IMG/VR virus record: IMGVR_UViG_3300043449_002675
Location: 27,969-91,968 of that record
Reading direction: 5' to 3' (one strand)
Length of the DNA stretch: 64,000 bases
Source of the DNA: a virus
Shown: positions 1 through 64,000 of the stretch, one piece after another
How the letters are laid out: every line of letters begins with the position of its first letter
Numbering within the stretch: position 1 is the stretch's first letter
Translations under genes and position numbers: made by a program
Notes under the pieces: generated by a model
What the model saw: only the letters and a program-made list of their open reading frames with translations
The model's database searches: none
Told to the model about the DNA's origin: nothing

Positions 1-31
1 CACAATAGTAGTAGACAAAATAAATACAAAT

Positions 32-2197
32 TTGACAGTTGACAATAGTGCTGTTCAAGCTGTGATTGCAAAAATTGGAAAGATTGATCCATTTTTGAGG
101 AGTCTGGTAAGCGTTGCGACTAGCATTCAGCAGCTCGATCAGATGGGTGGGGTCAATGTACCAGAAGGACAAACAATAAAAGATTCCGGCAATAGACTAG
201 CGGAAGCAGCTGCTGGAGTTCTGTCGGTGGCCAACGATATTGCCGTTAAAACTGCAAATATTGATATGGCCGGAACAGCAACGGCCGCATTGAAACTCGC
301 AGCAGTAAGTAAATTTATAGATCCATTAGTAAATTTCTTGAAAATGTTTTCCGATAAAAGTGATTTACTTGCCAAGGCGAACAAGGATGCAAGCGTAGTC
401 CCTCCTGTAGATAACATAAAAACAAATGCACCAAAAATTTCCGAGGCTGTCACAGCAATAATGGGCTTATATAACACTGTTGTTAAAGGCACAGCAGGTG
501 TATCCATGGAAGGCACAGAGGAAGCAGGGAATAGATTGAAGGCTATTTTGCCAGTTATGGAAAGCATTTCTTCTGTTATTGAAAGCATGAACAAGGCATT
601 TGCAGCTCTTAATGAGGAAGATGTAGATGCAAGTGCTGGTGCAAAATCTACGAGTAAAATTAAAAACCTCGAAAAAACTATTAATGACATGTTGGGCAAA
701 GGTGCTGACAATCCTCTTCTCAATGTGTTTAAGTTTATTCAATCTGGTCTTATTGCTCCACTCAATGATTTGGATCTTGATCCAGATGAAATAGCAGATG
801 CTGGAAAAACTTTTGAAGGACTTGCCAAAATAGCAACATCTGTTGCGACATCTATTACTTCCCTAGGGGGCGCTTTCTCTAAAGTTACTATGGGCAAAAC
901 ATCATATCTTGATGTGGTAACAAAAATTCTTAAAAACAACAAGGGACAGATTATTGAAATGATCAAGGCACTAGGAGACTTTGTTGTTCCTATTGCCAAT
1001 CTGGAAATAGATGGCGAAGATGCCGACGATGCCGCAAAGATCATAGAAGCTTCAAACAAAATTCTCAGAGTGCTTGCAGGAGACAAGGGCGATGCCGAAA
1101 TGGGTCTTATAGGATATATGGGAAATAGATTAAGGCAGATCGGCGAACAGGTGGCAAAACAAGGTGGTGGTGTTGAACCAAGTCTGGCACAAAAGGCAAA
1201 AACAGGCTTGGAGAATTTTGCAAAGACATGGGAAACTATGCTTCCTGCAATTAACACACTAATTATGAAAACAGTAGAACATGGCGGTAGTGGAGACGAT
1301 GCAGAAGAAGCGGCGAAGATAATTGCCGGTAGTGAAAAGATAGTAAAAGCACTGCCATCTTTGTTGGAGAACATGTCAAAGAGTTTGCCAACCTTGGCAC
1401 AGCAGGCTGCAAATATAGCACAGCAAGCGGGATTGGGGCAGCAGTTACAGGGCAAAGGACCGGCATTAGCTAATTTGCTTATCGGTGTTTTTGATTTCTT
1501 ACGAGTGGGTGTCATAGAGCCTATTGGCAATCTTGAAATGAATTATGACATTGAGGATGTTGCTCAAACACTAACAGATGCAAGCACTTTGGCTGAAACT
1601 TTGGCGGGGCCAGTATCAACAATAGCAGCCAATCTATCTAATCTCGATTTAACTCAAATAGATTTTTCCAAAATGACAAATTTTGGACCTTTATTCCAAG
1701 GATTGAATAATTTGGCAAATGAGATCATGAGAGCAAATCTTCCTGATTTAGCTACAAATCTTACTCAAGCAGCCACAGATCTTGCTCTCGTTGACCAAGC
1801 TTTGCAAAGTTTAGTAGCAAGCTTTGCAGGAATTTCCGGAAGCTTGAATTCCTTGCAAGGAATGGGAAATCTAAATGTTAGTGCTAATGTAAGTCAAACA
1901 GCAACTACAGCAGTAGAGAATCCAGCTAACCAAGCAGCCAAAACTGTAGACATGAGCTTGGCACCAACTGCTATGGGTGCTGCACAGAGTGCTGATATGT
2001 CTAAGCTTACTGCAGCCGCTGAAGCAACAGCCAACAACACTGCACAAATGCTGTCTTTAATGCGTAGTTACCAGCAGGCACCTGCAGCGTCTGCACCAAG
2101 CAAGAGATCTACTGCATCAGGTGGTGATACTGGATCTTTCAGGGCTAGGCAACAGCTAAAATTTAGTAGTGCCACAGATGCGGCAAACTTTAAATAG
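32..2197 (+). CDS. Tail tape-measure-like protein, C-terminal part (gene probably begins upstream of the window)
   Basis: Long Ala/Leu-rich helical protein with imperfect repeats (DADDAAKIIEAS / DAEEAAKIIAGS), directly upstream of baseplate genes. Confidence 0.6.
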   Translation: MTVDNSAVQAVIAKIGKIDPFLRSLVSVATSIQQLDQMGGVNVPEGQTIKDSGNRLAEAAAGVLSVANDIAVKTANIDMAGTATAALKLAAVSKFIDPLVNFLKMFSDKSDLLAKANKDASVVPPVDNIKTNAPKISEAVTAIMGLYNTVVKGTAGVSMEGTEEAGNRLKAILPVMESISSVIESMNKAFAALNEEDVDASAGAKSTSKIKNLEKTINDMLGKGADNPLLNVFKFIQSGLIAPLNDLDLDPDEIADAGKTFEGLAKIATSVATSITSLGGAFSKVTMGKTSYLDVVTKILKNNKGQIIEMIKALGDFVVPIANLEIDGEDADDAAKIIEASNKILRVLAGDKGDAEMGLIGYMGNRLRQIGEQVAKQGGGVEPSLAQKAKTGLENFAKTWETMLPAINTLIMKTVEHGGSGDDAEEAAKIIAGSEKIVKALPSLLENMSKSLPTLAQQAANIAQQAGLGQQLQGKGPALANLLIGVFDFLRVGVIEPIGNLEMNYDIEDVAQTLTDASTLAETLAGPVSTIAANLSNLDLTQIDFSKMTNFGPLFQGLNNLANEIMRANLPDLATNLTQAATDLALVDQALQSLVASFAGISGSLNSLQGMGNLNVSANVSQTATTAVENPANQAAKTVDMSLAPTAMGAAQSADMSKLTAAAEATANNTAQMLSLMRSYQQAPAASAPSKRSTASGGDTGSFRARQQLKFSSATDAANFK

Positions 2198-2206
2198 GGG
2201 TAATTG

Positions 2207-2749
2207 ATGCTAGGGACAACAGATACAGGAATTTTTAGATTTGTAGATGACTGTTACATACAAGTGGGTTCCCTTGCGCCTATAAGAATGTATATTATGC
2301 CTGATATTTCGGACAGTCATAGTGCAAACTGGCCAACGCAAAACGGCATAGGTCGCAGTTTGCCTGCCTACACTTTCGGAAATGGCGAAGCCAGAACAAT
2401 AAGTTGGACAATACACTTATATGCCGATTACCCAGATAGATTAATATATAATTTGCAAACTCTTAGGATTATCGAGAGCTGTACTTATCCAAGAAACGGA
2501 ACAGGAGCATTGCCTTTTGTTCCTCCAAGTATTTGCAAATTGAAATGTGGAGCAACTTTGGGAAGTTATCCTATAGCTGCTGTTTTGAAAAGTTACAGCG
2601 TATCTTTTCCAGTTGACGTTCCTTGGAGCGAAAATATAAGCGGTTATGGTCCTATTCCATACAAGTTTGATATACAATGTAGTTTCGAAGTTGTCTACGA
2701 TGCAAGCCAGTTGCCCGGAGCTGAAAGAATAATTACTGAAGGTAATTAA
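2207..2749 (+). CDS. Baseplate hub / tail-tube initiator-like protein
   Basis: Lies between tape measure and the gp53-like gene; tube-fold-like motifs (ISDSHSANW...GRS.P...F; PPSICKLKCG; VLKSYSV). Confidence 0.55.
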   Translation: MLGTTDTGIFRFVDDCYIQVGSLAPIRMYIMPDISDSHSANWPTQNGIGRSLPAYTFGNGEARTISWTIHLYADYPDRLIYNLQTLRIIESCTYPRNGTGALPFVPPSICKLKCGATLGSYPIAAVLKSYSVSFPVDVPWSENISGYGPIPYKFDIQCSFEVVYDASQLPGAERIITEGN

Positions 2750-2771
2750 TATTATATAACTGAGGGAACTT

Positions 2772-3104
2772 ATGGCTAATTTATTTACTTTTGCTGATTC
2801 ATTGATTCCAACTGATTACGTTGTTACAACCAGCAGGTATGTAAACAGCGATGTTGGATTTTATGGTCCGCAAAATAAAATAACATTCAACATTTATCAG
2901 AGAAAACAATTTGCCGTGAGTGCCGATGATAGGTACATTCTTATTACGCCCGGTTACGAGTATAGACCCGATTTAGTTAGCCAGAAGGCTTATGGGCTGC
3001 CGGACTATTGGTGGATATTACTTCAAGCAAACAATATAAATGATGTTTACCAATTTACAACTGGCAAAACCATAAGAATTCCGGCTGATATAACAAGTAT
3101 TTAG
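2772..3104 (+). CDS. Baseplate wedge protein, T4 gp53/LysM-like
   Basis: YRPDLVSQKAYG...WWILLQANNI...GKTIRIP motif. Confidence 0.75.
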   Translation: MANLFTFADSLIPTDYVVTTSRYVNSDVGFYGPQNKITFNIYQRKQFAVSADDRYILITPGYEYRPDLVSQKAYGLPDYWWILLQANNINDVYQFTTGKTIRIPADITSI

Positions 3105-3111
3105 GTGAATT

Positions 3112-4731
3112 ATGGCTAGAGCAGGTAGAACATGTTTATTACCGGGTGCAGCAAAACAATTTGCTTGTGGAATTATAGCAAAGCCCCTGATAAACAACTT
3201 TAATCAGGCTGTAAAAACTGGTTTTGTAAACATTATCATGGTTAGCAAGCAAAATGGTGGTAAAAAAATTACAGTAGGAAATAAATCTTCTCCATTTTAT
3301 CAAAATAGAACTTTTGTAAAAAACTTTCAGTTTGGCGGCAATAACAACGCTAGTGCATCGTTTACTCTATATGATGCATCTGGTAATGATATAGGAGTAT
3401 TCTTAGACTCCCTTTACTTGGACAGTTGTACCGCTTCTAATAATACTGTTTTAGTGGAGTTTGGTTGGATTTTGCAGAATACCGATGGTTCTGTAACTAA
3501 GTACAGTACTGCTGATAAAACATATGCTCCTTATGCACGTATAGATCCAAAAGCAAAACCAAATCCCGGCGGCTTATTGGGTTTTGTTGTAGGGAAAATA
3601 CAAGTACAGCCTGACGCTGGTGGTGGATGGCTATACACTGTAGAGTTGCAAACTTTGCTAGACAAAAGAAACAGAAGAAATAAACTTGCAACTCCTGCAG
3701 GAACAAACAATCATCCAGAGAATTTGAAATCTGCGTCTAAAAAAGCTCTCAGAAAGATTTGCCCAAAGAGCAAAAAGAATGCTGGCGCAGTAATATTTGC
3801 CAGAGAAGATAGTAGAGGACTTTTGTCTGAATTTGGATTCCCAAATAATGAGGGTGGTTTTCAAGGACCAAGAAGCGTATGGGATCCTAATCGTTTAAGC
3901 TGTGTTGGTGCTGTCAGAAACTGGTTTAATGGACAAAGAACTGACCGTGGGCTGGGCATGACGATTTATACTGATCCCAGTGTTGATACGCCAAATATTG
4001 TTGTTCTTGAATCTGATCCTAGTTGGTGCTTGAATCCCAGAGTAAAATATTGCCCACAAAAAAGTGGTCCAAAATATATTTATATCGTAAATGGTGGAGA
4101 CTGCAGTCCTGTTTTGCAAGACGGATTTAGACCTACGGTAACATATTTTGCAAATGCTAGACCGCAGGGCGGCGGTACTACGGGCATGTCTAGCAAAGCG
4201 GTGCAAGCCGAAGGCAGAAAGGTTAACCCGTGTCCGCAAAACGTCAATAATCAATTTGAAAATATAGAAGATAACGCCGAAGGCATACAAACCCTAGTAA
4301 CAGTACCAAGTGCTGCTATGAATTATAGATTTCCAACAGATGCAGTAGAAAAACAAGCAGTGGCAATTAATGCAAATCTGATCGCTAACGCTGGTCGTAT
4401 TATGACATCAAATATAGAGGCTGATTTAAAAATACAGGGTAATCCAGAATATGTGAATATAGCAAGATGTCAAGGATTGCAGGTCGGCATAATATACATG
4501 AATATACCTCAAGTGTATGCTGGACAGCAGCCCGGAATTCAAGGGCCAGCCCAGCCAAACCAAACTGATTGGTTGGCGCAACCTTATGTAAATAATACTT
4601 TTAGTCGCTTAGACTATCTTATTCAAGGCGTAAGTCACAACATCGATGATGGTGGTGATTATACGACAACTTTAAGAGTTCAGGCAATTCCTGAGCAAGC
4701 AAAAAAGAACAAGAAAAAGAAAAACAATTAG
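3112..4731 (+). CDS. Putative baseplate hub protein (gp27-like)
   Basis: Between gp53-like and gp5-like genes; C-terminal IQGNP...YLIQGVSHNIDDGGDYTTTL resembles hub C-termini. Confidence 0.5.
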   Translation: MARAGRTCLLPGAAKQFACGIIAKPLINNFNQAVKTGFVNIIMVSKQNGGKKITVGNKSSPFYQNRTFVKNFQFGGNNNASASFTLYDASGNDIGVFLDSLYLDSCTASNNTVLVEFGWILQNTDGSVTKYSTADKTYAPYARIDPKAKPNPGGLLGFVVGKIQVQPDAGGGWLYTVELQTLLDKRNRRNKLATPAGTNNHPENLKSASKKALRKICPKSKKNAGAVIFAREDSRGLLSEFGFPNNEGGFQGPRSVWDPNRLSCVGAVRNWFNGQRTDRGLGMTIYTDPSVDTPNIVVLESDPSWCLNPRVKYCPQKSGPKYIYIVNGGDCSPVLQDGFRPTVTYFANARPQGGGTTGMSSKAVQAEGRKVNPCPQNVNNQFENIEDNAEGIQTLVTVPSAAMNYRFPTDAVEKQAVAINANLIANAGRIMTSNIEADLKIQGNPEYVNIARCQGLQVGIIYMNIPQVYAGQQPGIQGPAQPNQTDWLAQPYVNNTFSRLDYLIQGVSHNIDDGGDYTTTLRVQAIPEQAKKNKKKKNN

Positions 4732-4738
4732 GTGAAAT

Positions 4739-6979
4739 ATGGCCGGAAATCCTTTTATGCCCCGTCAAGGTTATGCTATTGCAGATCAAGGCGATGATGA
4801 TAGATTATTGAAACTTGAAGAGAAAATGTTTCGAGTCGAGGAATTCATAAATCTGGCAGAACAAACAAAAGATACACAAACTGATATTAATCAAGGCTCA
4901 TATGGTGTGTTTCTTGGCTACTGTGTAGACACACTCGATATTTACAAACAAAATAGAATACGATTCTTTTGCCCTTTGTTTCATCGTCCTGACACACCTA
5001 TAGGCAGCTTGCCATTTGCGCTGCCAATTACCAATTTTGGCGGCATTGATGATTGTGGTGGCAACTGGGTGCCTCCAGCAGGCTCTACTGTAGCTTTGGT
5101 TTTTGAAGGCGGAGACAGATTGAGCCCGTTTTATCTAGGCACAACTTGGACAAGACTTAATGGAGGGTTGTTTCAAGGCGAATATTACAATATTCCCATG
5201 ACAGAATATGATTTGTTGTACAAGGGGCAGAGAGGAGGCTATTTGTGTGGTCCTAATAATGGAACGCAAGTTCTGCCACCTTGGAATACTGAGAGCTATA
5301 ACGGCTTTGACATCACCTCTGTATCTGATATAAACAATGCTCCCAATTTATTGCAGAAAATGACGTTCCCTAACATTTATGGATTCAAAACACCTCAAAA
5401 ACACATGTTTAAGATGGTGGATGGAGATGCCAAGTGTAATCAAAAGTGGAAAAGAATAGAAATATTATCCGGATGTGGAAACTGGATGATCATGAAAGAT
5501 GATCACTTACACTATTGTGGACAGTGGGCACATCCAGTATGCGGTGCCGTTCCGGGAGATACTAGTTGTCAGGTTGGTATAGTAAATCCCCCTCCACAAA
5601 CAGCCATAGATGCTAATGGCGTACTGGTTCCAGCCGAACCTGCCGGCGGATCAAATGTTTTTAGTTCGGAAGTTAGCGAAATAGAAGATGCATATGCGAC
5701 TATAAATTTCTTCGGGGAAAAGAAAGAAAACCCGTCCGGATCTTCATTATGTGGCGGTAGAACGATTGGCGGGAATCCAGACTATCCGGGCAAAAATACA
5801 CAGAGAGGTGCAAATCCTTTTTTCAAACAACAAAGTGAGTGCCGCCCATATCGTGGACCGCAAACACCACAAAATAACAAATGTGACTTACCACAGTCTG
5901 GCATTCAGTTATTAAGCATCTCTGGTCACACCTTTGTTATGGATGATTCTGTCGAAGCTCCTCAAGGTGGCATGGAGTGGCAAAGAAGTACGCAGCCTTT
6001 TGATTTCGGTTGCACAAACAAATATCTTGGAAGAACCTATTGGAAAAGCAGCACGGGACATCAAATAGTTTTAGATGACAGCGAATTAATGGGTTCTGCC
6101 AAAGAAACAAGAAGTATTAACAACGGCATTCAGTTGCTCACAGCTTTAGGAAATCAAATTTATCTTTCCGATTCATCTGCCGGCCCTACATGTCCAAGTT
6201 TGGCAACTGAGCAGCAGGGTATAAGCGTAAGAAGCACCAGCGGTCATAGATTGATCATGAGTGACAACAATAATGATCGCCAAATCCCTTGCAGGAAAGG
6301 ATATGGCTATCCAAATCCGCAGAATAATGCCAAAAATGCTTACATCGAAATGCGTAGCGGTTATGGGCTAGCTTTGGAGATGTTCGATGGAGCAAGTCAA
6401 AAAGAGGCTAGTGACGATACTTACATGCGATTGCTGGCACCACAAACTGGCAATGATAGAGGTCCTCATTTTCTTCAATTCCAAGAAAGAAAGAGTCAAA
6501 ATGGCTATGTTCTTTTGAGGGCAGGAGGAGATTATAGGTTAGAAACCTTTGGCGGCGTGTCTGAAATTATCGGATTCAGCGACAGTCAAAATAGTGTTGG
6601 TAACAGAGTTACACAGATCAAAAACAACAGTTTTGAACTGGTAAATCAGACTCGCTATCAAAAAAATGCATTAAATCTAAACATAAGTGATACTAAATCT
6701 TTAATTTTGGCTGGAAAAGACTACGATCAAAAGCCTTCTAAAGAACAATTACAAGCTGAAGAGGATGCCAGAGCAGCCGGTTTGCCCGTTCCGCCAAGGG
6801 AAAAAGTCCCGAATGTATGCCCAGTTGTGGTTTTTGACGGTGCGAGAGGCTTATTGGTATGCAGCGATAGGGTTTTTGCTAGTGCGAGCCCTAATGCACC
6901 GCCTGCAAGCATATTCAATTTAACACCTTTGACGCCTTATAAGAATATTGATGAGTTCAAAAAAGCTCTTAAGTCATAA
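4739..6979 (+). CDS. Baseplate central spike, gp5/VgrG-like with N-terminal OB fold
   Basis: D...NRIRFFCP...VPPAGSTVALVFEGGD..PFYLG OB-fold motif; repeated SGH.F/I.MDD beta-strand motifs. Confidence 0.75.
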   Translation: MAGNPFMPRQGYAIADQGDDDRLLKLEEKMFRVEEFINLAEQTKDTQTDINQGSYGVFLGYCVDTLDIYKQNRIRFFCPLFHRPDTPIGSLPFALPITNFGGIDDCGGNWVPPAGSTVALVFEGGDRLSPFYLGTTWTRLNGGLFQGEYYNIPMTEYDLLYKGQRGGYLCGPNNGTQVLPPWNTESYNGFDITSVSDINNAPNLLQKMTFPNIYGFKTPQKHMFKMVDGDAKCNQKWKRIEILSGCGNWMIMKDDHLHYCGQWAHPVCGAVPGDTSCQVGIVNPPPQTAIDANGVLVPAEPAGGSNVFSSEVSEIEDAYATINFFGEKKENPSGSSLCGGRTIGGNPDYPGKNTQRGANPFFKQQSECRPYRGPQTPQNNKCDLPQSGIQLLSISGHTFVMDDSVEAPQGGMEWQRSTQPFDFGCTNKYLGRTYWKSSTGHQIVLDDSELMGSAKETRSINNGIQLLTALGNQIYLSDSSAGPTCPSLATEQQGISVRSTSGHRLIMSDNNNDRQIPCRKGYGYPNPQNNAKNAYIEMRSGYGLALEMFDGASQKEASDDTYMRLLAPQTGNDRGPHFLQFQERKSQNGYVLLRAGGDYRLETFGGVSEIIGFSDSQNSVGNRVTQIKNNSFELVNQTRYQKNALNLNISDTKSLILAGKDYDQKPSKEQLQAEEDARAAGLPVPPREKVPNVCPVVVFDGARGLLVCSDRVFASASPNAPPASIFNLTPLTPYKNIDEFKKALKS

Positions 6980-7052
6980 TGTTTCTGTGTAGACTATATA
7001 ATTTATTAGTTGAAAAAACTATTAATAATATGTAGATTTCGCATGGAGAATC

Positions 7053-7466
7053 ATGGAACTTTTAGGGTGCCCCTATCCAATTGTCAAAACTCCGCTAGGA
7101 CTTTTGCCTACCGTTTATGACATTCAGGCTGTTAAGGCAGACCTAATGCAGCTTATTCTTACCAATCCCGGTGAGAGAGTTATGATGCCGGATTTCGGCA
7201 CGCCATTAAGAAATCTGCTTTTTGAACAAAATGATCCTACTATTTACGATAAAATTCGCAGTGTAATAATTGCTTCTGTAGCCCAATGGGAACCAAGAAT
7301 TGTGGTTACGGAAGTAGAGGTGACTGACGAAAGCAACCAATCTGGCGCTATAGCCGAATTGAGCAATGCAAATACAAACAGTGTTTATGTGAAAATTAAT
7401 TTTTACTTGCCAAACAAGATACAGGCATCAGAAAGATTGGTATTAAAACTACCAACAGGAGAATAA
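7053..7466 (+). CDS. Baseplate wedge / sheath initiator, gp25-like
   Basis: LILTNPGERVMMPDFGT.L..LLFE...WEPRI signature. Confidence 0.92.
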   Translation: MELLGCPYPIVKTPLGLLPTVYDIQAVKADLMQLILTNPGERVMMPDFGTPLRNLLFEQNDPTIYDKIRSVIIASVAQWEPRIVVTEVEVTDESNQSGAIAELSNANTNSVYVKINFYLPNKIQASERLVLKLPTGE

Positions 7467-7467
7467 A

Positions 7468-9057
7468 ATGGCGGAACTTTGTCCTTTTGAAGTAGCACCG
7501 ACAAAAATCACATCAAGCCCGAATCGTCCAACACCCGTTAGTTTAAACTATACGAACCAAGATTTTTGGTCGTTGAAAAATCGACTTGTCCAGTATTGCA
7601 GAGAAAATTTCGATCAGCAATTTAATGATTTTATAGAATCTAGCTTGGCTATCATGCTTATAGAAAACTGGGCATTTATCGGAGATACTCTCAGCTTTAA
7701 AACAGACCAAGTGGCAAATGAAGTTTTTATTGATACAGTGACAGAACTTGACAGTGCTTTCAGGTTGGCAAAACTAGTCGGATATCAACCAACGCCGCCA
7801 ATAGCCGGTAAGAGCTTGTGGTCAGCAAAAATAAATACTCCACAAGATATAAATCTCATTATACCAACACCTTTAGAAATCGACTTGGTTAACAACAATA
7901 TTCCTCTAACGATAGAATTATTCCCAGCTGATCAGTATGAAAGACCTTTGTTGGATCAGCCAATTATTATTCAGGCTGGTAATTTACAGAACACAAATAT
8001 TGTAGGACTAGAGGGGCAGACCTATACGCAGTCATTCATAGGCACTGGGGAAATAAATCAAGTAGTAGTGCTTGAATTTGCGCCAGTGCTTTTGGGAAGC
8101 ATTAGAGTTTACGTTGATGGACTTCAATGGAAACAAGTTCAATTCTTTACGGAAAGTGCGCCATTACAAGAATATAGAATTGAATACAATAGCCAGTATC
8201 AGGTGTTCGTATATTTTGGGAATAATAGAGCTGGCTTAGTACCACCAGCTGGTGCCAATATAACTGTGGTTTATAGAGTTGGCGGAGGAACTATAGGAAA
8301 TATAGTAAGCAACTTCGTAAATACTGACATTTTGATTCCTTTGGAAGGCAGGGCTTACTCTGTACCAGTAAACTTCAGCAATTACACAAGGGGCAAGTAT
8401 GGATATGACGGCGACACAATTGAAGACATAAGAAGAAACCTTCCTGCTTGGACAAACGTGCAGAACAGAGCTGTAACTGGTTCGGATTACAAGAACTTAG
8501 TAGATATTTTCACAACTGCCTATAACGGTAAAACAGGAAAAGGGTTGGCCGCTTTAAGGCATAGTGGTTGCAGTGCGAATCTTATAATATTATATGTTTT
8601 GGTATCTGAGGGATTGGATGGTCTTGCGCCTCCTAGTTCACAATTCAAGGCTGAATTACAAGAATATATCGATGCGAAAAAAATGTTAACTGACAGCATT
8701 GCTATACAAGACGGCGGGGTTCTTTACACTCAAATCAACATCGATGTATTTATGACACCTCAATATCAGCCATTTGAGGAAGAAGTTACCGCTGCCATTT
8801 TGCGAAACTTGGCAGTATTCTTTAATGTTAAAAACTGGGATTATGGACAAGCTTTGAGAACGATTGATGTGTTGAAGGCCTTGGCAAATATTAGTCAGCC
8901 TTACAAATATGACATACAATTTGTCGTTGAACCAGAAAATTTGACTAGCCCACTGCTTCCAAACAACCCGAACCTAACTAATCCTGTAGAGGTAGTGCCT
9001 AGGTTTTTTGAAATTATCAGACCAAGTAATATTGTTTTGAATTACATTTACGAATAA
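7468..9057 (+). CDS. Baseplate wedge subunit, gp6 / baseplate J-like
   Basis: NYTNQDFWSLK...LAKLVGYQP; FGNN..G..PP; YRVGGG..GN; QNRAVTGSDY. Confidence 0.88.
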   Translation: MAELCPFEVAPTKITSSPNRPTPVSLNYTNQDFWSLKNRLVQYCRENFDQQFNDFIESSLAIMLIENWAFIGDTLSFKTDQVANEVFIDTVTELDSAFRLAKLVGYQPTPPIAGKSLWSAKINTPQDINLIIPTPLEIDLVNNNIPLTIELFPADQYERPLLDQPIIIQAGNLQNTNIVGLEGQTYTQSFIGTGEINQVVVLEFAPVLLGSIRVYVDGLQWKQVQFFTESAPLQEYRIEYNSQYQVFVYFGNNRAGLVPPAGANITVVYRVGGGTIGNIVSNFVNTDILIPLEGRAYSVPVNFSNYTRGKYGYDGDTIEDIRRNLPAWTNVQNRAVTGSDYKNLVDIFTTAYNGKTGKGLAALRHSGCSANLIILYVLVSEGLDGLAPPSSQFKAELQEYIDAKKMLTDSIAIQDGGVLYTQINIDVFMTPQYQPFEEEVTAAILRNLAVFFNVKNWDYGQALRTIDVLKALANISQPYKYDIQFVVEPENLTSPLLPNNPNLTNPVEVVPRFFEIIRPSNIVLNYIYE

Positions 9058-9066
9058 TGGTGAGAA

Positions 9067-12000
9067 ATGCCGCTGAAACCGTACAATCAGAATCCTAAAA
9101 CATCAGATAATATTCTGTTTGATCTTTATACTCCCATGTCAAATGGCTGCTTTACTCAACAGCCATCAACTTTTGATTCAATAAAGATTTTCTTTATTGC
9201 TAGAAGTCCGGTTTTGAATAATGAATTTGAAAATCAACAAATTACTTACAAAGAAGATTTGCAAAGAGCTGTGTATGAAGTTACTGAGCAATATTGCACA
9301 GAAACTGATGAGTTGAGAAAACAAAGACTGGCTCTTTTACAACAAAGTCTGGAGACAGATTTGGCCACAAATGCTTTGACTCCCACAACCGGAACTAATG
9401 TCGAACCGGGAGCAAACACAAATACAACATATTACTACGAAGCCCAAATGGTATTTTGTGCCGGTGTTGCTTGCGATAATGGAGCAGGTCCATTGTGGAT
9501 ACAGGGAGAAGATAATAGTACATCTATAGTGCAGAGGGTGGCTACTGATAAAGAATTAGGTAATGGACATTTTGCATTTATATGGGAGCCCGGTCCAATT
9601 AAGGAAGGTGATTATTACATTTGTTACGGCTACACCATGCAGACATCTGCGTATTTATACAAATCCGAGGCTAAGTTTTTGCACTTTTACATCGGAGCGG
9701 CAATTCAAAATGAAGTAGCCATACCGACCCACGCCGTTCCTCCTGAAAAATATTTCACTCTTCTTAATGCATATCTTCCCCGAATGTATTTTGAAAAATA
9801 TGCAGTGAACGACGATAGCATGCTTACCTTGGAAGCTTTAAATAAATCAGTAGGAAAGGCATTTACAGACCTAGACAACCAAGTTTCCAGAATTATTGAT
9901 ATATTAGACGCAAATGTAACACCAGAACCATACTTGCCGCTTTTGGCACAAATGTTTGCCTTAAAGCTTAGAAGTTTGGATATTACAAGATGGAGAGGGC
10001 AAATTATAACAGCTGTCCCTCAATTTAAGAAAAAAGGAACGCTAGAATCTCTGACACAGGCGTTAGATCAAGCAGGCATGCAATTGCTTCAGTACAAACA
10101 ATATTGGCAAATAGCGTGGCCCCAAGTTTACACTCAAACCTTGAAATTTGAAAACGATTATGAATTTATTCTCGATAAGTACACAGACAATACACTGTTC
10201 TATGAATTTGCAAGCCTTTATGAACTACAACTTGCCCATGTCGGCACTACTGTTTGGACCAGCACAAATATTGCCGCAATATCTTTTTCTCAAAATACTA
10301 AAGGCGAAACAGTTTTAACATGGGATCCAACTATTACGCAGCTTAAAGGTGGCGATCAGATATTGATTACATACGTTACTGAAACCATGACTGGCACGCA
10401 AGTAGATTTATATCAATACTGGAAAGACTTCTTTGTTCGTCAGGATATCAGAGTGCAGAATCCAGACGGTTACTTCTTAATTACACCCGAAATGCAGCCG
10501 GCTAATTGGAACATGAGACTGATGCCAAAGGATGATCCTTTGTTCTCTGTGTTTATTCCAATTATGAATCCTTTTTATGATCCAGTGATTTTCGGCATGC
10601 TTAGAACGGACTTTCCATATAGCGAAAATGTCTATAACATGGAAGAATATAATGGCAGCCTTCGTCCAACCACCGATCCTGCTAATATGGCAGCTGATTA
10701 TCTAGAAGGCTGTAGCGGTACACTAAGTGCCGATTATGGTCTTGCCGTAAAGATACAAAACCTCTCAGATTTTAGGATTTCGGAATGCCTTGGAATAATT
10801 AGAGAGTATACTCCTTACCATGCCATATTAAGAACTTTAGAGGTTGTTGGGCAAATACAAGATTTCATGTTGCCACCAGTGGAAACAATAGAGTGGTTAA
10901 TACAAATTACTTTTAATGACTTCTTGATTGCAGGGGATGCTCAATATGCTTTCAATAGAAAATCAATCTTATATAATTACACTCCGGAAGTGTATACTTA
11001 CACTGATGGGCATGGCAAACTAGCATTTTACAGAACAGATTTTGCCACCGAAAACACTACACCAGCTGCTCAAGGCACACTTACGGTTTATAACAAGTCC
11101 ATGGTGTTACAAGCTCAAAGTAATATAAGAAATTTAAACAGCTATAACGTCACAAAAAATAGTTGTTATCTTGAAATCTTGGATGGAAATTATGCTGGGG
11201 CATATACAAACATAATAGAATCTATAAATGACTTTTCACTTACAATTGAAGGCCCTGCGGCTGCAGCTTTTGCCGGAATGGCTCCCATAACACAAAATTA
11301 CACATTTGGATGGCGATTTTCAAACATTTTAGATAACGGACCATACACCATATCAAACGCATATCAGTTCACCATTTCTGATAGCTCAATTAACTACAGC
11401 GATTACAATATAAAAACTGTTGCACTAGATGGAACTGGTTGTTACCAAGTTAAAATTGGCGCAGCTTATTACAACATATTGTTGATCAATAACAATTCTT
11501 TGTATTTAGAAAATCAGAGTGGCAGCCCATTGCCAGCAACTGATTCTACCGGATTAAATTATGAGGTATACAATCCAAGTGGCATGCAGCTTATTTTTGA
11601 GTCTACTACTGGCGACTTTAAAGTATGCAAGCTGGCAAAGGTTACTAGCACAGCTGGTACACCATTCAGCATGACCAATATGTGTATAGTTGTTCCAAAT
11701 CCTGAAATTTATTTTTCACCGGATGCCGGAACTAATTTTTATAAGTTCTATTCTATTGACGTAAATGATCCTAATTCGTTTTACATTTTGGACTACACGA
11801 TTGGTTTAACACCTTCATCTGTGACTGGCACTGTGTACAACAGATTATTTGAAACCATGGGTTCATTTAATTTCGTTGGAATGGTCGCTTCATACGGTTC
11901 ATGGCCTCTATTTGCAGATCCAGATGTTGCCGTATTGCAAAACAGCAATTTCCCATCTCAGTATATTCTAACTTTAGATCCTGCTGGTGCTAATCCATAT

Positions 12001-12384
12001 AGCTACAGAATTGGTGTGGACTTTACAACAAACCCGCCGTTATTGATTGATATATTTGGATATTTTATATTTGCTGGTACTCCTGATACCAATGTTGCTG
12101 GAGAAACTTTTACATTTGAACTAAATAAATTTAATCTTATAGAGGAGCCGGGCATAGTGCCTATTATGAATGGTCAAACACTCTATTATGTAAACAGAGC
12201 TGGGCAATCTGTGTGGGATTCACAAACTACTGGGGCTGGTGGATTTATGATGGCTATGAACAAAATGTCGAGTGAAAATCAATCAGCCGGTCATCCTAGC
12301 GATGTAATAATGGCGCAGGAAGGCATTTCATTTGTTGTGCAGACAAAAGATGGCGAAGTCAAACAAAGCGGAGAAATAAAATGA
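9067..12384 (+). CDS. Large baseplate wedge protein (gp7 / P2 gpI-like domain)
   Basis: ILDANVTPEPYLPLLAQMF...FKKKGT gpI-like segment; follows the gp6-like gene. Confidence 0.6.
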   Translation: MPLKPYNQNPKTSDNILFDLYTPMSNGCFTQQPSTFDSIKIFFIARSPVLNNEFENQQITYKEDLQRAVYEVTEQYCTETDELRKQRLALLQQSLETDLATNALTPTTGTNVEPGANTNTTYYYEAQMVFCAGVACDNGAGPLWIQGEDNSTSIVQRVATDKELGNGHFAFIWEPGPIKEGDYYICYGYTMQTSAYLYKSEAKFLHFYIGAAIQNEVAIPTHAVPPEKYFTLLNAYLPRMYFEKYAVNDDSMLTLEALNKSVGKAFTDLDNQVSRIIDILDANVTPEPYLPLLAQMFALKLRSLDITRWRGQIITAVPQFKKKGTLESLTQALDQAGMQLLQYKQYWQIAWPQVYTQTLKFENDYEFILDKYTDNTLFYEFASLYELQLAHVGTTVWTSTNIAAISFSQNTKGETVLTWDPTITQLKGGDQILITYVTETMTGTQVDLYQYWKDFFVRQDIRVQNPDGYFLITPEMQPANWNMRLMPKDDPLFSVFIPIMNPFYDPVIFGMLRTDFPYSENVYNMEEYNGSLRPTTDPANMAADYLEGCSGTLSADYGLAVKIQNLSDFRISECLGIIREYTPYHAILRTLEVVGQIQDFMLPPVETIEWLIQITFNDFLIAGDAQYAFNRKSILYNYTPEVYTYTDGHGKLAFYRTDFATENTTPAAQGTLTVYNKSMVLQAQSNIRNLNSYNVTKNSCYLEILDGNYAGAYTNIIESINDFSLTIEGPAAAAFAGMAPITQNYTFGWRFSNILDNGPYTISNAYQFTISDSSINYSDYNIKTVALDGTGCYQVKIGAAYYNILLINNNSLYLENQSGSPLPATDSTGLNYEVYNPSGMQLIFESTTGDFKVCKLAKVTSTAGTPFSMTNMCIVVPNPEIYFSPDAGTNFYKFYSIDVNDPNSFYILDYTIGLTPSSVTGTVYNRLFETMGSFNFVGMVASYGSWPLFADPDVAVLQNSNFPSQYILTLDPAGANPYSYRIGVDFTTNPPLLIDIFGYFIFAGTPDTNVAGETFTFELNKFNLIEEPGIVPIMNGQTLYYVNRAGQSVWDSQTTGAGGFMMAMNKMSSENQSAGHPSDVIMAQEGISFVVQTKDGEVKQSGEIK

Positions 12385-12899
12385 TTTCAGAAAGTCAAGT
12401 AAAAACTGTTGGGCATGTTTTTTGTGATATTGAGTACAAAAACGGCAAAAAGATTGAGATGAATTTTGCTAATACCGTTTTGATTGGCGGCAGAGAAGCA
12501 TTGGCACAGGTATTAACTAATACTTTAGGCACCTGTCCAAGTGTCAACACTAGTACTTCTACAGATCTTGTGCCAAGTTTATACATAAGCAATATGCTTT
12601 TCGGCAATAATGGAGTTGAAACAATAAGCAATACTCCCAAGGTAGTGAGTCCGGCTAGAACTTCTTTATTTGGCACGCCTGTAATTATCAAGCCAGTAAA
12701 TAGCTACACCAATCAGACAATAACTACTCAGGCTATTTTCACTACAACCCTGCTATTTGGCGATGCAGTTGGCATTTATTTGAGTGAAATGGCTTTGCAA
12801 CTAAGCAATGGTGTGTTGTATAGCATGGTAACTTTCCCGCCTATTTATAAATCTGCCGAAACACAGATTACGTTTAATTGGACGTTGAATTTTGTTTAA
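12381..12899 (+). CDS. Baseplate / tail-fibre attachment-like protein
   Basis: NTVLIGGREALA...EMAL...FPPIYKS....ITFNWTL resembles fibre N-terminal attachment domains; synteny. Confidence 0.5.
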   Translation: MISESQVKTVGHVFCDIEYKNGKKIEMNFANTVLIGGREALAQVLTNTLGTCPSVNTSTSTDLVPSLYISNMLFGNNGVETISNTPKVVSPARTSLFGTPVIIKPVNSYTNQTITTQAIFTTTLLFGDAVGIYLSEMALQLSNGVLYSMVTFPPIYKSAETQITFNWTLNFV

Positions 12900-12925
12900 A
12901 AATATTTGAGGAACATAAATAAGGT

Positions 12926-13750
12926 ATGCCAGATTTACCATCCAATGTGCCTGTATACACAGCAGATCAGCCATATTACTACAAGTTTGATAACTTGCCC
13001 ATAGACTCTTTGATTCAAAGAGACAATATCATAAACGCACAGGTAGATGCTAATACTGCAATTTTAGAAGAAGCAGCAGGTACGGCAGGTACATTGCCAG
13101 TAAGACTAAGTCAGTGCATGGATCCTTTGGGCAACCTTACTGCTTTGGGTGTAAATAATGCAGAACACAACATTGGTTACCACGTAGATGGCGCTGGCCC
13201 AGATTCAGTTGAATATGTAAGGATGACTTTAGACGAGCGCACCAAATTGGAAACAGTTGCGGCAGATGCAACCAGCTTTTATATAAAAGTAACTCCTGAA
13301 AATACTGGTGGTTCTCCATCTAATAACCCAGTTCCTTTCGAGCAAGGATTTGTTACATTTGAGCCAAGCGACACAGTTACTTGGAGCATAAATAATGGTC
13401 AGAAGATCACGGCAAACGTAGTGGCTTTACCTGATAGTGAAGTTAGATTTAGCAATGTTGTTCCTGAAAATGCGTACTTAACTCCTGATTACAAAAATTA
13501 CCTTACTGGTATTGGTGCGCCATTTTTATCCGGAAGTCTTTCAGTTTACATCAATGGCATTCGTATTTTTGAAACAAAAACAGTTTATGCAACATCGATG
13601 TCTGGAGTTGGCGTAGTGGCAAATCCAAATCTCAAGTGGGTTCCCAGAAGCTTCGTGCCAACAATCAATAAATTGGGTTTTTCCTTAAATTCCGGACTGT
13701 GCAGCGATGATGTAGTAATGATTGATTTTGCAGTCAGCACAAACGCTTGA
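12926..13750 (+). CDS. Putative virion structural protein
   Basis: In tail operon; GSLSVYINGIR motif; CATAAATA just upstream. Confidence 0.45.
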   Translation: MPDLPSNVPVYTADQPYYYKFDNLPIDSLIQRDNIINAQVDANTAILEEAAGTAGTLPVRLSQCMDPLGNLTALGVNNAEHNIGYHVDGAGPDSVEYVRMTLDERTKLETVAADATSFYIKVTPENTGGSPSNNPVPFEQGFVTFEPSDTVTWSINNGQKITANVVALPDSEVRFSNVVPENAYLTPDYKNYLTGIGAPFLSGSLSVYINGIRIFETKTVYATSMSGVGVVANPNLKWVPRSFVPTINKLGFSLNSGLCSDDVVMIDFAVSTNA

Positions 13751-13798
13751 AATTCTTTTTAAAATATGTTCTAATTGTTAGTCTCAAGGAGGCTTTCA

Positions 13799-14323
13799 AT
13801 GATTTATTTTGAAAAAGATTTAAATTTGACCATCGGAATTCTAGCAGCAAACAAAACATTTGAGCAAATACGAGCAACTTATGAATCTCTTGGTGTACTT
13901 AAGTACCCAGTTCAGAGACTTGTAAATGTGCCAGAAGATTATGATATAACCGAACTTAAAAACAGAAAATATAATTTTATTCAAAAGGGCAAAACGCTAA
14001 CAAGCCTAATAGATGGTTTGTGCAAAGAGGCCAAGACAGAATGGATTTATTTTGCATTCGCAGGAAGAAAAGTGCAAAAAAACATTGATAGCAAATATTC
14101 AATTTATGCAAGCGATTATAAGAATGTGATATTTCCTGTAGTAAGGAGGGTGTGGAATTTTGTTGACGGGTCTATGGACGGTCTTTTGATAAACAAAAAG
14201 TTCCATGAAGAGGTTGGCGAATTTGGTGATGGGGATGATTTGGAAATTACTAAGTTAATGTGGGCCGGAAAAGCCGTCGAAAAGGGCGCAAAATTTAAAG
14301 CTATAATAGGAGCAGCATACTGA
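13799..14323 (+). CDS. Hypothetical protein, possibly a degenerate GT-A (glycosyltransferase family 2)-like fold
   Basis: LTIGIL...LTSLIDGLCKEAKTEWIYF...GLLINKKFHEEVGEF; no clear DxD motif. Confidence 0.35.
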   Translation: MIYFEKDLNLTIGILAANKTFEQIRATYESLGVLKYPVQRLVNVPEDYDITELKNRKYNFIQKGKTLTSLIDGLCKEAKTEWIYFAFAGRKVQKNIDSKYSIYASDYKNVIFPVVRRVWNFVDGSMDGLLINKKFHEEVGEFGDGDDLEITKLMWAGKAVEKGAKFKAIIGAAY

Positions 14324-14967
14324 TGGAAATACTCGAAAAAGCAGCAAAAATACTCGAAGAATGCTATCTTCCATCTTGCCACTCTAATTTCCAAATTAAA
14401 AACTTTATTATTGGCAAAGAGAGCAGCAGGATAGGTAAAATTTGGCAGGCTGTTAGGGAAATACAGACGAGAAGGGAATCACTTGCTAATTTAGCAAATG
14501 ATCTAGAAGAAATAAAAGATAACATAGAACTTGCCAAACTAGATGTTCAAGAAGAAAGTTTTGTAGAAGCCAGCGACCAAGATCCTGCAAAAGAGAGTAT
14601 TTTACAGGCAAGGAAAGAAATAAATATACGCAAAAAAGAACGAGCGCTTAAGAAACTATACGTTGCTCAGAATGGATTATTGACCCAGCAGAATAATATG
14701 CTGAATGAATTATCGGTGTTTTTGGAAGTTTTTGACAAACTTGGCGGTATAGAAGCCTTCAAAAACTACAATGAAGAAGATGCTCAGGTTGAATATTGGA
14801 AGGGAAAATTCGAAAGGGAATTTATACTTTCTAGCATTCTACAGCAACCAATGAGTCCAGAATTCATAAAAAGTTGTCTTGCTTTAGCTGAAAACGCCAA
14901 AATGAGCGAAAATATTGGAGCTACGCTCGATATTATTAATAAAAAACTGTTAAATCAAAATAACTAA
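14323..14967 (+). CDS. Coiled-coil hypothetical protein
   Basis: Heptad-rich ORF, translationally coupled to the upstream gene. Confidence 0.55.
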   Translation: MEILEKAAKILEECYLPSCHSNFQIKNFIIGKESSRIGKIWQAVREIQTRRESLANLANDLEEIKDNIELAKLDVQEESFVEASDQDPAKESILQARKEINIRKKERALKKLYVAQNGLLTQQNNMLNELSVFLEVFDKLGGIEAFKNYNEEDAQVEYWKGKFEREFILSSILQQPMSPEFIKSCLALAENAKMSENIGATLDIINKKLLNQNN

Positions 14968-14972
14968 TATAT

Positions 14973-16034
14973 ATGCCAGTAGATAAGTTAGCATCAAATG
15001 ATTCAGGATATGAAGTAGGCGATCTGTCACTTTATCCCACAGCTATTGATTCATACTTTAATTTGTATGAAGCACAAAACAATAGCACAACAATACTTAA
15101 GTCTAGTTTGTCAGTTACTGGTGATGTATTGGTGGTAGAAAGTACCGATTCTTTTCCCAGTCAAGGCATTCTTAGGCTTTCTCTGCCAAATAAAAAAGGC
15201 TTGTCTGTAGAATACATTTATTATGCGCATAAAACAAATAACACTTTCTATAATCTAAAAAGGGGATTTTTGGGAAATGAACGCAATCTTATTAGCAAAG
15301 TAAATAACTGGCCCACAAACACGGTGGTAGAGTCTGGAGTTTTTGCAGAGCATCATAATGCTGTAAGAGATGCTGTTTTAAATACGGAAAACTTTGTTGG
15401 ACTAAGAAACCCTTACAGTACAGAAACAAACAGTTTTGTAACTACAACAGTAAATGGTTTGTTGACAGATTTAGAGTACAGGTATTTAGCACCTAACGCA
15501 GTTTTCAGAGCTTTTCCTTTATATGGACCGCCGCCTTTAACAGTAAATTTTCATTGTTTTACAAACAGAATAGTTAATAGATTTTTCTGGGATTTTGGTG
15601 ATGGCGGTGTTTCTATCCAAAAAAATCCTTCGCACACATACCTTAAGACGGGTATTTTCCCTGTGCAGCTTAGGGTTATATCTGACGTGGGCGGACAAGG
15701 TGTCACTACTAAAATGGGATATATTAATGTCAGCAACCAGTATGTAGTGCCGTTCGGATATGTTATGCCCAATGTTGGCATAAGTATTCAAACAGCCACT
15801 GAAACGTCTACAACTCCAACAACATTTACATTTTATGATCAGACAGACGGACCAATCATCAACAGACTATGGCAATTTGGAGACGGACAAAATAGCTTTC
15901 AAGAAAATCCTAATATTCACGTTGTAACACATCAATATCAAAGACCGGGAATCTATAAACCTTCTGTTTTGATTACAATCGAGGATAATATTACAACAAG
16001 AGCAATTTTTGAAGAAACAGTAGAGGTATCATAA
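14973..16034 (+). CDS. PKD-domain virion protein (paralogue 1)
   Basis: Two PKD motifs (WDFGDG, WQFGDG); N-terminal domain ending in AEHHN. Confidence 0.8.
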   Translation: MPVDKLASNDSGYEVGDLSLYPTAIDSYFNLYEAQNNSTTILKSSLSVTGDVLVVESTDSFPSQGILRLSLPNKKGLSVEYIYYAHKTNNTFYNLKRGFLGNERNLISKVNNWPTNTVVESGVFAEHHNAVRDAVLNTENFVGLRNPYSTETNSFVTTTVNGLLTDLEYRYLAPNAVFRAFPLYGPPPLTVNFHCFTNRIVNRFFWDFGDGGVSIQKNPSHTYLKTGIFPVQLRVISDVGGQGVTTKMGYINVSNQYVVPFGYVMPNVGISIQTATETSTTPTTFTFYDQTDGPIINRLWQFGDGQNSFQENPNIHVVTHQYQRPGIYKPSVLITIEDNITTRAIFEETVEVS

Positions 16035-18250
16035 TGTCGATACCATCAGTAGTGTATCCAGATCAATACGACACAACTACAACATTGTATAATGCTGTTG
16101 ATGCATTGGTTATAACTTTGGCCAAGGATTATAATCCAAATGATACCACAATATTTGTGACTGTAAATCCTTATATCATGTCTAGATTTCCGGAAACTGG
16201 CATAATAACATTGACCGAAAACTGCAGCGATCCTGCTTTACGTGCAGTATCATTTTATTATGGCACTAAAAACAATGAAGGGTTTTTCTTCACTGATTTG
16301 ACAATTTTGCCAGAAACCCCTGATTCTTATAAGCCAAAAGTTTCCACCACAGTATCCCTGAGCGTAACAGCACAACATCACAACAATATAAAAGATGCTA
16401 TAATATCAACCGAAGAATTTATTGGACTTGAAAGTGATATTTCTTATATTCCATTTGAAGGTTCTATTGCGGCTAGAACTAAGTTTTTGTTTGAATCAGT
16501 TTTTACTCCGAGAGCGTGGTTTGTAGCAGACAAAAGAATAGGAAGAGCACCATTGTTTGCGGTTGTATTTACTAGTTCCAGCTTGTATTTGGGAGAGCAA
16601 ATAAACGGCAATACCGTAACTTACGAATGGGATTTTGGCGATGGGGGCACATTTACTAGTACCAATAAAACCGTAGAACACACTTATATGTTGCCGGGTA
16701 TTTATACGGTTTCTTTAACTGTTACAAACATGTTTGGCGCAGATACAGTAACATTTGCTAATTATATTGACGCACTTTGGTTGGCTCCGGAGACAGCCGA
16801 AATTGAATTTTTAGTAGAGGCTGGGCAAAAAGATTTTGATTCTGGCGGAAATGATTTTATAAAAACGCCTACTGGTGTTTATGTTTACATGGGCACTAGT
16901 AATGAAATTGATCCATTAGATCCGACAAGAACTTATAGTGGGGCACATGTAGAAAGCGGCGATGTAATAGATCCCATAAATAATTTCCAGTGGGATTTGG
17001 GTGATACACTTTCTCATGGTAATGATCCTAATACTAAGGCACTTTACACTATCGGTGGAATTTATGAAGTAATACTTCGATGCACCACGGAATCGGGAGC
17101 ATATAGGATTACCACTGATTCTAAAACTATAAACGTAATTGAAAGGCAGAATGCTTGGTTGTTTGTAACCCCCACTACAGATCCGCCTTTAGCAACAGGT
17201 ACCGTATATGCTGGAGAACTTGGCTTTTTAAATGAAACATTTAAACCACTCCAAAACACCGCATACGTTTATATAAGGAATGCAAGCTTCATAACCGATT
17301 CGTCACATCTAGACAAACCCAGAATGTTGCTTGAGTTTGAGAGGAATACCAATATAAATGCGAGAAGCACAGTGCCCTCTGGTTTACAGGGGCAAGCAAT
17401 ATTGTCTTGGGCAAGCGGCAGAAATCTAACAGACTTGCCAAGTACTGAAAAAATAAGCTTTGTGGCCTTTAGTGGTTTTGACGAGGCTTATTCCGCTGTA
17501 AGCTGGGAAATTACCAGATGCTGGAACTGGATTGCATTCAATGGTACTGGCGTTACTTATTACCTATTAGGCAACGCTCAAAGTCAACCACCAAATACAA
17601 GTCCTGTTGATTTAACACTCGTATCAAACAATCTTTTGGCAGGAACTTATCAAACAGATTTAACTTTTTCAGCTGGAAGTTTTGCTGGTGCCTCAAATAC
17701 CCTTTCATACAACGCAGCTCAGTATGACGGTACAGGATATAACGTTTATGGAGCATACAGCGCATACAGATATGCATTCAGAGGAAGAACTGGCTATATT
17801 TTAAAAAACCTAACAGTAGGCAGCAATTTTAAGATCAACTCATTTTACAGCACTACTGAAAGTGGAAATGGAATAATTACCGGCTTCAAGAAATTGCCAG
17901 ATATGGGTGGGCCAGTAAAAACACAAGGTGTCTTGTTAAACCTAACTACAGGACTGTTTTTCTTCAATAATAGCGGAAGCGTTCTGCAATTTGATGTGAC
18001 GGCAAATGTGTGGAAAACTGGCGGTCCCGGTTACAATTCAGTTGCTTATACTAACTTACAAGACACATCTGTTCCAAATTATGATGATGAAAATAATAGT
18101 CTAGTTGGAACAACTGATTTTGGCGACAATGCATTTTTATCTTTTGATTACAGCAATAACGCATTTATGAAGTTTAACGATATTGATTTAACATTTACAA
18201 AGCTAAATAGCAGACCGGAAGGTGAACAATGGATTTTTGGAAGCTACTAG
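16034..18250 (+). CDS. PKD-domain virion protein (paralogue 2)
   Basis: WDFGDG and WDLGD PKD motifs; AQHHN; beta-rich C-terminal region. Confidence 0.8.
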   Translation: MSIPSVVYPDQYDTTTTLYNAVDALVITLAKDYNPNDTTIFVTVNPYIMSRFPETGIITLTENCSDPALRAVSFYYGTKNNEGFFFTDLTILPETPDSYKPKVSTTVSLSVTAQHHNNIKDAIISTEEFIGLESDISYIPFEGSIAARTKFLFESVFTPRAWFVADKRIGRAPLFAVVFTSSSLYLGEQINGNTVTYEWDFGDGGTFTSTNKTVEHTYMLPGIYTVSLTVTNMFGADTVTFANYIDALWLAPETAEIEFLVEAGQKDFDSGGNDFIKTPTGVYVYMGTSNEIDPLDPTRTYSGAHVESGDVIDPINNFQWDLGDTLSHGNDPNTKALYTIGGIYEVILRCTTESGAYRITTDSKTINVIERQNAWLFVTPTTDPPLATGTVYAGELGFLNETFKPLQNTAYVYIRNASFITDSSHLDKPRMLLEFERNTNINARSTVPSGLQGQAILSWASGRNLTDLPSTEKISFVAFSGFDEAYSAVSWEITRCWNWIAFNGTGVTYYLLGNAQSQPPNTSPVDLTLVSNNLLAGTYQTDLTFSAGSFAGASNTLSYNAAQYDGTGYNVYGAYSAYRYAFRGRTGYILKNLTVGSNFKINSFYSTTESGNGIITGFKKLPDMGGPVKTQGVLLNLTTGLFFFNNSGSVLQFDVTANVWKTGGPGYNSVAYTNLQDTSVPNYDDENNSLVGTTDFGDNAFLSFDYSNNAFMKFNDIDLTFTKLNSRPEGEQWIFGSY

Positions 18251-18266
18251 GTAGACAGGGGTAAAT

Positions 18267-21200
18267 TTGGGAACTATACTGCCAAATTCGAATTATCCTA
18301 AGACTTATGATACGGATACAAGTCTGTTTCAGGTGTATAACACCTCGCAAACCGTACTGTCTGCAACTCTAAATTCTTGGCAAACCTCCATAAACATAGT
18401 GCCAGTAGCTGTTGGAGAACCTGAGTTATGGGCTAACTCTGGATACGTGACTATTGAAGGAGAGCTAATATATTACGCCTCTGTTCACTTGGATGTGAAT
18501 GGCAAAGTTGACAAGCTTTTAGAATGCATAAGAAGAACTAATGGTACTGTGCCAAGAAATTACCCCGCTGGCACTCCTGTTCGTGGGTTTGTAATAGCAC
18601 AACACCATAACAATCTTGCACAGAGTATTGTTAATGTTGAAAACTTTGTTGGAACTTTGACTACAACAGATCAAGATACTATTTACTGGAAATTGCAGCA
18701 AATTGCGAACCTGCGTCCATTAACTGACGATTCAGGATGTCCGCAAATTGAATTCTATTACAGGGTCATTAGCACGAGTCCTATTGAAGGAACGGAAATT
18801 TCCTATAGTTTGAATATTATTGGAAATATAAACAATTTTTTGATAGATTTTGGTGATGGCACTACTGAATCAACCACCCAAAACGGTACGCACTTTTATG
18901 CGCCAAATAAACGCATAGATCCAAGTGTTACAGTAACAACTGACGAATGTGATTGCTTGCAAACTAGCGCAGAAAGACTTAGAATAGACGATTTGGCTCA
19001 AAATACAATTGCTGGTCAAACGACTTTTCCAGTTATTGTGCCGCCAATTCCGGACTTCCCGAATTTGGATTTGGCAGTTGTAAATGAAGTGCCAAACAAC
19101 ATACAGTTCCCACCTATAGTTTTCCCTTGTTTGGATATTGGTCCATTCGGGCCAATAGTTGTTCCTAGCACAATTAGTATTGTTAATCCGTATCCAATTC
19201 CAAGTGTGATCACGTTTGAAGACGTGCCTGTATTCCCAAGTCAGATAGTAATTACAAGTTCTGTGGTTATACCCACAAGAATAAGCATAATTGGCAATTT
19301 GCCTAGTACACTTAGTGTTATTGGCAACATACCAAGCACAATCAGCGTTGTTGGAATTCCTTCAACTATAAATGTAGTTGCGCCAAGTAATTTAAATATA
19401 GGCATAAGTGTAATTAATACCGTCCCATGTACAATTTCAGTAATTGGCAATATACCAAGTGTTATAGCCATAGATGATTTATCTGCTTCGCTTGACGTAT
19501 TTCTAAATGGCGACTATTGCACAAATTGTACTGGTAGTACCGGTTGTTCGAATAATGGACAAACTATACAGGCTATTACAGATATAGGTTGCGACCCTTG
19601 TGCTGGCGCAAATCCAAAAATTACAAGGGTCACGGTAGTATTACATGACTTTATAGTTACTACCTTGGATCCTGCCAATCCAGAATCTACAAGATACGAT
19701 TTAGTAAAAGTCTTGATTGTTGCACCTGATGGCACAAATTGTTTGGTTATGGGAGGTGCTCAAACTGGAGCAACAACCTTCCCAGACTACACAATGAATG
19801 AACCAGTGACCCTTACATTCGCTGACGGTTCTAACAATAACATTTACGATTTTACCAAGCCCTTAGAAACAAAAACTTATGCTCCAAATGCAAATGGGAA
19901 TAATGCTTCTTACACCGCTGGTCAAGTAAATTTAGGTCTTCCAGCTCCTCCGCCTACTGGGGCTACTGGGTATGGGACAAATTTGGCAGTATTTACTGAT
20001 TCCAAGTTGCAGAAGGGTCCTTGGTATGCCTACATTTCCGCAGGTCCGAGAGGCGGGGCATATACAAATATAGTAAACGTTGGGAAAGTTTGTGCTAGAG
20101 TAACTTCGGCTCAGGAATCTCCTTGTGATTTCCCATCCCCAACGCCGACATCTACTGCAAGAGTCACACAAACTCCAGTTGCAACTCCGAGGAAAACACC
20201 ATTACCGACACCTCTTCCTTCTCAAAGTCCGGCTCCTACTGCTACGCCAAGACCAAGTCCTTCAGCAACTCCATTTCTACCATTTGATTTGCCAACGCCG
20301 GGACCCAACGTTACACCAATAATTCCCCCCAGACCTCAACCACAACCCACACCACCTCCCAGACCCTCAGGCACTCCCGGACCAACTCCCGCTCCTTCTG
20401 CAACCTTTACATGTGGCACATGTACTTATGTTCCACAATTAGAGGATTGTGGTTCTGGTGTTTGCACTTATTATTGGGATGGAAGCAGCTGGGGCAGATG
20501 CGGAGAATGCACTTCTTGCGGTAGTGCGGGAGAGAACTGCGGATGTCAAGAAGCAAGAATAATGCGTGCATTTAACATTCTGCCGCCTGACGGAGAAGAT
20601 AACCCTGACGTAAACACGAATTGTTACAAGGTAGTTTGGACTGATCAGTCATTGACTGATTGCAATGGTGGTTTTTGTACTTATAGTTTCAATATGACCA
20701 CCAAACAATGGGATTATTTCCCAGAAGATTCTTTTTGTAGTGGTACCGGTGACAATGCCTGCAAGTGCCAAGATGCCAACAAGATTTTGGTGCCAGCCGG
20801 AATACTTCCACCAAATCCCGGCACAAATGAAACAAAACACACAAATTGTTACAAAGTTGTTAATTCGTTAAATAACTGCACAGCGGGTAGTTGTGAGTGT
20901 CCGCCTGCTCCTACTTCTCAGTTCATAACAGGCTCCACACAACAGTTGAAATTAAATTGTGTACCAGAATGCGGACGTTGTTATAATTACTGGTCTGTAA
21001 ACAAAGGCGCTCCATGTGATCCTGATCCTGCAGATTATGGTTGCAGCTACGAGTATATTGATGACGGATGGGAACGCATAAACAATTTTTGTCCTTGCGA
21101 GAATTTTGAATGTTTGGATGCCGATATAGCTGTATCTGAAGGGCTATTGACACCAGTAGGGGAGCAGGGAGAAATCGTAAGATTATCTTGTTATCAAGCA

Positions 21201-22928
21201 AGCTGGTATCACATAGACGATTGTGACCCAGAAATTGGTGATTGTCGTTGTCCTCCGACACCAACCCCTCCAGCAAGTGGTGCAAATGCAGGCAAAATAT
21301 ATTTAGAGGAAGCTTGCGTCCATCCAACTTCGACACCAACCCCAACCCAAGGATGCGGATACTGCGAATATCAGTGGCAACCAAACGCATGTCCTACCGG
21401 CGGATTTTGTATTTACACATATTACGCTGCTGTTAATGGCTGGGAAAGGGTTAGTGATTGCCAAGGAGGATGCGGATGTCCAAGCATAGAAATTTTAGTT
21501 GATGGCGGAGTTTTACCTATACCATATACCGATGGAGCCAAAGTTTCTATGAATTGCCTGCCCCCACCGGGACCTTACGCTGGCAATTGGGGTCTTTGGT
21601 ACAACGGATGTACAACTAATGATTGCAAATGTCCAAACGAAACTCCTCCAGTTCAAGGGCAGTATTTCAACCAAAGATGGAATTTGAATTGCGAAATTAA
21701 AACGACGCCAACACCAACACCATCAGCTTCTTCTGGATGCGATTGCAACATAGTTGGTTCGGCATGTGGATGGCAGTGTCAAAATAGCGGTGGAACTTAT
21801 AAGTGGGTGAAATTACAAGATGGCTGCAACTTATTCTGTGCGGCTGGCTCTTGTCAGTGTATACCGCCATCAGGACCATGCTCCGCTTCTACTGAGGGTG
21901 AGGTTTCGCAAACAAAATGCACAAATATCGGCACTGCCACACCTACACCCATGCCAACCACACCTCCTCCTACACCGAGTCCTTCATTGGGTGCATGCTT
22001 GGGATGTTTCCTTACATGGAATTACAGTACTAAGACATATGATATAAGCGGAAATAATTGTTTGGCAGCGGGATGTAATGGGTGTTATATTCCTACAGCA
22101 TACCAAGGCCAAAACATAACAATGCCCTGCGCCAACAATCCCCCTGAAAGTAAATGTAGTTCAAAGCCAAGTGAAAGTTGGCCGCAGTATTGTACGTGGG
22201 AGTGTGATGGAGGCGGCAACTGGATTCTTACGTCGCAGTGCGCTGCTGGCTGTGATTGCCCGTATCCTTGGCTTAATTTGTGTAATGCATTTTCAGATGT
22301 TGTTTACGAGCTATGTAGACCAGCAGCTCCTCCAGTGAACTTTGACGGAAATACCTACGTAGATGAGGGACTTCCTTTATCAAACATGTCTGTAAATTTA
22401 GATGAGCCTACCATATCTCCTCCTCCACGCATCATAGCTGAAGGAGTTAAGGTGGAATTGGTTCCAGTCAGCAGGGAACGAGTCAAGCTTTGCAAGTACG
22501 CTGGCAGACAGCCATTAGAGATGGTTAAACAAGGATGCGGCGCATGTGCTGTACGTACTTGTGAAAAATTCGGATTGTGTTCTCACAGTGGTGTCATAGA
22601 GGGCAGAGACGATGTTTATTGCTGTCAAATGTGCGATGAATATGATTCTGGACAACAAGTAAAAATAGAATCATCTCAATCAGCAGAAGCACCCAAGTCT
22701 GCGGCCATAACTACAACTAATAATTCGATAGAAACAAAGAGCGTAGAAAAGATAAATGCACCAGTGGCATCATCAAAAACTTTACCAAAAATTATCGATC
22801 CATTTACTGCAGCAGATGAGTATATGAAGAAAAGTAATATGGTAAAAATTGCGCCAGTCAACTTATCTATTAAAGTAGATGTAGATAACCTTATTGAAGG
22901 CAAAAATGATACGGAGCAAGGCGGATAA
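18267..22928 (+). CDS. Giant modular fibre-like protein: HHN domain, PKD, IPSTISV repeats, P-domain-like module, Pro/Thr linkers, Cys-rich modules
   Basis: AQHHN; IDFGDG; tandem IPS.ISV repeats; PT-rich linkers; about 68 Cys counted by eye in 20412-22316; TTG start. Confidence 0.7.
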   Translation: MGTILPNSNYPKTYDTDTSLFQVYNTSQTVLSATLNSWQTSINIVPVAVGEPELWANSGYVTIEGELIYYASVHLDVNGKVDKLLECIRRTNGTVPRNYPAGTPVRGFVIAQHHNNLAQSIVNVENFVGTLTTTDQDTIYWKLQQIANLRPLTDDSGCPQIEFYYRVISTSPIEGTEISYSLNIIGNINNFLIDFGDGTTESTTQNGTHFYAPNKRIDPSVTVTTDECDCLQTSAERLRIDDLAQNTIAGQTTFPVIVPPIPDFPNLDLAVVNEVPNNIQFPPIVFPCLDIGPFGPIVVPSTISIVNPYPIPSVITFEDVPVFPSQIVITSSVVIPTRISIIGNLPSTLSVIGNIPSTISVVGIPSTINVVAPSNLNIGISVINTVPCTISVIGNIPSVIAIDDLSASLDVFLNGDYCTNCTGSTGCSNNGQTIQAITDIGCDPCAGANPKITRVTVVLHDFIVTTLDPANPESTRYDLVKVLIVAPDGTNCLVMGGAQTGATTFPDYTMNEPVTLTFADGSNNNIYDFTKPLETKTYAPNANGNNASYTAGQVNLGLPAPPPTGATGYGTNLAVFTDSKLQKGPWYAYISAGPRGGAYTNIVNVGKVCARVTSAQESPCDFPSPTPTSTARVTQTPVATPRKTPLPTPLPSQSPAPTATPRPSPSATPFLPFDLPTPGPNVTPIIPPRPQPQPTPPPRPSGTPGPTPAPSATFTCGTCTYVPQLEDCGSGVCTYYWDGSSWGRCGECTSCGSAGENCGCQEARIMRAFNILPPDGEDNPDVNTNCYKVVWTDQSLTDCNGGFCTYSFNMTTKQWDYFPEDSFCSGTGDNACKCQDANKILVPAGILPPNPGTNETKHTNCYKVVNSLNNCTAGSCECPPAPTSQFITGSTQQLKLNCVPECGRCYNYWSVNKGAPCDPDPADYGCSYEYIDDGWERINNFCPCENFECLDADIAVSEGLLTPVGEQGEIVRLSCYQASWYHIDDCDPEIGDCRCPPTPTPPASGANAGKIYLEEACVHPTSTPTPTQGCGYCEYQWQPNACPTGGFCIYTYYAAVNGWERVSDCQGGCGCPSIEILVDGGVLPIPYTDGAKVSMNCLPPPGPYAGNWGLWYNGCTTNDCKCPNETPPVQGQYFNQRWNLNCEIKTTPTPTPSASSGCDCNIVGSACGWQCQNSGGTYKWVKLQDGCNLFCAAGSCQCIPPSGPCSASTEGEVSQTKCTNIGTATPTPMPTTPPPTPSPSLGACLGCFLTWNYSTKTYDISGNNCLAAGCNGCYIPTAYQGQNITMPCANNPPESKCSSKPSESWPQYCTWECDGGGNWILTSQCAAGCDCPYPWLNLCNAFSDVVYELCRPAAPPVNFDGNTYVDEGLPLSNMSVNLDEPTISPPPRIIAEGVKVELVPVSRERVKLCKYAGRQPLEMVKQGCGACAVRTCEKFGLCSHSGVIEGRDDVYCCQMCDEYDSGQQVKIESSQSAEAPKSAAITTTNNSIETKSVEKINAPVASSKTLPKIIDPFTAADEYMKKSNMVKIAPVNLSIKVDVDNLIEGKNDTEQGG

Positions 22929-23808
22929 ACAAGCTATTAAAAGATTGAAGGCCATGGATTCCCAAGGAAATCCTTTGCTTTTGACCTTTAAGAAACATGA
23001 AAATCAAAACGAATATCTTCATTATGGCAATCATTGGATAAGAAATTTCTCTGGGGTGAACATAAATCCAGCGGATATAAATAACTTTTTCAAAAATGAA
23101 GATGTCCGTATTTTGGCAGACAATGAAATAAGAAACAGCAATCACAGATATCCAGTTTTGGAGCCTGACCTATTTAAAAGGTTTCAGGATATACTCATAG
23201 TAGGGGACGGCATAGGTTTTGAAGATCATAAATTAATTAATTACATCAGGCCAAATGTATGTTGTTTCGTTGTAAATCAAGCCGCAAGATTGTGGGAATC
23301 ACAGGTGCAGCCAGAATTTATGCTGGTAAATAATCCTTATGAAACTGTAATGAACAGCATGCCTGTCAGAAACTTCCCGAAGTTAATTGCAAACAGAAAA
23401 ACACATTATCAATTCATAAGATCCTACAGAAACATAATCTACCTTTATGATTCCGTGCCTGATTCAAATTACGAAAGCTCTATCTCCAAGAATACAGACT
23501 TGCATTTTGACGATTATCGCAACCCAATTTGTGCGATAATTAGTTTGGCAAATAAGTATCTTAAAGGTAATGTTTACTTGGCATTTTGTTCTAGTGGTTT
23601 CAAACAGAATCGGGATGCAACTGTTAAAATTGAAGATGGAGTTTATCAATATCCTGTGCAAATTACCGCTGATCAAATAATAGATGGTAATTTATTTTGG
23701 TATAATTTTTCGAACCGAGCATCTAAAATATATCATACTGGTGTTAAAAATAGTTATAAGTTTTCTAAATACTTAACGTTAGATGATTTTATTGGTAACT
23801 TAACATGA
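22894..23808 (+). CDS. MAF/DUF115-like (sugar-transfer-related) protein
   Basis: DILIVGDGIGF...CFVVNQAARLW...PEFMLVNNP pattern resembles the DUF115/MAF Rossmann-like core. Confidence 0.4.
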   Translation: MKAKMIRSKADKQAIKRLKAMDSQGNPLLLTFKKHENQNEYLHYGNHWIRNFSGVNINPADINNFFKNEDVRILADNEIRNSNHRYPVLEPDLFKRFQDILIVGDGIGFEDHKLINYIRPNVCCFVVNQAARLWESQVQPEFMLVNNPYETVMNSMPVRNFPKLIANRKTHYQFIRSYRNIIYLYDSVPDSNYESSISKNTDLHFDDYRNPICAIISLANKYLKGNVYLAFCSSGFKQNRDATVKIEDGVYQYPVQITADQIIDGNLFWYNFSNRASKIYHTGVKNSYKFSKYLTLDDFIGNLT

Positions 23809-24104
23809 ACAATAAAAAGTTTTTTTCGCCAAACTTTATGGCAGAATTTAAGAAGTGGATGTCTGAAAACCAAGACAGCAAGAATTCATTTGTTAAAGGA
23901 CAACATGTATACAGCGGAGCCAAACTTAAACACATAGTTGAAACTATAGACTGTTTGGATGTTGGAGAAAATGCCGTGCTTGATGTAAGCAAATATTTCA
24001 TCAAGCACGGCGGTGTTGTAAAAGAGGTAAACGGGGATCAAGTTACAATCAAGAATAAAAAAGGAACATTTATCCTTTCCAATCAGGATTTGGTTTCACA
24101 GTAA
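23805..24104 (+). CDS. Hypothetical protein
   Basis: ORF coupled to upstream gene; FMAEFKKWMSE N-terminal motif. Confidence 0.55.
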   Translation: MNNKKFFSPNFMAEFKKWMSENQDSKNSFVKGQHVYSGAKLKHIVETIDCLDVGENAVLDVSKYFIKHGGVVKEVNGDQVTIKNKKGTFILSNQDLVSQ

Positions 24105-24650
24105 TTACGGTTTTTTGATTTTTAAATTTTCTTTAGCATTTGGGGGTATCACAATTTTACCTGTTTCTGGACAGGTGAAATCGTCAATAGCTGCGTGGTA
24201 TCCATTTTCATATTGTTTGTCTATATCTTCTCTTGCATTTTGTTCGCCGGTTGTCATACCTTTATGGTATGCAGCACGGCATAACAGGCTCAAAAATTGG
24301 CCATCCTCACTTTGAGGTGACTTTTCAGCAACCTCAATTATTTTATCGATTTGGTCTTGCGATATATTGGCAAGTGGAGTGCTATTCATGACCAGAAGGG
24401 CTTCGACTTTGCCGTCAATTTTACCCTGTGATCTGAAATAGTTCATATCCTCTAGCCCGAATATATCCCAGTCATTTTTCGGCCCTTTTGTTTTAAGGGA
24501 CAAAAGCAAACTGGTTATTTCTGACTTCTGGATATAGTCGTTTTGCCTTTCTTCACGAAGGCGCACGTTTTCCAGCCACAGCATGCCGCAAAATACGGCG
24601 CTACAAGACCATGCAATAGCAATGGATCCAGTCAAAGCCCATAACTTCAT
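24105..24650 (-). CDS. Membrane-anchored protein, paralogue of 24661-25176
   Basis: N-terminal hydrophobic helix from MKLWAL; shares GKVE, AYHKG and YENGY motifs with its neighbour. Confidence 0.6.
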   Translation of the reverse strand: MKLWALTGSIAIAWSCSAVFCGMLWLENVRLREERQNDYIQKSEITSLLLSLKTKGPKNDWDIFGLEDMNYFRSQGKIDGKVEALLVMNSTPLANISQDQIDKIIEVAEKSPQSEDGQFLSLLCRAAYHKGMTTGEQNAREDIDKQYENGYHAAIDDFTCPETGKIVIPPNAKENLKIKKP

Positions 24651-24660
24651 GGCAGCACCT

Positions 24661-25176
24661 TTACTTGGAGGGTTTGATTTCTTCTTTTTTCTCTGGGTTT
24701 GCAATAGCTTTGGCTTGATTATTTACAAAATTCTCAATAGCGGATTTGACATTATCGCCGCTTTTGAGAATTGTTTGAATTGCTTTCATGTTTTCATTGG
24801 TGCCCATTTGAAAGCCAGCAGCATATCCCTTTTCGTAATTCATTTCGCCAACGAAATCAGTTTGTTCCAATCCACGCTGATATCCAGCGTGCCAAATCGA
24901 GCTAATTTCATTGCTTTGAGGGCTTGCGTTGTGAACCAAGGAGATAATTCCTTCTACCTTGCCTTGCATTTTGGCGTATTCAAGGGCAGAGGTGTCATCA
25001 GCAAAGCCATTACGCTTGCTCAAGATAAACTCGTTGATTTGATCTTCGTTGATTTGACTTCTTTTGACTTCAACGTCGAGAAGAAATTGAGTTCTTGTCT
25101 GTCGGTACAGCTGAAATCCATTCCCAGACAAGGAAACCGCAAGAATTCCGCCAAGAATCATCGCCGTGCTACGCAT
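24661..25176 (-). CDS. Membrane-anchored protein, paralogue of 24105-24650
   Basis: N-terminal hydrophobic helix; QGKVEG, AGYQRG, YEKGYAAG; GGAGG SD. Confidence 0.65.
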   Translation of the reverse strand: MRSTAMILGGILAVSLSGNGFQLYRQTRTQFLLDVEVKRSQINEDQINEFILSKRNGFADDTSALEYAKMQGKVEGIISLVHNASPQSNEISSIWHAGYQRGLEQTDFVGEMNYEKGYAAGFQMGTNENMKAIQTILKSGDNVKSAIENFVNNQAKAIANPEKKEEIKPSK

Positions 25177-25178
25177 GG

Positions 25179-25598
25179 TTAGTCCTCCGTGAAAAGATGA
25201 TGCAAAGACCTTATAGCCGAAAATAAAAACAAAATCAAGAGATCAATTTCTTTTTTTTGGACCATCACTCTAGGTTGTTTTGATTTGAGACTTTTGAATT
25301 CACTCATTGTGCCGTAAAGAAGAGGCGTTAGTGTGCTTGGCAATCCTTTATAACCACGTCTGCCTAATCGGTTTATAAAATCTTGGTGATCTTTGAAATT
25401 TTCTAAGTAAAGCTGCCATTCCATAACCCTTTGATTTTGCAAATTTTCAATTTTTTGCAAAATGTTTGCTGGTATATCTCCGTTAATTACAGAAATTTTG
25501 TCAATTGTTTCAGGGTAAGAAAAATTTTCTCTATTCGCTCCTGTGGCCAAAACTTCGACGCACTTTTTATCACGTCTAGCAAAATATAACACCTGCAT
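25179..25598 (-). CDS. Hypothetical protein
   Basis: ATG at 25598 overlaps the stop of a small upstream ORF (TAATG coupling). Confidence 0.55.
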   Translation of the reverse strand: MQVLYFARRDKKCVEVLATGANRENFSYPETIDKISVINGDIPANILQKIENLQNQRVMEWQLYLENFKDHQDFINRLGRRGYKGLPSTLTPLLYGTMSEFKSLKSKQPRVMVQKKEIDLLILFLFSAIRSLHHLFTED

Positions 25599-25732
25599 TA
25601 TTTGCCACACAGCATTTTAAAAAGTTGTTCCAGAACTATGATACTTGTAGGGTCTTGAAGGTCAAATTGAGCAAAAAACTCTTTCAAACCTTCCTCAACG
25701 CCATTCAAATCTTCTTCTTTTGGTTCAGACAT
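25598..25732 (-). CDS. Small 44-aa acidic protein, not in the ORF track
   Basis: MSEPKEEDLNGVEEGLKEFFAQFDLQDPTSIIVLEQLFKMLCGK*; AGGAA upstream; TAATG-coupled to next gene. Confidence 0.5.
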   Translation of the reverse strand: MSEPKEEDLNGVEEGLKEFFAQFDLQDPTSIIVLEQLFKMLCGK

Positions 25733-26309
25733 GTATTTGCTTCCTGACTTAGATAAAGTTTCAGAATACCTGCCAATTATCTATAATGGGCACAATAAAT
25801 TAGTAGCCGCTAAATTAATACTTTTAACAGCAAAGTACAGAAAATTAGATAATTTACAGTATTGTTTAGTGTTAAAAAATGATCATGCTAAAGATTTTCC
25901 TTACAACTTCGTGATTTCGCAAGGCGATTACGAAAAACAGAAGAAAAGCTTTGCAAAATTTTGTATATGCAAGGAAATTGAAGGAGGAGATCCCATTGAA
26001 AAGTTTGCACAGGAAAACAAATTGGATATTAAAATAGCAAATGCAAAAAAGGAAAAAGGACCAATATATTTTCTTGGGACCCACGAAAACTATAAATTGG
26101 CTATAAAAACAAGTGCTTCATATTACTTAAAAAATGCAGTAATAACCGATTCGGCTTTAGAGTGTGTAGAAAAAGGCTCCACGGTGATAGGCGTCGAAAG
26201 TGTTGGACTACTTGCCTGTGCCTATAAAGGCAAAAATATTATTTTGTCCAACAAAGAAAACACAAATTCATTCCGAATGATGTTTCCAGACACAAATTTA
26301 CTGAAATAA
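25731..26309 (+). CDS. Hypothetical protein, possible degenerate GT-B C-terminal fold
   Basis: ALECVEKGSTVIGVESVGLLACAYKGKNIILS resembles the GT9 C-terminal motif; start uncertain. Confidence 0.35.
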   Translation: MYLLPDLDKVSEYLPIIYNGHNKLVAAKLILLTAKYRKLDNLQYCLVLKNDHAKDFPYNFVISQGDYEKQKKSFAKFCICKEIEGGDPIEKFAQENKLDIKIANAKKEKGPIYFLGTHENYKLAIKTSASYYLKNAVITDSALECVEKGSTVIGVESVGLLACAYKGKNIILSNKENTNSFRMMFPDTNLLK

Positions 26310-26364
26310 GTTGATATATAAAATACGCTGGTGTTGCATAAATATTCTAGACAAAGGAGATGCC

Positions 26365-26958
26365 ATGAGTGTTTTTCAGGTAAATTTAAATAATCAATAC
26401 CAAGGCTACTTAGATATAGATCCTCAGACGGGCATTGAGTTCGAAGTAGACTATAACAATCCCTCTATACAGAGGAAAATGTATGTAGCCGGACCTAATG
26501 GCGAGAGTCTTGAGTTTAGCGATGGTCAGATTTTTACTGACTGTAATTATTGGAAAAGGTTTGCTTACCCACAGGTTCCACTAACACAAGCTTTCATCAC
26601 AGTTTTGAATGACGATGGAAGTATTTGGAGCAATAACCCAGCCGAAAACAACTACCCTGTTGTTTATGCCGAAACACTGGCTGCTGCTGGAAGCTATAGT
26701 ATTGACTTTACAAATAACGGTGGATTTGCAAGCTTCTGCCAAATAAGCAACACTGGTGCTGGAGATCTGTCCGTGGAATTAAATGGTTTGCCAAGCGCTA
26801 CAATAAGCATTGCAACAGGCGCAACACAAATCTTTAATTATGGGGATTTATCTTTGACTGCTCTCAACTTGACTAGCGTTGCAGGCACAACATTCCAAGT
26901 TGTTGCTGGTGTTCAGGTTACTTGCAGCCCGATAGTAACATCTTTCGTCAACAACTAA
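26365..26958 (+). CDS. Putative late / virion protein
   Basis: CATAAATA at 26337-26344 and AGGAG SD before ATG 26365; beta-rich C-terminal domain. Confidence 0.55.
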   Translation: MSVFQVNLNNQYQGYLDIDPQTGIEFEVDYNNPSIQRKMYVAGPNGESLEFSDGQIFTDCNYWKRFAYPQVPLTQAFITVLNDDGSIWSNNPAENNYPVVYAETLAAAGSYSIDFTNNGGFASFCQISNTGAGDLSVELNGLPSATISIATGATQIFNYGDLSLTALNLTSVAGTTFQVVAGVQVTCSPIVTSFVNN

Positions 26959-26978
26959 GCCAAGACCGAAATACTATA

Positions 26979-27008
26979 ATAGGGGCAGAGGAATATCTCT
27001 GCCCCTAT
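26979..27008 (+). promoter_or_regulatory. Translation-initiation-sequestering hairpin overlapping a TATAAT element
   Basis: ATAGGGGCAGAG (26979-26990) pairs perfectly with CTCTGCCCCTAT (26997-27008), covering part of the GAGGA SD and the AT of ATG 27007; TATAAT at 26975-26980. Confidence 0.65.
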
Positions 27009-27948
27009 GTTTTTTAACAATAAAGCTTTTGAAATTACTGTCAGTGGATTTAAAAAAGTTCACAACAGAATTTGCGTGTATCGGGCTGTTGGAGGCCTTG
27101 GCGACATCATAGCTATGCGCATGATATTCGAGGATTTTAAGAAAAAATATCCAAAATTTCACCTTACTTGGGCAGTGCCATACAAATATTTTCCTGTGGC
27201 AGACAAACATCCATTTGTGGATGAATTGATTCATTTAGAAGACTTTAAAAAACACAATTATATCGAAGTGTACGACATCACAACCGCATGCGGCAAATAT
27301 GAAACTATGAATGCCAAGGGCAATTTGAAAAACAGGTCCGATATATGGGCAGAACACTTTGGCTTGAAATTAGACAGTCATAATTTGCACATGCCAAGCT
27401 ATCTGGACAGAAAAGAAAAAGTAATTAAAAGACTAACAGAGCTTGGATGGGATAAAAAAAAGAAATTAGTTGCATTTGCTCCAAGGAGTGCAATTGGTAT
27501 TAAAAATATGACTTTTGAGCAAATTAAAACCGTCAAAGATATGACAAATAAATTTTTTATTTTCTGCCTTCATCACGTGCCAATTTTAGAAGTAGAACAA
27601 GTAGGAATCCCAGCGGTTTACAATTTCAGCCTTCAAGAGTGTTTATGTGCTATAGAAATTTCGGATTTCATGATTTCAACAGACACAGGCTTGATGCATG
27701 CTGCTGCCGGCTATGGAAAGCCAACTTTGGCTACTTTTAGCTTTGTAGACGGAGAAACATACTGCAAATATTACCCAAAGGTACAAATTATACAGCTGCA
27801 TTACAAGAACATAGACAATTGGTGCGGACCATGCTATGATTATTCTAAATGTCCTTATACATCTCAAATTACCACAAAACCGTGCCAATCAGAAATATCT
27901 GCAAAAATGTTGCAAGAAAATTGGGACAAACTATTAAATAGATTGTAG
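27007..27948 (+). CDS. Glycosyltransferase family 9 (heptosyltransferase-like)
   Basis: RAVGGLGDII; HPFVDELI; ISTDTGLMHAAAGYGKPTLATF; C-terminal CGPC...C...C. Confidence 0.85.
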   Translation: MFFNNKAFEITVSGFKKVHNRICVYRAVGGLGDIIAMRMIFEDFKKKYPKFHLTWAVPYKYFPVADKHPFVDELIHLEDFKKHNYIEVYDITTACGKYETMNAKGNLKNRSDIWAEHFGLKLDSHNLHMPSYLDRKEKVIKRLTELGWDKKKKLVAFAPRSAIGIKNMTFEQIKTVKDMTNKFFIFCLHHVPILEVEQVGIPAVYNFSLQECLCAIEISDFMISTDTGLMHAAAGYGKPTLATFSFVDGETYCKYYPKVQIIQLHYKNIDNWCGPCYDYSKCPYTSQITTKPCQSEISAKMLQENWDKLLNRL

Positions 27949-27968
27949 CTATTTTACTGTATTATTAT

Positions 27969-28217
27969 ATGGCAGTACTTATTGAACCAAGTAATTTGAA
28001 AGTGATCAGCCAAAATGGACAGGTCACATTAGCCCTGCAGATTGAGTTAAATATCAATCTCAACAGCAACGTCACGACTACCGATGCTGGAAATAGTGGA
28101 GGTAGCCACAATTTCAAAACCAGCACAACACCACTCAAAAACGCTCAAGATGAAGAAAAAACAGAATGGTTGGTCCCTGATTTTACAGCTAAAGAAAAGG
28201 TTAAGTTTGGCAAATGA
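27969..28217 (+). CDS. Small hypothetical protein upstream of the actin homologue
   Basis: Beta-strand N-terminus, low-complexity linker, C-terminal WLVPDF...VKFGK motif. Confidence 0.6.
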   Translation: MAVLIEPSNLKVISQNGQVTLALQIELNINLNSNVTTTDAGNSGGSHNFKTSTTPLKNAQDEEKTEWLVPDFTAKEKVKFGK

Positions 28218-28264
28218 GGGGAGCATATGGCAACAATAGTCCTAGAAAAGAGAAAGGCAAAAAT

Positions 28265-29278
28265 ATGGCAGTTTCAGTTGACGTAGGCACTTATACATTG
28301 GTATCTTGTAAAAGAGATGCCGATAATAATTTTGTCTTCAAGAAAGAAATTAATGCATTTCTTGAATTGCCTTTGGAAAATCGTTTCGTATTTAACATGA
28401 TGAAACAGGCTGGAGTACCGCTAATTGAGCGTGAAAATGTTGCTTATGCACTTGGCGAAGCTGCGGTAAATATGGCATATACTCTACCAAGTCTAGAGCT
28501 AAAGCGACCCATGAAAGATGGCTGCGTAAATCCAAGGGAAAAAGACGCATTCCAAATTATGTCTATTATGTTACACTCATTAATTGAACCGGTTTCAAAA
28601 GATGGCGAAACACTTTATTATTGCGTTCCCGCAAATGCCATCAATCAGGACACAGATGCTGATTATCATCAGAAAGTTATAGAATCAATTTTCCGCAGCT
28701 ATGAAAGTGAACAAGGATTCAAAGTAACACCAAAGCCAATTAATGAAGCTTTGGCTTTGGTTTACTCGGAATTAGCAAATAAAATGTTTACTGGCGTTGG
28801 AATCAGCTGCGGCGGCGGCATGGTTAATGTTTGTTACGCCATGTATGGCAATCCTATATTCCAGTTTGCCATAGTAAATTCTGGCGACTGGATTGACCGT
28901 CAGGCCGCTAAGGCCACAGGCGAATCACCCACTTTCATCAACAAAGAAAAAATGAAGGTAGATCTCACAAAGGAACCAAAAAACTTGGTGGAAAGAGCAA
29001 TAATTACTCAGTACAGACTGATGATTGAAAAAACAATTACTGGAATTAGAGATGGCTTGGCATCTGCAAAGCAATCAGTAAAATCAGAACATCCTGTTGA
29101 TTTTGTTGTTGCTGGTGGAACCAGCATGGCAGTTGGTTTTGTTGAAATATTTACCGAAACTTTGAAGCAGGCTAATCTTAGCATTCAAGTTGGTGATGTA
29201 ATCAGGCCAGCAGAGCCTCTTTACAGCGTTGCCAAGGGATGTTTGATTGCCGCCGAAGCAGCAGACGCAGGAACCTAA
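28265..29278 (+). CDS. Actin-superfamily ATPase, volactin/MreB-like
   Basis: Phosphate-1 DVGT, connect-1 INEALA, phosphate-2 SCGGG, adenosine AGGTS, connect-2 EPLYSVAKG. Confidence 0.88.
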   Translation: MAVSVDVGTYTLVSCKRDADNNFVFKKEINAFLELPLENRFVFNMMKQAGVPLIERENVAYALGEAAVNMAYTLPSLELKRPMKDGCVNPREKDAFQIMSIMLHSLIEPVSKDGETLYYCVPANAINQDTDADYHQKVIESIFRSYESEQGFKVTPKPINEALALVYSELANKMFTGVGISCGGGMVNVCYAMYGNPIFQFAIVNSGDWIDRQAAKATGESPTFINKEKMKVDLTKEPKNLVERAIITQYRLMIEKTITGIRDGLASAKQSVKSEHPVDFVVAGGTSMAVGFVEIFTETLKQANLSIQVGDVIRPAEPLYSVAKGCLIAAEAADAGT

Positions 29279-29293
29279 GAAAGCGAGAATTGA

Positions 29294-29749
29294 ATGACGG
29301 CTTCTAATGTACAAAAGCCGGTACACGATTTGGGTGTAGCGGCTTTTATTCTAATGCAGTCTTTTCAATTGGCAGGAAGAAAAGAAAAAAGTTTTATTTT
29401 CTCCGTGCCAAAAGAAAAACTAAAAGAATTCGAAGACAATAAAACAGCATATCTTTTTAGTGAATTTCACTACTTTGATCACTGCCTAATGGGTCTGAAA
29501 AAACTTGAAGAATACCCTTTCAGTATAAATTCTAATAAATTTGTTACAGATTTGGGTGCTGCTGCATTTTTATTAATGCATAAGTTCAAGTTGGTGGGCA
29601 AAAAAGGACGTGCATTTTACTTCGAATGCAACAGCAAGGAAGATGAATCGCAGTTTGATGATTTAAACTTGCAGTATGCATCTTCAGTATTTCATGACTT
29701 CGATAGCAAGCTTATGAGTCTTAAAAAAATAGGCGAATTCAGCAGATAA
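29294..29749 (+). CDS. Tandem two-domain protein (DUF5659-like)
   Basis: Internal duplication of DLGxAAFxLMxxFxLxGxK...F...FD..LMxLKK. Confidence 0.6.
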   Translation: MTASNVQKPVHDLGVAAFILMQSFQLAGRKEKSFIFSVPKEKLKEFEDNKTAYLFSEFHYFDHCLMGLKKLEEYPFSINSNKFVTDLGAAAFLLMHKFKLVGKKGRAFYFECNSKEDESQFDDLNLQYASSVFHDFDSKLMSLKKIGEFSR

Positions 29750-29773
29750 AATATATATAACTATTGAGGTTAT

Positions 29774-31033
29774 ATGACTAATTTAGCAAAACTTACAGAA
29801 GCTGCCAAAATATGCTTGACACAAAAGCAATATTTTGGACTTGTTGATAAGATCACGAAACATATAGATGATAGTGTTGCTAAACTGGGTCTAGAACTTA
29901 AGTTGAGTGGTAAAACCATGCCAAAAAGGGGCATGTTTGATCGCCTAAAAAACTGGTGGTCAAACATGTGGCATGGCCACTCAAATGAAAAAAATCCATA
30001 TTACCAGCAAAATAAACTTGGATACTGGGGCAGACCTAGTATGCGAAATGAGATGACTCTCCATGAGTATAAGTTGCTGAAAGATCAATCTGAATCACTA
30101 GAAACAGTTCTGAACGAACGGCTTGCTCTTGATGATTTACTGGATGATTGGCTGCGTAATTTGAAACGAGACGTATTCGATTACATGAGTCAATTCTATT
30201 ACAAGAATGCTAGTACTGACTCTGGGCAAGCATCTGGCGGAGGCAGTCCTCCTGATGACGGATTACCACCATCATCACCAGTTTCATCAACTGCGGCTCC
30301 AGAAGAAACACAATCTCATACGACAAATTTTGAGCCTGAACCAGAAGAAGAAACTGATTCCGATACAGATACTGATACAGGTGATGATATAGGTGATGAA
30401 GTTTCGCCTGCCGAGACAGGAGAAGAAGGCAGCAGTGGCGATTCTGGCGAGGAAACGACTGATAGTTCTAAGTTTTCTCCATTTGATATAACAGGTGCTG
30501 CTGGCGATGAAGACAATCGTGCGTTAAGTTTTCTTAAAATTAGAAAACAAGGTGGCGGAGATCAAAGCGGAGAGCAAAAAAGCGCAACAGATGACTTTTT
30601 AAAATCTTCAGGAACAACTGCTCCACCCGTTTCTGAGGATGATCCATTTTTAAAGTCATTTGAGCGGATGAAAACAGGTCGCCCTAAACGAAGAATTGGA
30701 ACAGATGTAATACGTGCCCCTTTGTCCACCCGACCTACAGGCAGCGGCAAGAAACAAGGTCAAGCTGGCGATAAAGGTGCAGAAACTCCAGCTGTTTCAA
30801 AACCTGCTGCGCCTTTAAGTACTGATAGTTTATTAGCCAAAATAAAAGGGTCACGTTGGACGAAGCGGGAAGAATCATCTGCCTCCGCACATAAAAAAGT
30901 TTTAAATGAAAAGTTTAGAATATCTAAAAAGGATATGGAAAATACCACCCTATATGAGAGAACTCTGGTGTGCTTAGATAAAATGAGAGAACTCAAGTCT
31001 GAAACATTTGCAGAAGATCTTCTACGTTCTTAG
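29774..31033 (+). CDS. Low-complexity protein with acidic middle and basic C-terminus, possible internal head protein
   Basis: LTE and LNE putative gp21 sites; disordered D/E/S/T/G-rich region. Confidence 0.5.
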   Translation: MTNLAKLTEAAKICLTQKQYFGLVDKITKHIDDSVAKLGLELKLSGKTMPKRGMFDRLKNWWSNMWHGHSNEKNPYYQQNKLGYWGRPSMRNEMTLHEYKLLKDQSESLETVLNERLALDDLLDDWLRNLKRDVFDYMSQFYYKNASTDSGQASGGGSPPDDGLPPSSPVSSTAAPEETQSHTTNFEPEPEEETDSDTDTDTGDDIGDEVSPAETGEEGSSGDSGEETTDSSKFSPFDITGAAGDEDNRALSFLKIRKQGGGDQSGEQKSATDDFLKSSGTTAPPVSEDDPFLKSFERMKTGRPKRRIGTDVIRAPLSTRPTGSGKKQGQAGDKGAETPAVSKPAAPLSTDSLLAKIKGSRWTKREESSASAHKKVLNEKFRISKKDMENTTLYERTLVCLDKMRELKSETFAEDLLRS

Positions 31034-31331
31034 GCGGTTCTGTAGTATCAGATACCGCCACCGTCTTGCTTTTTTCTTCTGGTTCTTCTATTTCGACTAC
31101 TTTTTCTTCGGCTATAGAAATAATTTTATCAAAAAATAAAAAATTCAAACATTTGGTTTTTATATGTTCATACCAAATTCCTGACTCATCAATTTTAGTA
31201 ACTTTGCCTACAAAATAATCAATCATGCTTTGTTCGTCGAATGATCTGTTTATGGATGGAACAATAAATGTAACAACTTTGTCTATGAAATACCCAAGTT
31301 CTCTTCTTTGCGCACCTGAAAGGTTCATCAT
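30993..31331 (-). CDS. Hypothetical protein (small beta-barrel-like)
   Basis: Coupled downstream of primase; FVGKVTKIDESGIW. Confidence 0.55.
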   Translation of the reverse strand: MMNLSGAQRRELGYFIDKVVTFIVPSINRSFDEQSMIDYFVGKVTKIDESGIWYEHIKTKCLNFLFFDKIISIAEEKVVEIEEPEEKSKTVAVSDTTEPPKNVEDLLQMFQT

Positions 31332-32320
31332 ATCTCCATTTTCTTGATATTTTGATTAATGTATGCCAAAACAATTTTATCATCAAATTTTTTATACAAT
31401 TCATTCCAATCTTTTGTAATTTCTGGAGGTCTAACAGTCATTACATCATTATAATTGTTGTATTGGATTATTTTGTTGTACATGTTTATTTTTTCTTGGT
31501 CGCCAGCCTCATCTGCATCTAAAGCAATGACTATGTTATAGTAGGATAGAATAATTGATTGTTTTTCACTTAGGAATTTACCGCCGCAGGCTGCGCTTTT
31601 CAATCCACATAGATGTAAGGAATAAGCATCAAATTCTCCTTCACATAAAAACAAAGTATCGCCAATTTCTGGGAACTTGGGGAAATAAATTACATCTTCT
31701 TTGCCAACCCCAATAGCCTTTTCTGGGCCTTTATACCTTAGCGGATTGTTTCCAAGATCTCGGCTGTTAAAATAAACAAGTTTTTTTGCAGAATTGTAAT
31801 ATGGGATTATTACTCTGTTTTCATATTTTCCAGAAGTGCATACCATGAAATCTTCAACGGGGATTTTCCTTGATGCGAGATACTCAGAGGCTCTCTTGTG
31901 ATAGACTGTCGGAGCTTTGTTTATTTCATAAACATTTGGGGGCAAACTAATTACTTTTTGTTCTTTTTCGTAATCGAGATCAACTCTTTCATCCAAAAAA
32001 TTTATGTCGAAGTCAATTTCATCTGTATAGTGCCTGAATGTACTTTGTATTCCAAGCAATTCCATGGCTTTTTGTCTGGTACACTTTTCTACTTCCATAA
32101 CCAAACTAATTAATGTGCCTTTTTTATTTGTTTTCCAGCAGTGATAAACGCCGTATCGTATTTGGTTTTTACCGCCAGAGGGATTGCACCATAATTTTTT
32201 CTTCCTATCTTCTGTAAAGATAGAATCTACGCAAATTTCATCTCCTTTAATATCAACGGAGCCGAATTTTGTTTGTGCCCAATCTAAAAATTTATCGTAC
32301 AAGGTGTCCATAGATATCAC
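31328..32320 (-). CDS. DNA primase (TOPRIM)
   Basis: YHCWK Zn-finger remnant; YLASRKI; RVIIPYY; LCEGEFDA; IALDADEAG. Confidence 0.88.
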   Translation of the reverse strand: MISMDTLYDKFLDWAQTKFGSVDIKGDEICVDSIFTEDRKKKLWCNPSGGKNQIRYGVYHCWKTNKKGTLISLVMEVEKCTRQKAMELLGIQSTFRHYTDEIDFDINFLDERVDLDYEKEQKVISLPPNVYEINKAPTVYHKRASEYLASRKIPVEDFMVCTSGKYENRVIIPYYNSAKKLVYFNSRDLGNNPLRYKGPEKAIGVGKEDVIYFPKFPEIGDTLFLCEGEFDAYSLHLCGLKSAACGGKFLSEKQSIILSYYNIVIALDADEAGDQEKINMYNKIIQYNNYNDVMTVRPPEITKDWNELYKKFDDKIVLAYINQNIKKMEI

Positions 32321-32334
32321 CTATAATTATTCAT

Positions 32335-33102
32335 ATGAACATAGAACATCTAAGCGTTAGCCGAAGCGGATGCTTTGACCAATGCAAACAACAGTACAAA
32401 TTTAGGTATCACCTCAAGGTGATACCTGCAAGGCCAGAACAGCTCTATTTTACTTATGGTAAACTTGTTCATACCGCTGCTGAGCTTTACGTATTAGGCA
32501 AAGGAAGTCGCCCCATAACTGACATTGTAAGCGATTTGCTGCAAGGAAGAATTGATTTTGAAGGCAGCGACAACATTTGCAATTTAGATGATTCGTATTA
32601 TAAAAAGCTATACAAGCATGTTGCTTTTATACAAAGATTTACAGAAAAGGTGGGTTTCGACGGAGAGATAGAATATGAAATCAAGTATGATCTTGATCCG
32701 CCAAACAACAAAAACTTTTTGGGATATATTGATCGTTTGATTTTGAAAAATGATGAAGCAATAATTATTGATTACAAAACTTCAAAAAACAATGCATGGC
32801 GCAAAAACAAAGTTACAATTAAAAAGGATTTACAATTAAATGCATATGCATTGCATGTTCATGAAAAATTTGGAATTGCACCAGAAAAAATACAGGCAGC
32901 TTTGGTTTATCTGGAAGACCCGCAAGTGGTCAGCACTTCTTTTACCAAAAAAGGCTTGGAAGAAACAAAAAACATTTTGAAAAACGCTTATTATTCAATT
33001 GAATCTTTCCCCGAGGATAAGGTAAAAGGTAACGTAGGACATCACTGCACACGATGTGATTATCAAGACGTTTGCCCGTTTTTTGACAGGGCTTCCTTTT
33101 AG
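32335..33102 (+). CDS. PD-(D/E)xK exonuclease, RecB/Cas4-like with Fe-S-type Cys
   Basis: HLSVS...C...Y; GYIDRL; IIDYKTS; QLNAYA; C-terminal CTRCDYQDVCP. Confidence 0.88.
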   Translation: MNIEHLSVSRSGCFDQCKQQYKFRYHLKVIPARPEQLYFTYGKLVHTAAELYVLGKGSRPITDIVSDLLQGRIDFEGSDNICNLDDSYYKKLYKHVAFIQRFTEKVGFDGEIEYEIKYDLDPPNNKNFLGYIDRLILKNDEAIIIDYKTSKNNAWRKNKVTIKKDLQLNAYALHVHEKFGIAPEKIQAALVYLEDPQVVSTSFTKKGLEETKNILKNAYYSIESFPEDKVKGNVGHHCTRCDYQDVCPFFDRASF

Positions 33103-33109
33103 GTGGATC

Positions 33110-33586
33110 ATGGCCAAAGCATATACTTTCTACATTTATAACCATCTTCTGTTTTTGAATGAGAATCAAAGATACGACTTATTCGCCTGCGTGCCTGTAA
33201 AAACAACTGGCATCATGATGAAGTCCAAATTGAGCACAAAAGACCTAGACCCACAGTCAATAAATGAAATTTTTTGCAATTACATAATAGATTGCAACAT
33301 ATCAGAGAACGCAATTGAAATGATGGATAACAAAATAGTAATCCATTTGCCCGCACAAGGAAGTTACGATGAATTTCCTCCTTTCCAGCCCCACAATCTT
33401 GAGAAATATGATCTCTATGATTTGTTGAATAGAAGTGAGGGCGGAAGAGAAGAGTTATTTTATGAAACTGTGAGTGAGGACTTGGCCAGAAAGGTCAAGT
33501 CATATCACAAAATTGAAATCAAGGACGAAAAGCAGTTTGATGATACAGTTGAATTTGTCTCATTTAACATGAGCCAAGTGTCATAG
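33110..33586 (+). CDS. Hypothetical protein
   Basis: AGGTGG SD before ATG 33110. Confidence 0.55.
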   Translation: MAKAYTFYIYNHLLFLNENQRYDLFACVPVKTTGIMMKSKLSTKDLDPQSINEIFCNYIIDCNISENAIEMMDNKIVIHLPAQGSYDEFPPFQPHNLEKYDLYDLLNRSEGGREELFYETVSEDLARKVKSYHKIEIKDEKQFDDTVEFVSFNMSQVS

Positions 33587-34070
33587 CAAACTTCATGCTG
33601 ACTACGTTTCCTGCGGTGATATACAGAGTGGTTCCGAATGAAATAGTGCTTATAAGCAGACCTGAGTATCCTGTATTCACGTTGCAAAGAAACATGTCAG
33701 TAGCGGAGTAACCAGCTCCAGAGCCGGTAAATGAAATTGTTGTGCTTCTTACTTTTGGAGGTGTAACTGCGGGAACAAATTCAAAATTTGTCCCATTTAC
33801 CAAAGGTTGTCTTTGGTATCCGTTACCAGATGGTTCCCCCGATATATCTGCCATAGTTTGACTTGCCGTGATAGTCGAACGATTGTCTAGTCCTACATAG
33901 TATTCCACTGGAACTGTCGTTCCCATAAACATGCAGCTCAATATTAAAGATTGACCGCCGTAATTCAAAACATTTCGGATGTTTTCTTTTTTATAGATTA
34001 TGTTATTTGTATCCTTTTCGGTTACAAGCAGCTCTTCTAGTACAACTAAACCATTCCACGGCTTTTCCAT
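33564..34070 (-). CDS. Putative virion protein, distantly similar to 12381-12899
   Basis: NVLNYGGQSLIL; EPSGNGYQRQ; canonical TATAAATA upstream. Confidence 0.55.
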   Translation of the reverse strand: MEKPWNGLVVLEELLVTEKDTNNIIYKKENIRNVLNYGGQSLILSCMFMGTTVPVEYYVGLDNRSTITASQTMADISGEPSGNGYQRQPLVNGTNFEFVPAVTPPKVRSTTISFTGSGAGYSATDMFLCNVNTGYSGLLISTISFGTTLYITAGNVVSMKFAMTLGSC

Positions 34071-34087
34071 AATACACCTTTTAATGT

Positions 34088-34095
34088 TATTTATA
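34088..34095 (-). promoter_or_regulatory. T4-type late promoter TATAAATA
   Basis: Exact consensus 17 nt upstream of ATG 34070, with AAGGTG SD in between. Confidence 0.6.
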
Positions 34096-34114
34096 TCAAC
34101 TTCATATATATTTT

Positions 34115-34561
34115 ATGCATTTTAAAGAATGGTTGCTACAAAATGAAACGGCAGGAGATAGTTGGATTGATCCAACTGCGCAGCCTATACAATGGCTATT
34201 ACGAGCCCAAATAAACGGCGCTCCATTACAGGGCGTTATGAATTTGAGTGATTATCCGCCCGGAAGTATAAGAGATCCGTATAAAGCGGACTTGCTTGCT
34301 AAATTAACAAATTACTTCAAAAGACATAAAAAAGACAAAAAAGATGATATAAAGTTTCATCATGCAAATGAATCATTGAAAAGTAGTGATACCGTTCATG
34401 AAAAGCTTGTAAAGTGGTACATGAAAATGAAGCCTAAAATGCCGAGACCACAGGAATTTAAAGACGCTCCTGACCAGTATACGACTGCTGGCTGGGATGC
34501 CGTAGGTGAGCCGGATACTGGTCAGAGAGCAAATTTCAAAGTTTTACCGAGTTACACTTAG
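34115..34561 (+). CDS. Putative internal head protein (CTS-like N-terminus)
   Basis: MHFKEWLLQNE resembles the T4 capsid-targeting sequence MKTYQEFIAE. Confidence 0.5.
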   Translation: MHFKEWLLQNETAGDSWIDPTAQPIQWLLRAQINGAPLQGVMNLSDYPPGSIRDPYKADLLAKLTNYFKRHKKDKKDDIKFHHANESLKSSDTVHEKLVKWYMKMKPKMPRPQEFKDAPDQYTTAGWDAVGEPDTGQRANFKVLPSYT

Positions 34562-34857
34562 TCGCCGAGACTTTCATCGTCATCGTCTTCGTCGTCCCAG
34601 TCTTCGTCGGCGTCGTCGTCGTCATCTTCCCATTCGTCATCATCTTCGTAGTCGTCCTCATCCTCATCATCGTCGTCTTCATCCTCATCGGGATCTTCCC
34701 ATAAATCATCCTCTTCTTCTTCTTCTTCGTCCTCATCTCCATCCATCCATTCTTCTTCCCAACCATCCTCATCGTCCTCATCTTCATCCTCTGGGTAGGA
34801 TATTGCGCCGATGACAGGGTCGAGATACCTCTCTTCAATTAAATCCAAAATAGTCAT
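34558..34857 (-). CDS. Hyper-acidic 99-aa protein
   Basis: About 77-aa Asp/Glu tract punctuated by W/Y; AGGAGG SD plus hairpin upstream. Confidence 0.7.
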   Translation of the reverse strand: MTILDLIEERYLDPVIGAISYPEDEDEDDEDGWEEEWMDGDEDEEEEEEDDLWEDPDEDEDDDDEDEDDYEDDDEWEDDDDDADEDWDDEDDDDESLGD

Positions 34858-34938
34858 AATTTTGGGGAGAAGTATCTCCCCCTCCTTTCTGTTAATAAAA
34901 ATATTATATGTAACAACAAGTAATTTATAAAAATATTT

Positions 34939-36615
34939 TTATGTATTTTGAGAATTACATAGATTGCTGTTATATCTTGCTGTACCGCAGCTGCCATTGT
35001 ATCTGGTACCTGTGCAACTGTTATATCTGCATGCGCAGCTAGAAATTATCTTAGGCTGTGGTTTTTGAGCGCATCCACAGCTTCCATATGTACAGCAACC
35101 TGTGTTATTTTTACATTTCCAGCATTTGCCAAATTCTGGATTGCCGGGAACTAGACAGTTATTAGTAAATCCATTATCACCACAGCAGCTAATGAATTTA
35201 CGTACTAAACTGTTACTATCATCCTTATACCATTGCTTGTCTTCTTCGGGACCATACATATTATTTTCAATGATGTCTATTAAACAACATTTTGCACTTT
35301 CGCATGCTTCATTTTCTGTTGCACACATTTGCATCCATTCTCCATCATCGTTGTAAAGTGCTTCGTCGCATGGCAAACTCACTTTAAGCTGCATAATTTC
35401 GTCCAAGTATTCATTTGTGCTTGAAGCAAAAACAACATCTCCAAGCAAGTCAGAAGCCATGGCCTCGCCTTTGTTAATTACTACCAATTGATCCTCCGTT
35501 TTACTTTCATTCAATAAGGTTTTGTTTACATCAAATTTTTTCTCATAGTAGAGAGCAGATTGTGCTCCTAACATTTTCGACATTAGATTTCTGGAAATGA
35601 ATATGTTAGTCATTTGCTCAGCAATCGAAGGGCTTTTCATTTTCATTACTTCGACCCAAGTTTTACAAAATACAGGCATGAAATTAGCTGATGCAGGCGC
35701 TTTTTTGCATGCGAGGATGAAGGTTTCTGCCAACAAATCTCTTGCTTGATTTACAGCAGCCTCATTTTTGCCAAACATTTCATATGCTTTAACAAAACAC
35801 TGGTAAAATGCACCAGTCATGACACGGCTGAAGCTATGAGGCTCGGATGCCAATTGGTCATTAGGCGCATTTTTAGGTAGGTTTTTGGGGTCTGTGTAAA
35901 GGAAATTATTCAATCCCTTTCTTAAAGCCCCGCCCAAGCCTAACCCGATGCCAAATTGCTCTGCCAAACCTTCAACAATGTTTGGTTTACGTAAATCACC
36001 GCCAGTTTTGGCCAACATGTCTTTGACAACAAGAGGTTGTGCAAGCATAGAAAGAATGGCCATAATATCACCAAAGCTTTCATGGAACGCCCAAATCTCT
36101 GCAGATGCCATATTGAAAAACTCTGGACGCATGCCATCCAAAAGTGCATGTCCTAGCTCATGAGTTACAATGTCAGCTGATAGACATGTAAAAATCTTTT
36201 GGTTTTGCTTGTTATTAAAATAGAAAAACTTAAGATTTTGCCTGTCGTAGAATGCATTTGCTTGCACTCCAGCTAAGGGATCTACATTTAACATTTGGAC
36301 TAATGCCCATTTGTTTAATTCGGCTCGGCGATTCAAATAATTAATACTGTGGCAAAGTACAGCATAAGTATTAGCGGCTTGCCCAGCAGAACGATCTAGA
36401 GGACCGCCGTTTCCGGTGTAATATTTAACATTAAAGTTAAGTTTGTAAGTGGCGGGATTGATAGCCAAACCCATCAATTCAGGGGTGGTTGGGTCATTCA
36501 GATAATATTTAATTTTTACACTATTCAAATCAAGTTGCTCTTGAGCATGCAACTCTTCGCCTTCGGTAAAATTTGATTTAAATTTTGAAAACAGATTTTT
36601 AAAGAAATTTATCAT
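34939..36615 (-). CDS. Zinc metalloprotease (thermolysin M4 / fungalysin M36-like) with Cys-rich C-terminus
   Basis: NAFYD; DIVTHELGHALLD (HExxH); AFHESFGD third ligand; EPH. Confidence 0.85.
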   Translation of the reverse strand: MINFFKNLFSKFKSNFTEGEELHAQEQLDLNSVKIKYYLNDPTTPELMGLAINPATYKLNFNVKYYTGNGGPLDRSAGQAANTYAVLCHSINYLNRRAELNKWALVQMLNVDPLAGVQANAFYDRQNLKFFYFNNKQNQKIFTCLSADIVTHELGHALLDGMRPEFFNMASAEIWAFHESFGDIMAILSMLAQPLVVKDMLAKTGGDLRKPNIVEGLAEQFGIGLGLGGALRKGLNNFLYTDPKNLPKNAPNDQLASEPHSFSRVMTGAFYQCFVKAYEMFGKNEAAVNQARDLLAETFILACKKAPASANFMPVFCKTWVEVMKMKSPSIAEQMTNIFISRNLMSKMLGAQSALYYEKKFDVNKTLLNESKTEDQLVVINKGEAMASDLLGDVVFASSTNEYLDEIMQLKVSLPCDEALYNDDGEWMQMCATENEACESAKCCLIDIIENNMYGPEEDKQWYKDDSNSLVRKFISCCGDNGFTNNCLVPGNPEFGKCWKCKNNTGCCTYGSCGCAQKPQPKIISSCACRYNSCTGTRYNGSCGTARYNSNLCNSQNT

Positions 36616-36667
36616 AAGAAACCCTTTCTATAATATTTATTATGTAGTTTCCAGAAAAAGAGGACAT

Positions 36668-37183
36668 ATGGGTGTAGAAGATAGAATTATAGAGATTCGT
36701 ACATCAGAAGCTATCAGAAAGAATTTGATGGGGCAAGAAGGCAAATTGTATCTGATCGCAAAATTCATGGGTCATCCTATTGTTAAACAGTCTCAAGACA
36801 TAAGCTATTTAAATTTTGAAATGTTTAATGAAGATCCAGATACTATCCCAATCATGGACAGTGATGTTACAAGTTATGAAATAGGCTACACATTTGATGG
36901 ATTATCAAGAGGTTTGAATTTGGAGATACTTTGCAAAGACTATGAGGGTGTTATAAAAATGTCTTGGGAAGGCAGATGCTATTACCAAGAAGAAAACAAT
37001 TCATTGCAGAGATATGTTCCCGATGAAAGGTTAGAGAAAATTATTGATAGTCTTTATAATGTTGTTGAACAGAGAATAAAGGAAGAATATAGAAAAATTA
37101 AGAAGCAAGAAATAAAAGAAGCGCCTAAGTTGGAACAAGAAGAACTTAGACGCTTGAGAGATAAGTGGGGAGATGCAATTTAG
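36668..37183 (+). CDS. Hypothetical protein
   Basis: GAGGA SD; intact ORF. Confidence 0.6.
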   Translation: MGVEDRIIEIRTSEAIRKNLMGQEGKLYLIAKFMGHPIVKQSQDISYLNFEMFNEDPDTIPIMDSDVTSYEIGYTFDGLSRGLNLEILCKDYEGVIKMSWEGRCYYQEENNSLQRYVPDERLEKIIDSLYNVVEQRIKEEYRKIKKQEIKEAPKLEQEELRRLRDKWGDAI

Positions 37184-38022
37184 GGAGGGCTAATTAAATC
37201 TCCGCTTTGTAATGTATAAGGAGTTTCCAATTTCGCACACAAGGTTGTTCCGCTGTAAAGATAGTAAGTTTTCTTTGCAGCATCACCAACTGTGGCTCCA
37301 GCGTAGTATTTTAATTCTTCAGTCAATTGCCCAGAAGTATTATACACTGTATTATAGAATAAATAAGCGTCGTTACTTCCTCTCATTAACTGCCAATCAG
37401 CCAATGGAGCGTTTGGATCCATGCCTTGCCATTGAATTAGCTGTGCTTCGTATGGATTAGCACCGGGATCTAACAAAATTATTCTGTCTGGCCCTAGAGT
37501 AGGAAACTGGAATCTTTCCTGCATATCCCAACGTGTAAAATAAGTAGGAAGTTCACGGATTGGAGCGCTTCTGTTGTATTGAAGTACTGTTTCGGCTCCA
37601 GTGTTTTGAATATATGCTCTGAAGTGGCCGCCACCAGCATTCTTTGTGTACTTGATTAGAACAGATGAAGGAGCGAATTGATAATATTGCGAAGAAAATA
37701 CACTAGCTTGGAACATGGTATTAAAAATCGCATTGCTATTCAGGCTAGATGCAACTTCGGCTGCAGTCACAGCACTCATGTTTGCGCCAGTAATTGTAAT
37801 ATTTAAGGGGCTATAACCCAGCAAGCTTGGGTCATACGCATAATACATGGTAAGGACGTTATTGCCGGGAGCAGATAGGTCGTAGGGACCAACCTGCTTG
37901 TTTACCATGTAATCTGGGCGATTTGTATTGCCCGGAACATTCCAAGTGGTTTGATACTGTCTGTCTGAACCAAATAATGAACCACGAAACTCAAAATTAA
38001 ATACATTCTGGAAAAAAGGCAT
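37180..38022 (-). CDS. Hypothetical, probably virion protein
   Basis: N/T/Y/G-rich; AVTAAEVASSLN motif seen in structural proteins. Confidence 0.5.
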   Translation of the reverse strand: MPFFQNVFNFEFRGSLFGSDRQYQTTWNVPGNTNRPDYMVNKQVGPYDLSAPGNNVLTMYYAYDPSLLGYSPLNITITGANMSAVTAAEVASSLNSNAIFNTMFQASVFSSQYYQFAPSSVLIKYTKNAGGGHFRAYIQNTGAETVLQYNRSAPIRELPTYFTRWDMQERFQFPTLGPDRIILLDPGANPYEAQLIQWQGMDPNAPLADWQLMRGSNDAYLFYNTVYNTSGQLTEELKYYAGATVGDAAKKTYYLYSGTTLCAKLETPYTLQSGDLISPP

Positions 38023-38040
38023 TTTTACCCCTTAATAGTC

Positions 38041-38499
38041 CTAAAGACCCTTTAATATCATCTTATAGTTATCTACATCCTCTCTGCTTTTTTTGATCTG
38101 CTCCTCATAGAATATTTCCATCCATCTTCTATCAGGATCGTCTAACAGACCCAAATTGTCAGAAATACGAGAAGAATAATTTTTTACCACATCCGATTCC
38201 ATTTTGTGAGCGAAAGTCATTAGTTCCTTTAGATCGGTAGAAATAACGTATGGATAATTCGTGTAAACTTCCTCTGCTTCCGTCAAATCTACTCCTAAAC
38301 CCAACAAGGCATTTTGGAATTGGATGACATGCTGAAGCTCTCCCTGAGCTTCTTTTTCAAAAAGCTCTTTAAATTCTTCCCTGTGTGGGCCGCAAACAGT
38401 TGAGGCTGCTGTGGCGTAAAATAGAAGGTGCGTGCGTTCATTCTTTAGGTCGCCAAGCATGAAATTAACAAATAAGGCGTAATCGGCATTCTTCAGCAT
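38041..38499 (-). CDS. Ferritin-like four-helix protein
   Basis: E...EAQGELQH...E...Y...E di-metal-ligand pattern. Confidence 0.7.
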   Translation of the reverse strand: MLKNADYALFVNFMLGDLKNERTHLLFYATAASTVCGPHREEFKELFEKEAQGELQHVIQFQNALLGLGVDLTEAEEVYTNYPYVISTDLKELMTFAHKMESDVVKNYSSRISDNLGLLDDPDRRWMEIFYEEQIKKSREDVDNYKMILKGL

Positions 38500-38551
38500 T
38501 TTAAGTCCCTCCTACTATAGATATTATAGTGTTATTATTAAGTAGTAAAAT

Positions 38552-40339
38552 ATGAGCAGTGTTTGGAAAAAAAAGTATAAATCTTTGAAAGCTTATTATA
38601 AAGCTGAATATGATCAAGATTTCTATTACTTCGACAAAATGCAGCTGGAGATTGATCCAGATGAAACTGTCGATGAAGTTAGTTTGTACGATACTTACCA
38701 ACAGGCAGAAGAAATAGAAAAATGTGTTCAAAGTTTTCCCTATTTTTGTCACAAATATGTAAAGATTCTGCACCCAACTAAAGGTTTGATACCTTTTGTT
38801 ATGTATAAATATCAAGCCAGAAGTATAGAATTCTATCAAAAACATAGGTTTAATATTATTAGCAAGTTCCGACAGGGTGGTTTGACAACAGTTACTTTGC
38901 TTTATGGTTTATGGAAATGCATGTTTGAGCTTGACCAGCAGATAATGGCATTAAGCAAAACAGATAGAGAAGCCGTAGGCATCGGCATGATGGTGGATAG
39001 AGCTGTTGAACATATGCCTACTTGGATGAAACCAAAAAAAGATGGCAAATGGAATGATCACTTAAAACAATTCCCAGATACAGGTGGAGCATTACAGTTT
39101 TTCTCTCCTGAAGCTGCCCGTGGTAAATCAGTTACCTTCCTAATAATAGACGAAGCGGCGTTCATTCCAGATATGGAAAATCACTGGAAAGCTATGTGGC
39201 CGGTGTTGTCAACTGGTGGAAGTTGTGTGCTTGTTTCAACAGTAAATGGACTTGGTAACTGGTACGAAGAGACATACACAAACGCCAAAGACGGCAAAAA
39301 CATGTTCCATGTAATCGACTTGGATTACTGGGAACATCCTGATTATTCTCCAAAAAATAATCCCAACTGGGAAAAGGAACAAAGAAGCCAGCTTGGGGAA
39401 AAAGGCTTCCTACAGGAAGTTTTGCGTAGTTTCTTGGGGTCTGGCGACACCTACATACCAGCAGACAAAATTACCGCCATAGAACAACAAATAAGAAACA
39501 AATATCCTACAAAAAGACTTTTCCCACATTTTTGTAACAAAGATAATCCAGAAGAAAATGATTCAGAGTTCGAAAAAGGTTCTTTGTGGATTTGGCAAGA
39601 ACCAAAAGATGGTGCCGATTACATTCTTGGTGTAGACTGCGCTGAAGGTATCGGATCACATGGCGATAATTCCTGCATACAAGTTATAAATTCAAATACT
39701 TTAGAACAAGTCGGTGAATTTTACAGCAATAGCATTCAACCACATGATTTTTCCCACATAGTGCATGAATTGGCTACAGCCTACAACTCAGCCATGGTAA
39801 TTGTAGAAGATATGTCAAGTGGCGGCATAGTTTTGGATATGTTGTTTAGAGAATTATCTTACGAAAATTTATTTTATCCCCCAAAATTTACCAAAAATGT
39901 AAAGCCCGGCATAAAGATGTCTGTAAATACTAGACCTATAGTATTGCAAGGTTTTCAAAGCAGAATATTAAACGGAGCCTTGATTGTTAACAGCCGTAGA
40001 TTGATAAATGAAATGAAAACATTTGAGTACAATAGTGGTACTAAAAAAGCCGAGGCTGCCAAGGGCAAACATGATGATGCCATAATTGCCATGGCCTTGG
40101 CTCTGTATGCCAGAGATCAAAGTATAAGAGATATTCCCTTGGGAATGACTGCGGGAGAATCACAAACTAAGACGCAAGCAAACGTGGCAGATATTCGTGC
40201 CGAATTAAGGAAAGGACTTAGGGAATCTATAATTGAAAAAGTCTTGAAAAAAGAAAAAACGGTCGAAGACTTGGAAAACGAAAACTTGTTGAAAATGTAC
40301 AGAAAACAAAATGCACTTTTAAAGGACTTTGGTTGGTAA
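38552..40339 (+). CDS. Terminase large subunit (T4 gp17-like)
   Basis: YVKILHP; KFRQGG; LIIDEAAF Walker B; VSTVNG; GVDCAEG; HDDAIIA nuclease motif. Confidence 0.95.
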   Translation: MSSVWKKKYKSLKAYYKAEYDQDFYYFDKMQLEIDPDETVDEVSLYDTYQQAEEIEKCVQSFPYFCHKYVKILHPTKGLIPFVMYKYQARSIEFYQKHRFNIISKFRQGGLTTVTLLYGLWKCMFELDQQIMALSKTDREAVGIGMMVDRAVEHMPTWMKPKKDGKWNDHLKQFPDTGGALQFFSPEAARGKSVTFLIIDEAAFIPDMENHWKAMWPVLSTGGSCVLVSTVNGLGNWYEETYTNAKDGKNMFHVIDLDYWEHPDYSPKNNPNWEKEQRSQLGEKGFLQEVLRSFLGSGDTYIPADKITAIEQQIRNKYPTKRLFPHFCNKDNPEENDSEFEKGSLWIWQEPKDGADYILGVDCAEGIGSHGDNSCIQVINSNTLEQVGEFYSNSIQPHDFSHIVHELATAYNSAMVIVEDMSSGGIVLDMLFRELSYENLFYPPKFTKNVKPGIKMSVNTRPIVLQGFQSRILNGALIVNSRRLINEMKTFEYNSGTKKAEAAKGKHDDAIIAMALALYARDQSIRDIPLGMTAGESQTKTQANVADIRAELRKGLRESIIEKVLKKEKTVEDLENENLLKMYRKQNALLKDFGW

Positions 40340-40352
40340 ATTAGGACTATTA

Positions 40353-40360
40353 TATAAATA
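40353..40360 (+). promoter_or_regulatory. T4-type late promoter TATAAATA
   Basis: Exact consensus 5 nt before ATG 40366, which would give a leaderless or near-leaderless mRNA. Confidence 0.55.
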
Positions 40361-40365
40361 GAGAT

Positions 40366-41154
40366 ATGCACAAGCCAATTATTACAGCTGATCTTTCTGC
40401 CTATCATGATGCCATGGCTCTGAGCCTTCATGACGATGAATGGTTTTCGGCTGCATTGAAAAATAAAGAAAATCTCTATGAGATCACAAAACATATAACT
40501 AAAGAAAATACCGAAGTAGCTGTAAACAAATTTCTTTCTAGCAAAAATATAGGCGAAATATTAAAATATAAAAAAGTGTCCATGATAGATGAGACAGCTA
40601 TGAATATACTACTAGATACTAAATCTATAGATAGCAAAAAATCTATTATTGATGCAATTAGCAAAAAGACAGAACACAATTGTGCAGTAACAGTATCTCT
40701 TTTAAGTGAATACTGCGACAAAACTAGAGATTTGTTCGATGCGCAAGTAACACCTTTTCCTGAAAATATCGAAGATACTTTTGCTCCTATAAAGAAGTTC
40801 AAAATTAATGTTGGCGAAAAACATTTAATAGTTGCTTTAGAGACCAACAGGCTGGTCACAGACAATACTGAACATGTAAATTCTATAAATGAATATTTTC
40901 TTGATAGAGCAAAAAGTAAAAACATATGCAGAGGTTATTTTTGTTTGGAAAATGAGCAGGAAGTTGCAAACCTGAGGAACAGACTTTTGTATTTCAAAGA
41001 AGTAAAGCTACCCATGGCTTTCGCCAACACAAAAGAAGGTGATTATAAAGTAATCTACAGAGAAAATCAGATATGCCATTTGGGAACCTATGATTTTACT
41101 ATAGATGGCGGATATTTGAAGGTTTTACATATTGAGAAGTCGGGTGACTCATGA
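40366..41154 (+). CDS. Hypothetical protein
   Basis: Intact ORF downstream of terminase. Confidence 0.6.
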   Translation: MHKPIITADLSAYHDAMALSLHDDEWFSAALKNKENLYEITKHITKENTEVAVNKFLSSKNIGEILKYKKVSMIDETAMNILLDTKSIDSKKSIIDAISKKTEHNCAVTVSLLSEYCDKTRDLFDAQVTPFPENIEDTFAPIKKFKINVGEKHLIVALETNRLVTDNTEHVNSINEYFLDRAKSKNICRGYFCLENEQEVANLRNRLLYFKEVKLPMAFANTKEGDYKVIYRENQICHLGTYDFTIDGGYLKVLHIEKSGDS

Positions 41155-41492
41155 ATACCAGTGAAGCAAAACTTTTAAACATACGCAAAACTCTAGAAAA
41201 TTGTCTTCGTGAATTGCCAGATCAATTTGCTTTAGTAGAAGTCAAAACAAATCTTAGTAAAACTGTGGAGTCCATAAAAAACATACAAAACAAACGTAAA
41301 AAAAGAAAAATACAAGAATTACAGAATGAAAACACCAAGAAGATGGGATTTTTATCAATAGACGATGCCAAACGAGCTTTAGAAATTCTTGACAGCATGA
41401 TGAAAGATGAGCAAAAAGTTATAGACTCTGCAAACAGTCAGAATAACCAAGATGGCGGTCAAGACTTCACAGGCGGAATGTTATTAGGTTAG
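41151..41492 (+). CDS. Hypothetical helical protein
   Basis: Coupled ORF (ATGA overlap). Confidence 0.6.
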   Translation: MNTSEAKLLNIRKTLENCLRELPDQFALVEVKTNLSKTVESIKNIQNKRKKRKIQELQNENTKKMGFLSIDDAKRALEILDSMMKDEQKVIDSANSQNNQDGGQDFTGGMLLG

Positions 41493-41975
41493 TGCAAATT
41501 TATACTGAGGCGGCACACCAACAAAATCGGCTACACTTATTAATTTTTTTTGCAAATTTATAAAATCATCGTCTAAAATAATATTGTCTTTGTTCCTTCG
41601 CAACACTTGTTTTATAAAGGCTTTGCGGCGCTCTAAGTAATCATAAGCACAATCTTTGTGTATAAGTCCGCTGCTTTTAATTCTGGCTAGGGCTACCTGA
41701 TCATCATCATTTCTTAAATATATTATTTTAGAAAAATCGAGAGTATCTTTAAGACCAGTTTGCCAATTATGGACCAAAATGTCAAAAAATCTTGAAAACC
41801 TTTGTTTGCCATTTTTCTTCTCTAAAGCTATCTGTCTGTTGTAGTATACATGGTTAGAATTATATATATAATCAGATATTAAAAAGGGATTGCTTCGCAT
41901 GAGTTGGTCCCATACGGTTATATTACATCCTAAGTGACTGAGAATAAAAAAATATTGCATATCTATAGTAGGCAA
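41484..41975 (-). CDS. Hypothetical protein (weak sulfotransferase-like layout)
   Basis: FFILSHLGC...KIIYLRN...VADFVGV; catalytic motifs not clearly conserved. Confidence 0.35.
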   Translation of the reverse strand: MPTIDMQYFFILSHLGCNITVWDQLMRSNPFLISDYIYNSNHVYYNRQIALEKKNGKQRFSRFFDILVHNWQTGLKDTLDFSKIIYLRNDDDQVALARIKSSGLIHKDCAYDYLERRKAFIKQVLRRNKDNIILDDDFINLQKKLISVADFVGVPPQYKFALT

Positions 41976-42009
41976 ACTACATAAAATATACTAGTAGAGG
42001 TTTTCAGAT

Positions 42010-44556
42010 ATGGCAACGCCGATTTGGGCAGACTTTTTTAAAACATGGGATTTTGCATTCGCAAGGGATCCTGTTTCAAGGTCTATTGACCCGAAAGACC
42101 TTGTTGGCGCAGGTATTGGACAGCCAGATGCGATTCCAACATTAAATCCAGACGGAAGCTTTTGGAGCAATTCTGACTCTAGGCTAATTAGATTACGTGA
42201 AACTAATGATTTTATCGATCTTTCAACAGTTTCAAATAGACAAAGCAGATACAAGGAATATGAAAGACTAAGAACAATACCGGAAATTGAGTGTGCCCTA
42301 AATGTTTTTTCAGATGAAGCATGCTTGTCTGGAAAAACTCCTGTAGCAACACCATTTGGTTTTATTCCTATTGAAAAGCTTGCTACAACACATAAAAGCG
42401 ATAAATTTTTAGTATATTGCTACGACTTCACTAAAAAAGATTACGCTCTGGGCTGGGCTCATAGTCCTAGAAAAACCAAAACAGCCGAAACCGTTAATGT
42501 AGTTTTAGATAACGGCAAAGATTTGCAATGCACCCCAGATCATAGAATTTTGATGAGAGATGGCACTTGGAAATATGCCGGTGACTTGAAGGAAGGCGAT
42601 TTATTAATGCCTTTTTACAGGAACCCAGTAAATCAATTTGCAAACAATTTGCCTAGTAAACAATATCCAAGAATATTTACTTTTACCCATGGATGGATAC
42701 ATGAGAGACACTTTGTCGATAGTTGGAGAACTGGTAAAGTTGACAAAAAAATGGAGAGAATTGCTCTCTACGGAAGATTACTTGCACAAGATCTAAATAT
42801 GAATCAAATCGCACAACAAGCGGATTGCGATTGGAAAACTGTGAAAAACAGATTGCGTTCTGAGGGCCACACAGTAGATGAACTTAGATGGCTGGCAAGG
42901 CACAAAGATCACAGGAGAGTATTGGGTGTTTTTAAAGGCGAAGTTCAAGATGTTTATGACTTAACAGTTGAAGAGCACCATAATTTCGCAACAGATTCAA
43001 CAATAGTTCATAATTGCCAGAAAGACAGCGATGGGAATGTTGTACAGGTGCATTGTGCGGATGAAGATGTGAAAATGGAGATAGAATTCCTGTTTTTGCA
43101 CAGGAATATGATCAATCTAAACAGAAGAATTTGGTCTGATTTCAAGAGCATGTTGCTGTATGGGGATTTGTTTTATGAGTTAGTAATAAACTTGGATGAT
43201 CCCAAAGAAGGTGTCATGAAGATCACTCGCCTTCCTCCTGAATCCATGTACAGAATTGAAACAACAAAGGGAAGAGTCGTTGAATTTCAACAATCTAAAG
43301 AAGGCCCTGATTATCAGTCATTGACTAAAGCTCCAGTTGTACATGCCACAGATCAAGAAATCGCTATGGCTACAGCCATACGATTCAGTCCTGAACAAGT
43401 GGTACACGCCCGCTTGGGTGATGACAGGAGAACATTCTACCCTTATGGTGTGAGCATAGTAGAGCCAGCCAGAGGGCCTGCCAATCAATTAAGACTCATG
43501 GAAGACTCAATGTTGGTTTATAGACTTGCAAGAAGTCCGGAAAGAAGAGTGTTTTATATTGATGTTGGTCAGTTGCCTCCTTTTAAAGCAGAGGCTTTCG
43601 TAGAAAGATTGAAAGATCAATTCCGCAAAAAGAAAGTAAGTCATCACCAAGGGCAAGCCGGCGGTTATAACCCTAATGCAGTTGATGAAAAGTACCACGC
43701 CCCCGCTGTAGATGAAGATTTCTGGCTGCCTATCAGACCAAATTCCAATACTAAAATTGAAACTTTGCCCGGTGCCCAAAACTTGGGAGAAATTGACGAT
43801 GCAATCTATTTCAGAAATAGGTTATTCACAGCACTACAGTTCCCAAAAAATTACATGAATACAGAAGACCCTCAGCAAACTAAGGTTACTTTAAGTAGCC
43901 AAGATGTTAGAGTGGCAAGGCTTATTGAAAGATTCCAAGCTCCTTACGAAGACATTTTGTGGGAAATAGCTGATAGACATTTGAAACTGAGAGGTTTTCC
44001 AACTGAAACCTATGAAGATTTAAAAATCAAAATGACACAGCCTTCTGAGTGGCGTGAATTAAGCCGTGCAGAGGTTGTTAATGCCAGAATACAAAATGCA
44101 ACTTCTCTTAAGGGCTCTGCTATTTTATCAGATTATGATATATTGACTGGCTGGATGAAATATAGTGAAGAACAAGCCAAAGTATTGACAGCACGTATGA
44201 AAATGCAGAAAATTGAAGATGCCAAATTGCAAGTTCTATCACAAAATCCTGCGCTTCTTGGTGTTGGCATTCCTAGTGACCAAGAAAATCAAGAAAACAA
44301 AATTGGCGCTACGCCCGAAGGCCCGAACAATGAACTTACGCCTGAAGGCTTGCCTAGCACTCCAGAACAACCTGCTGGTGGTGAATTGGGTGGTGAGCAA
44401 CCTCCAGAAAATGCCAAATCAGAACCCTCTGCTGGCTCTCAAAGCACAACAACGCTTCAACAGCCCACTGAAGAGGATTTGGTCAAGTATGATATTGAAA
44501 TACAGAATTACGCCAGCGAAGAAGACATGGAACCGCCGGATTACAGCGAATATTAA
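42010..44556 (+). CDS. Portal protein (T4 gp20-like) with an intein
   Basis: EDSMLVYRLARSPERRVFYIDVGQLP..KAE; EDFWLPIR; TLPGAQNLGEIDD. Confidence 0.95.
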   Translation: MATPIWADFFKTWDFAFARDPVSRSIDPKDLVGAGIGQPDAIPTLNPDGSFWSNSDSRLIRLRETNDFIDLSTVSNRQSRYKEYERLRTIPEIECALNVFSDEACLSGKTPVATPFGFIPIEKLATTHKSDKFLVYCYDFTKKDYALGWAHSPRKTKTAETVNVVLDNGKDLQCTPDHRILMRDGTWKYAGDLKEGDLLMPFYRNPVNQFANNLPSKQYPRIFTFTHGWIHERHFVDSWRTGKVDKKMERIALYGRLLAQDLNMNQIAQQADCDWKTVKNRLRSEGHTVDELRWLARHKDHRRVLGVFKGEVQDVYDLTVEEHHNFATDSTIVHNCQKDSDGNVVQVHCADEDVKMEIEFLFLHRNMINLNRRIWSDFKSMLLYGDLFYELVINLDDPKEGVMKITRLPPESMYRIETTKGRVVEFQQSKEGPDYQSLTKAPVVHATDQEIAMATAIRFSPEQVVHARLGDDRRTFYPYGVSIVEPARGPANQLRLMEDSMLVYRLARSPERRVFYIDVGQLPPFKAEAFVERLKDQFRKKKVSHHQGQAGGYNPNAVDEKYHAPAVDEDFWLPIRPNSNTKIETLPGAQNLGEIDDAIYFRNRLFTALQFPKNYMNTEDPQQTKVTLSSQDVRVARLIERFQAPYEDILWEIADRHLKLRGFPTETYEDLKIKMTQPSEWRELSRAEVVNARIQNATSLKGSAILSDYDILTGWMKYSEEQAKVLTARMKMQKIEDAKLQVLSQNPALLGVGIPSDQENQENKIGATPEGPNNELTPEGLPSTPEQPAGGELGGEQPPENAKSEPSAGSQSTTTLQQPTEEDLVKYDIEIQNYASEEDMEPPDYSEY
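42322..43014 (+). mobile_element. Intein in portal (231 aa)
   Basis: DEA|CLSGKTPV... block A; CTPDHRI block B; DVYDLTVEEHHNF..VHN|C blocks F/G. Confidence 0.92.
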
Positions 44557-44942
44557 TTGTAATAACTGTTATTAGTTGCGCCGTTTTGGTTTGGATTTGG
44601 CGAATTGATGATCTGATTTTCGCCATCGATATATCCAAGTCCTTTGGTTATGGGATTCTGGAAAAAGTTTTTGACCCTATCAACCATATTTTGTGCAGTT
44701 TGTTGCTCGTAATTACTTGTGGCATTGCTTATCACGAAATCTGCACATTTAACAAAACCATTTTTGTTTCCAAGCATACTGTTAAACATTTCAATCATTT
44801 GATTTCTGATAATTCTTCTGTCTTCGGCATCCAAACTACCGAACATTTTTAGAATTTCCTCCTTGTTAGAAGCAGGATAATCCTTAGCTTTAAAGTCGCC
44901 TAAGTCTTGTTTTTGTTCAATAAAGTCGGAAAATTTTTTCAT
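44553..44942 (-). CDS. Putative internal head protein (CTS-like N-terminus)
   Basis: MKKFSDFIEQK. Confidence 0.5.
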   Translation of the reverse strand: MKKFSDFIEQKQDLGDFKAKDYPASNKEEILKMFGSLDAEDRRIIRNQMIEMFNSMLGNKNGFVKCADFVISNATSNYEQQTAQNMVDRVKNFFQNPITKGLGYIDGENQIINSPNPNQNGATNNSYYN

Positions 44943-45091
44943 ATGCCACCAATAATTGCGATCTTCTGCATAGATAAATGGTTAGTTGGATGTATTTTTT
45001 CTTTGTACATCAAGATAAACAAAGAATTACCTCCTTTAATATATAACGATGGGATAGTTATATTAAAAAAAATCTTTTAAGGAGATTTGGC

Positions 45092-46954
45092 ATGAAAAAG
45101 AAATTTGTAGATTTCCAGACATATAGAGACATTGAAAAAGGCTCCTTAACTTCTGTTGAGAGAGAATTAATTGAAGCCGCCGAGTTGGTAGGCAGAGCCT
45201 GTGGCGATGACAACGTTCAGTTTTATTGCATGACTGAAGACACCGCTACTTTTGTAAACAGTGACGGCAATTTTATTCAGGCAAACTTCACAGTTGAGTC
45301 TGACAAGATTTTGCTTGAGAACATTCAGGAGCTTGTAGTTGAGCAGAACAATTTAGAAAATGCTCGCAAGTCTGTTGTTGCATCTATGGTTGATCAGATT
45401 CTTGAAGACAACCTTTCTGCAGCAAATGACCATTTCTCTGAGTATTTCGCAACTCCCGTCGTAAAAGCATCTCTCCGTGAGGGCGTAATTACCGAATCAA
45501 AGAAGGATGGAAAGAAAAAGAAGAAGAAGGGCATGCCAGAAGGACTTAAAAAGTATCTTGAAAAGCATGGTTCACCTTTGCACAAGGGCAAGACCAGCAA
45601 AAAAGACAAGAGAGATATGAAGAAGGGCACACTTGACCACAAGAGACTAAAAGATGTCGCCAAGAAAGCCGGCGATCACAAGGTCAAAGAGTGGGCCAGC
45701 ATCGCCAAGAACATCTTGGAATTTGTTGATTTCCGCACAAATGGCGATCTTTACCAGAGCGTTCGCACGCAGCGTGATGGCAAAGGAAACATTACAGGTC
45801 TAAGCGTCCCACGCACAAGTGTACGCAATGAAGGCAAGGTTCTTATGCTTCAGTATAAGGACATGGCTAATATCATTGATGGACGTTACAAGACTCTATG
45901 CGAGAGCTTTTCTCAGCAGCCCACTTGGATTAAGGCTGTTGTTGACATGCGTCGTTACAACGCCATGTCCAGCAACGAAGACCTCCAACAGTGCTTCGAA
46001 AACGTTGTTGCTGCTTGGCCAGCTTTGATTTACCTCCGTCGTGAGGAAGTTGCTGACAAGATCAATGAAGCTTTAAGCCTATCTGGCGTTAAGAACTTCA
46101 GCGATGAAACATGCGCCTTCTTAGCTGATGGCGTTGTTCGCACAGCCCACAAAACATACACCGACAAGGTCGGCAAGATCTTCAATATCGCTGGTAAAGC
46201 AGCTGATCTAGATGATTTTGACGCTTTCGCAAATGTTGCCGAAGCAGTATTTGCCAAGGCTGATGAAACAGCCCGCAGCGAAAAGCAAGTATTCAAGGAT
46301 CTATATCGTTCCTTGAGCGAAGTATACAACATTTCCCGTCGCACAGGCGATGAAGCTACCTGCGTTGAGGTTGCCAGCCTAATTCATGAGTGCGAAACTG
46401 TTCTCAAGAACGAATCAAAACCTAGCTTGTTGGTTGCTGAAGATCTAGCACTTTACCTAGAAGCAGCCACACAATCTCTTGATTTTGATGGTGCCCCGTG
46501 GACCGTTATGGCTCCAGTAATCAGCCTAAACGGCGACAATCCTTTCATTCACAAATACGGACCTATGAACGGCGCTCCCGGCGACCACACCGGTCCTTAC
46601 AAACTCAGCCCATCCTCCGATGGTCACTCTGTAAAGGTAGACCTAGGAGACATGGAATACTACACAGGCATGAAAGGCAACGACTTGAATCCTCAGGTTC
46701 GCAATCCTTATGTTCCACAAGCCGGCGACTTTGTTATCAAAGGCGCAACTCCTATTGCCTCCGATAAGGACGAACTAGGAACCTTCGGCGACAAGGATAC
46801 ATGGCCTGCTCTAAGCAATCCTTATATTCCCGGTCAGGAAATGACTTTGGGTGACAGCTTCAAACTAATCGATCCAAGCAATGCTTATACCTATTACAAG
46901 AAGCACGACAGCGGAATGGTAAAACATCACGACGTTCTAGCGGACGGCGAGTAA
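45092..46954 (+). CDS. Prohead core-associated protein (putative)
   Basis: Directly upstream of gp21; AAGGAG SD; many (L/I)xE sites; internal Lys-rich patch; codon bias like the capsid genes. Confidence 0.55.
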   Translation: MKKKFVDFQTYRDIEKGSLTSVERELIEAAELVGRACGDDNVQFYCMTEDTATFVNSDGNFIQANFTVESDKILLENIQELVVEQNNLENARKSVVASMVDQILEDNLSAANDHFSEYFATPVVKASLREGVITESKKDGKKKKKKGMPEGLKKYLEKHGSPLHKGKTSKKDKRDMKKGTLDHKRLKDVAKKAGDHKVKEWASIAKNILEFVDFRTNGDLYQSVRTQRDGKGNITGLSVPRTSVRNEGKVLMLQYKDMANIIDGRYKTLCESFSQQPTWIKAVVDMRRYNAMSSNEDLQQCFENVVAAWPALIYLRREEVADKINEALSLSGVKNFSDETCAFLADGVVRTAHKTYTDKVGKIFNIAGKAADLDDFDAFANVAEAVFAKADETARSEKQVFKDLYRSLSEVYNISRRTGDEATCVEVASLIHECETVLKNESKPSLLVAEDLALYLEAATQSLDFDGAPWTVMAPVISLNGDNPFIHKYGPMNGAPGDHTGPYKLSPSSDGHSVKVDLGDMEYYTGMKGNDLNPQVRNPYVPQAGDFVIKGATPIASDKDELGTFGDKDTWPALSNPYIPGQEMTLGDSFKLIDPSNAYTYYKKHDSGMVKHHDVLADGE

Positions 46955-46967
46955 TTAAAGGAGATAC

Positions 46968-47639
46968 ATGAACCAGTACCTACTTATTGACTGCTGTACG
47001 CATGGAGGCATTGAGCTTTCCATGAACGAGTCCTCCGAAAGGGGACTGACTAAGTTTCGTGGGAAATTCCAAGAAGCGGAGGCTGTCAACAAAAACAAAC
47101 GCATGTATAGCTACAGCGTACTTGACGAGAATGTAAAGAAATTGAATGAATGTGTAAAAGCAAGAGGTCTTGTGGGTGAGTTAGATCATCCAGAAGATAG
47201 CATTATTCATTTTGAAAAAGCATCACACGTTATTACTAAGTTATGGTGGGAAGGCAATGTCCTCATGGGAGAAGGAGAAATCCTAAACACTCCACATGGC
47301 AAGATATTAAGAGCCCTTATTAACGACGGAGTACGTGTTGGTGTTTCTAGCCGTGGCGTAGGCAACGGCAAGACAAATGAAAATGGTATTCTTGTCATTG
47401 ATGAATCATATAAACTCATCACGTTTGATGTAGTTGCTGATCCATCAACGTTTGCCGCTTTTCAGAAGAAGGTAGGCACAACCAAGGAGAATCAGGAGTA
47501 TTCTCCAGCGGTTTATGATAAATCCCAGAAAAAAAATGAGACCAGAAGCATACATAATGTTAATAAAGATGCTCTGATAGCATGTCTGGGCGGGTTTGTA
47601 AGAGAACAAACTAACAACATAAAAATGAGGTTAGGATAA
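46968..47639 (+). CDS. Prohead protease (T4 gp21-like)
   Basis: NKNKRMY; GELDHP; ILNTPHG; GVSSRGVG; FDVVADPS. Confidence 0.95.
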   Translation: MNQYLLIDCCTHGGIELSMNESSERGLTKFRGKFQEAEAVNKNKRMYSYSVLDENVKKLNECVKARGLVGELDHPEDSIIHFEKASHVITKLWWEGNVLMGEGEILNTPHGKILRALINDGVRVGVSSRGVGNGKTNENGILVIDESYKLITFDVVADPSTFAAFQKKVGTTKENQEYSPAVYDKSQKKNETRSIHNVNKDALIACLGGFVREQTNNIKMRLG

Positions 47640-48544
47640 TGGAACATAAAATCGTTGAATCATTAAAAAAGCTTCTGCCTGAAGAGCAAGTTAACGAAGT
47701 AGCCTCGGCTGTTTCCGAAATGCTAGCGGAAGCTACTGAGAGACTTGAGCAAGAGTACAACAACAATCTTGAAGAGGCTTACTCTCAGCTATCGTCTGAA
47801 TTGGCTACTGCCGAGAAGACAGCTTATAAAGGATACCAAGAGGCTTACGAGATCATCAACGACTTAAATGCCCGCTTGGCTATTCAGAAGGAAGAATTCG
47901 AGCAAACACTCGAAGAAGGCTACGAAGAAGCATATCAGATGCTTTTGTCAGAGCGCAACAGCAAGGGCAAAGTCGAAGTTGACCTCTACGAGGAATACGA
48001 CGCTAAGCTCGCTGAAATGAAAAACTACATCGTTGAGAAGGTCGATCAGTTCCTTCAGCTCAAGGGTGGAGAGATTTACGAGCAGGCTCGTCATGACCTA
48101 ATGAACGACCCCCGCATCGTAGAGCACAAAGTCGCCCTTGACAAGATTGTCAACATTACAAGCAACTATCTATCCGACGAGGAGAAGACCTTCGCTACTT
48201 CTAGCAAGCTAGATGAAGCCATGAAGAGGGTTGATGAACTCAAGGGACAGCTACGCATGCTTGAAGCACGCAACATTCGTCTCTCAACCGATAACACTCG
48301 TTTGACCGAGTCTGTACGCAAAACCCAGAATGTCCTAACAGAGAGCCGCAAGGCTTCCCCTGTTGAGAACAAGAGGGCTAAGTTGATTACAGAGCAGAAA
48401 GAAAGAGCACAGAAAGTAAAGAACGCAAGCGGGAGAGGACATATTGACACCGAAAACGTCCAAGTTATTGCGGAATATAACAATGGCGGCGGTGAAGTAA
48501 ACGAGCTACTTATTCTATCAGGCGTTAAGAAGAATAAGAATTAA
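47639..48544 (+). CDS. Prohead scaffold / core protein (gp22-like)
   Basis: Glu-rich coiled coil between protease and MCP; LTES, ITEQ, IAEY sites. Confidence 0.75.
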   Translation: MEHKIVESLKKLLPEEQVNEVASAVSEMLAEATERLEQEYNNNLEEAYSQLSSELATAEKTAYKGYQEAYEIINDLNARLAIQKEEFEQTLEEGYEEAYQMLLSERNSKGKVEVDLYEEYDAKLAEMKNYIVEKVDQFLQLKGGEIYEQARHDLMNDPRIVEHKVALDKIVNITSNYLSDEEKTFATSSKLDEAMKRVDELKGQLRMLEARNIRLSTDNTRLTESVRKTQNVLTESRKASPVENKRAKLITEQKERAQKVKNASGRGHIDTENVQVIAEYNNGGGEVNELLILSGVKKNKN

Positions 48545-48562
48545 TCTTAATAGGAGTATTAC

Positions 48563-50002
48563 ATGAACGCTAATGCACGTTTTTTGAATGAAGCAAGAGA
48601 ATTAGAGACTCGTTGGAGCAAAACCGGTATTCTAAAGGGCATCGAAGACCCTTATGTCCGCTCTGCTACAGCAGTTCTACTAGAGAACCAGAGACTCATC
48701 AATGAAACAGCAACCGACACATCCGACGTTGCTCAGTTCAAGAGAATCTCTATTCCTCTTGTCCGTCGTATTTATCCCCAGCTAATCGCTAACAAGATTG
48801 TTAGTGTGCAGCCTCTACTTGGCCCAACCGGCTTGGTATACTACCTCCGCTTCCGTTATAGCTCCAACAAGGGCTATATGCAGGGCGCTTCCAACGACAG
48901 CGGCTTCCCCGCTGACGATGTGAACTCCCTCCAGCAGAGGGCTAGTGGTGATGCCAATCTTGACATCTACTACTCCAGCCAGTTCGTCCAGAACGAGAAG
49001 ACCCCTGACACAATCGCTGTGCCAAACGCTACAGTGAACATGGGCAACTTCCAGCACACACCAGTCCTAGCTGGCACAATCACCGGAACCGTTTATCTAA
49101 ACGGCACCGTGACCCAGACCTTCACAGTAGCTAGCTCTGGAACCTTCACATTCAATACCGTTTCCGGTACTGACCTAGCTACAGCTGGCAGCCTTGACCT
49201 AAACACAGGCGGCTTCAGCCTAACTTGGAACGGCACTGCAGCTGGCCCTGTTTATTGCGTAGTCTCCTACGAGTACAACATGGAGTGCAATCAGGACCTC
49301 CCTGAAATCAACCTAGTCGTTGAGTCAGAAGAGATCGCTGCCAAGACCCGCAAATTGAAGGCTGTTTGGTCCTATGAGGCTCAGCAGGACCTCCGCTCTC
49401 AGCACAATCTAGACGCTGAGGCTGAGTTGACCGCTGTTCTCGCTCAGGAAATCAACCTCGAAATCGACCGTGAGTGCGTTCAGGACCTTCGCCAGAACGC
49501 CGGTACTGTCGCTGCTTGGGACCTCGCTACCGCCCTTGGTGATACCATCAAAGAAAAGTATGAGTCTCTCTATGTGAAGATCGTTGAAGTTTCCAACGTT
49601 ATCCACAGGAAGACCCTACGTGGCGGCGCTAACTTCATCGTGACCTCACCTGAAGTTTCCTCAATCTTCGAGACAGCCACCGCAGGTTTCGCACCAGCTC
49701 CTTCTGAGACATTTACTAGCTCACTTGGTATTCAGTACGTCGGTACTGTTGCTAACCGCTATCGTCTCTACAAGGATCCACTATTCCCCACCAACCAATT
49801 GTTGATGGGTTATAAGGGCGACTCCTACATGGATTCGGGCTATTTCTATTGCCCCTATGTACCACTAACACAAACACCAGTTGTGCTAGATCCAGAAAGC
49901 TTCTGCCCACGAAAAGGTATACTTACTAGATATGGCAAGAAATTGCTACGTGAAGGTGCAAAGTTCTATGCCCGTCTATCAATTGCTAACTTTGTTGTCT
50001 AG
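48563..50002 (+). CDS. Major capsid protein (T4 gp23-like)
   Basis: LLENQ; IPLVRR; VSVQP..GPTGLVYYLR; AKTRKLKAVWS.EAQQDL; EINLEIDRE; YCPYVPL; GILTRYG. Confidence 0.97.
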   Translation: MNANARFLNEARELETRWSKTGILKGIEDPYVRSATAVLLENQRLINETATDTSDVAQFKRISIPLVRRIYPQLIANKIVSVQPLLGPTGLVYYLRFRYSSNKGYMQGASNDSGFPADDVNSLQQRASGDANLDIYYSSQFVQNEKTPDTIAVPNATVNMGNFQHTPVLAGTITGTVYLNGTVTQTFTVASSGTFTFNTVSGTDLATAGSLDLNTGGFSLTWNGTAAGPVYCVVSYEYNMECNQDLPEINLVVESEEIAAKTRKLKAVWSYEAQQDLRSQHNLDAEAELTAVLAQEINLEIDRECVQDLRQNAGTVAAWDLATALGDTIKEKYESLYVKIVEVSNVIHRKTLRGGANFIVTSPEVSSIFETATAGFAPAPSETFTSSLGIQYVGTVANRYRLYKDPLFPTNQLLMGYKGDSYMDSGYFYCPYVPLTQTPVVLDPESFCPRKGILTRYGKKLLREGAKFYARLSIANFVV

Positions 50003-50030
50003 GGATATCTCTAGATATCAAATTGATATC

Positions 50031-50068
50031 AAAAGAACCCCGGCTGCAAAGTCGGGGTTCTTTTTTTC
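50031..50068 (+). terminator. Rho-independent terminator after MCP
   Basis: GAACCCCGGCT-GCAA-AGTCGGGGTTC stem with GNRA loop followed by a T run. Confidence 0.9.
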
Positions 50069-50125
50069 TTGCCTTTTAAAATTCTTTGTGATATAATCGA
50101 CTTGTCCACACAAGGTAGTCATATC

Positions 50126-51064
50126 ATGAATGAAAATAAACCGCACAACCCTTGGAAAAAAAGTGATCAAGCTAAAAAGAACATGTCTGAAGCTGCAAAA
50201 AGGAAATGGGCATCTGAACTTGGGCGAAAACTAAAACAGAGATTAAGCGAATTAACTGCGCAAAAAATTGTATCAGGAAAACAGAAGAAAACTAATCGTG
50301 GATATTTTTATAGCACGAAAATGGGTGATTATATACCTTGGTATTCAACATACGAGTTAAAAGCACTTACCATTTTAGAATCAGACCATAAAGTTTTGAA
50401 TTACAAAACTGCACATTATTATCATGTTAATGGGCGCAGTCGTGTCGCAGATATACTAGTTAATAATAATAAAATAATTGAAGTCAAGCCACAAGATATT
50501 TTAGATCGTAATTATCCAAAAGTCATAGAACAAATAGAAGATGCAAAAGCATATTGTGATATTCAAAAATATGAATATGAAATATGGACAGAAAAAGAAT
50601 TGGGATTTAGTAGTTACCATGATGCTAGAATGTGGTCGGACGAATTCAGAAAAACACTTGAAGGTATTGATTATCCAGCAGTAAGAAAAAAGAAAGGCCG
50701 TGACAGAGCAAACAAACATTATTGGCTAAAGATAGCTGGGGTTACAGTAACCAATTTTTGCAAACATTGTGAGTGCAGTCATACACAACTTAAAGTAACA
50801 TTTATGAAAAACATAAAAAAAAATAATGGCGAGTACATTTGTTGGAAGGAAAATGGCAGACGTATAGGAAAGTTGCCAAAAGATCATCTAAAAAGGATAA
50901 ATCCATATGCACATGAAAACAAACAGGAGTGCATAAATTGCAAGAATGTGCTTGACTATTCAAACTTTTCTGTTAAAAATAAAAAAACTGGAAATTTGAT
51001 GAATGTGTGCAAAGGTTGTCGGTCCAAAAAAGCTTTGGAGAAATATCATGCAACCAAGAAGTAA
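50126..51064 (+). CDS. Putative free-standing homing endonuclease (NUMOD3-like + TnsA-like PD-(D/E)xK + Zn fingers)
   Basis: KKNMSEAAKRKW; STYELKAL; ADILV...IIEVKP; CxxC pairs. Confidence 0.65.
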   Translation: MNENKPHNPWKKSDQAKKNMSEAAKRKWASELGRKLKQRLSELTAQKIVSGKQKKTNRGYFYSTKMGDYIPWYSTYELKALTILESDHKVLNYKTAHYYHVNGRSRVADILVNNNKIIEVKPQDILDRNYPKVIEQIEDAKAYCDIQKYEYEIWTEKELGFSSYHDARMWSDEFRKTLEGIDYPAVRKKKGRDRANKHYWLKIAGVTVTNFCKHCECSHTQLKVTFMKNIKKNNGEYICWKENGRRIGKLPKDHLKRINPYAHENKQECINCKNVLDYSNFSVKNKKTGNLMNVCKGCRSKKALEKYHATKK

Positions 51065-51224
51065 TTTCGGTCACAAATTCTCTATAAGGTTGTGGAAAGA
51101 TAAAATATTTGATAGCAACATACACAAACATAACTCTTTCGATCATTATTATACCAGATCATGTTTATTTGGATTAGAGAGCGTCAATTGTTATTGTTTT
51201 TTTGGCCTTGGTTATTTTAATTGA
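51048..51224 (+). CDS. Small hypothetical protein
   Basis: GGAG SD before ATG 51048; shares W..KIFDS...H..FD with the next ORF. Confidence 0.4.
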   Translation: MQPRSNFGHKFSIRLWKDKIFDSNIHKHNSFDHYYTRSCLFGLESVNCYCFFGLGYFN

Positions 51225-51236
51225 GGCAAGAAGTCC

Positions 51237-51425
51237 ATGATTTTGCGAACGAAGTTTTCTTGGGAATCTAAAATATTCGATTCCGGCGCAGACAATTATC
51301 ACATTTTTGATGGTGTTTTTGATATGAGTGATTGTTTCTCAGGCAGAGCAGCACATGCATTTCCATTTAATTTTACCAAATTGAATCCATATAATTGGGT
51401 CAAGGAAATTGAAATTTTTAAATAA
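51237..51425 (+). CDS. Small hypothetical protein
   Basis: GAGG SD; WESKIFDS motif shared with the previous ORF. Confidence 0.4.
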   Translation: MILRTKFSWESKIFDSGADNYHIFDGVFDMSDCFSGRAAHAFPFNFTKLNPYNWVKEIEIFK

Positions 51426-51488
51426 TTAAACACCACTATAATACTTTATATGCAGTAATTGCATAGTTTATGCGATAAGTGCATATTT

Positions 51489-51560
51489 GCGGGTGTGGCA
51501 TATCGGCTGTGCGTTAGGTTTCCAACCTAATTTAGGTGGGTTCGACTCCCTCCATCCGCT
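51489..51560 (+). tRNA. tRNA-Gly (anticodon TCC), no encoded CCA
   Basis: Acceptor GCGGGTG/CATCCGC; anticodon stem TTAGG/CCTAA with loop TT-TCC-AA; T loop TTCGACT; U73 discriminator; one T-stem mismatch. Confidence 0.88.
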
Positions 51561-51960
51561 TTTCTCTTAACTCATGATGTAATTTTCTGTGGCAATTGCT
51601 ACAGATAGGAATGCATTTTTTAAGTTCAATCAATCCTTTATTAATTGCACCTTCATTGAAAAAAGCTGATACGTCTTTTTCTTTATTATCTTCTGGGTGA
51701 TGAAAGTCTATGCAAGCTGGGTGTGATTCGCCGCAAGCGCATTTGAATTGTTTTTTATATTCTTGCCACCAATCTCTAATTTGTTTTTTCTTTTCGCTAG
51801 CGGCCAAAATATATTTTTCAGAATATTTTTTGTAATGGTTATTAGTATCAACTCTGTGACAAGTTTTGCATTTCGAATGTCTTGTATTTTTTGCTTTGCA
51901 TTTGAAACTGAAATCCTCTAAGGGTTTTTCAGTTTGGCAGGAGTTGCAAAACTTACGCAT
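51532..51960 (-). CDS. HNH endonuclease with N-terminal Zn finger
   Basis: CNSC...CKTC; CACGESHPACIDFHH...CIPICSNCHRKLH. Confidence 0.85.
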   Translation of the reverse strand: MRKFCNSCQTEKPLEDFSFKCKAKNTRHSKCKTCHRVDTNNHYKKYSEKYILAASEKKKQIRDWWQEYKKQFKCACGESHPACIDFHHPEDNKEKDVSAFFNEGAINKGLIELKKCIPICSNCHRKLHHELREKRMEGVEPT

Positions 51961-52023
51961 AAAAAATTGTAAGTAAAAATAAATTAGCGGGCAAAATTTG
52001 CTATAATTATTTTGAGGTGTAAA

Positions 52024-52485
52024 ATGGCTACATTGAATGACTTATTGACTGCACTAAAAAGGGCAAAACCGGAAAGTTTGGTTGGCATTTACACACCAAG
52101 TGGTGTGAGTGTGCCATGTCACTTTCACATAACCGAAATAGGGCAAGCCATAAAAAACTTTGTCGATTGCGGCGGAGTAAAGAGACAAACAACTAATACC
52201 ACATTTCAGGTGTGGGTTGCTGATGACTATGACCACAAACTCACAGTTGAAAAGTTAACTAAGATCATAAATGCTGGGTATGATTTAATTAACCCTGAAG
52301 ATGAAATAGTCGTTGAGTTTGATAATAAATATACTATTGGTCTTTATGGTGTGGAATCTACACAAATACTGGATGAATTTGTGAACATATATTTGAGTAA
52401 GATACAGGCTAATTGTTTAGCGCCTGACAAGTGTGGAATAAAACCAAAAACTGTCACATGTTGTGGCAGTAAGGGGTGCTGCTAA
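52024..52485 (+). CDS. DUF6428-like Cys/His metal-binding protein
   Basis: HFHITEIG...FVDCGG...WVADDYDHKL...CLAPDKCG...CC...CC. Confidence 0.7.
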   Translation: MATLNDLLTALKRAKPESLVGIYTPSGVSVPCHFHITEIGQAIKNFVDCGGVKRQTTNTTFQVWVADDYDHKLTVEKLTKIINAGYDLINPEDEIVVEFDNKYTIGLYGVESTQILDEFVNIYLSKIQANCLAPDKCGIKPKTVTCCGSKGCC

Positions 52486-52497
52486 CTATATTAAGTT

Positions 52498-52594
52498 GGC
52501 TGGTAGGTATATGGTGGTCGTTTTAGCTCTTTCCTGACTCGGATGCCTTTTAGCGAAGTGGCGAAGATTAAGAGCGTCAGCGCTTTGCACAGCC
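52498..52594 (+). ncRNA. Candidate ~97-nt structured RNA
   Basis: GC-richer island; GGCTG/CAGCC closing stem followed by TTT; GCTCTT/AAGAGC inner stem enclosing two hairpins. Confidence 0.45.
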
Positions 52595-52595
52595 T

Positions 52596-53432
52596 TTAAT
52601 CAATTTCATGTAAAAGCTTATTAGTATTTTCAATGCCTCTCATAAACATAAAGAAGTAGAATATGTTGTAAGTTACTCCGTACAACTTATCCACATACAG
52701 TAAGGTGGATGTAATTGCTCCTACCGTTGGATTAGTATAAACCAAGACAAGCATGATGCATACGTGCATCAGTATGGATAAAGAGTCGTTAAAAAAGAAA
52801 TTTGCAGCGTCTAAATTAGATTTCTTTATGTAATCTGAACCTAGGTTAATTAAGTGTGGTTTGTATTCGAGATTTTCCATCAAAGAATGGTTTATATTTT
52901 CTTTATTGTTTTGTATGTCTAAATCTACTTTTTGTGTTTTAAAGCTGTACACTTTGTTGACAATAATCATAAAGAAAAACAAAACTGTTGCGATCAAGCC
53001 AATTTTATGATCGGTTATGTAGAGCATGGTTAGAGCAGTTCCTGCTCCGATAAAGGAGTTAATTATTTGTGGCAAGCTATATTCGAAAAAGTCTGAATAG
53101 TATCCTACCAGTTGATACCTAGCTGCTATTTTAGCAGGTATCATATTTTTATTTCTTAATATTTGTACTGCTTTTATTGCCTTATCACAAAATATTTTCA
53201 TGAATACAATGGTATCAATTCTTTTAAGGCCATAGCCCAAGATTAATGCAGTTATTTCCGCTATCAGGAGAAAAACAAGGCCGGAATTGTCTTTTATTAG
53301 CAAGCCATCTATGGCCTTACCCAAAAGGTAAGGCATAATCGAAAACAAACCGTACTGTATGATGAGAAGGGAGTAGATTAAGGAAATCTGTAGTTTATTT
53401 TCCTTCAGAATTTCCTTGATCATTTTGTTCAC
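52596..53432 (-). CDS. ABC-exporter-type six-TM domain protein without NBD
   Basis: PYLLGKAIDGLL; DFFEYSLPQII; multiple TM helices. Confidence 0.7.
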   Translation of the reverse strand: MNKMIKEILKENKLQISLIYSLLIIQYGLFSIMPYLLGKAIDGLLIKDNSGLVFLLIAEITALILGYGLKRIDTIVFMKIFCDKAIKAVQILRNKNMIPAKIAARYQLVGYYSDFFEYSLPQIINSFIGAGTALTMLYITDHKIGLIATVLFFFMIIVNKVYSFKTQKVDLDIQNNKENINHSLMENLEYKPHLINLGSDYIKKSNLDAANFFFNDSLSILMHVCIMLVLVYTNPTVGAITSTLLYVDKLYGVTYNIFYFFMFMRGIENTNKLLHEID

Positions 53433-53577
53433 TCATGAATGGGCACTTTGATTCGATGTAATCTTCATTATCATTAAAGCAATTGGGATTCGGAGCATCA
53501 TTCATAGTGAAGACACTAACGATTCCATAAAGGACAATAGCAAACATAGCTACCATCACAATGATTTGCAACATCAC
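53395..53577 (-). CDS. Small single-TM protein
   Basis: Hydrophobic N-terminus, acidic tail. Confidence 0.5.
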   Translation of the reverse strand: MMLQIIVMVAMFAIVLYGIVSVFTMNDAPNPNCFNDNEDYIESKCPFMSEQNDQGNSEGK

Positions 53578-53717
53578 TTTTTGTCTCCATCGATGTTTTC
53601 GTCGTAATCAACTGGGCTTGGATCTATTGTGGCAAATACTGCTGCCATTAGGGTAACTAGTCCGAAAATAAGGACCATAAATATGCAAAAATTGAGAATT
53701 CCCATAAAGATGTCCAT
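53574..53717 (-). CDS. Small single-TM protein (47 aa, not in the ORF track)
   Basis: MDIFMGILNFCIFMVLIFGLVTLMAAVFATIDPSPVDYDENIDGDKK*; fills the gap between coupled ORFs. Confidence 0.5.
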   Translation of the reverse strand: MDIFMGILNFCIFMVLIFGLVTLMAAVFATIDPSPVDYDENIDGDKK

Positions 53718-54005
53718 TTAGTTCCAGCCGCCTTCTAAAGGTTGTCCTTTTGTAATACCTCTGATAACTTCATGGAGTCTTTCAATTTCGTCCAAGCACT
53801 TAATTATATCCATTTTTGCATGTGCAATAAACGTGGCATTATTCTCTTGATTTTGGTTTTGATTGATTCGTGCAATTGGGTGATAGTGGTACAATTCACC
53901 GCAGTACACGGACCATATTCCGTCCCTTAAATCTGTAACCCAAGGGCCGTTGGTAGCTTTTTTGCACCTTGCTTCAATTTCTTTTATTTCAATTGGTGTT
54001 AGCAT
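53718..54005 (-). CDS. Ead/Ea22-like phage protein
   Basis: ATNGPW...NATFIAHA..DI..CLDEIERL. Confidence 0.65.
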   Translation of the reverse strand: MLTPIEIKEIEARCKKATNGPWVTDLRDGIWSVYCGELYHYHPIARINQNQNQENNATFIAHAKMDIIKCLDEIERLHEVIRGITKGQPLEGGWN

Positions 54006-54364
54006 ATGTTAAACGAGTAACAATTAAATTCTTTTTTTAGCAATCCTAATACTTCGTGAAGTGCCATATTTTTAACTGTACCGTCTCCTAAGTTTTTATG
54101 TTCTTGAGTGGTAACATGATCTGCATAATTTTTGATAATTTGCAAACACTGTTGAATTGTATCTCGCTCTATAGTTTCCTTATTACATTTTTTGATTTTG
54201 TAAGTTATATCTTCATGTTCTCTGAGTAATGCTTGTAAAAGTTTAATTGGTAAAACTATAGAAGGATTCATTACAATATTTTCATGATTATTTAGTCTTT
54301 TGGTTATTTCTTCTGCTGGATTAATCTCATTCATTTTTATTTTCTTCTTCTGAAAAAAGTTCAT
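53999..54364 (-). CDS. Hypothetical protein
   Basis: ORF in minus-strand small-gene cluster. Confidence 0.5.
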   Translation of the reverse strand: MNFFQKKKIKMNEINPAEEITKRLNNHENIVMNPSIVLPIKLLQALLREHEDITYKIKKCNKETIERDTIQQCLQIIKNYADHVTTQEHKNLGDGTVKNMALHEVLGLLKKEFNCYSFNIC

Positions 54365-54608
54365 CGTAATCTAGTATTTCCCACAGTTGTTCATCAGCTT
54401 TTCTGCGGTCTTCGTTGTAATTATCTACGGAAAGAATAGTTTTTCTGTGTTTATTCATTGCTCTTTTTAGGGCTTTTAATTTAGTTTCTATTTTAATCAT
54501 TATTTCCATAGCATCATCGAGGCTATCTTGAAGAATTTCGATATGTTCCATCATTTGTTCAGGATTCATTTTCCTCCGATTCGAAGTGTTTGCAACCTTG
54601 ATGTTCAA
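54327..54608 (-). CDS. Hypothetical coiled-coil protein (likely start at MNPEQ)
   Basis: GGAGG SD before the internal ATG. Confidence 0.5.
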   Translation of the reverse strand: MNIKVANTSNRRKMNPEQMMEHIEILQDSLDDAMEIMIKIETKLKALKRAMNKHRKTILSVDNYNEDRRKADEQLWEILDYDELFSEEENKNE

Positions 54609-54798
54609 ATGTTAATAGAGAAACTCTTGGGCTTTTTTTATTTGAGCAAATTCCCCAATCGTTGTTAATTTGTAATTTTTGGAAATATTTACAACTACAG
54701 CTGCAATCTGGTCCCCAATCATCTTGTCTGTTTCTTTGTCCAAATGGTTCAAAATCTTGATCTAAGCAGATAAGAATTTGATGCAAATGTTCGTGCAT
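54559..54798 (-). CDS. DUF3027-like small Cys/His protein
   Basis: DCSCSCKYF...DWGICSN..SPR..LLTFEHQGC. Confidence 0.55.
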   Translation of the reverse strand: MHEHLHQILICLDQDFEPFGQRNRQDDWGPDCSCSCKYFQKLQINNDWGICSNKKSPRVSLLTFEHQGCKHFESEENES

Positions 54799-54799
54799 T

Positions 54800-54991
54800 T
54801 TAATTTCTCTTGATATATTCTTTTAGCTTTCTATTTTCTGATTTGTAGTTATGAATTTGGACTGTTAGTAAGGTGACTACGAATAGCCAGATTACAAAAA
54901 GACCAGTGGCAAGTTTTTCAACAAGTGTGATGTTCATCATTGTGGTTCCTTCAAATGATGACTCAATGACATGAGAAATGAAGCTAGGCAA
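54800..54991 (-). CDS. Small membrane protein
   Basis: One TM helix; start probably at MMNIT. Confidence 0.4.
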   Translation of the reverse strand: MPSFISHVIESSFEGTTMMNITLVEKLATGLFVIWLFVVTLLTVQIHNYKSENRKLKEYIKRN

Positions 54992-55122
54992 GCAAAGAGT
55001 AAGCCCTGCAGTTTTCCTTCTTCGCTCCTAAGACCGAAGAAGAAGAGAAAGCAGAAGAGGACGCTTAAGAAACTGCAGATAATGCAGCTTGTGTACAGGG
55101 CTTTGCGGATGTTCTCTGGCAT
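54937..55122 (-). CDS. Small two-TM membrane protein
   Basis: Two hydrophobic segments; GAGG upstream. Confidence 0.45.
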   Translation of the reverse strand: MPENIRKALYTSCIICSFLSVLFCFLFFFGLRSEEGKLQGLLFACLASFLMSLSHHLKEPQ

Positions 55123-55331
55123 TTTTTGGCCTCCTCAAGTTGTGCTCTTAAGTAGACTACTTCATCAGCCAGCTTTTTGCAAGCGATTTTGTATCCTCTG
55201 CTGGTTTTGGAGACAGGGACGACCAAATCATCGAACCATATGTTGGCATCTGTGATGATTTCATCTATTGAGTAATTATTTGTTTTGAGTGAATCTAAAT
55301 TAAGTTCTCTCAAGTTTTCAGGTTTTAGCAA
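55065..55331 (-). CDS. Hypothetical protein
   Basis: ORF in cluster. Confidence 0.45.
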   Translation of the reverse strand: MLKPENLRELNLDSLKTNNYSIDEIITDANIWFDDLVVPVSKTSRGYKIACKKLADEVVYLRAQLEEAKKCQRTSAKPCTQAALSAVS

Positions 55332-55332
55332 A

Positions 55333-55581
55333 TTAATCTCTTGGGTATAAGTCTCTTAGAATTTTTTTAAGTTTTCTAGCTTGGTTATGGCTCAAGTTAA
55401 TTTTTTTTGTATTGTGTTTGCGATCTTTATCTCTTTCGATTTGTTCTAATCTTATTCCGGCAAAGGATGCTGGGTTAAATTTTACAATTATTTCGGAGAA
55501 GTCATATTCTGCATAGCCATCTGGCGATTTATATGTTGTTGTATCTTTACCTATAAAATTTTGACTTTGTCCACTTTTCAT
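55333..55581 (-). CDS. Hypothetical protein
   Basis: GAGGTG SD and TATAAT upstream. Confidence 0.55.
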   Translation of the reverse strand: MKSGQSQNFIGKDTTTYKSPDGYAEYDFSEIIVKFNPASFAGIRLEQIERDKDRKHNTKKINLSHNQARKLKKILRDLYPRD

Positions 55582-55611
55582 AAATCACCTCGCAGTTATA
55601 AAATATTATAG

Positions 55612-55971
55612 TTATACAATAGAGAGAGCTGCAAAAGTTTTTTTCTTTTCTCCGTGATACTCTGTGCCTATTTTGTTCTCTATTAAAAATTCGGTTAAAT
55701 CCTTGCCATCTGGAAGCTCTATGCTTGCCCTAGCTCTGCCATATTTTTCCGATCCTTCATCCTTGACAATGACATACTTATTTTCTATCAGATTCCTAAC
55801 GAATTCCTTGGCCATTTTGCCTTTGGTAGTTGTTAGTTCAGGTGTATCGATGCCATCAAGTCTTATCTTGAATTTTTGTGTAACTCCAAAGCCCAGTTCA
55901 ATTAGTGCTTCAAAAGTATCCCCGTCAAGAACTCGTGTAACTAAGCCTTGGTAATGGTTTTCTGACTTCAT
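55612..55971 (-). CDS. Thermonuclease (SNase-like)
   Basis: VTRVLDGDT; IRLDGIDTPE; KYGR. Confidence 0.9.
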   Translation of the reverse strand: MKSENHYQGLVTRVLDGDTFEALIELGFGVTQKFKIRLDGIDTPELTTTKGKMAKEFVRNLIENKYVIVKDEGSEKYGRARASIELPDGKDLTEFLIENKIGTEYHGEKKKTFAALSIV

Positions 55972-56452
55972 AAATGCCTCCAGTTAAATTGTTTACGCTT
56001 AAACTTTCTGTTAAGTCTATTTTATTTTGACTCTGTATTATTAATTCATTTCCCCAGTATTCACTATCATTGCAGCTCCAAGTAACCTTGTTTATGCCAA
56101 CTGAATCAAGGAGTTGCTGGCAATGGGCGCAAGGTTTGGCCATGCGAAATTGACCATGTCTATTGATTCTCAAACTTAAAATTTCTATGTCTTTTGGTTT
56201 GATGGTAACAGGAAGTTTTGTGACTAAATCACTTTCGGCGTGTGGAAAGGGATACTTGAGCCATTTTTTAACATTATGCAAACGTGCAAGCTCATAAATC
56301 TTGTAGCTAAAATAGTCTGGCTGATTTTTGCCAATTGCAATAAGCTGATTTTTCTTAATTGCAAATGCGTAATGAAATCTTTCTCTGCTCTTATCGTGAT
56401 CCCAATCACGATAGAGTATTTTAACACATTGTTTGATAATGTTCTGTTTCAC
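55925..56452 (-). CDS. Zn-dependent cytidine/dCMP deaminase-superfamily protein
   Basis: HAE...AKPCAHC. Confidence 0.8.
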   Translation of the reverse strand: MKQNIIKQCVKILYRDWDHDKSRERFHYAFAIKKNQLIAIGKNQPDYFSYKIYELARLHNVKKWLKYPFPHAESDLVTKLPVTIKPKDIEILSLRINRHGQFRMAKPCAHCQQLLDSVGINKVTWSCNDSEYWGNELIIQSQNKIDLTESLSVNNLTGGIYEVRKPLPRLSYTSS

Positions 56453-56519
56453 ATTTTGACTCGTACTATATTATACGTACAAAATTGTCTATGAAACTAC
56501 TTTATATTACAGAGGTTTT

Positions 56520-57032
56520 ATGAAAAACAGTTTTTTAAAATGGTGGCTTTTGAATGCAACCGTATTTGTATGTTTTGCAATAGCATCATATTTTGGTTTG
56601 CTAAAAGAAATTTATTTAAAAGATAGTAGTTTTCTAACATTTGTTATTATGCTGTTGTATTTTGCAAATAGCGCATATAACGGTTATTTGGCTTGGAATA
56701 TTGATAAAGGTGCGATTTTAGAAGAAGAAGAATCTGATACTGGATGGTTTGTATCCGAAATTTGTTTGTCTCTTGGAATGATTGGAACCGTTATAGGTTT
56801 TATTCAGATGTTAAGTGGATTTGCCAAGCCAGTGGAGGGTGTTCAGGCTTTACAAGCGCTTTTATCAAATATGAGTTATGGTATGGCTACAGCCCTTTAT
56901 ACAACTTTGGGCGGTTTGATATGCGGTAACCTACTTAAATTTCAATGCTTTATGCTTGAAAAGAATTTAGGAAAAAAGAAGGAAAAAGAATGTCAAAAAA
57001 CAGAAACTACGGATCACACACAAGCTTCCTAG
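56520..57032 (+). CDS. MotA/TolQ/ExbB proton-channel family protein
   Basis: LGMIGTVIGFI; GMATALYTTLGG; about 4 TM helices. Confidence 0.85.
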   Translation: MKNSFLKWWLLNATVFVCFAIASYFGLLKEIYLKDSSFLTFVIMLLYFANSAYNGYLAWNIDKGAILEEEESDTGWFVSEICLSLGMIGTVIGFIQMLSGFAKPVEGVQALQALLSNMSYGMATALYTTLGGLICGNLLKFQCFMLEKNLGKKKEKECQKTETTDHTQAS

Positions 57033-57601
57033 ATTTGTTATTTAATTCTTTACTGGCTTTCGTGGGGTTTTTCATTTTAACTTTGATGTACATTAAAGAA
57101 AATGAAGATAAAAGTCCTGTTGATCAACCGAAAGTTGAGTTTTTGATTACTTTAACTTGGCCAGCTGGCAACGATGACGATATAGACATATGGTTGGTAG
57201 ATCCTCTTGATAGTATTGTGTATTTTGGCAGAAAAGAAGATGGGCTCATGCATTTAGACCGAGATGATGTTGGAAATAAAAACGATGAAATAACTTTGCC
57301 AGATGGAAAGAAATTTGTGTACAGAGAAAACAGGGAAGTAGTAACTATTAGGGGACACATTACTGGAGAATATGTTATAAATTTGCATGTATTTAAAAAA
57401 CGAACTGTTGCTGGTGTCAAGGCAAATGTGAAAATAGAAAAACTAAATCCATATAGCACGGTAATAGTAAAAGATGTTGAATTAACAAGTGAAGGTGAAG
57501 AAGTAACTATATGCAGAATGAATTTGAATGGTGAAGGTGTTGTAACAAGTGTGAAAGATGGTCCTAAAAGAAGCTTGATACAGAAAAAGGCTGCACCATG
57601 A
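56990..57601 (+). CDS. ExbD/TolR/MotB-like partner with YfaP/DUF2135-like soluble domain
   Basis: TM helix with conserved Asp (SFLDLLF); ITLTW...DIDIWLVDP...LDRDD.G...GEYVINLH. Confidence 0.7.
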   Translation: MSKNRNYGSHTSFLDLLFNSLLAFVGFFILTLMYIKENEDKSPVDQPKVEFLITLTWPAGNDDDIDIWLVDPLDSIVYFGRKEDGLMHLDRDDVGNKNDEITLPDGKKFVYRENREVVTIRGHITGEYVINLHVFKKRTVAGVKANVKIEKLNPYSTVIVKDVELTSEGEEVTICRMNLNGEGVVTSVKDGPKRSLIQKKAAP

Positions 57602-58167
57602 TTTCGGCATTAACTTTTCCATTACTATTTCTTATTTTGGGTGTACTTTGTGCATGGATTGTAATAGGTTGCAAAGGATACTGGGCTGCCAAGTGGTGGC
57701 TGATAAATTTTGTTTGTATATTTTGTCTAATTTTGTGGTTCAGTGTTAGTTCCTACTTAGGATGGCCATCCGATTCTGATTTACCATCAGAATTTAGATT
57801 GATGAGTTACGTTTCTGACGAGCCTAAAAATCTATTTATTTTGGCTAGTAGAGAAGAGCAAAAAACAATGTCTTTACATAAATTATTTGAATATCACACG
57901 CCAGATAAGCTGCGATTGTACAAGACACCTTATGATAAAGAATTTCATAAAAATTTAGAAGCAGCTATGGAAAAGGTTAGTAAAGGAGCTTACGTAATAG
58001 TAAGCAAAAAAAAGATCCTTGATGCGGATGCATTAAAACAATTCAATAAGGTGCATGATTTGTTGGACGGACTTGACAAATTGAACAATGACGGGCAATC
58101 AAAATCAGATAATCCATATAATTTTTACATTTTGCCTCCTAGCCGACTGATGAAAAAACCAGACTAG
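57598..58167 (+). CDS. Two-TM membrane protein, third gene of the MotA-like module
   Basis: ATGA overlap; two TM helices then GWP...P and RLYKTPY. Confidence 0.65.
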   Translation: MISALTFPLLFLILGVLCAWIVIGCKGYWAAKWWLINFVCIFCLILWFSVSSYLGWPSDSDLPSEFRLMSYVSDEPKNLFILASREEQKTMSLHKLFEYHTPDKLRLYKTPYDKEFHKNLEAAMEKVSKGAYVIVSKKKILDADALKQFNKVHDLLDGLDKLNNDGQSKSDNPYNFYILPPSRLMKKPD

Positions 58168-58215
58168 ATTGATAAATAGATTACAGCTCAAAGAGCAAAC
58201 ATAAAGGGGTTTAAT

Positions 58216-58614
58216 ATGTTGACATTTCACGAATGGTTAAATGAAGCAGCTGGCATTGCTACAAGCAAAAAGCAATTCAAGCAGGGTGACGAACCCAGTT
58301 TTGCTGGTGCTGGCAGCGATTTAGGTGAAATTAAGCACGGACACAAAAAGAAAAAGAAACATGAAGCAGCCGGTATTGCAACAAGTAAAAAGCAATTCAA
58401 GCAGGGCGACGAACCCAGTTTCGCTGGCGCTGGTAGTGATTTAGGTGAAATTAAGCGTGGTAACAAAAAAAAGCAGAAAGATGAGGCTGCTGGTATTGCC
58501 ACAAGTTGCTCACAGTTTAAACAGGGTGACCAACCTAACTTCGCTGGCTCAGGGAGCAATATGGGATGCAAAGCAGAAAGAAAAAAGTCTGGCAAGAAAA
58601 CAAAAATGGACTAA
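58216..58614 (+). CDS. Basic three-repeat protein with CTS-like N-terminus
   Basis: MLTFHEWLNE then 3 x 40-aa E-AAGIATS... repeats; GATAAATA at 58171. Confidence 0.7.
   Translation: MLTFHEWLNEAAGIATSKKQFKQGDEPSFAGAGSDLGEIKHGHKKKKKHEAAGIATSKKQFKQGDEPSFAGAGSDLGEIKRGNKKKQKDEAAGIATSCSQFKQGDQPNFAGSGSNMGCKAERKKSGKKTKMD
58243..58602 (+). repeat. Coding tandem repeat, 3 x 120 nt
   Basis: Units begin at 58243, 58363 and 58483 with mostly synonymous differences between copies 1 and 2. Confidence 0.9.
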
Positions 58615-59066
58615 GCGGATTTAGAAAATTTTTCGAGGGGGGCATGGGAAATCCCGGCACCCCTTATCCACCTATAGACCAACCAACACAAGGCGGGAAA
58701 ACTCTCAACGCAGGGTGCGGCGGGGGTCCGGGTCCATGTCCTGCAAAACCGGCTGATATAAACATCAAACTTGATAATGCAGGTTGCCTTGGTGGAAGCG
58801 GAAGATGTGGTCCTATAGATAATAAATTAGATAATAAAGGATGTGGTGGTGGTCCCGGACCTTGCCCGCCTGTACCAAAAGGTTGTTCTGGAGGGCCGTG
58901 CCCTAATACACCAGCAGCCGGAACAGCTGTGAATACTGCGCCGACAAATCAAAATCCACAAGGTCCAATGCAGGGCGATGTGGGGAAAAATGGTTCCAAT
59001 TTCAATAAGGCAGCGGAAGATAGTGGCACCAATAAATATGGCGGCAAAACTTCTTCTCCAAACTAA
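58566..59066 (+). CDS. Gly/Pro/Cys repeat protein with four Cys-loop units
   Basis: LNAGCGGGPGPC, LDNAGCLGGSGRC, LDNKGCGGGPGPC, KGCSGGPC; start uncertain. Confidence 0.55.
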   Translation: MQSRKKKVWQENKNGLSGFRKFFEGGMGNPGTPYPPIDQPTQGGKTLNAGCGGGPGPCPAKPADINIKLDNAGCLGGSGRCGPIDNKLDNKGCGGGPGPCPPVPKGCSGGPCPNTPAAGTAVNTAPTNQNPQGPMQGDVGKNGSNFNKAAEDSGTNKYGGKTSSPN

Positions 59067-59503
59067 GAAAGAAGCGCAGCAAAATGCAATTTAAGTACGT
59101 GCAGCTCGCCATCTAAAGAACTATGTCCTGAATTCAGTAAATTTAACTGTAAGTAATTGTTTGTTTTTTTGTTTCTTAACACACCATCTATGCAAATCAT
59201 ATTTTTTCTAGCATTACACATATTTGTCTTTATTGTCTCGAAAAGATGGTAATTCGAGGAGTTTGCCTTGAGTTTTAGCGAGACACATCCGCCTTCAATG
59301 CTGTATACATTTTTGAATCCTTTTGCTTTATAGTAACTGTTATAGTTGTATATAGCATCTTTTTTGTACATAGAAACTTCGGCGCTGTCAATGTCGAAGC
59401 CGAAAATAAATAGGTTTCTATGCCAAAATTCCATTCTTTTATGAGGAAGATCACGATAAATATTATTGGGTTCATCATATACATTAAAAACGGTTGGTTT
59501 CAT
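59063..59503 (-). CDS. Hypothetical protein
   Basis: GAGG SD before ATG 59503. Confidence 0.5.
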   Translation of the reverse strand: MKPTVFNVYDEPNNIYRDLPHKRMEFWHRNLFIFGFDIDSAEVSMYKKDAIYNYNSYYKAKGFKNVYSIEGGCVSLKLKANSSNYHLFETIKTNMCNARKNMICIDGVLRNKKTNNYLQLNLLNSGHSSLDGELHVLKLHFAALLS

Positions 59504-59523
59504 ATTCAAACCTCGGGGGCACG

Positions 59524-60090
59524 GTGAAGAAAATTTATCGCAAACGTATAAAAAACGAATCGATAAAAATAAACTTACCAGAAGTGCAACAAAAAACACA
59601 TTTTAGCTGTGCAGCAGCGGTGGTGCATAGTATTTGCAGCTATTGGGGTCTGCAATTACCGAGTCACTATGATTATTTTCCGCATTTGGAAACAGATGAG
59701 TCATACGGAACTTTGCCTCAAAAAATTGCAAAATATTTTAAGTCCACAGGACTGACAGCATCTATCCAGTATAATATGACAATCAAAAATCTTTGTCAAG
59801 AAATAAATCAAGGAAGACCAGTTATTTTAGCTTTACAAGCTTGGGGGAATCCCAAGCATTATGCACGAACTGGTAGTGGTCATTATGTTGTTGCCATAGG
59901 TTTTGATGAAAAAAATATTTATTTTGAGGACCCATGGTTAAATTGCTCAAGAGGTTTTATTCCTAAAAGCGAATTACTTAAACGCTGGCATGATATGGAT
60001 TACATGGGAGTGACACATAATCGCATGGGCATAATTGTATCACACAAGAAAAAGCCAACATATCCATTTACTGCCAAAAAGATTAACTAA
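59524..60090 (+). CDS. Peptidase C39-like cysteine protease
   Basis: QQKTHFSCAAA; GHYVVAIGFD; IYFEDP. Confidence 0.85.
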   Translation: MKKIYRKRIKNESIKINLPEVQQKTHFSCAAAVVHSICSYWGLQLPSHYDYFPHLETDESYGTLPQKIAKYFKSTGLTASIQYNMTIKNLCQEINQGRPVILALQAWGNPKHYARTGSGHYVVAIGFDEKNIYFEDPWLNCSRGFIPKSELLKRWHDMDYMGVTHNRMGIIVSHKKKPTYPFTAKKIN

Positions 60091-60694
60091 ATTCAATTCT
60101 TTTATAAACAGGCAATTTTTGCCCAATCAAATGCATAAATCTAATTTTGTTTTGATCTTTAAAAGAAATTATTTTGCTTCCGCCAAAGTTTTTTATTTCT
60201 CCAGCAATTCCAATTATTTTAAAGTAATCGTGAATATTATTAACTGAATTTTCGTCTAATCTGCTTATTCTCAAAGACACGTTATTTTTTGTAACATTAC
60301 CTTTGTCCATAAACCAGCAGGCCAAGCCAAAGTCTTGCAACATATCTAGCCATTCCATGCTTATGTGTTTTTTGTTTTTCTTGTAACAAAGATCATAAAA
60401 CTCATTCCAGCATGGGCAGCTAATGCTGTTCCACCTGAAACTGTCTTTATCAGCAACAAAAGATTTAGATCTAGAAAAGCGTTGCAATTCATATGCTTTG
60501 CATCGAATCCATGTGCCGCCTTTGGAAATACTTTCACGCATTTGAAAATGCGGGTTCTTACTTTTTTTTGGGTTTATTATGCTTGAATTTCCTAACAAAG
60601 TCCCAAGTATCAATTGTTTTTCTCTGTTTGTAAATATTAGCTTTCTTAGGCCATCTCCATCATTTTGCCATTGATCCATCATTTTATACCTCAT
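60083..60694 (-). CDS. LAGLIDADG-family protein with degenerate catalytic sites
   Basis: QLILGTLLGNSSI and GLACWFMDKG, versus canonical G.LLGDG and W.MDDG. Confidence 0.75.
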   Translation of the reverse strand: MRYKMMDQWQNDGDGLRKLIFTNREKQLILGTLLGNSSIINPKKSKNPHFQMRESISKGGTWIRCKAYELQRFSRSKSFVADKDSFRWNSISCPCWNEFYDLCYKKNKKHISMEWLDMLQDFGLACWFMDKGNVTKNNVSLRISRLDENSVNNIHDYFKIIGIAGEIKNFGGSKIISFKDQNKIRFMHLIGQKLPVYKRIEFS

Positions 60695-60705
60695 ATAAAA
60701 AATAT

Positions 60706-60751
60706 ATAGTAGTTTAACAAAATAAAAGATAGTAGTTTAACAAAATAAAAG
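60706..60751. repeat. Perfect 23-bp tandem duplication
   Basis: ATAGTAGTTTAACAAAATAAAAG x2. Confidence 0.95.
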
Positions 60752-60787
60752 TGCGTCAAAACCCTATTTTTAAAGGCTTTAACGCAC
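60742..60787 (-). terminator. Rho-independent terminator after the C1 peptidase gene
   Basis: Minus strand GTGCGTTAAAGCCT...GGGTTTTGACGCAC stem (G-U pairs favour minus) followed by TTTTATTTT. Confidence 0.7.
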
Positions 60788-60807
60788 AATTTAAACTATG
60801 ACAAAAA

Positions 60808-62871
60808 TTAAATTTTCCAGCGTAATTTTCTTAGCGGAAATCCTTGAACTGCGCTGTAGCAGAATGAGTCATCTTGTTTGAGCATTTTGTCAATAACAGA
60901 CCAGTGTGCATAGAATCCGGCAGGACTTGGCTCTCCCGGTCCTATATTAGAAGTTCCCATATATGTGCCCCAAGAATTTAAAATAAATCCATGTTCTTCG
61001 CCATCTATAGTAGCGTAGCCAATTATGGCCATTTGATGCGCCCAAGATCCTGATGGCTTGCATACACCTTTTGAATTTCTTGATGTTGTAAAACCTTGGT
61101 TGCTAGCAACAGAAATGCCATAGCCTTGTACAAGAGATTTTTTTGCACTTTTCCAATCTGAAATTTGTGTAGTATATTTTACAGGGTGTTCTTTAACTAG
61201 TGGTTCCAAGTCATTTGGAACACCAGAAGCTCCCCATTGTCGGCATAATGATTCGGAGTATTTTTCAAGGTTATATTTTCCGTTTAAGAATGTGCCTCTG
61301 TTGATTATGCCATATTTTCTCACGAAATCTGCACCCCAAGCGCCTATACTTCCGTCTCCTCTACCTAGTCTTCCATTTCCTATTTCGACTCTGCTTCCTC
61401 CATAAACAATTTCTTGGACTAGTGGTTTAAATTCTTCTGCATCTCCTTGGGCTATTTCTGCGCACATCGTATATTCAATAGCGGAACAGCAGCCAAAAGC
61501 TACGCAGTTGTGTACGCCTATTCCTTCAACCACATAGCTATTATCACCCTCTACTTCAAAATTAAACACTTCTCCAGTGTATTTTGTTTCTCCAAGGTAT
61601 GTAATTTTGCGCCATTGTCTATTCTCATCTTGTTGTGGCTTGTTTAATCCGCCACCAGTAGAAATGATTAGATCATATCTTCTGCGTCTTGATTTTACGC
61701 CATGACTAACTTTCGGATCGCTTTTTCTTATAACTGGCGATAGACCAAGTTTATTTGTGATGTCGAACATATTGAGAGCTAGTTCGTGGGATACAGTAAC
61801 GCCTTGAATGCATTTCTTGGCAGAACTAACATGCCCATCACCGTCCATCCAGCCTCTAAATGTTTCTTTGAGAAACTTTAAAGGTCCGCATAAAAGATCT
61901 TTATGGATGGCTTTATTTCCGCTGCCATTGCCGCATAATTTTTCAAATAAATTGCTCCACTCTCTGCCGTGCAAAATAACTTTGCAGGTATTTTTTTCCG
62001 GTATTTCCCTTATTCTGGCAGAGGCATTCAATTGATTTTTGAGAATATCGACAACATCTTTTGCAAGGGTGTCTTTTTCATCAATATTGAATGTCCAGCA
62101 AACTTTGTTTTTGTCTGTATTTCCCTCAGCAAGGAAAAGTCCTATAAGTCTGCCGAAATCTTCTGTTAATTCTATTTCTTCTGGCATAGGAGATATTTGT
62201 ATTACTGATTTTTTCCTGCCCATGACACTTCCAGAAACACGGCAAATTTCTTTTCTTGTAATTTTTACATTCCAAGATGCATAATCTTGTGTTTTTATGG
62301 AAGTTTTGTTTTCTGGAATATACTTAGGACAGGAGACATAATCTCCTATTTTCAGCTCATCCATTCTTACATACCCTCTTTGTGTAAGAATTGGGTGTTC
62401 TGCGGTTGCTTGCAACCCATAATGCCCGTGGCATTTGAAAGATAACAAAGATTTGTTTTCTTCCCTTAGGAAACAAGTTGTTACCTTTCCAATATTTCCT
62501 TCGGCAGTAAGAACTTTATCCCTCAGCTTGATATCTTCTATATTTTTGTAAGAACCGTCTGCCATTCTTATTTTAGTACCTGCTGGGAAACAACTGCCCA
62601 CTTGTCCCTGATTTCTTGGAGGCAAATTGTCTCCAGTAACCATTTTTGCGAAGTCCCATAGATAGCAATGATCGGGCAGTTCATCATCCGCATATCCAGC
62701 TGCTGGTGTATCGCTAAAGTTTTTAATATCAAATGTAGCTAGCGTTTCTTGTACAGCTATAGGGTCATCAACCCAGCCGAAAGCAACGTCATTAGGAACA
62801 TATGTAATAGAATGGTCAAATCCTTCACTGGAAAGCAAGTCCATGTATGTTTGATATGCTGGATTATCCAT
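60808..62871 (-). CDS. Papain-like (C1) cysteine protease with an intein
   Basis: Spliced form reads QGQVGS-CVAFG; WAHQMAIIG; ILNSWG catalytic His/Asn motifs. Confidence 0.88.
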   Translation of the reverse strand: MDNPAYQTYMDLLSSEGFDHSITYVPNDVAFGWVDDPIAVQETLATFDIKNFSDTPAAGYADDELPDHCYLWDFAKMVTGDNLPPRNQGQVGSCFPAGTKIRMADGSYKNIEDIKLRDKVLTAEGNIGKVTTCFLREENKSLLSFKCHGHYGLQATAEHPILTQRGYVRMDELKIGDYVSCPKYIPENKTSIKTQDYASWNVKITRKEICRVSGSVMGRKKSVIQISPMPEEIELTEDFGRLIGLFLAEGNTDKNKVCWTFNIDEKDTLAKDVVDILKNQLNASARIREIPEKNTCKVILHGREWSNLFEKLCGNGSGNKAIHKDLLCGPLKFLKETFRGWMDGDGHVSSAKKCIQGVTVSHELALNMFDITNKLGLSPVIRKSDPKVSHGVKSRRRRYDLIISTGGGLNKPQQDENRQWRKITYLGETKYTGEVFNFEVEGDNSYVVEGIGVHNCVAFGCCSAIEYTMCAEIAQGDAEEFKPLVQEIVYGGSRVEIGNGRLGRGDGSIGAWGADFVRKYGIINRGTFLNGKYNLEKYSESLCRQWGASGVPNDLEPLVKEHPVKYTTQISDWKSAKKSLVQGYGISVASNQGFTTSRNSKGVCKPSGSWAHQMAIIGYATIDGEEHGFILNSWGTYMGTSNIGPGEPSPAGFYAHWSVIDKMLKQDDSFCYSAVQGFPLRKLRWKI
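61507..62592 (-). mobile_element. Intein with LAGLIDADG homing endonuclease (362 aa)
   Basis: S|CFPAGTKIRMADG; ATAEHPI; LIGLFLAEG and GWMDGDG; VFNFEVEGDNSY..VHN|C. Confidence 0.93.
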
Positions 62872-63571
62872 TAAGTCCCCCTAGAATTTTCGCAACTCTG
62901 TTGAATTGTTCTTTGCATTTTTTTCTTAAATTATCATCTAAAACTGCATTAGGATCTGTGCCTAATACCTTGTCTAATTCGTTTGCAAGCACCTCTCTAA
63001 TTGGTTCAATTTTGCCTGCTTTTAGGTTTTGATAAGAAATAGATCGTATGGTTGAATAAAGTTGTCCAAGATTTTTGTATTTGGGATTATCAACTTCAAC
63101 TAGTGCCAACTGATATACTTGCGCCAGCTGTTTTATCGAATTTTCCTTATCGGACTCTTGCAGACCTCCGTAAATACCAGCAACATTATCTCTTAGTTCA
63201 TCTGGTTTGCTTGGATCGGGAGGTGTAGGAGGTGTTGGGGGCGTAGGCGGAGGGTTGGGGTTATCGCCAACAACGACCGTGGTAAATGCGGGATCGGTTG
63301 GAACATTATTTATGCTGGTGTATGCAAGAAGTCTGTAGGAGCCGTTTTTTGTAGCTACGACAACAGTAGTTTTTTTGTCGGCTAGTAAATTGGCGGGAAA
63401 TACGTTCAATCCGGGATCAAGAGCCACGAATTTTACGACTTCTCCCTTGGTTTGTGCGGTAATTGGCACAAAAGCTCCAACTTGTGCTTTTATTTGATCT
63501 GGAAGTAAAATTTCTGGTCCGACGCCTACCTGAGAAAATGCCAAAAGCGCAGCTATAATTAATGAATTCAT
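62864..63571 (-). CDS. Signal-peptide protein with Pro-rich linker, upstream of and overlapping the C1 protease gene
   Basis: MNSLIIAALLAFSQ; beta domain, then PNPPPTPPTPPTPPDP, then helical domain; CATAAATA at 63601-63608 on minus. Confidence 0.7.
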   Translation of the reverse strand: MNSLIIAALLAFSQVGVGPEILLPDQIKAQVGAFVPITAQTKGEVVKFVALDPGLNVFPANLLADKKTTVVVATKNGSYRLLAYTSINNVPTDPAFTTVVVGDNPNPPPTPPTPPTPPDPSKPDELRDNVAGIYGGLQESDKENSIKQLAQVYQLALVEVDNPKYKNLGQLYSTIRSISYQNLKAGKIEPIREVLANELDKVLGTDPNAVLDDNLRKKCKEQFNRVAKILGGLNG

Positions 63572-63736
63572 GTCATTCTCCGTTTCAAAAGTGCCTTAAT
63601 TATTTATGTTTTACATAATAATTTTGTTATAGATTTATGATAAATTACATTTGGAAGGAATTTTTTCAAAAATTAATTTACCCATTTATAGATAATGCGC
63701 CTATTGAATTTTTTTTACTTTTACGGAGGCTTAATT

Positions 63737-64000
63737 ATGGGCGCTACTTCAGTTACAGGAACAGGACCCGGATCAGCGTTTGGATGGAACAAGGGCTCAC
63801 AGGAAATGACCCTAGGCGTTAGCCATCTAATTGGACCACACGTTGTGGCCGCAGGCGTTACACCACTAGTTGGCGGCGCAGCTACTGTCTATTTGCCATT
63901 CTTGACATCGGGCGCTATGGCAGTGCCACCCTATGTCACATCTGGCACACCAGCTCCTCAGCCAGCTTTCTGCGTTTTCGCAAGCGATAACACAAGCGGT
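63737..64000 (+). CDS. Partial ORF running off the window, probable abundant virion protein
   Basis: GGAGG SD; MGATSVTGTGPGSA...; codon usage like MCP. Confidence 0.65.
   Translation, partial: MGATSVTGTGPGSAFGWNKGSQEMTLGVSHLIGPHVVAAGVTPLVGGAATVYLPFLTSGAMAVPPYVTSGTPAPQPAFCVFASDNTSG

Follow-up and report, generated by a model that had tools for sequence, protein, structure and literature searches.

How can a protein built from many copies of one small cysteine-rich unit come to carry some of these copies inside others? The question is raised by an open reading frame (positions 18267-22928, plus strand) in a 64,000-nucleotide stretch of virus DNA (the window; IMG/VR record IMGVR_UViG_3300043449_002675), which encodes a tail-fibre protein of 1553 amino acids from an uncultured huge phage. 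The contig represents an estimated 18% of the phage genome, which should therefore be about 500 kb in size. We consider it probable that this huge phage has a tail or baseplate fibre whose distal shaft is built of nested six-cysteine modules.

The reading frame is part of a baseplate and fibre operon of the huge-phage fragment, the type of gene block by which fibre and receptor-binding genes are recognized. The following genes make up this neighborhood:

4739-6979: spike OB domain (PF04717), upstream of the fibre gene
7468-9057: baseplate wedge protein (phrog_219), upstream of the fibre gene
9067-12384: Tail_P2_I (P2-I-like protein), upstream of the fibre gene
14973-18250: two fibre paralogs with PKD domains, immediately upstream of the fibre gene
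18267..22928, plus strand: whole fibre gene, with a TTG start and an AGGGG-type ribosome-binding site 7-12 nt upstream
22906..23808, plus strand: downstream gene for a protein of about 300 aa, its start overlapping the last codons of the fibre gene; the same arrangement is present in related phages

Conservation among the fibre homologs starts at residue 3. Outside its cysteine-rich part, the protein is laid out as listed below, the shaft and the linker being read from the sequence:

18267..18986, plus strand: N-terminal adaptor and weak PKD-like domain (aa 1-240), common to the two upstream fibre-like genes
19014..19496, plus strand: shaft of short IPSTISVIG-type beta repeats (aa 250-410), kept in homologs
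19497..20126, plus strand: conserved globular domain (aa 411-620), with a mean identity of 60% in homologs
20127..20411, plus strand: long Pro/Thr-rich linker (aa 621-715)
22467..22646, plus strand: C-terminal domain with eight Cys and one His (aa 1401-1460), the best-conserved part of the fibre protein

An HMM of the N-terminal region matches the two upstream reading frames (1e-9 and 9e-9). The PKD-like segment at aa 181-226 scores 17-21 bits against PF18911, below the Pfam cut-off of 27 that both upstream paralogs pass, while the globular domain has no Pfam match and belongs to no known family. With its place in a baseplate operon, an N-terminus common to neighboring fibre genes, and a more variable tip, the protein resembles phage receptor-binding fibres. 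Its assignment as a tail-fibre and virion protein is thus a prediction from the gene block, the common N-terminus and the gradient of variability; the fibre looks structural, and a role in host binding is putative.

The stretch 20412-22316 encodes exactly aa 716-1350 and holds 68 of the 90 Cys residues of the protein (10.7% of the residues, versus 2% in aa 1-715). Ten modules can be mapped there, in agreement with the roughly ten six-Cys units described in the first-pass annotation: four inner modules (I1-I4), three outer modules that are split (O1, O3, O4), and three that are uninterrupted (U5-U7). Each outer module is interrupted by one or two inner ones; O1 holds I1 and I2, O3 holds I3, and O4 holds I4. 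The common pattern, about 55-60 residues long, is C1-x(2-8)-C2, a Tyr/Trp-rich beta-hairpin, C3-x(3-6)-C4-x-C5, a loop or short helix, a last strand, and C6. This one module comes in two subtypes, inner and outer, as the CxC motif is followed by a short helix in the former and by a Pro/Thr loop in the latter; the first two Cys of the inner modules are 4-8 residues apart. The parts are, in order:

20412..20447, plus strand: O1 N-terminal half (aa 716-727), CGxC and outgoing strand
20448..20624, plus strand: inner module I1 (aa 728-786), 8 Cys; 66 bits with the inner HMM and z 8-16 when aligned with the other inner modules
20625..20660, plus strand: connector YKVVWTDQSLTD joining I1 to I2 (aa 787-798); in AlphaFold a down strand, then an up strand
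20661..20849, plus strand: inner module I2 (aa 799-861), 6 Cys; 73 bits against the inner HMM
20850..20960, plus strand: O1 C-terminal half (aa 862-898), return strand YKVVN, then C-x4-CxCP, with the last Cys at its end
20970..21014, plus strand: O3 N-terminal half (aa 902-916), AlphaFold strand aa 903-917
21015..21191, plus strand: inner module I3 (aa 917-975), 6 Cys; predicted hairpin, helix and strand, pLDDT 74-88
21192..21317, plus strand: O3 C-terminal half (aa 976-1017), AlphaFold strand aa 975-986; its alignment to I4 and U5 crosses the join
21354..21389, plus strand: O4 N-terminal half (aa 1030-1041), AlphaFold strand aa 1032-1039
21390..21557, plus strand: inner module I4 (aa 1042-1097), 6 Cys; 15.1 bits against the outer HMM
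21558..21692, plus strand: O4 C-terminal half (aa 1098-1142), AlphaFold strand aa 1106-1113, pLDDT about 82
21738..21920, plus strand: uninterrupted module U5 (aa 1158-1218), 10 Cys
21996..22157, plus strand: uninterrupted module U6 (aa 1244-1297), which corresponds to a split outer module in contiguous form
22191..22316, plus strand: uninterrupted module U7 (aa 1309-1350), scoring 10.5 bits with the outer HMM, which none of 300 shuffles equaled

TNC-YKVV closes each of the two inserts of O1 (aa 783-790 and 858-865), just as had been noted at first sight, and the PTPTP linkers said to separate units correspond to PT-rich linkers at three sites (aa 1020-1027, 1146-1152 and 1224-1240), with a PPTPTPP stretch present within O3. 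All Cys residues of the nested part are invariant in 12 homologs. Mean identity to the window drops from 58% for O1 to 45% for O3, 34% for O4 and 15-36% for U5-U7. The fibre hence has a conserved N-terminal anchor, with identity falling from 60% to 15-36% toward aa 1350; whole domains are replaced in some homologs (P0004, P0010), and most homologs carry a fifth nested super-unit at the position of U5.

Are the split halves related to the units that they enclose? Self-BLASTP of the region returned the identity match only, and Smith-Waterman alignments with shuffled controls were used instead. Inner modules align with each other at z 3.8-16 (0-1 of 200 shuffles as good), and joined outer modules with each other at z 5-6.4. 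Between inner and joined outer modules, pairwise similarity is weak and profile similarity is clear: the two profiles align with an hhalign score of 27.5 (P 7.9e-6) over 40 columns that span the join, compared with a maximum of 14.3 among 15 column-shuffled or reversed controls. Joined O1 scores 14 bits against the inner HMM and I4 15 bits against the outer one, and none of 300 shuffles did as well in either case; O3 taken singly reaches 2 bits only against the inner HMM (31 of 300 shuffles as good). The profile of the contiguous module U6 aligns with the joined outer profile from C1 through C6 (45 columns, P 1.9e-5). The alignment of the outer halves to the inner-unit HMM, a check that had been proposed from the outset, therefore turned out positively at the level of profiles, and the structure prediction does not present the region as a row of purely sequential domains.

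The homolog P0013 carries an extra module of 68 aa and six Cys within the hairpin of I2; it is closest to P0013's own I3 (z 11.9) and is missing from 12 homologs. Judged from its sequence, P0013 is a lineage-specific case of three levels of nesting, and the inserted module is in all appearance a copy of its own I3. Since there are two inner modules in O1 and one each in O3 and O4, and since P0013 has gained one more, inner units seem to be gained and lost as independent modules.

AlphaFold models of the region, built from shallow alignments (13-17 sequences; pTM 0.28-0.40), have pLDDT values of 60-88 in the nested part (74-88 in the inner modules) and below 50 beyond residue 1145. They place long strands on both sides of every insert (aa 903-917/975-986, 1032-1039/1106-1113, 718-737, 781-792, 794-809 and 856-866), and the lengths of the two arms are matched and fixed (8 versus 8-9 residues in O1, 11 versus 10 in O3). 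From these models we infer that the two outer arms pair as a stalk, so that the split halves would share one fold as the first-pass annotation had envisaged; the DSSP strands of the arms could instead pair with strands of the inner modules.

It is conceivable that there is no true nesting and that each stretch of about 115 residues, comprising a CGxC strand, an inner unit and a CxC tail, is one domain that was duplicated whole, the outer module being no more than the trimmings at its two termini. The super-units are indeed kept as blocks in every homolog, and the additional outer-with-inner units carried by homologs are again whole super-units; moreover, the N-terminal strand of O1 is modeled as one continuous strand of 20 residues that runs into the first strand of I1, and the weak pairwise similarity of inner and outer parts would be expected. 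We nevertheless regard such a single duplicated domain as unlikely, as it does not explain why the joined outer halves match a contiguous natural module (U6) from end to end and the inner profile as well, why the number of inner modules differs between O1 and the other two outer modules, or how P0013 acquired an inner module within I2. Three independent lines thus support recursive insertion, in which the module is placed in the hairpin of another of its kind: the alignments of joined halves, the P0013 insert, and the AlphaFold strands together with the arm lengths. Of the original proposal that whole copies reside inside the hairpins of other copies, the nesting itself stands on the profiles, P0013 and the predicted strands, while the copies are not identical and fall into the two subtypes.

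How such an arrangement might work can be envisioned as follows. Cys residues are present at the start and at the end of the module, and its two ends are therefore probably adjacent in space, while the tip of its hairpin would tolerate added sequence; with clamped ends and a permissive tip, the hairpin of one copy could carry another copy at its end. An outer module interrupted in this way would then be a two-stranded stalk and the inner module its knob. Pro/Thr hinges would link three super-units, one of them with two knobs, and three plain modules would come after them. The appendage may, as had been suggested, be branched. The conserved nested part would serve as a scaffold or spacer, and host specificity would reside in the variable modules beyond residue 1150.

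What holds these modules together? With few exceptions, the super-units of all homologs have an even number of Cys residues, and exactly six are added by the extra module of P0013; because of these almost always even counts, locking of the modules by disulfides is plausible. The 68 Cys residues would give rise to about 34 disulfides once the virion meets an oxidizing medium, and these would stiffen the fibre. The lack of a signal peptide had been considered unusual for such a protein. However, virion proteins leave the cell by lysis, and it is normal for them to have none; this protein is synthesized in the reducing cytoplasm. Disulfide-bonded tail parts have been documented in the freshwater cyanophage Pam3, so that such bonds do occur in virion tails, although these are a handful of inter-subunit disulfides (PMC9942802). 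The search for thiol oxidases that had been recommended came back negative: Erv1/ALR, thioredoxin and DsbA are missing from the 92-kb contig as well as from two related ones, which cover 7-18% of their genomes only. A weak thioredoxin match in L002 (12.9 bits) lies in the counterpart of the reading frame 14323-14967, a frame of 214 aa with the same place upstream of the 353-aa PKD gene, and was rejected, since this frame is helical and lacks a CxxC motif.

Synthesis in a reducing compartment, with no oxidase on the contigs examined, would also suit Cys residues that mainly bind metal, e.g., zinc held by CGxC and CxC pairs, which resemble zinc knuckles; the C-terminal domain with its eight Cys and one His likewise resembles a metal site. 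We find this rather doubtful for the modules, as six Cys cannot be divided into four-ligand sites, the C1-C2 spacing of 4-8 residues in the inner modules is not that of a knuckle, counts per module are even with Cys at both module ends, and there are no conserved His or Asp ligands. Enzymatic cross-linking, for instance through thioether bridges made by a phage-encoded radical-SAM enzyme, could be connected with the gene of no assigned function that overlaps the fibre stop codon and keeps this position in related phages. It is very improbable: a radical-SAM match is absent from the contig, and the product of the downstream gene has neither a Pfam match nor a CxxxCxxC motif.

Disulfide locking of nested modules could also be part of a bolder scheme, which we hold to be quite unlikely. 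Here, the module would be a self-inserting block that creates side branches by being copied into its own kind (to a depth of three in P0013), and the approximately 34 disulfides would form exclusively outside the cell, aided by the invariant C-terminal eight-Cys, one-His domain as a redox- or metal-dependent folding aid. If true, this would be a new way of folding a virion protein oxidatively and also a natural stalk-and-knob display scaffold.

The six-Cys module is previously undescribed and has no relative in Pfam, PDB, BFVD or the ESM Atlas. A phmmer search of 1.84 billion representative proteins found it in this fibre family only (four representatives), and tblastn of phage records matched nothing but the first 230 aa, in an uncultured phage of 595 kb. 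Pfam hmmscan with seven sub-regions (E up to 10) yielded no family for aa 716-1553; this includes the EGF profiles (PF00008, PF00053 and relatives). Foldseek gave no match to the module in the PDB at E<=0.001 and no usable relative in BFVD, and neither did two ESM Atlas searches; in a wide VIA-align fold search with these models of moderate confidence, the best Z was 4.2, with no usable relative and no EGF entry. PDB sequence searches with the protein and the family profile matched only the Pro/Thr linkers.

Self-nested domains are rare, and the literature yielded no account of a fibre that has about ten six-Cys modules or self-nested ones. Small C..C..C..CxC..C modules arranged in rods and able to hold a domain inside one of them bring EGF-like and laminin EGF modules to mind. 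Laminin-type EGF modules are interrupted by the laminin IV (L4) domain, a guest that differs in kind from its host. In the fibre, the Tyr/Trp hairpin lies between C2 and C3 and not between C3 and C4, while CxC is C4-C5 in both. In bovine ultralong CDR-H3 antibodies, an immunoglobulin domain provides the stalk and carries an unrelated knob. These antibodies (PMC10213618) resemble the layout proposed for the fibre in having a small Cys-rich knob atop a long two-stranded beta-ribbon; in the fibre, stalk and knob would both be modules of one kind, and the unit recurs along the chain. Among solved structures, self-nesting of a domain has a precedent in the Si3 insertion of the cyanobacterial RNA polymerase beta' subunit, with eight SBHM domains, several of which are assembled from segments far apart in the chain, as domains of the same kind are inserted within them (PMC10895346). 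Like the fibre, Si3 consists of copies of one small beta domain that do not form a simple tandem, with modules interrupted by members of their own family. Unlike the small, Cys-rich and phage-borne fibre modules, its sandwich-barrel hybrid motif has no Cys, belongs to a cytoplasmic enzyme and is nested more deeply. Neither Pfam nor the Foldseek PDB and VIA searches gave a sequence or fold match between Si3/SBHM and the phage module, and the predicted hairpin-helix-strand unit of about 58 aa is unlike SBHM; we therefore file Si3 as an analogue, of which the fibre is not a member.

Self-nesting may be a general route to long or branched fibres in very large phages, and it raises the question of how a protein made in the cytoplasm comes to hold about 34 putative disulfides. 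The uninterrupted U6, the single and double inserts and the homolog with a third level are natural controls with which it becomes feasible to study why a fold can take up its own copy, and the stalk-and-knob layout could serve as a compact display scaffold.

Two minor features of the gene should be mentioned. A minus-strand reading frame (20923-21390) was taken to be spurious, as it lies inside the conserved gene. A foreign origin of the GC-rich stretch was rejected: GC3 stays at 0.25-0.36 throughout the gene, and it is GC2 that rises, a reflection of the amino-acid content.

The fibre, a 1553-aa protein encoded on the + strand of the window (18267-22928), carries 68 of its 90 cysteines in residues 716-1350 (window 20412-22316). 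Ten modules could be delimited in this segment, matching the approximately ten recurring six-cysteine units that the first-pass annotation had proposed. They comprise four contiguous inner modules (I1-I4), three outer modules that are each split by an insert (O1, O3, O4), and three uninterrupted modules:

Cysteine modules of the fibre (residue numbers; + strand)
716-727 and 862-898: O1, split outer module enclosing I1 and I2
728-786: I1, inner module
799-861: I2, inner module
902-916 and 976-1017: O3, split outer module enclosing I3
917-975: I3, inner module
1030-1041 and 1098-1142: O4, split outer module enclosing I4
1042-1097: I4, inner module
U5, U6 and U7: uninterrupted modules

Both inserts of O1 close with TNC followed by YKVV, and the super-units (an outer module together with its inner module or modules) are separated by PT-rich linkers, as had been read from the sequence.

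The relationship among the inner modules is clear (Smith-Waterman z between 3.8 and 16), as it is among the outer modules once their halves are joined (z between 5 and 6.4); the joined outer modules are also related to U5. Compared pair by pair, inner and outer modules show weak similarity, and the best of these alignments cross the join. With inner and outer profiles built from 13 family members, joined O1 reached 14 bits with the inner HMM, I4 reached 15 bits with the outer HMM, and none of 300 shuffles was as good in either case; the scores of O3 and O4 were weaker. Comparison of the inner profile with the joined outer profile gave a score of 27.5 (P 7.9e-6) over 40 columns, which start at the first strand, cross the join and end at CxCP; 14 column-shuffled controls and one reversed control scored 5.9 to 14.3. 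For the uninterrupted U6, a profile built from nine homologs could be aligned with that of the joined outer modules over the full span between first and last cysteine (P 1.9e-5). The outer halves thus do align to the inner-unit HMM. The pattern of recurring cysteine modules is real, statistically supported and conserved, and the recursive insertion of a module into its own kind, as originally proposed, has good support from both sequence and comparative evidence, with which the structural models are consistent.

A search of 5.8 billion proteins recovered 12 relatives of full length, which are 33-98% identical across the region. None of the cysteines in the nested part varies among them; in most of them, the position of U5 is occupied by a fifth outer-with-inner super-unit. 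In the homolog P0013, a segment of 68 residues with six cysteines (aa 882-949) interrupts module I2 at the turn of its hairpin. An inner HMM built without this interrupted I2, and hence without its insert, recognised the insert (13 bits) and, separately, both flanking halves of I2. The closest match to the insert is the I3 of P0013 itself (score 86, z 11.9); the insert is therefore a copy of I3 placed in I2, which itself resides within O1. P0013 accordingly possesses three levels of nesting, the product of an insertion event absent from the other twelve proteins.

Structure prediction for residues 895-1150 with a 13-sequence alignment reached a mean pLDDT of 71 (inner modules 74-88, O4 arms 66-82); for residues 705-1470, values were 60-84 across the nested part and below 50 beyond residue 1145. 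Each inner module is predicted as a hairpin, a short helix and a final strand. Long predicted strands flank every insert (aa 903-917 and 975-986; 1032-1039 and 1106-1113; in O1, 718-737, 781-792, 794-809 and 856-866). U5, U6 and U7, located in the low-confidence part, are modelled as plain hairpins where the outer modules carry their interruption. In all family members the arms around the inserts are fixed and matched in length, with 8 versus 8-9 residues in O1 and 11 versus 10 in O3; a two-stranded stalk with both of its ends closed would require just this. The positions of the strands, together with these arm lengths, lead us to infer that the outer arms may pair as such a stalk.

Across the homologs, nearly every super-unit has an even number of cysteines, and the additional module of P0013 contributes exactly six; this would fit about three disulfides per module, so that some 34 disulfides might form in a fibre made in the cytoplasm. 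Metal binding by the cysteines instead of disulfides is a real alternative. Genes for Erv1/ALR, thioredoxin, DsbA or radical-SAM proteins were not found on the contig and two related contigs, an absence that is weak evidence because these fragments represent 7-18% of their genomes. The lack of a signal peptide, initially regarded as unusual for a probably disulfide-locked appendage, is no anomaly, since disulfides have been documented in the tail of the freshwater phage Pam3 (PMC9942802).

Pfam has no family that matches fibre residues 716-1553, in whole or in part, even at E 10; PDB sequence searches matched linkers only, neither Foldseek (against PDB and BFVD) nor a full VIA-align scan produced a convincing hit (best Z 4.2), and the ESM Atlas yielded no usable match for the module. 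A phmmer search of 1.84 billion representatives returned four proteins only, all of the same fibre family, and on the 92-kb contig the modules are confined to the fibre gene. With no relative among families, structures or outside sequences, the module is therefore an orphan and constitutes a new module family. It shares with EGF-like modules a CxC formed by the fourth and fifth cysteines, but its hairpin lies between other cysteines and no profile match to them was obtained. Our literature search found no description of a comparable phage fibre. For the nested architecture we found a solved precedent in the Si3 insertion of cyanobacterial RNA polymerase, in which several SBHM domains are assembled from distant chain segments (PMC10895346); the nearest analogue in shape is the stalk and knob of the bovine ultralong CDR-H3 (PMC10213618).

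Identity along the fibre declines from 60% in the N-terminal parts to 58% in O1, 45% in O3, 34% in O4 and 15-36% in U5-U7, and U5-U7 are swapped for unrelated domains in some relatives. This gradient resembles the usual pattern of receptor-binding fibres, a fixed anchor and an exchangeable tip. Given the gradient and the replacement of U5-U7, we suggest that the nested part would serve as a conserved scaffold and that the region past residue 1150 is likely to determine host specificity. Conservation within the fibre is highest (69% mean identity) in a 60-residue C-terminal domain of fixed length with eight cysteines and one histidine (aa 1401-1460, window 22467-22646; motifs KLCxYAG, CGxCAxRxC, GLCSH and CCQxC); the modules adjoining it upstream are the most variable. 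It has no relative in Pfam, PDB or the Atlas, was found beyond the fibre family only in fragments truncated at contig ends, and might bind metal, help in assembly or form a conserved tip. Another conserved domain (aa 411-620, window 19497-20126), without a Pfam match at E 10, contains a cysteine cluster (CTNCTGSTGC, CDPC) as well as a stretch (VVLHDF, YDLVKVLIVAPDGT) faintly reminiscent of proprotein-convertase P-domains.

The source virus record (91,968 bases) has a CheckV completeness of 18%, which would imply a genome of about 500 kb. The fibre ORF starts with TTG, preceded by AGGGG, and conservation among the homologs begins at residue 3. Upstream of it lie:

Genes upstream of the fibre ORF
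4739-6979, +: spike protein with a PF04717 OB domain
7468-9057, +: baseplate wedge protein (phrog_219)
9067-12384, +: P2-I-like baseplate protein
14973-16034 and 16034-18250, +: two PKD-domain proteins

A GT-A-like reading of the ORF at 13775-14323 lacked a supporting Pfam match. Fibre residues 1 to about 230 resemble the N-termini of both PKD proteins, which an HMM of the fibre N-terminus matches at about 1e-9. Three fibre-like proteins, the third and largest being the fibre itself, therefore have a common anchor domain. Their consecutive genes (window 14973-22928; 353, 738 and 1553 aa) all encode an N-terminal domain with an AxHHNN motif and, after it, a PKD-type domain, and the products look like three different fibres docking on one kind of site.

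Downstream, a gene for a protein of about 300 aa (22906-23808) overlaps the fibre gene, its ATG lying 20 nt ahead of the fibre stop codon, a position kept in the related phage records L001 and L002. Its product contains an IVGDGIG motif; Pfam gave no match at E 0.1, and a MAF/DUF115-like identity is thus unsupported by profile search. Some 4 kb downstream of the Pro/Thr-rich fibre, window 27007-27948 matches glycosyltransferase family 9 barely above the cut-off (23.6 bits). A second GC-rich stretch (46001-50000; 0.45-0.49 versus about 0.38) spans the ORFs at 46968-50002 and gave no match to the cysteine-module HMMs. L001 (847-11109) encodes two tandem fibre paralogs of 1714 and 1702 aa, both starting with TTG and followed by the overlapping gene of about 300 aa; members of both protein clusters also occur together on one 127-kb contig.

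Follow-up and report, generated by a model that had tools for sequence, protein, structure and literature searches.

A LAGLIDADG-bearing class-1 intein has very probably invaded a phage papain-like (C1) peptidase gene at the codon of the catalytic cysteine, where it behaves as a selfish and optional passenger rather than as a regulator. The gene lies in a 64,000-nucleotide stretch (the window), which is part of an uncultured, T4-like huge-phage fragment. It occupies positions 60808..62871 on the minus strand, as do all features of the precursor described below, and encodes 687 aa plus a stop codon in a reading frame that is open throughout. The N-extein (aa 1-93, 93 aa; 62593..62871) contains an N-terminal extension and the oxyanion-Gln motif NQGQVGS, in which Gln88 is encoded at 62608..62610. 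The class-1 intein (aa 94-455, 362 aa; 61507..62592) follows, with Cys1, block B, block F and a terminal His-Asn. The C-extein (aa 456-687, 232 aa; 60811..61506) completes the papain-like catalytic domain and includes His612, encoded at 61036..61038, and Asn632, encoded at 60976..60978. Its first codon, TGC at 61504..61506, specifies Cys456, which is at once the +1 splicing nucleophile and the equivalent of papain Cys25.

The original prediction placed the intein exactly ahead of the catalytic Cys, with the oxyanion Gln parted from the nucleophile and both LAGLIDADG motifs retained, and it called for a search for intein-free alleles. The alignments and the junction DNA agreed with this on every point. 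With a slash marking each junction, the N junction reads ...ggc agt/tgt ttc cca gca ggt... and the C junction reads ...gta cac aac/tgc gta gct ttt ggc..., so that Gln88 is on the N-extein and Cys456 on the C-extein. We aligned 11 intein-free homologues across the junction. Against the precursor they showed one clean 362-residue gap spanning it, and Q88, C456, H612 and N632 were invariant. In the intein-free alleles, the motif NQGQVGS-CVAFG runs uninterrupted; one of them, the natural allele P0001, is 325 aa long, exactly the sum of the two exteins (93 + 232). The insertion is thus in frame and precisely absent from homologous genes, as is expected of a class-1 intein. Because 65 of 90 related proteins with complete intein ends have the same junction, the placement directly before the catalytic Cys is, on this count, far beyond chance. 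Base composition gave no useful signal: G+C is 0.376 in the intein, 0.419 and 0.408 in the exteins and 0.387 in the window overall.

The insert has the sequence hallmarks of a class-1 (HINT) intein and is predicted to splice. Its splicing residues include Cys94 (CFPAGT), a block-B T-x-x-H (TAEH), a block-F Asp (EGDNSY) and a GVHN/C end. Among 71 aligned inteins from the same site, Cys1, the block-B Thr and His, the block-F Asp and the terminal His-Asn were each present in 71. The intein alone matched Intein_splicing (PF14890; 40.6 bits, cut-off 35.8), Hom_end_hint (PF05203; 35.2 bits, cut-off 32.1) and LAGLIDADG_3 (PF14528; 37.6 bits, cut-off 22.5) in Pfam. The nested homing endonuclease has two LAGLIDADG motifs, and both retain the acidic residue needed for catalysis: a Glu in LIGLFLAEGN (62119..62148) and an Asp in WMDGDGH (61831..61851). 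The Glu was kept in 67 and the Asp in 68 of the 71 aligned inteins, the misses being gaps in mini-inteins; four such mini-inteins, of 130-237 aa, occupy the same Q-x5/C site. It is scarcely credible that the intein no longer splices and that the gene is an inactivated remnant. The 687-codon frame would not be expected to stay open in a dead insertion, nor would all splicing residues be intact and invariant across 71 relatives. The exteins are 81% and 93% identical to those of an intein-free allele, with every catalytic residue kept, and three other studies have runs whose contigs contain the intein-bearing gene at 99% identity or more.

The contig also carries a portal intein. BLAST comparison of the portal intein with the peptidase intein gave E values of at least 0.65, so the two are unrelated at BLAST sensitivity. 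A free-standing downstream LAGLIDADG gene was considered as a relative of the intein endonuclease and rejected. The similarity amounted to 27% identity over 86 aa (E 0.002, as a single comparison), and the two fall in different Pfam families. We therefore treated the free-standing gene as a putatively separate element.

Family C1 membership of the host protein was judged from intein-free alleles, from their profile and from the fold, because the window C-extein alone scored 19.2 bits against PF00112, just below the cut-off of 20.7 bits. The window precursor scored 20.7 bits, exactly at the cut-off, and the intein-free P0001 scored 24.9 bits, with its Cys94 at profile position 26. PF00112 was matched by 63 of 63 intein-free family members at E<=0.01. 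In a profile of these 63 alleles, the segment nqgqvGsCvafGt had as its aligned counterpart NQGGCGSCWAFST in ginger protease II and DQGQCGSCWAFST in actinidin, and the His and Asn-Ser-Trp motifs aligned to papain-family structures as well. Gln, Cys, His and Asn thus come in papain order, matched to NQGGCGSCWAF, H and NSWG of solved enzymes, and from this alignment the +1 residue Cys456 is the equivalent of Cys25 and Q88 that of Gln19. The searches of NCBIfam and PHROG returned no family that puts a name to the phage protein.

Structure comparison pointed the same way. The model was that of the natural allele P0001, which is 90% identical to the window over the exteins (AF2; pLDDT 92.1). Foldseek returned 278 PDB matches at E<=0.001, and the 50 listed were all papain-family enzymes, with a probability of 1.00 for papain-family entries. 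The best VIA-align match was xylellain (3ois_A; Z 23.1, 243 aligned residues, rmsd 3.2), and papain (1ppn) gave Z 19.0 with 198 of 212 residues aligned. The xylellain match spans model residues 24-314, including the N-terminal extension, and the papain match spans 65-313. On the model, the intein-free alleles are of the papain-family (C1, xylellain-like) fold, and peptidase activity is predicted. The N-terminal extension aligned with the pro-regions of xylellain and procathepsins and is a conventional candidate for zymogen control. The Gln/Cys/His/Asn set also aligned with that of xylellain (the Xylella fastidiosa C1A enzyme, 3OIS) and the procathepsins, the best structural matches of the intein-free allele; the phage gene differs from them in its low identity (15-21%) and in its coupling to an Ig-like partner gene.

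The expectation that the host gene would be conserved also held. We found 402 homologues of the host peptidase, of 127-406 aa, with homologues in 209 viral stretches, and the catalytic motif was kept, which fits a site capable of sustaining homing. Codon positions 1 and 2 around the insertion site were 0.84-1.00 conserved at most codons, and in these comparisons the insertion site is the most conserved spot of the peptidase gene.

As 362 residues part Gln88 from Cys456, the precursor cannot be an active protease; inactivity before splicing follows from the chemistry. Splicing would begin with an N-S acyl shift at Cys94 and proceed by trans-thioesterification onto Cys456 and cyclisation of Asn455. 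A final S-N shift would yield the native NQGQVGS-CVAFG active site, the same as that of the intein-free alleles. The endonuclease would cut intein-free alleles of co-infecting phages at the conserved site, and the intein would then be copied in. We infer that splicing and homing both occur and that splicing is constitutive.

The precursor's inactivity raises the question of a domesticated conditional switch, in which splicing is held back by a Cys94-Cys456 disulfide, by metal or by temperature and is released during infection as a zymogen gate. The chemistry permits this, since both junction nucleophiles are Cys and the protease is inert before splicing, and many phages carry an intein at this site. 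Oxidation-, zinc- and temperature-conditional splicing is described for DnaB and RadA inteins in the available passages of PMC6195587, PMC7360933, PMC8557812 and PMC5790916. According to those passages, the mycobacterial DnaB and Pyrococcus RadA inteins share with this one Cys nucleophiles at both junctions, which oxidation or zinc might in principle trap. They differ from the peptidase intein in that the latter is dispensable and horizontally mobile. A regulatory intein would be retained throughout the host lineage. Instead, in an extein tree of 22 rows, four intein-bearing alleles had intein-free sisters (support 99, 99, 100 and 90), the pairs including the window with P0001 and P0122 with P0002. 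Moreover, intein-free alleles predominate: they account for the 402 homologues noted above and outnumber intein-bearing genes by 64 to 4 among 80 viral loci. All inteins with the endonuclease domain keep its motifs, the element moves between hosts, and the peptidase has in its N-terminal extension a pro-region-like segment of its own. We therefore do not favour the original suggestion of a built-in zymogen switch or redox sensor, and regard a domesticated switch as unlikely.

The comparison of intein and extein histories suggests movement between hosts. The window and P0122 share inteins that are 96% identical, and their exteins are 62% and 83% identical; an AU test rejected a clade of their exteins (p 4.5e-47). 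Comparison of the window with other intein-bearing alleles showed, in all 19 cases, greater similarity in the intein than in either extein, although intein identity above extein identity could partly reflect constraint and not recent transfer. In a C-extein tree of 132 rows, the intein label had to change 10 times, and well-supported branches force at least 9 of these changes. In the intein tree, the host-subfamily label changed 7 times, and at least 3 of these changes were forced. The intein thus looks mobile and optional, moving horizontally between hosts. The trees are unrooted and do not formally separate repeated gain from repeated precise loss; the intein would be dispensable either way. 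Its optional presence, the predominance of intein-free alleles, the retained endonuclease motifs and the horizontal movement together argue for a selfish element. Contigs of four public runs (X2, X4, X5 and X6) over positions 60000-63600 contained no joint across the intein, and in X4, record 10 runs across the N junction into the intein. Rare variants are lost from contigs, so the absent joints and the uncovered parts carry no evidence on an intein-free variant.

The intein lineage is widespread: at E<=1e-30 it comprises 201 representative clusters, and of the 150 best members no fewer than 92 had the Q-x5/intein/C flank. This flank occurred in 152 of 241 proteins, whose C-exteins formed two BLAST-unlinked groups of 113 and 35; by this measure, the same site is used in two peptidase subfamilies without a BLAST link. 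The same lineage was also found in portal (P0183 and P0231), methylase and radical-SAM proteins. An unrelated intein lineage, 24-25% identical, was present at the same peptidase site. Catalytic-residue targeting in phage papain-like peptidases takes two forms in our set: ahead of the Cys in the window, and directly after the catalytic His of the same enzyme in P0202, where the intein is a different one.

Such a distribution could arise if the extein assisted splicing, that is, if His612 and the helix dipole at Cys456 activated the +1 Cys and sped trans-thioesterification, which would explain the success of the lineage here. The strong tie of the lineage to the Q-x5/C site across the two papain-like subfamilies speaks for this idea, as does the presence of unrelated inteins at catalytic sites. 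A conserved endonuclease target is, however, enough by itself to account for a bias towards the most conserved codons. Furthermore, since the lineage resides in portal, methylase and radical-SAM proteins as well, the intein needs no protease. We consider assistance by the extein very unlikely. A broader proposal, which we hold to be improbable, is that phage papain-like peptidases are a large undescribed home of catalytic-residue-targeting inteins, acting here as a delay or redox gate or having trans-thioesterification driven by the catalytic dyad. If the gate were real, it would act on a protease that is harmful when active too early. The reading we prefer remains that of a selfish passenger lodged at the catalytic Cys codon.

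Among solved structures, the best sequence matches of the intein were VMA1-type class-1 inteins (PI-SceI, 1dfa/1vde; Thermococcus/Pyrococcus VMA, 7qsu and 7qss; PI-PkoII, 2cw7). They share with it a HINT domain with Cys1, a block-B T-x-x-H and a terminal His-Asn followed by Cys+1, together with a nested two-motif LAGLIDADG endonuclease. The similarity is weak (E 1.8e-4 to 3e-3), and the host here is a phage cysteine peptidase, not an ATPase or polymerase. Phage terminase and portal inteins are, in the available parts of PMC5050341, 10.1101/2025.01.02.630785 and PMC4760082, likewise mobile, sporadically distributed and housed in conserved phage genes, and members of the present lineage reside in the portal proteins named above. 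The peptidase host family is absent from the passages searched of two phage intein surveys (PMC5050341 and 10.1101/2025.01.02.630785): the words "peptidase" and "papain" do not occur in them, and "protease" occurs solely in a reference on ClpP. That proteases are uncommon intein hosts, as had been anticipated, is in line with the survey passages, since those of PMC4760082 name only ClpP and LonB as protease hosts, against terminases and portals in phages. The chloroplast ClpP intein of Chlamydomonas eugametos and the archaeal LonB inteins, as given in those passages, likewise have proteolytic hosts. Those hosts are organellar and archaeal proteases of the serine or ATP-dependent kind, whereas the host here is a clan-CA cysteine peptidase. 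In the present case, the +1 residue is the host nucleophile itself; the comparison with the ClpP and LonB inteins covered their hosts. We found no literature report of an intein in a C1/papain-like peptidase in the openly accessible main texts searched.

The genome context bears on the role of the peptidase. We considered the C1 peptidase as the prohead (capsid maturation) protease and rejected it, as the head module, to which the C1 gene does not belong, has a separate S77/gp21-type prohead protease (46968..47639), placed between the genes for the portal and the major capsid protein. Since the phage has its own S77 enzyme, the C1 protease has another role. A conserved partner gene of 235 aa lies directly upstream (62864..63571, minus strand), and its 3' end, stop codon included, shares 8 nt with the start of the peptidase frame; the peptidase is translationally coupled to this Ig-like partner. 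The partner protein has an N-terminal hydrophobic helix, an Ig-like sandwich, a Pro/Thr linker and a five-helix bundle. It had no match in Pfam, PHROG, NCBIfam or PADLOC, and its Atlas scores (<=0.80) are leads only. In the fold search, residues about 26-101 matched nothing more specific than generic Ig-like folds, and the helical half had no clear match. The other neighbours vary between loci (HNH, Sak4, SSB, integrase and glycosyltransferase), the partner gene being the exception. Neither blastn of positions 60000-64000 nor tblastn of P0001 gave a match in 50,697 phage records, a set from which records close to the window's genome were possibly excluded.

Among known intein homes, replication, repair and packaging ATPases predominate. 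Our understanding of how inteins work is unchanged by the present case, which adds phage papain-like cysteine peptidases as a large host family to these homes. Because the intein splits the Pfam match, leaving the window protein barely at the cut-off, such genes are missed as peptidases in annotation. New LAGLIDADG endonucleases can also be drawn from them, as can inteins compatible with a Gly-Ser/Cys-Val junction. With one Cys serving as both splicing nucleophile and enzyme nucleophile, the gene is a clean natural case and a convenient system in which to ask whether splicing depends on conditions and whether the active site of an extein affects it.

The open reading frame at 60808..62871 (-) comprises 687 open codons, and both splice junctions can be read directly in the DNA. 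Its translation consists of a 93-aa N-extein ending in NQGQVGS, a 362-aa intein running from CFPAGTKI to GIGVHN, and a 232-aa C-extein beginning with CVAFGCC. The intein alone scored 40.6 bits on Intein_splicing (curated cut-off 35.8) and also passed the curated cut-offs of Hom_end_hint and LAGLIDADG_3; both LAGLIDADG motifs are present. The +1 splicing nucleophile is the equivalent of papain Cys25, and the oxyanion Gln lies on the opposite extein. The original prediction had described the shared nucleophile, the displaced Gln and the two endonuclease motifs, and this description was correct throughout. The intein belongs to the ordinary class-1 LAGLIDADG type; by sequence, the solved structures closest to it are those of PI-SceI and the archaeal VMA inteins (E about 1e-4).

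By itself, the C-extein scored 19.2 bits on PF00112, slightly below the cut-off of 20.7. Therefore, the assignment of the host to the papain family rests on relatives, profile and fold. A protein search with the C-extein at E<=0.001 returned 402 proteins, 127-406 aa in length. The top match, P0001, is 325 aa long, precisely 93+232. Intein-free alleles, which the original prediction had proposed to look for, were thus found: against 11 such proteins, the intein is a single clean gap, and Q88, C456, H612 and N632 (the oxyanion Gln and the catalytic Cys, His and Asn) are invariant. All 63 intein-free members matched Pfam Peptidase_C1 at E<=0.01. Residues 84-278 of P0001 align to positions 16-196 of that profile, which places the cysteine at profile position 26. 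In a profile built from the 63 members, the Gln...Gly-Ser-Cys motif is matched by NQGGCGSCWAF in ginger protease II and by the equivalent motif in actinidin; the His and Asn-Ser-Trp motifs align with both enzymes as well. The AF2 model of P0001 (pLDDT 92.1, pTM 0.90) gave 278 Foldseek matches at E<=0.001, the best 50 of which were all papain-family enzymes. VIA-align superposed the model on xylellain (3ois_A; Z 23.1, rmsd 3.2 over 243 residues) and papain (1ppn; Z 19.0, 198/212 residues, spanning model residues 65-313).

We determined how common the arrangement is. A search with the full-length precursor found 143 proteins at E<=0.001. Among the 120 of these matches that were listed, 90 carry an intein aligning end to end with that of the window, and 65 of the 90 have the Q-x5|intein|C flank. 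For many intein hosts, BLAST finds no similarity to the P0001 exteins, and 20 of 57 such diverged hosts matched PF00112 at E<=0.01. In five of these 20 (P0160, P0171, P0174, P0179 and P0180), the PF00112 match begins immediately behind the intein, at profile position 26-27, which is the same pre-Cys site. With the window intein as query, exhaustive HMMER searching of 1.84 billion representatives gave 7,056 matches at E<=0.001, 2,165 at 1e-10 and 201 at 1e-30. Of the best 150, 92 show the Q-x5|intein|C flank in its strict form, 20 are fragments and 38 have other flanks; several of the 38 look like the same motif with the Gln one residue nearer, and others are different hosts. Pooling the two lists gave 241 proteins; 152 retain both exteins and show a Q-x4/5|intein|C flank. 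The C-exteins of these 152 fall into two groups that BLAST does not link (113 and 35, the latter including the window) and four singletons. In P0202, which belongs to this peptidase family too, the Cys site is intact and an intein lies directly after the catalytic His (GSWSH|C...VHN|CMAIVGY).

In IMG/VR, 209 stretches encode a relative of the peptidase, and 80 loci were retained. At least 64 of the 80 are intein-free. Four loci carry a same-site intein of a different lineage, 24-25% identical to that of the window, in a diverged peptidase subfamily (L046:233-2119, L049:4-1812, L050:3198-5186 and L054:6001-8010); these peptidases have a twin-arginine-like signal at their N-termini, e.g., MNRRDMLKQ. 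Three other studies have public runs (X2 and X4; X5; X6) with contigs at least 99% identical to the locus. A contig in X4 (record 10, 62462-62742) spans the N-terminal junction with the intein present, and no contig joining across the intein was seen in the four runs.

Cys1, the block-B Thr and His, the block-F Asp and the terminal His-Asn are each conserved in 71 of 71 aligned same-site inteins. Of the two acidic residues of the LAGLIDADG motifs, one is found in 67 and the other in 68 of the 71, the misses being gaps in four mini-inteins whose endonuclease domain is partly or wholly deleted (P0199, 237 aa; P0203, 135 aa; P0206, 163 aa; P0207, 130 aa). These four resemble late stages in a homing cycle, and together with the invariant splicing residues they make up the classic picture of such a cycle. 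Furthermore, the inteins were more similar than the exteins in all 19 comparisons between alleles. The intein of P0122 is 96% identical to that of the window, compared with 62% and 83% for the N- and C-exteins. The closest extein relative of the window is the intein-free P0001 (81% and 93%), and the exteins of P0122 are 90% and 91% identical to those of intein-free P0002.

A whole-extein IQ-TREE of 22 rows (14 of P0001-P0016 plus P0121-P0128; the motif pattern missed the junction of P0009 and P0010, which were left out) contained four sister pairs with and without the intein (support 99, 99, 100 and 90). A clade of the window and P0122 exteins was rejected by the AU test (lnL difference 144.9, p 4.5e-47). 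For 132 C-exteins (20 intein-bearing, and 112 of P0001-P0120 after the motif pattern dropped eight), a FastTree required 10 changes of the intein label, at least nine of them forced by well-supported branches, vs. 18.9 for shuffled labels. In a 148-row intein tree, the window intein groups with those of P0122, P0123, P0124 and P0125 (support 99, 95 and 99), and the host-subfamily label changed seven times, at least three of them forced. Taken together, the allele identities and both kinds of tree show repeated horizontal movement or precise loss of the intein; whether by gain or by loss, it is dispensable to the host gene.

The idea that splicing acts as a regulatory control of the protease is a minority reading. 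It is chemically possible, and conditional splicing is documented for other inteins; however, nothing in this analysis supported it, and the peptidase has a conventional candidate for zymogen control. The N-terminal extension (about residues 24-64) aligned in VIA-align with the pro-region of xylellain and part of the procathepsin propeptides, and these aligned ranges make it a putative propeptide.

Searches of PHROG, NCBIfam and PADLOC with the peptidase gave no family, and tblastn against 50,697 deposited phage genomes gave no match. A role in capsid maturation was ruled out for the C1 gene; a separate S77 prohead protease is encoded at 46968..47639. The sole conserved neighbour is a 235-aa gene at 62864..63571 (-); among 80 viral loci, tblastn placed it immediately upstream of the peptidase in 67. 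In 35 of the 57 gene pairs that were measured, its stop codon and the peptidase start share 4 or 8 nt (8 nt in the window), and the two genes are translationally coupled. In the partner model (pLDDT 89.3), a hydrophobic N-terminal helix is accompanied by an Ig-like sandwich, a Pro/Thr linker and a bundle of five helices; fold matches came from the Ig-like part only (the lambda gpV C-terminal domain and a phage SU10 tail protein). Since some viral proteins that resemble the peptidase in structure carry a C1 domain fused with peptidoglycan-binding or muramidase modules, an envelope- or virion-associated role may be taken as a lead only. Directly downstream of the peptidase is a free-standing LAGLIDADG_2 homing endonuclease gene (60083..60694 (-); PF03161, 83 bits), whose product is weakly similar to the intein's own endonuclease. 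It also follows the peptidase in three other viral loci (L001, L007 and L039), two of which (L007 and L039) have a peptidase gene without an intein. Adjoining it is a second papain-like cysteine peptidase gene, C39-like (59494..60090 (+); PF13529, 57.5 bits), which is kept in the same three loci.

The source virus record has 91,968 bases, of which the window covers 27969-91968, and a CheckV completeness of 18%. The window encodes gp25- and gp6-like baseplate wedge proteins, a T4-type portal (42010..44556 (+)), the Gp23 major capsid protein (48563..50002) and the large terminase. Given these T4-type structural genes and a capsid protein 74% identical to that of LR756511.1, a 595-kb uncultured phage record, the element is part of the genome of a huge T4-like phage. 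The portal gene contains a second intein of 231 aa (42322..43014 (+); DEA|CLSGKT...TIVHN|CQKD), which matched PF14890 (54 bits), had no LAGLIDADG Pfam match and showed no BLAST similarity to the peptidase intein. A 354-aa protein at 28214..29278 (+) matched the whole Volactin profile (PF25216, E 1e-66). Volactin is an actin-like family described in haloarchaea, and such a protein is unexpected in a huge phage. The sole tRNA gene of the window (Gly, anticodon TCC, 51489..51560 (+)) adjoins and slightly overlaps a listed ORF at 51532..51960 (-), a free-standing HNH endonuclease. Auxiliary genes atypical of phage encode ferritin-like (38041..38499 (-)), DUF6428 (52012..52485 (+)), ABC_membrane_3 (52596..53432 (-)) and MotA/ExbB-like (56520..57032 (+)) proteins.

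In the survey passages covered (PMC4760082), intein hosts are ATPases, polymerases, terminases and portals, and the only proteases named are ClpP and LonB, in agreement with the original statement that proteases are uncommon hosts. Term look-up in two actinobacteriophage intein surveys (PMC5050341; 10.1101/2025.01.02.630785) gave no peptidase host. Full-text searching of open-access main articles yielded no paper that describes a C1 or papain-like peptidase interrupted by an intein, and an intein in a phage papain-like peptidase is apparently so far undescribed in print. The arrangement is real, well defined and widespread. Compared with known systems, its unusual feature is the host family, whereas the intein itself is ordinary: by kind it counts as a standard mobile intein, and it is the host family that is new.
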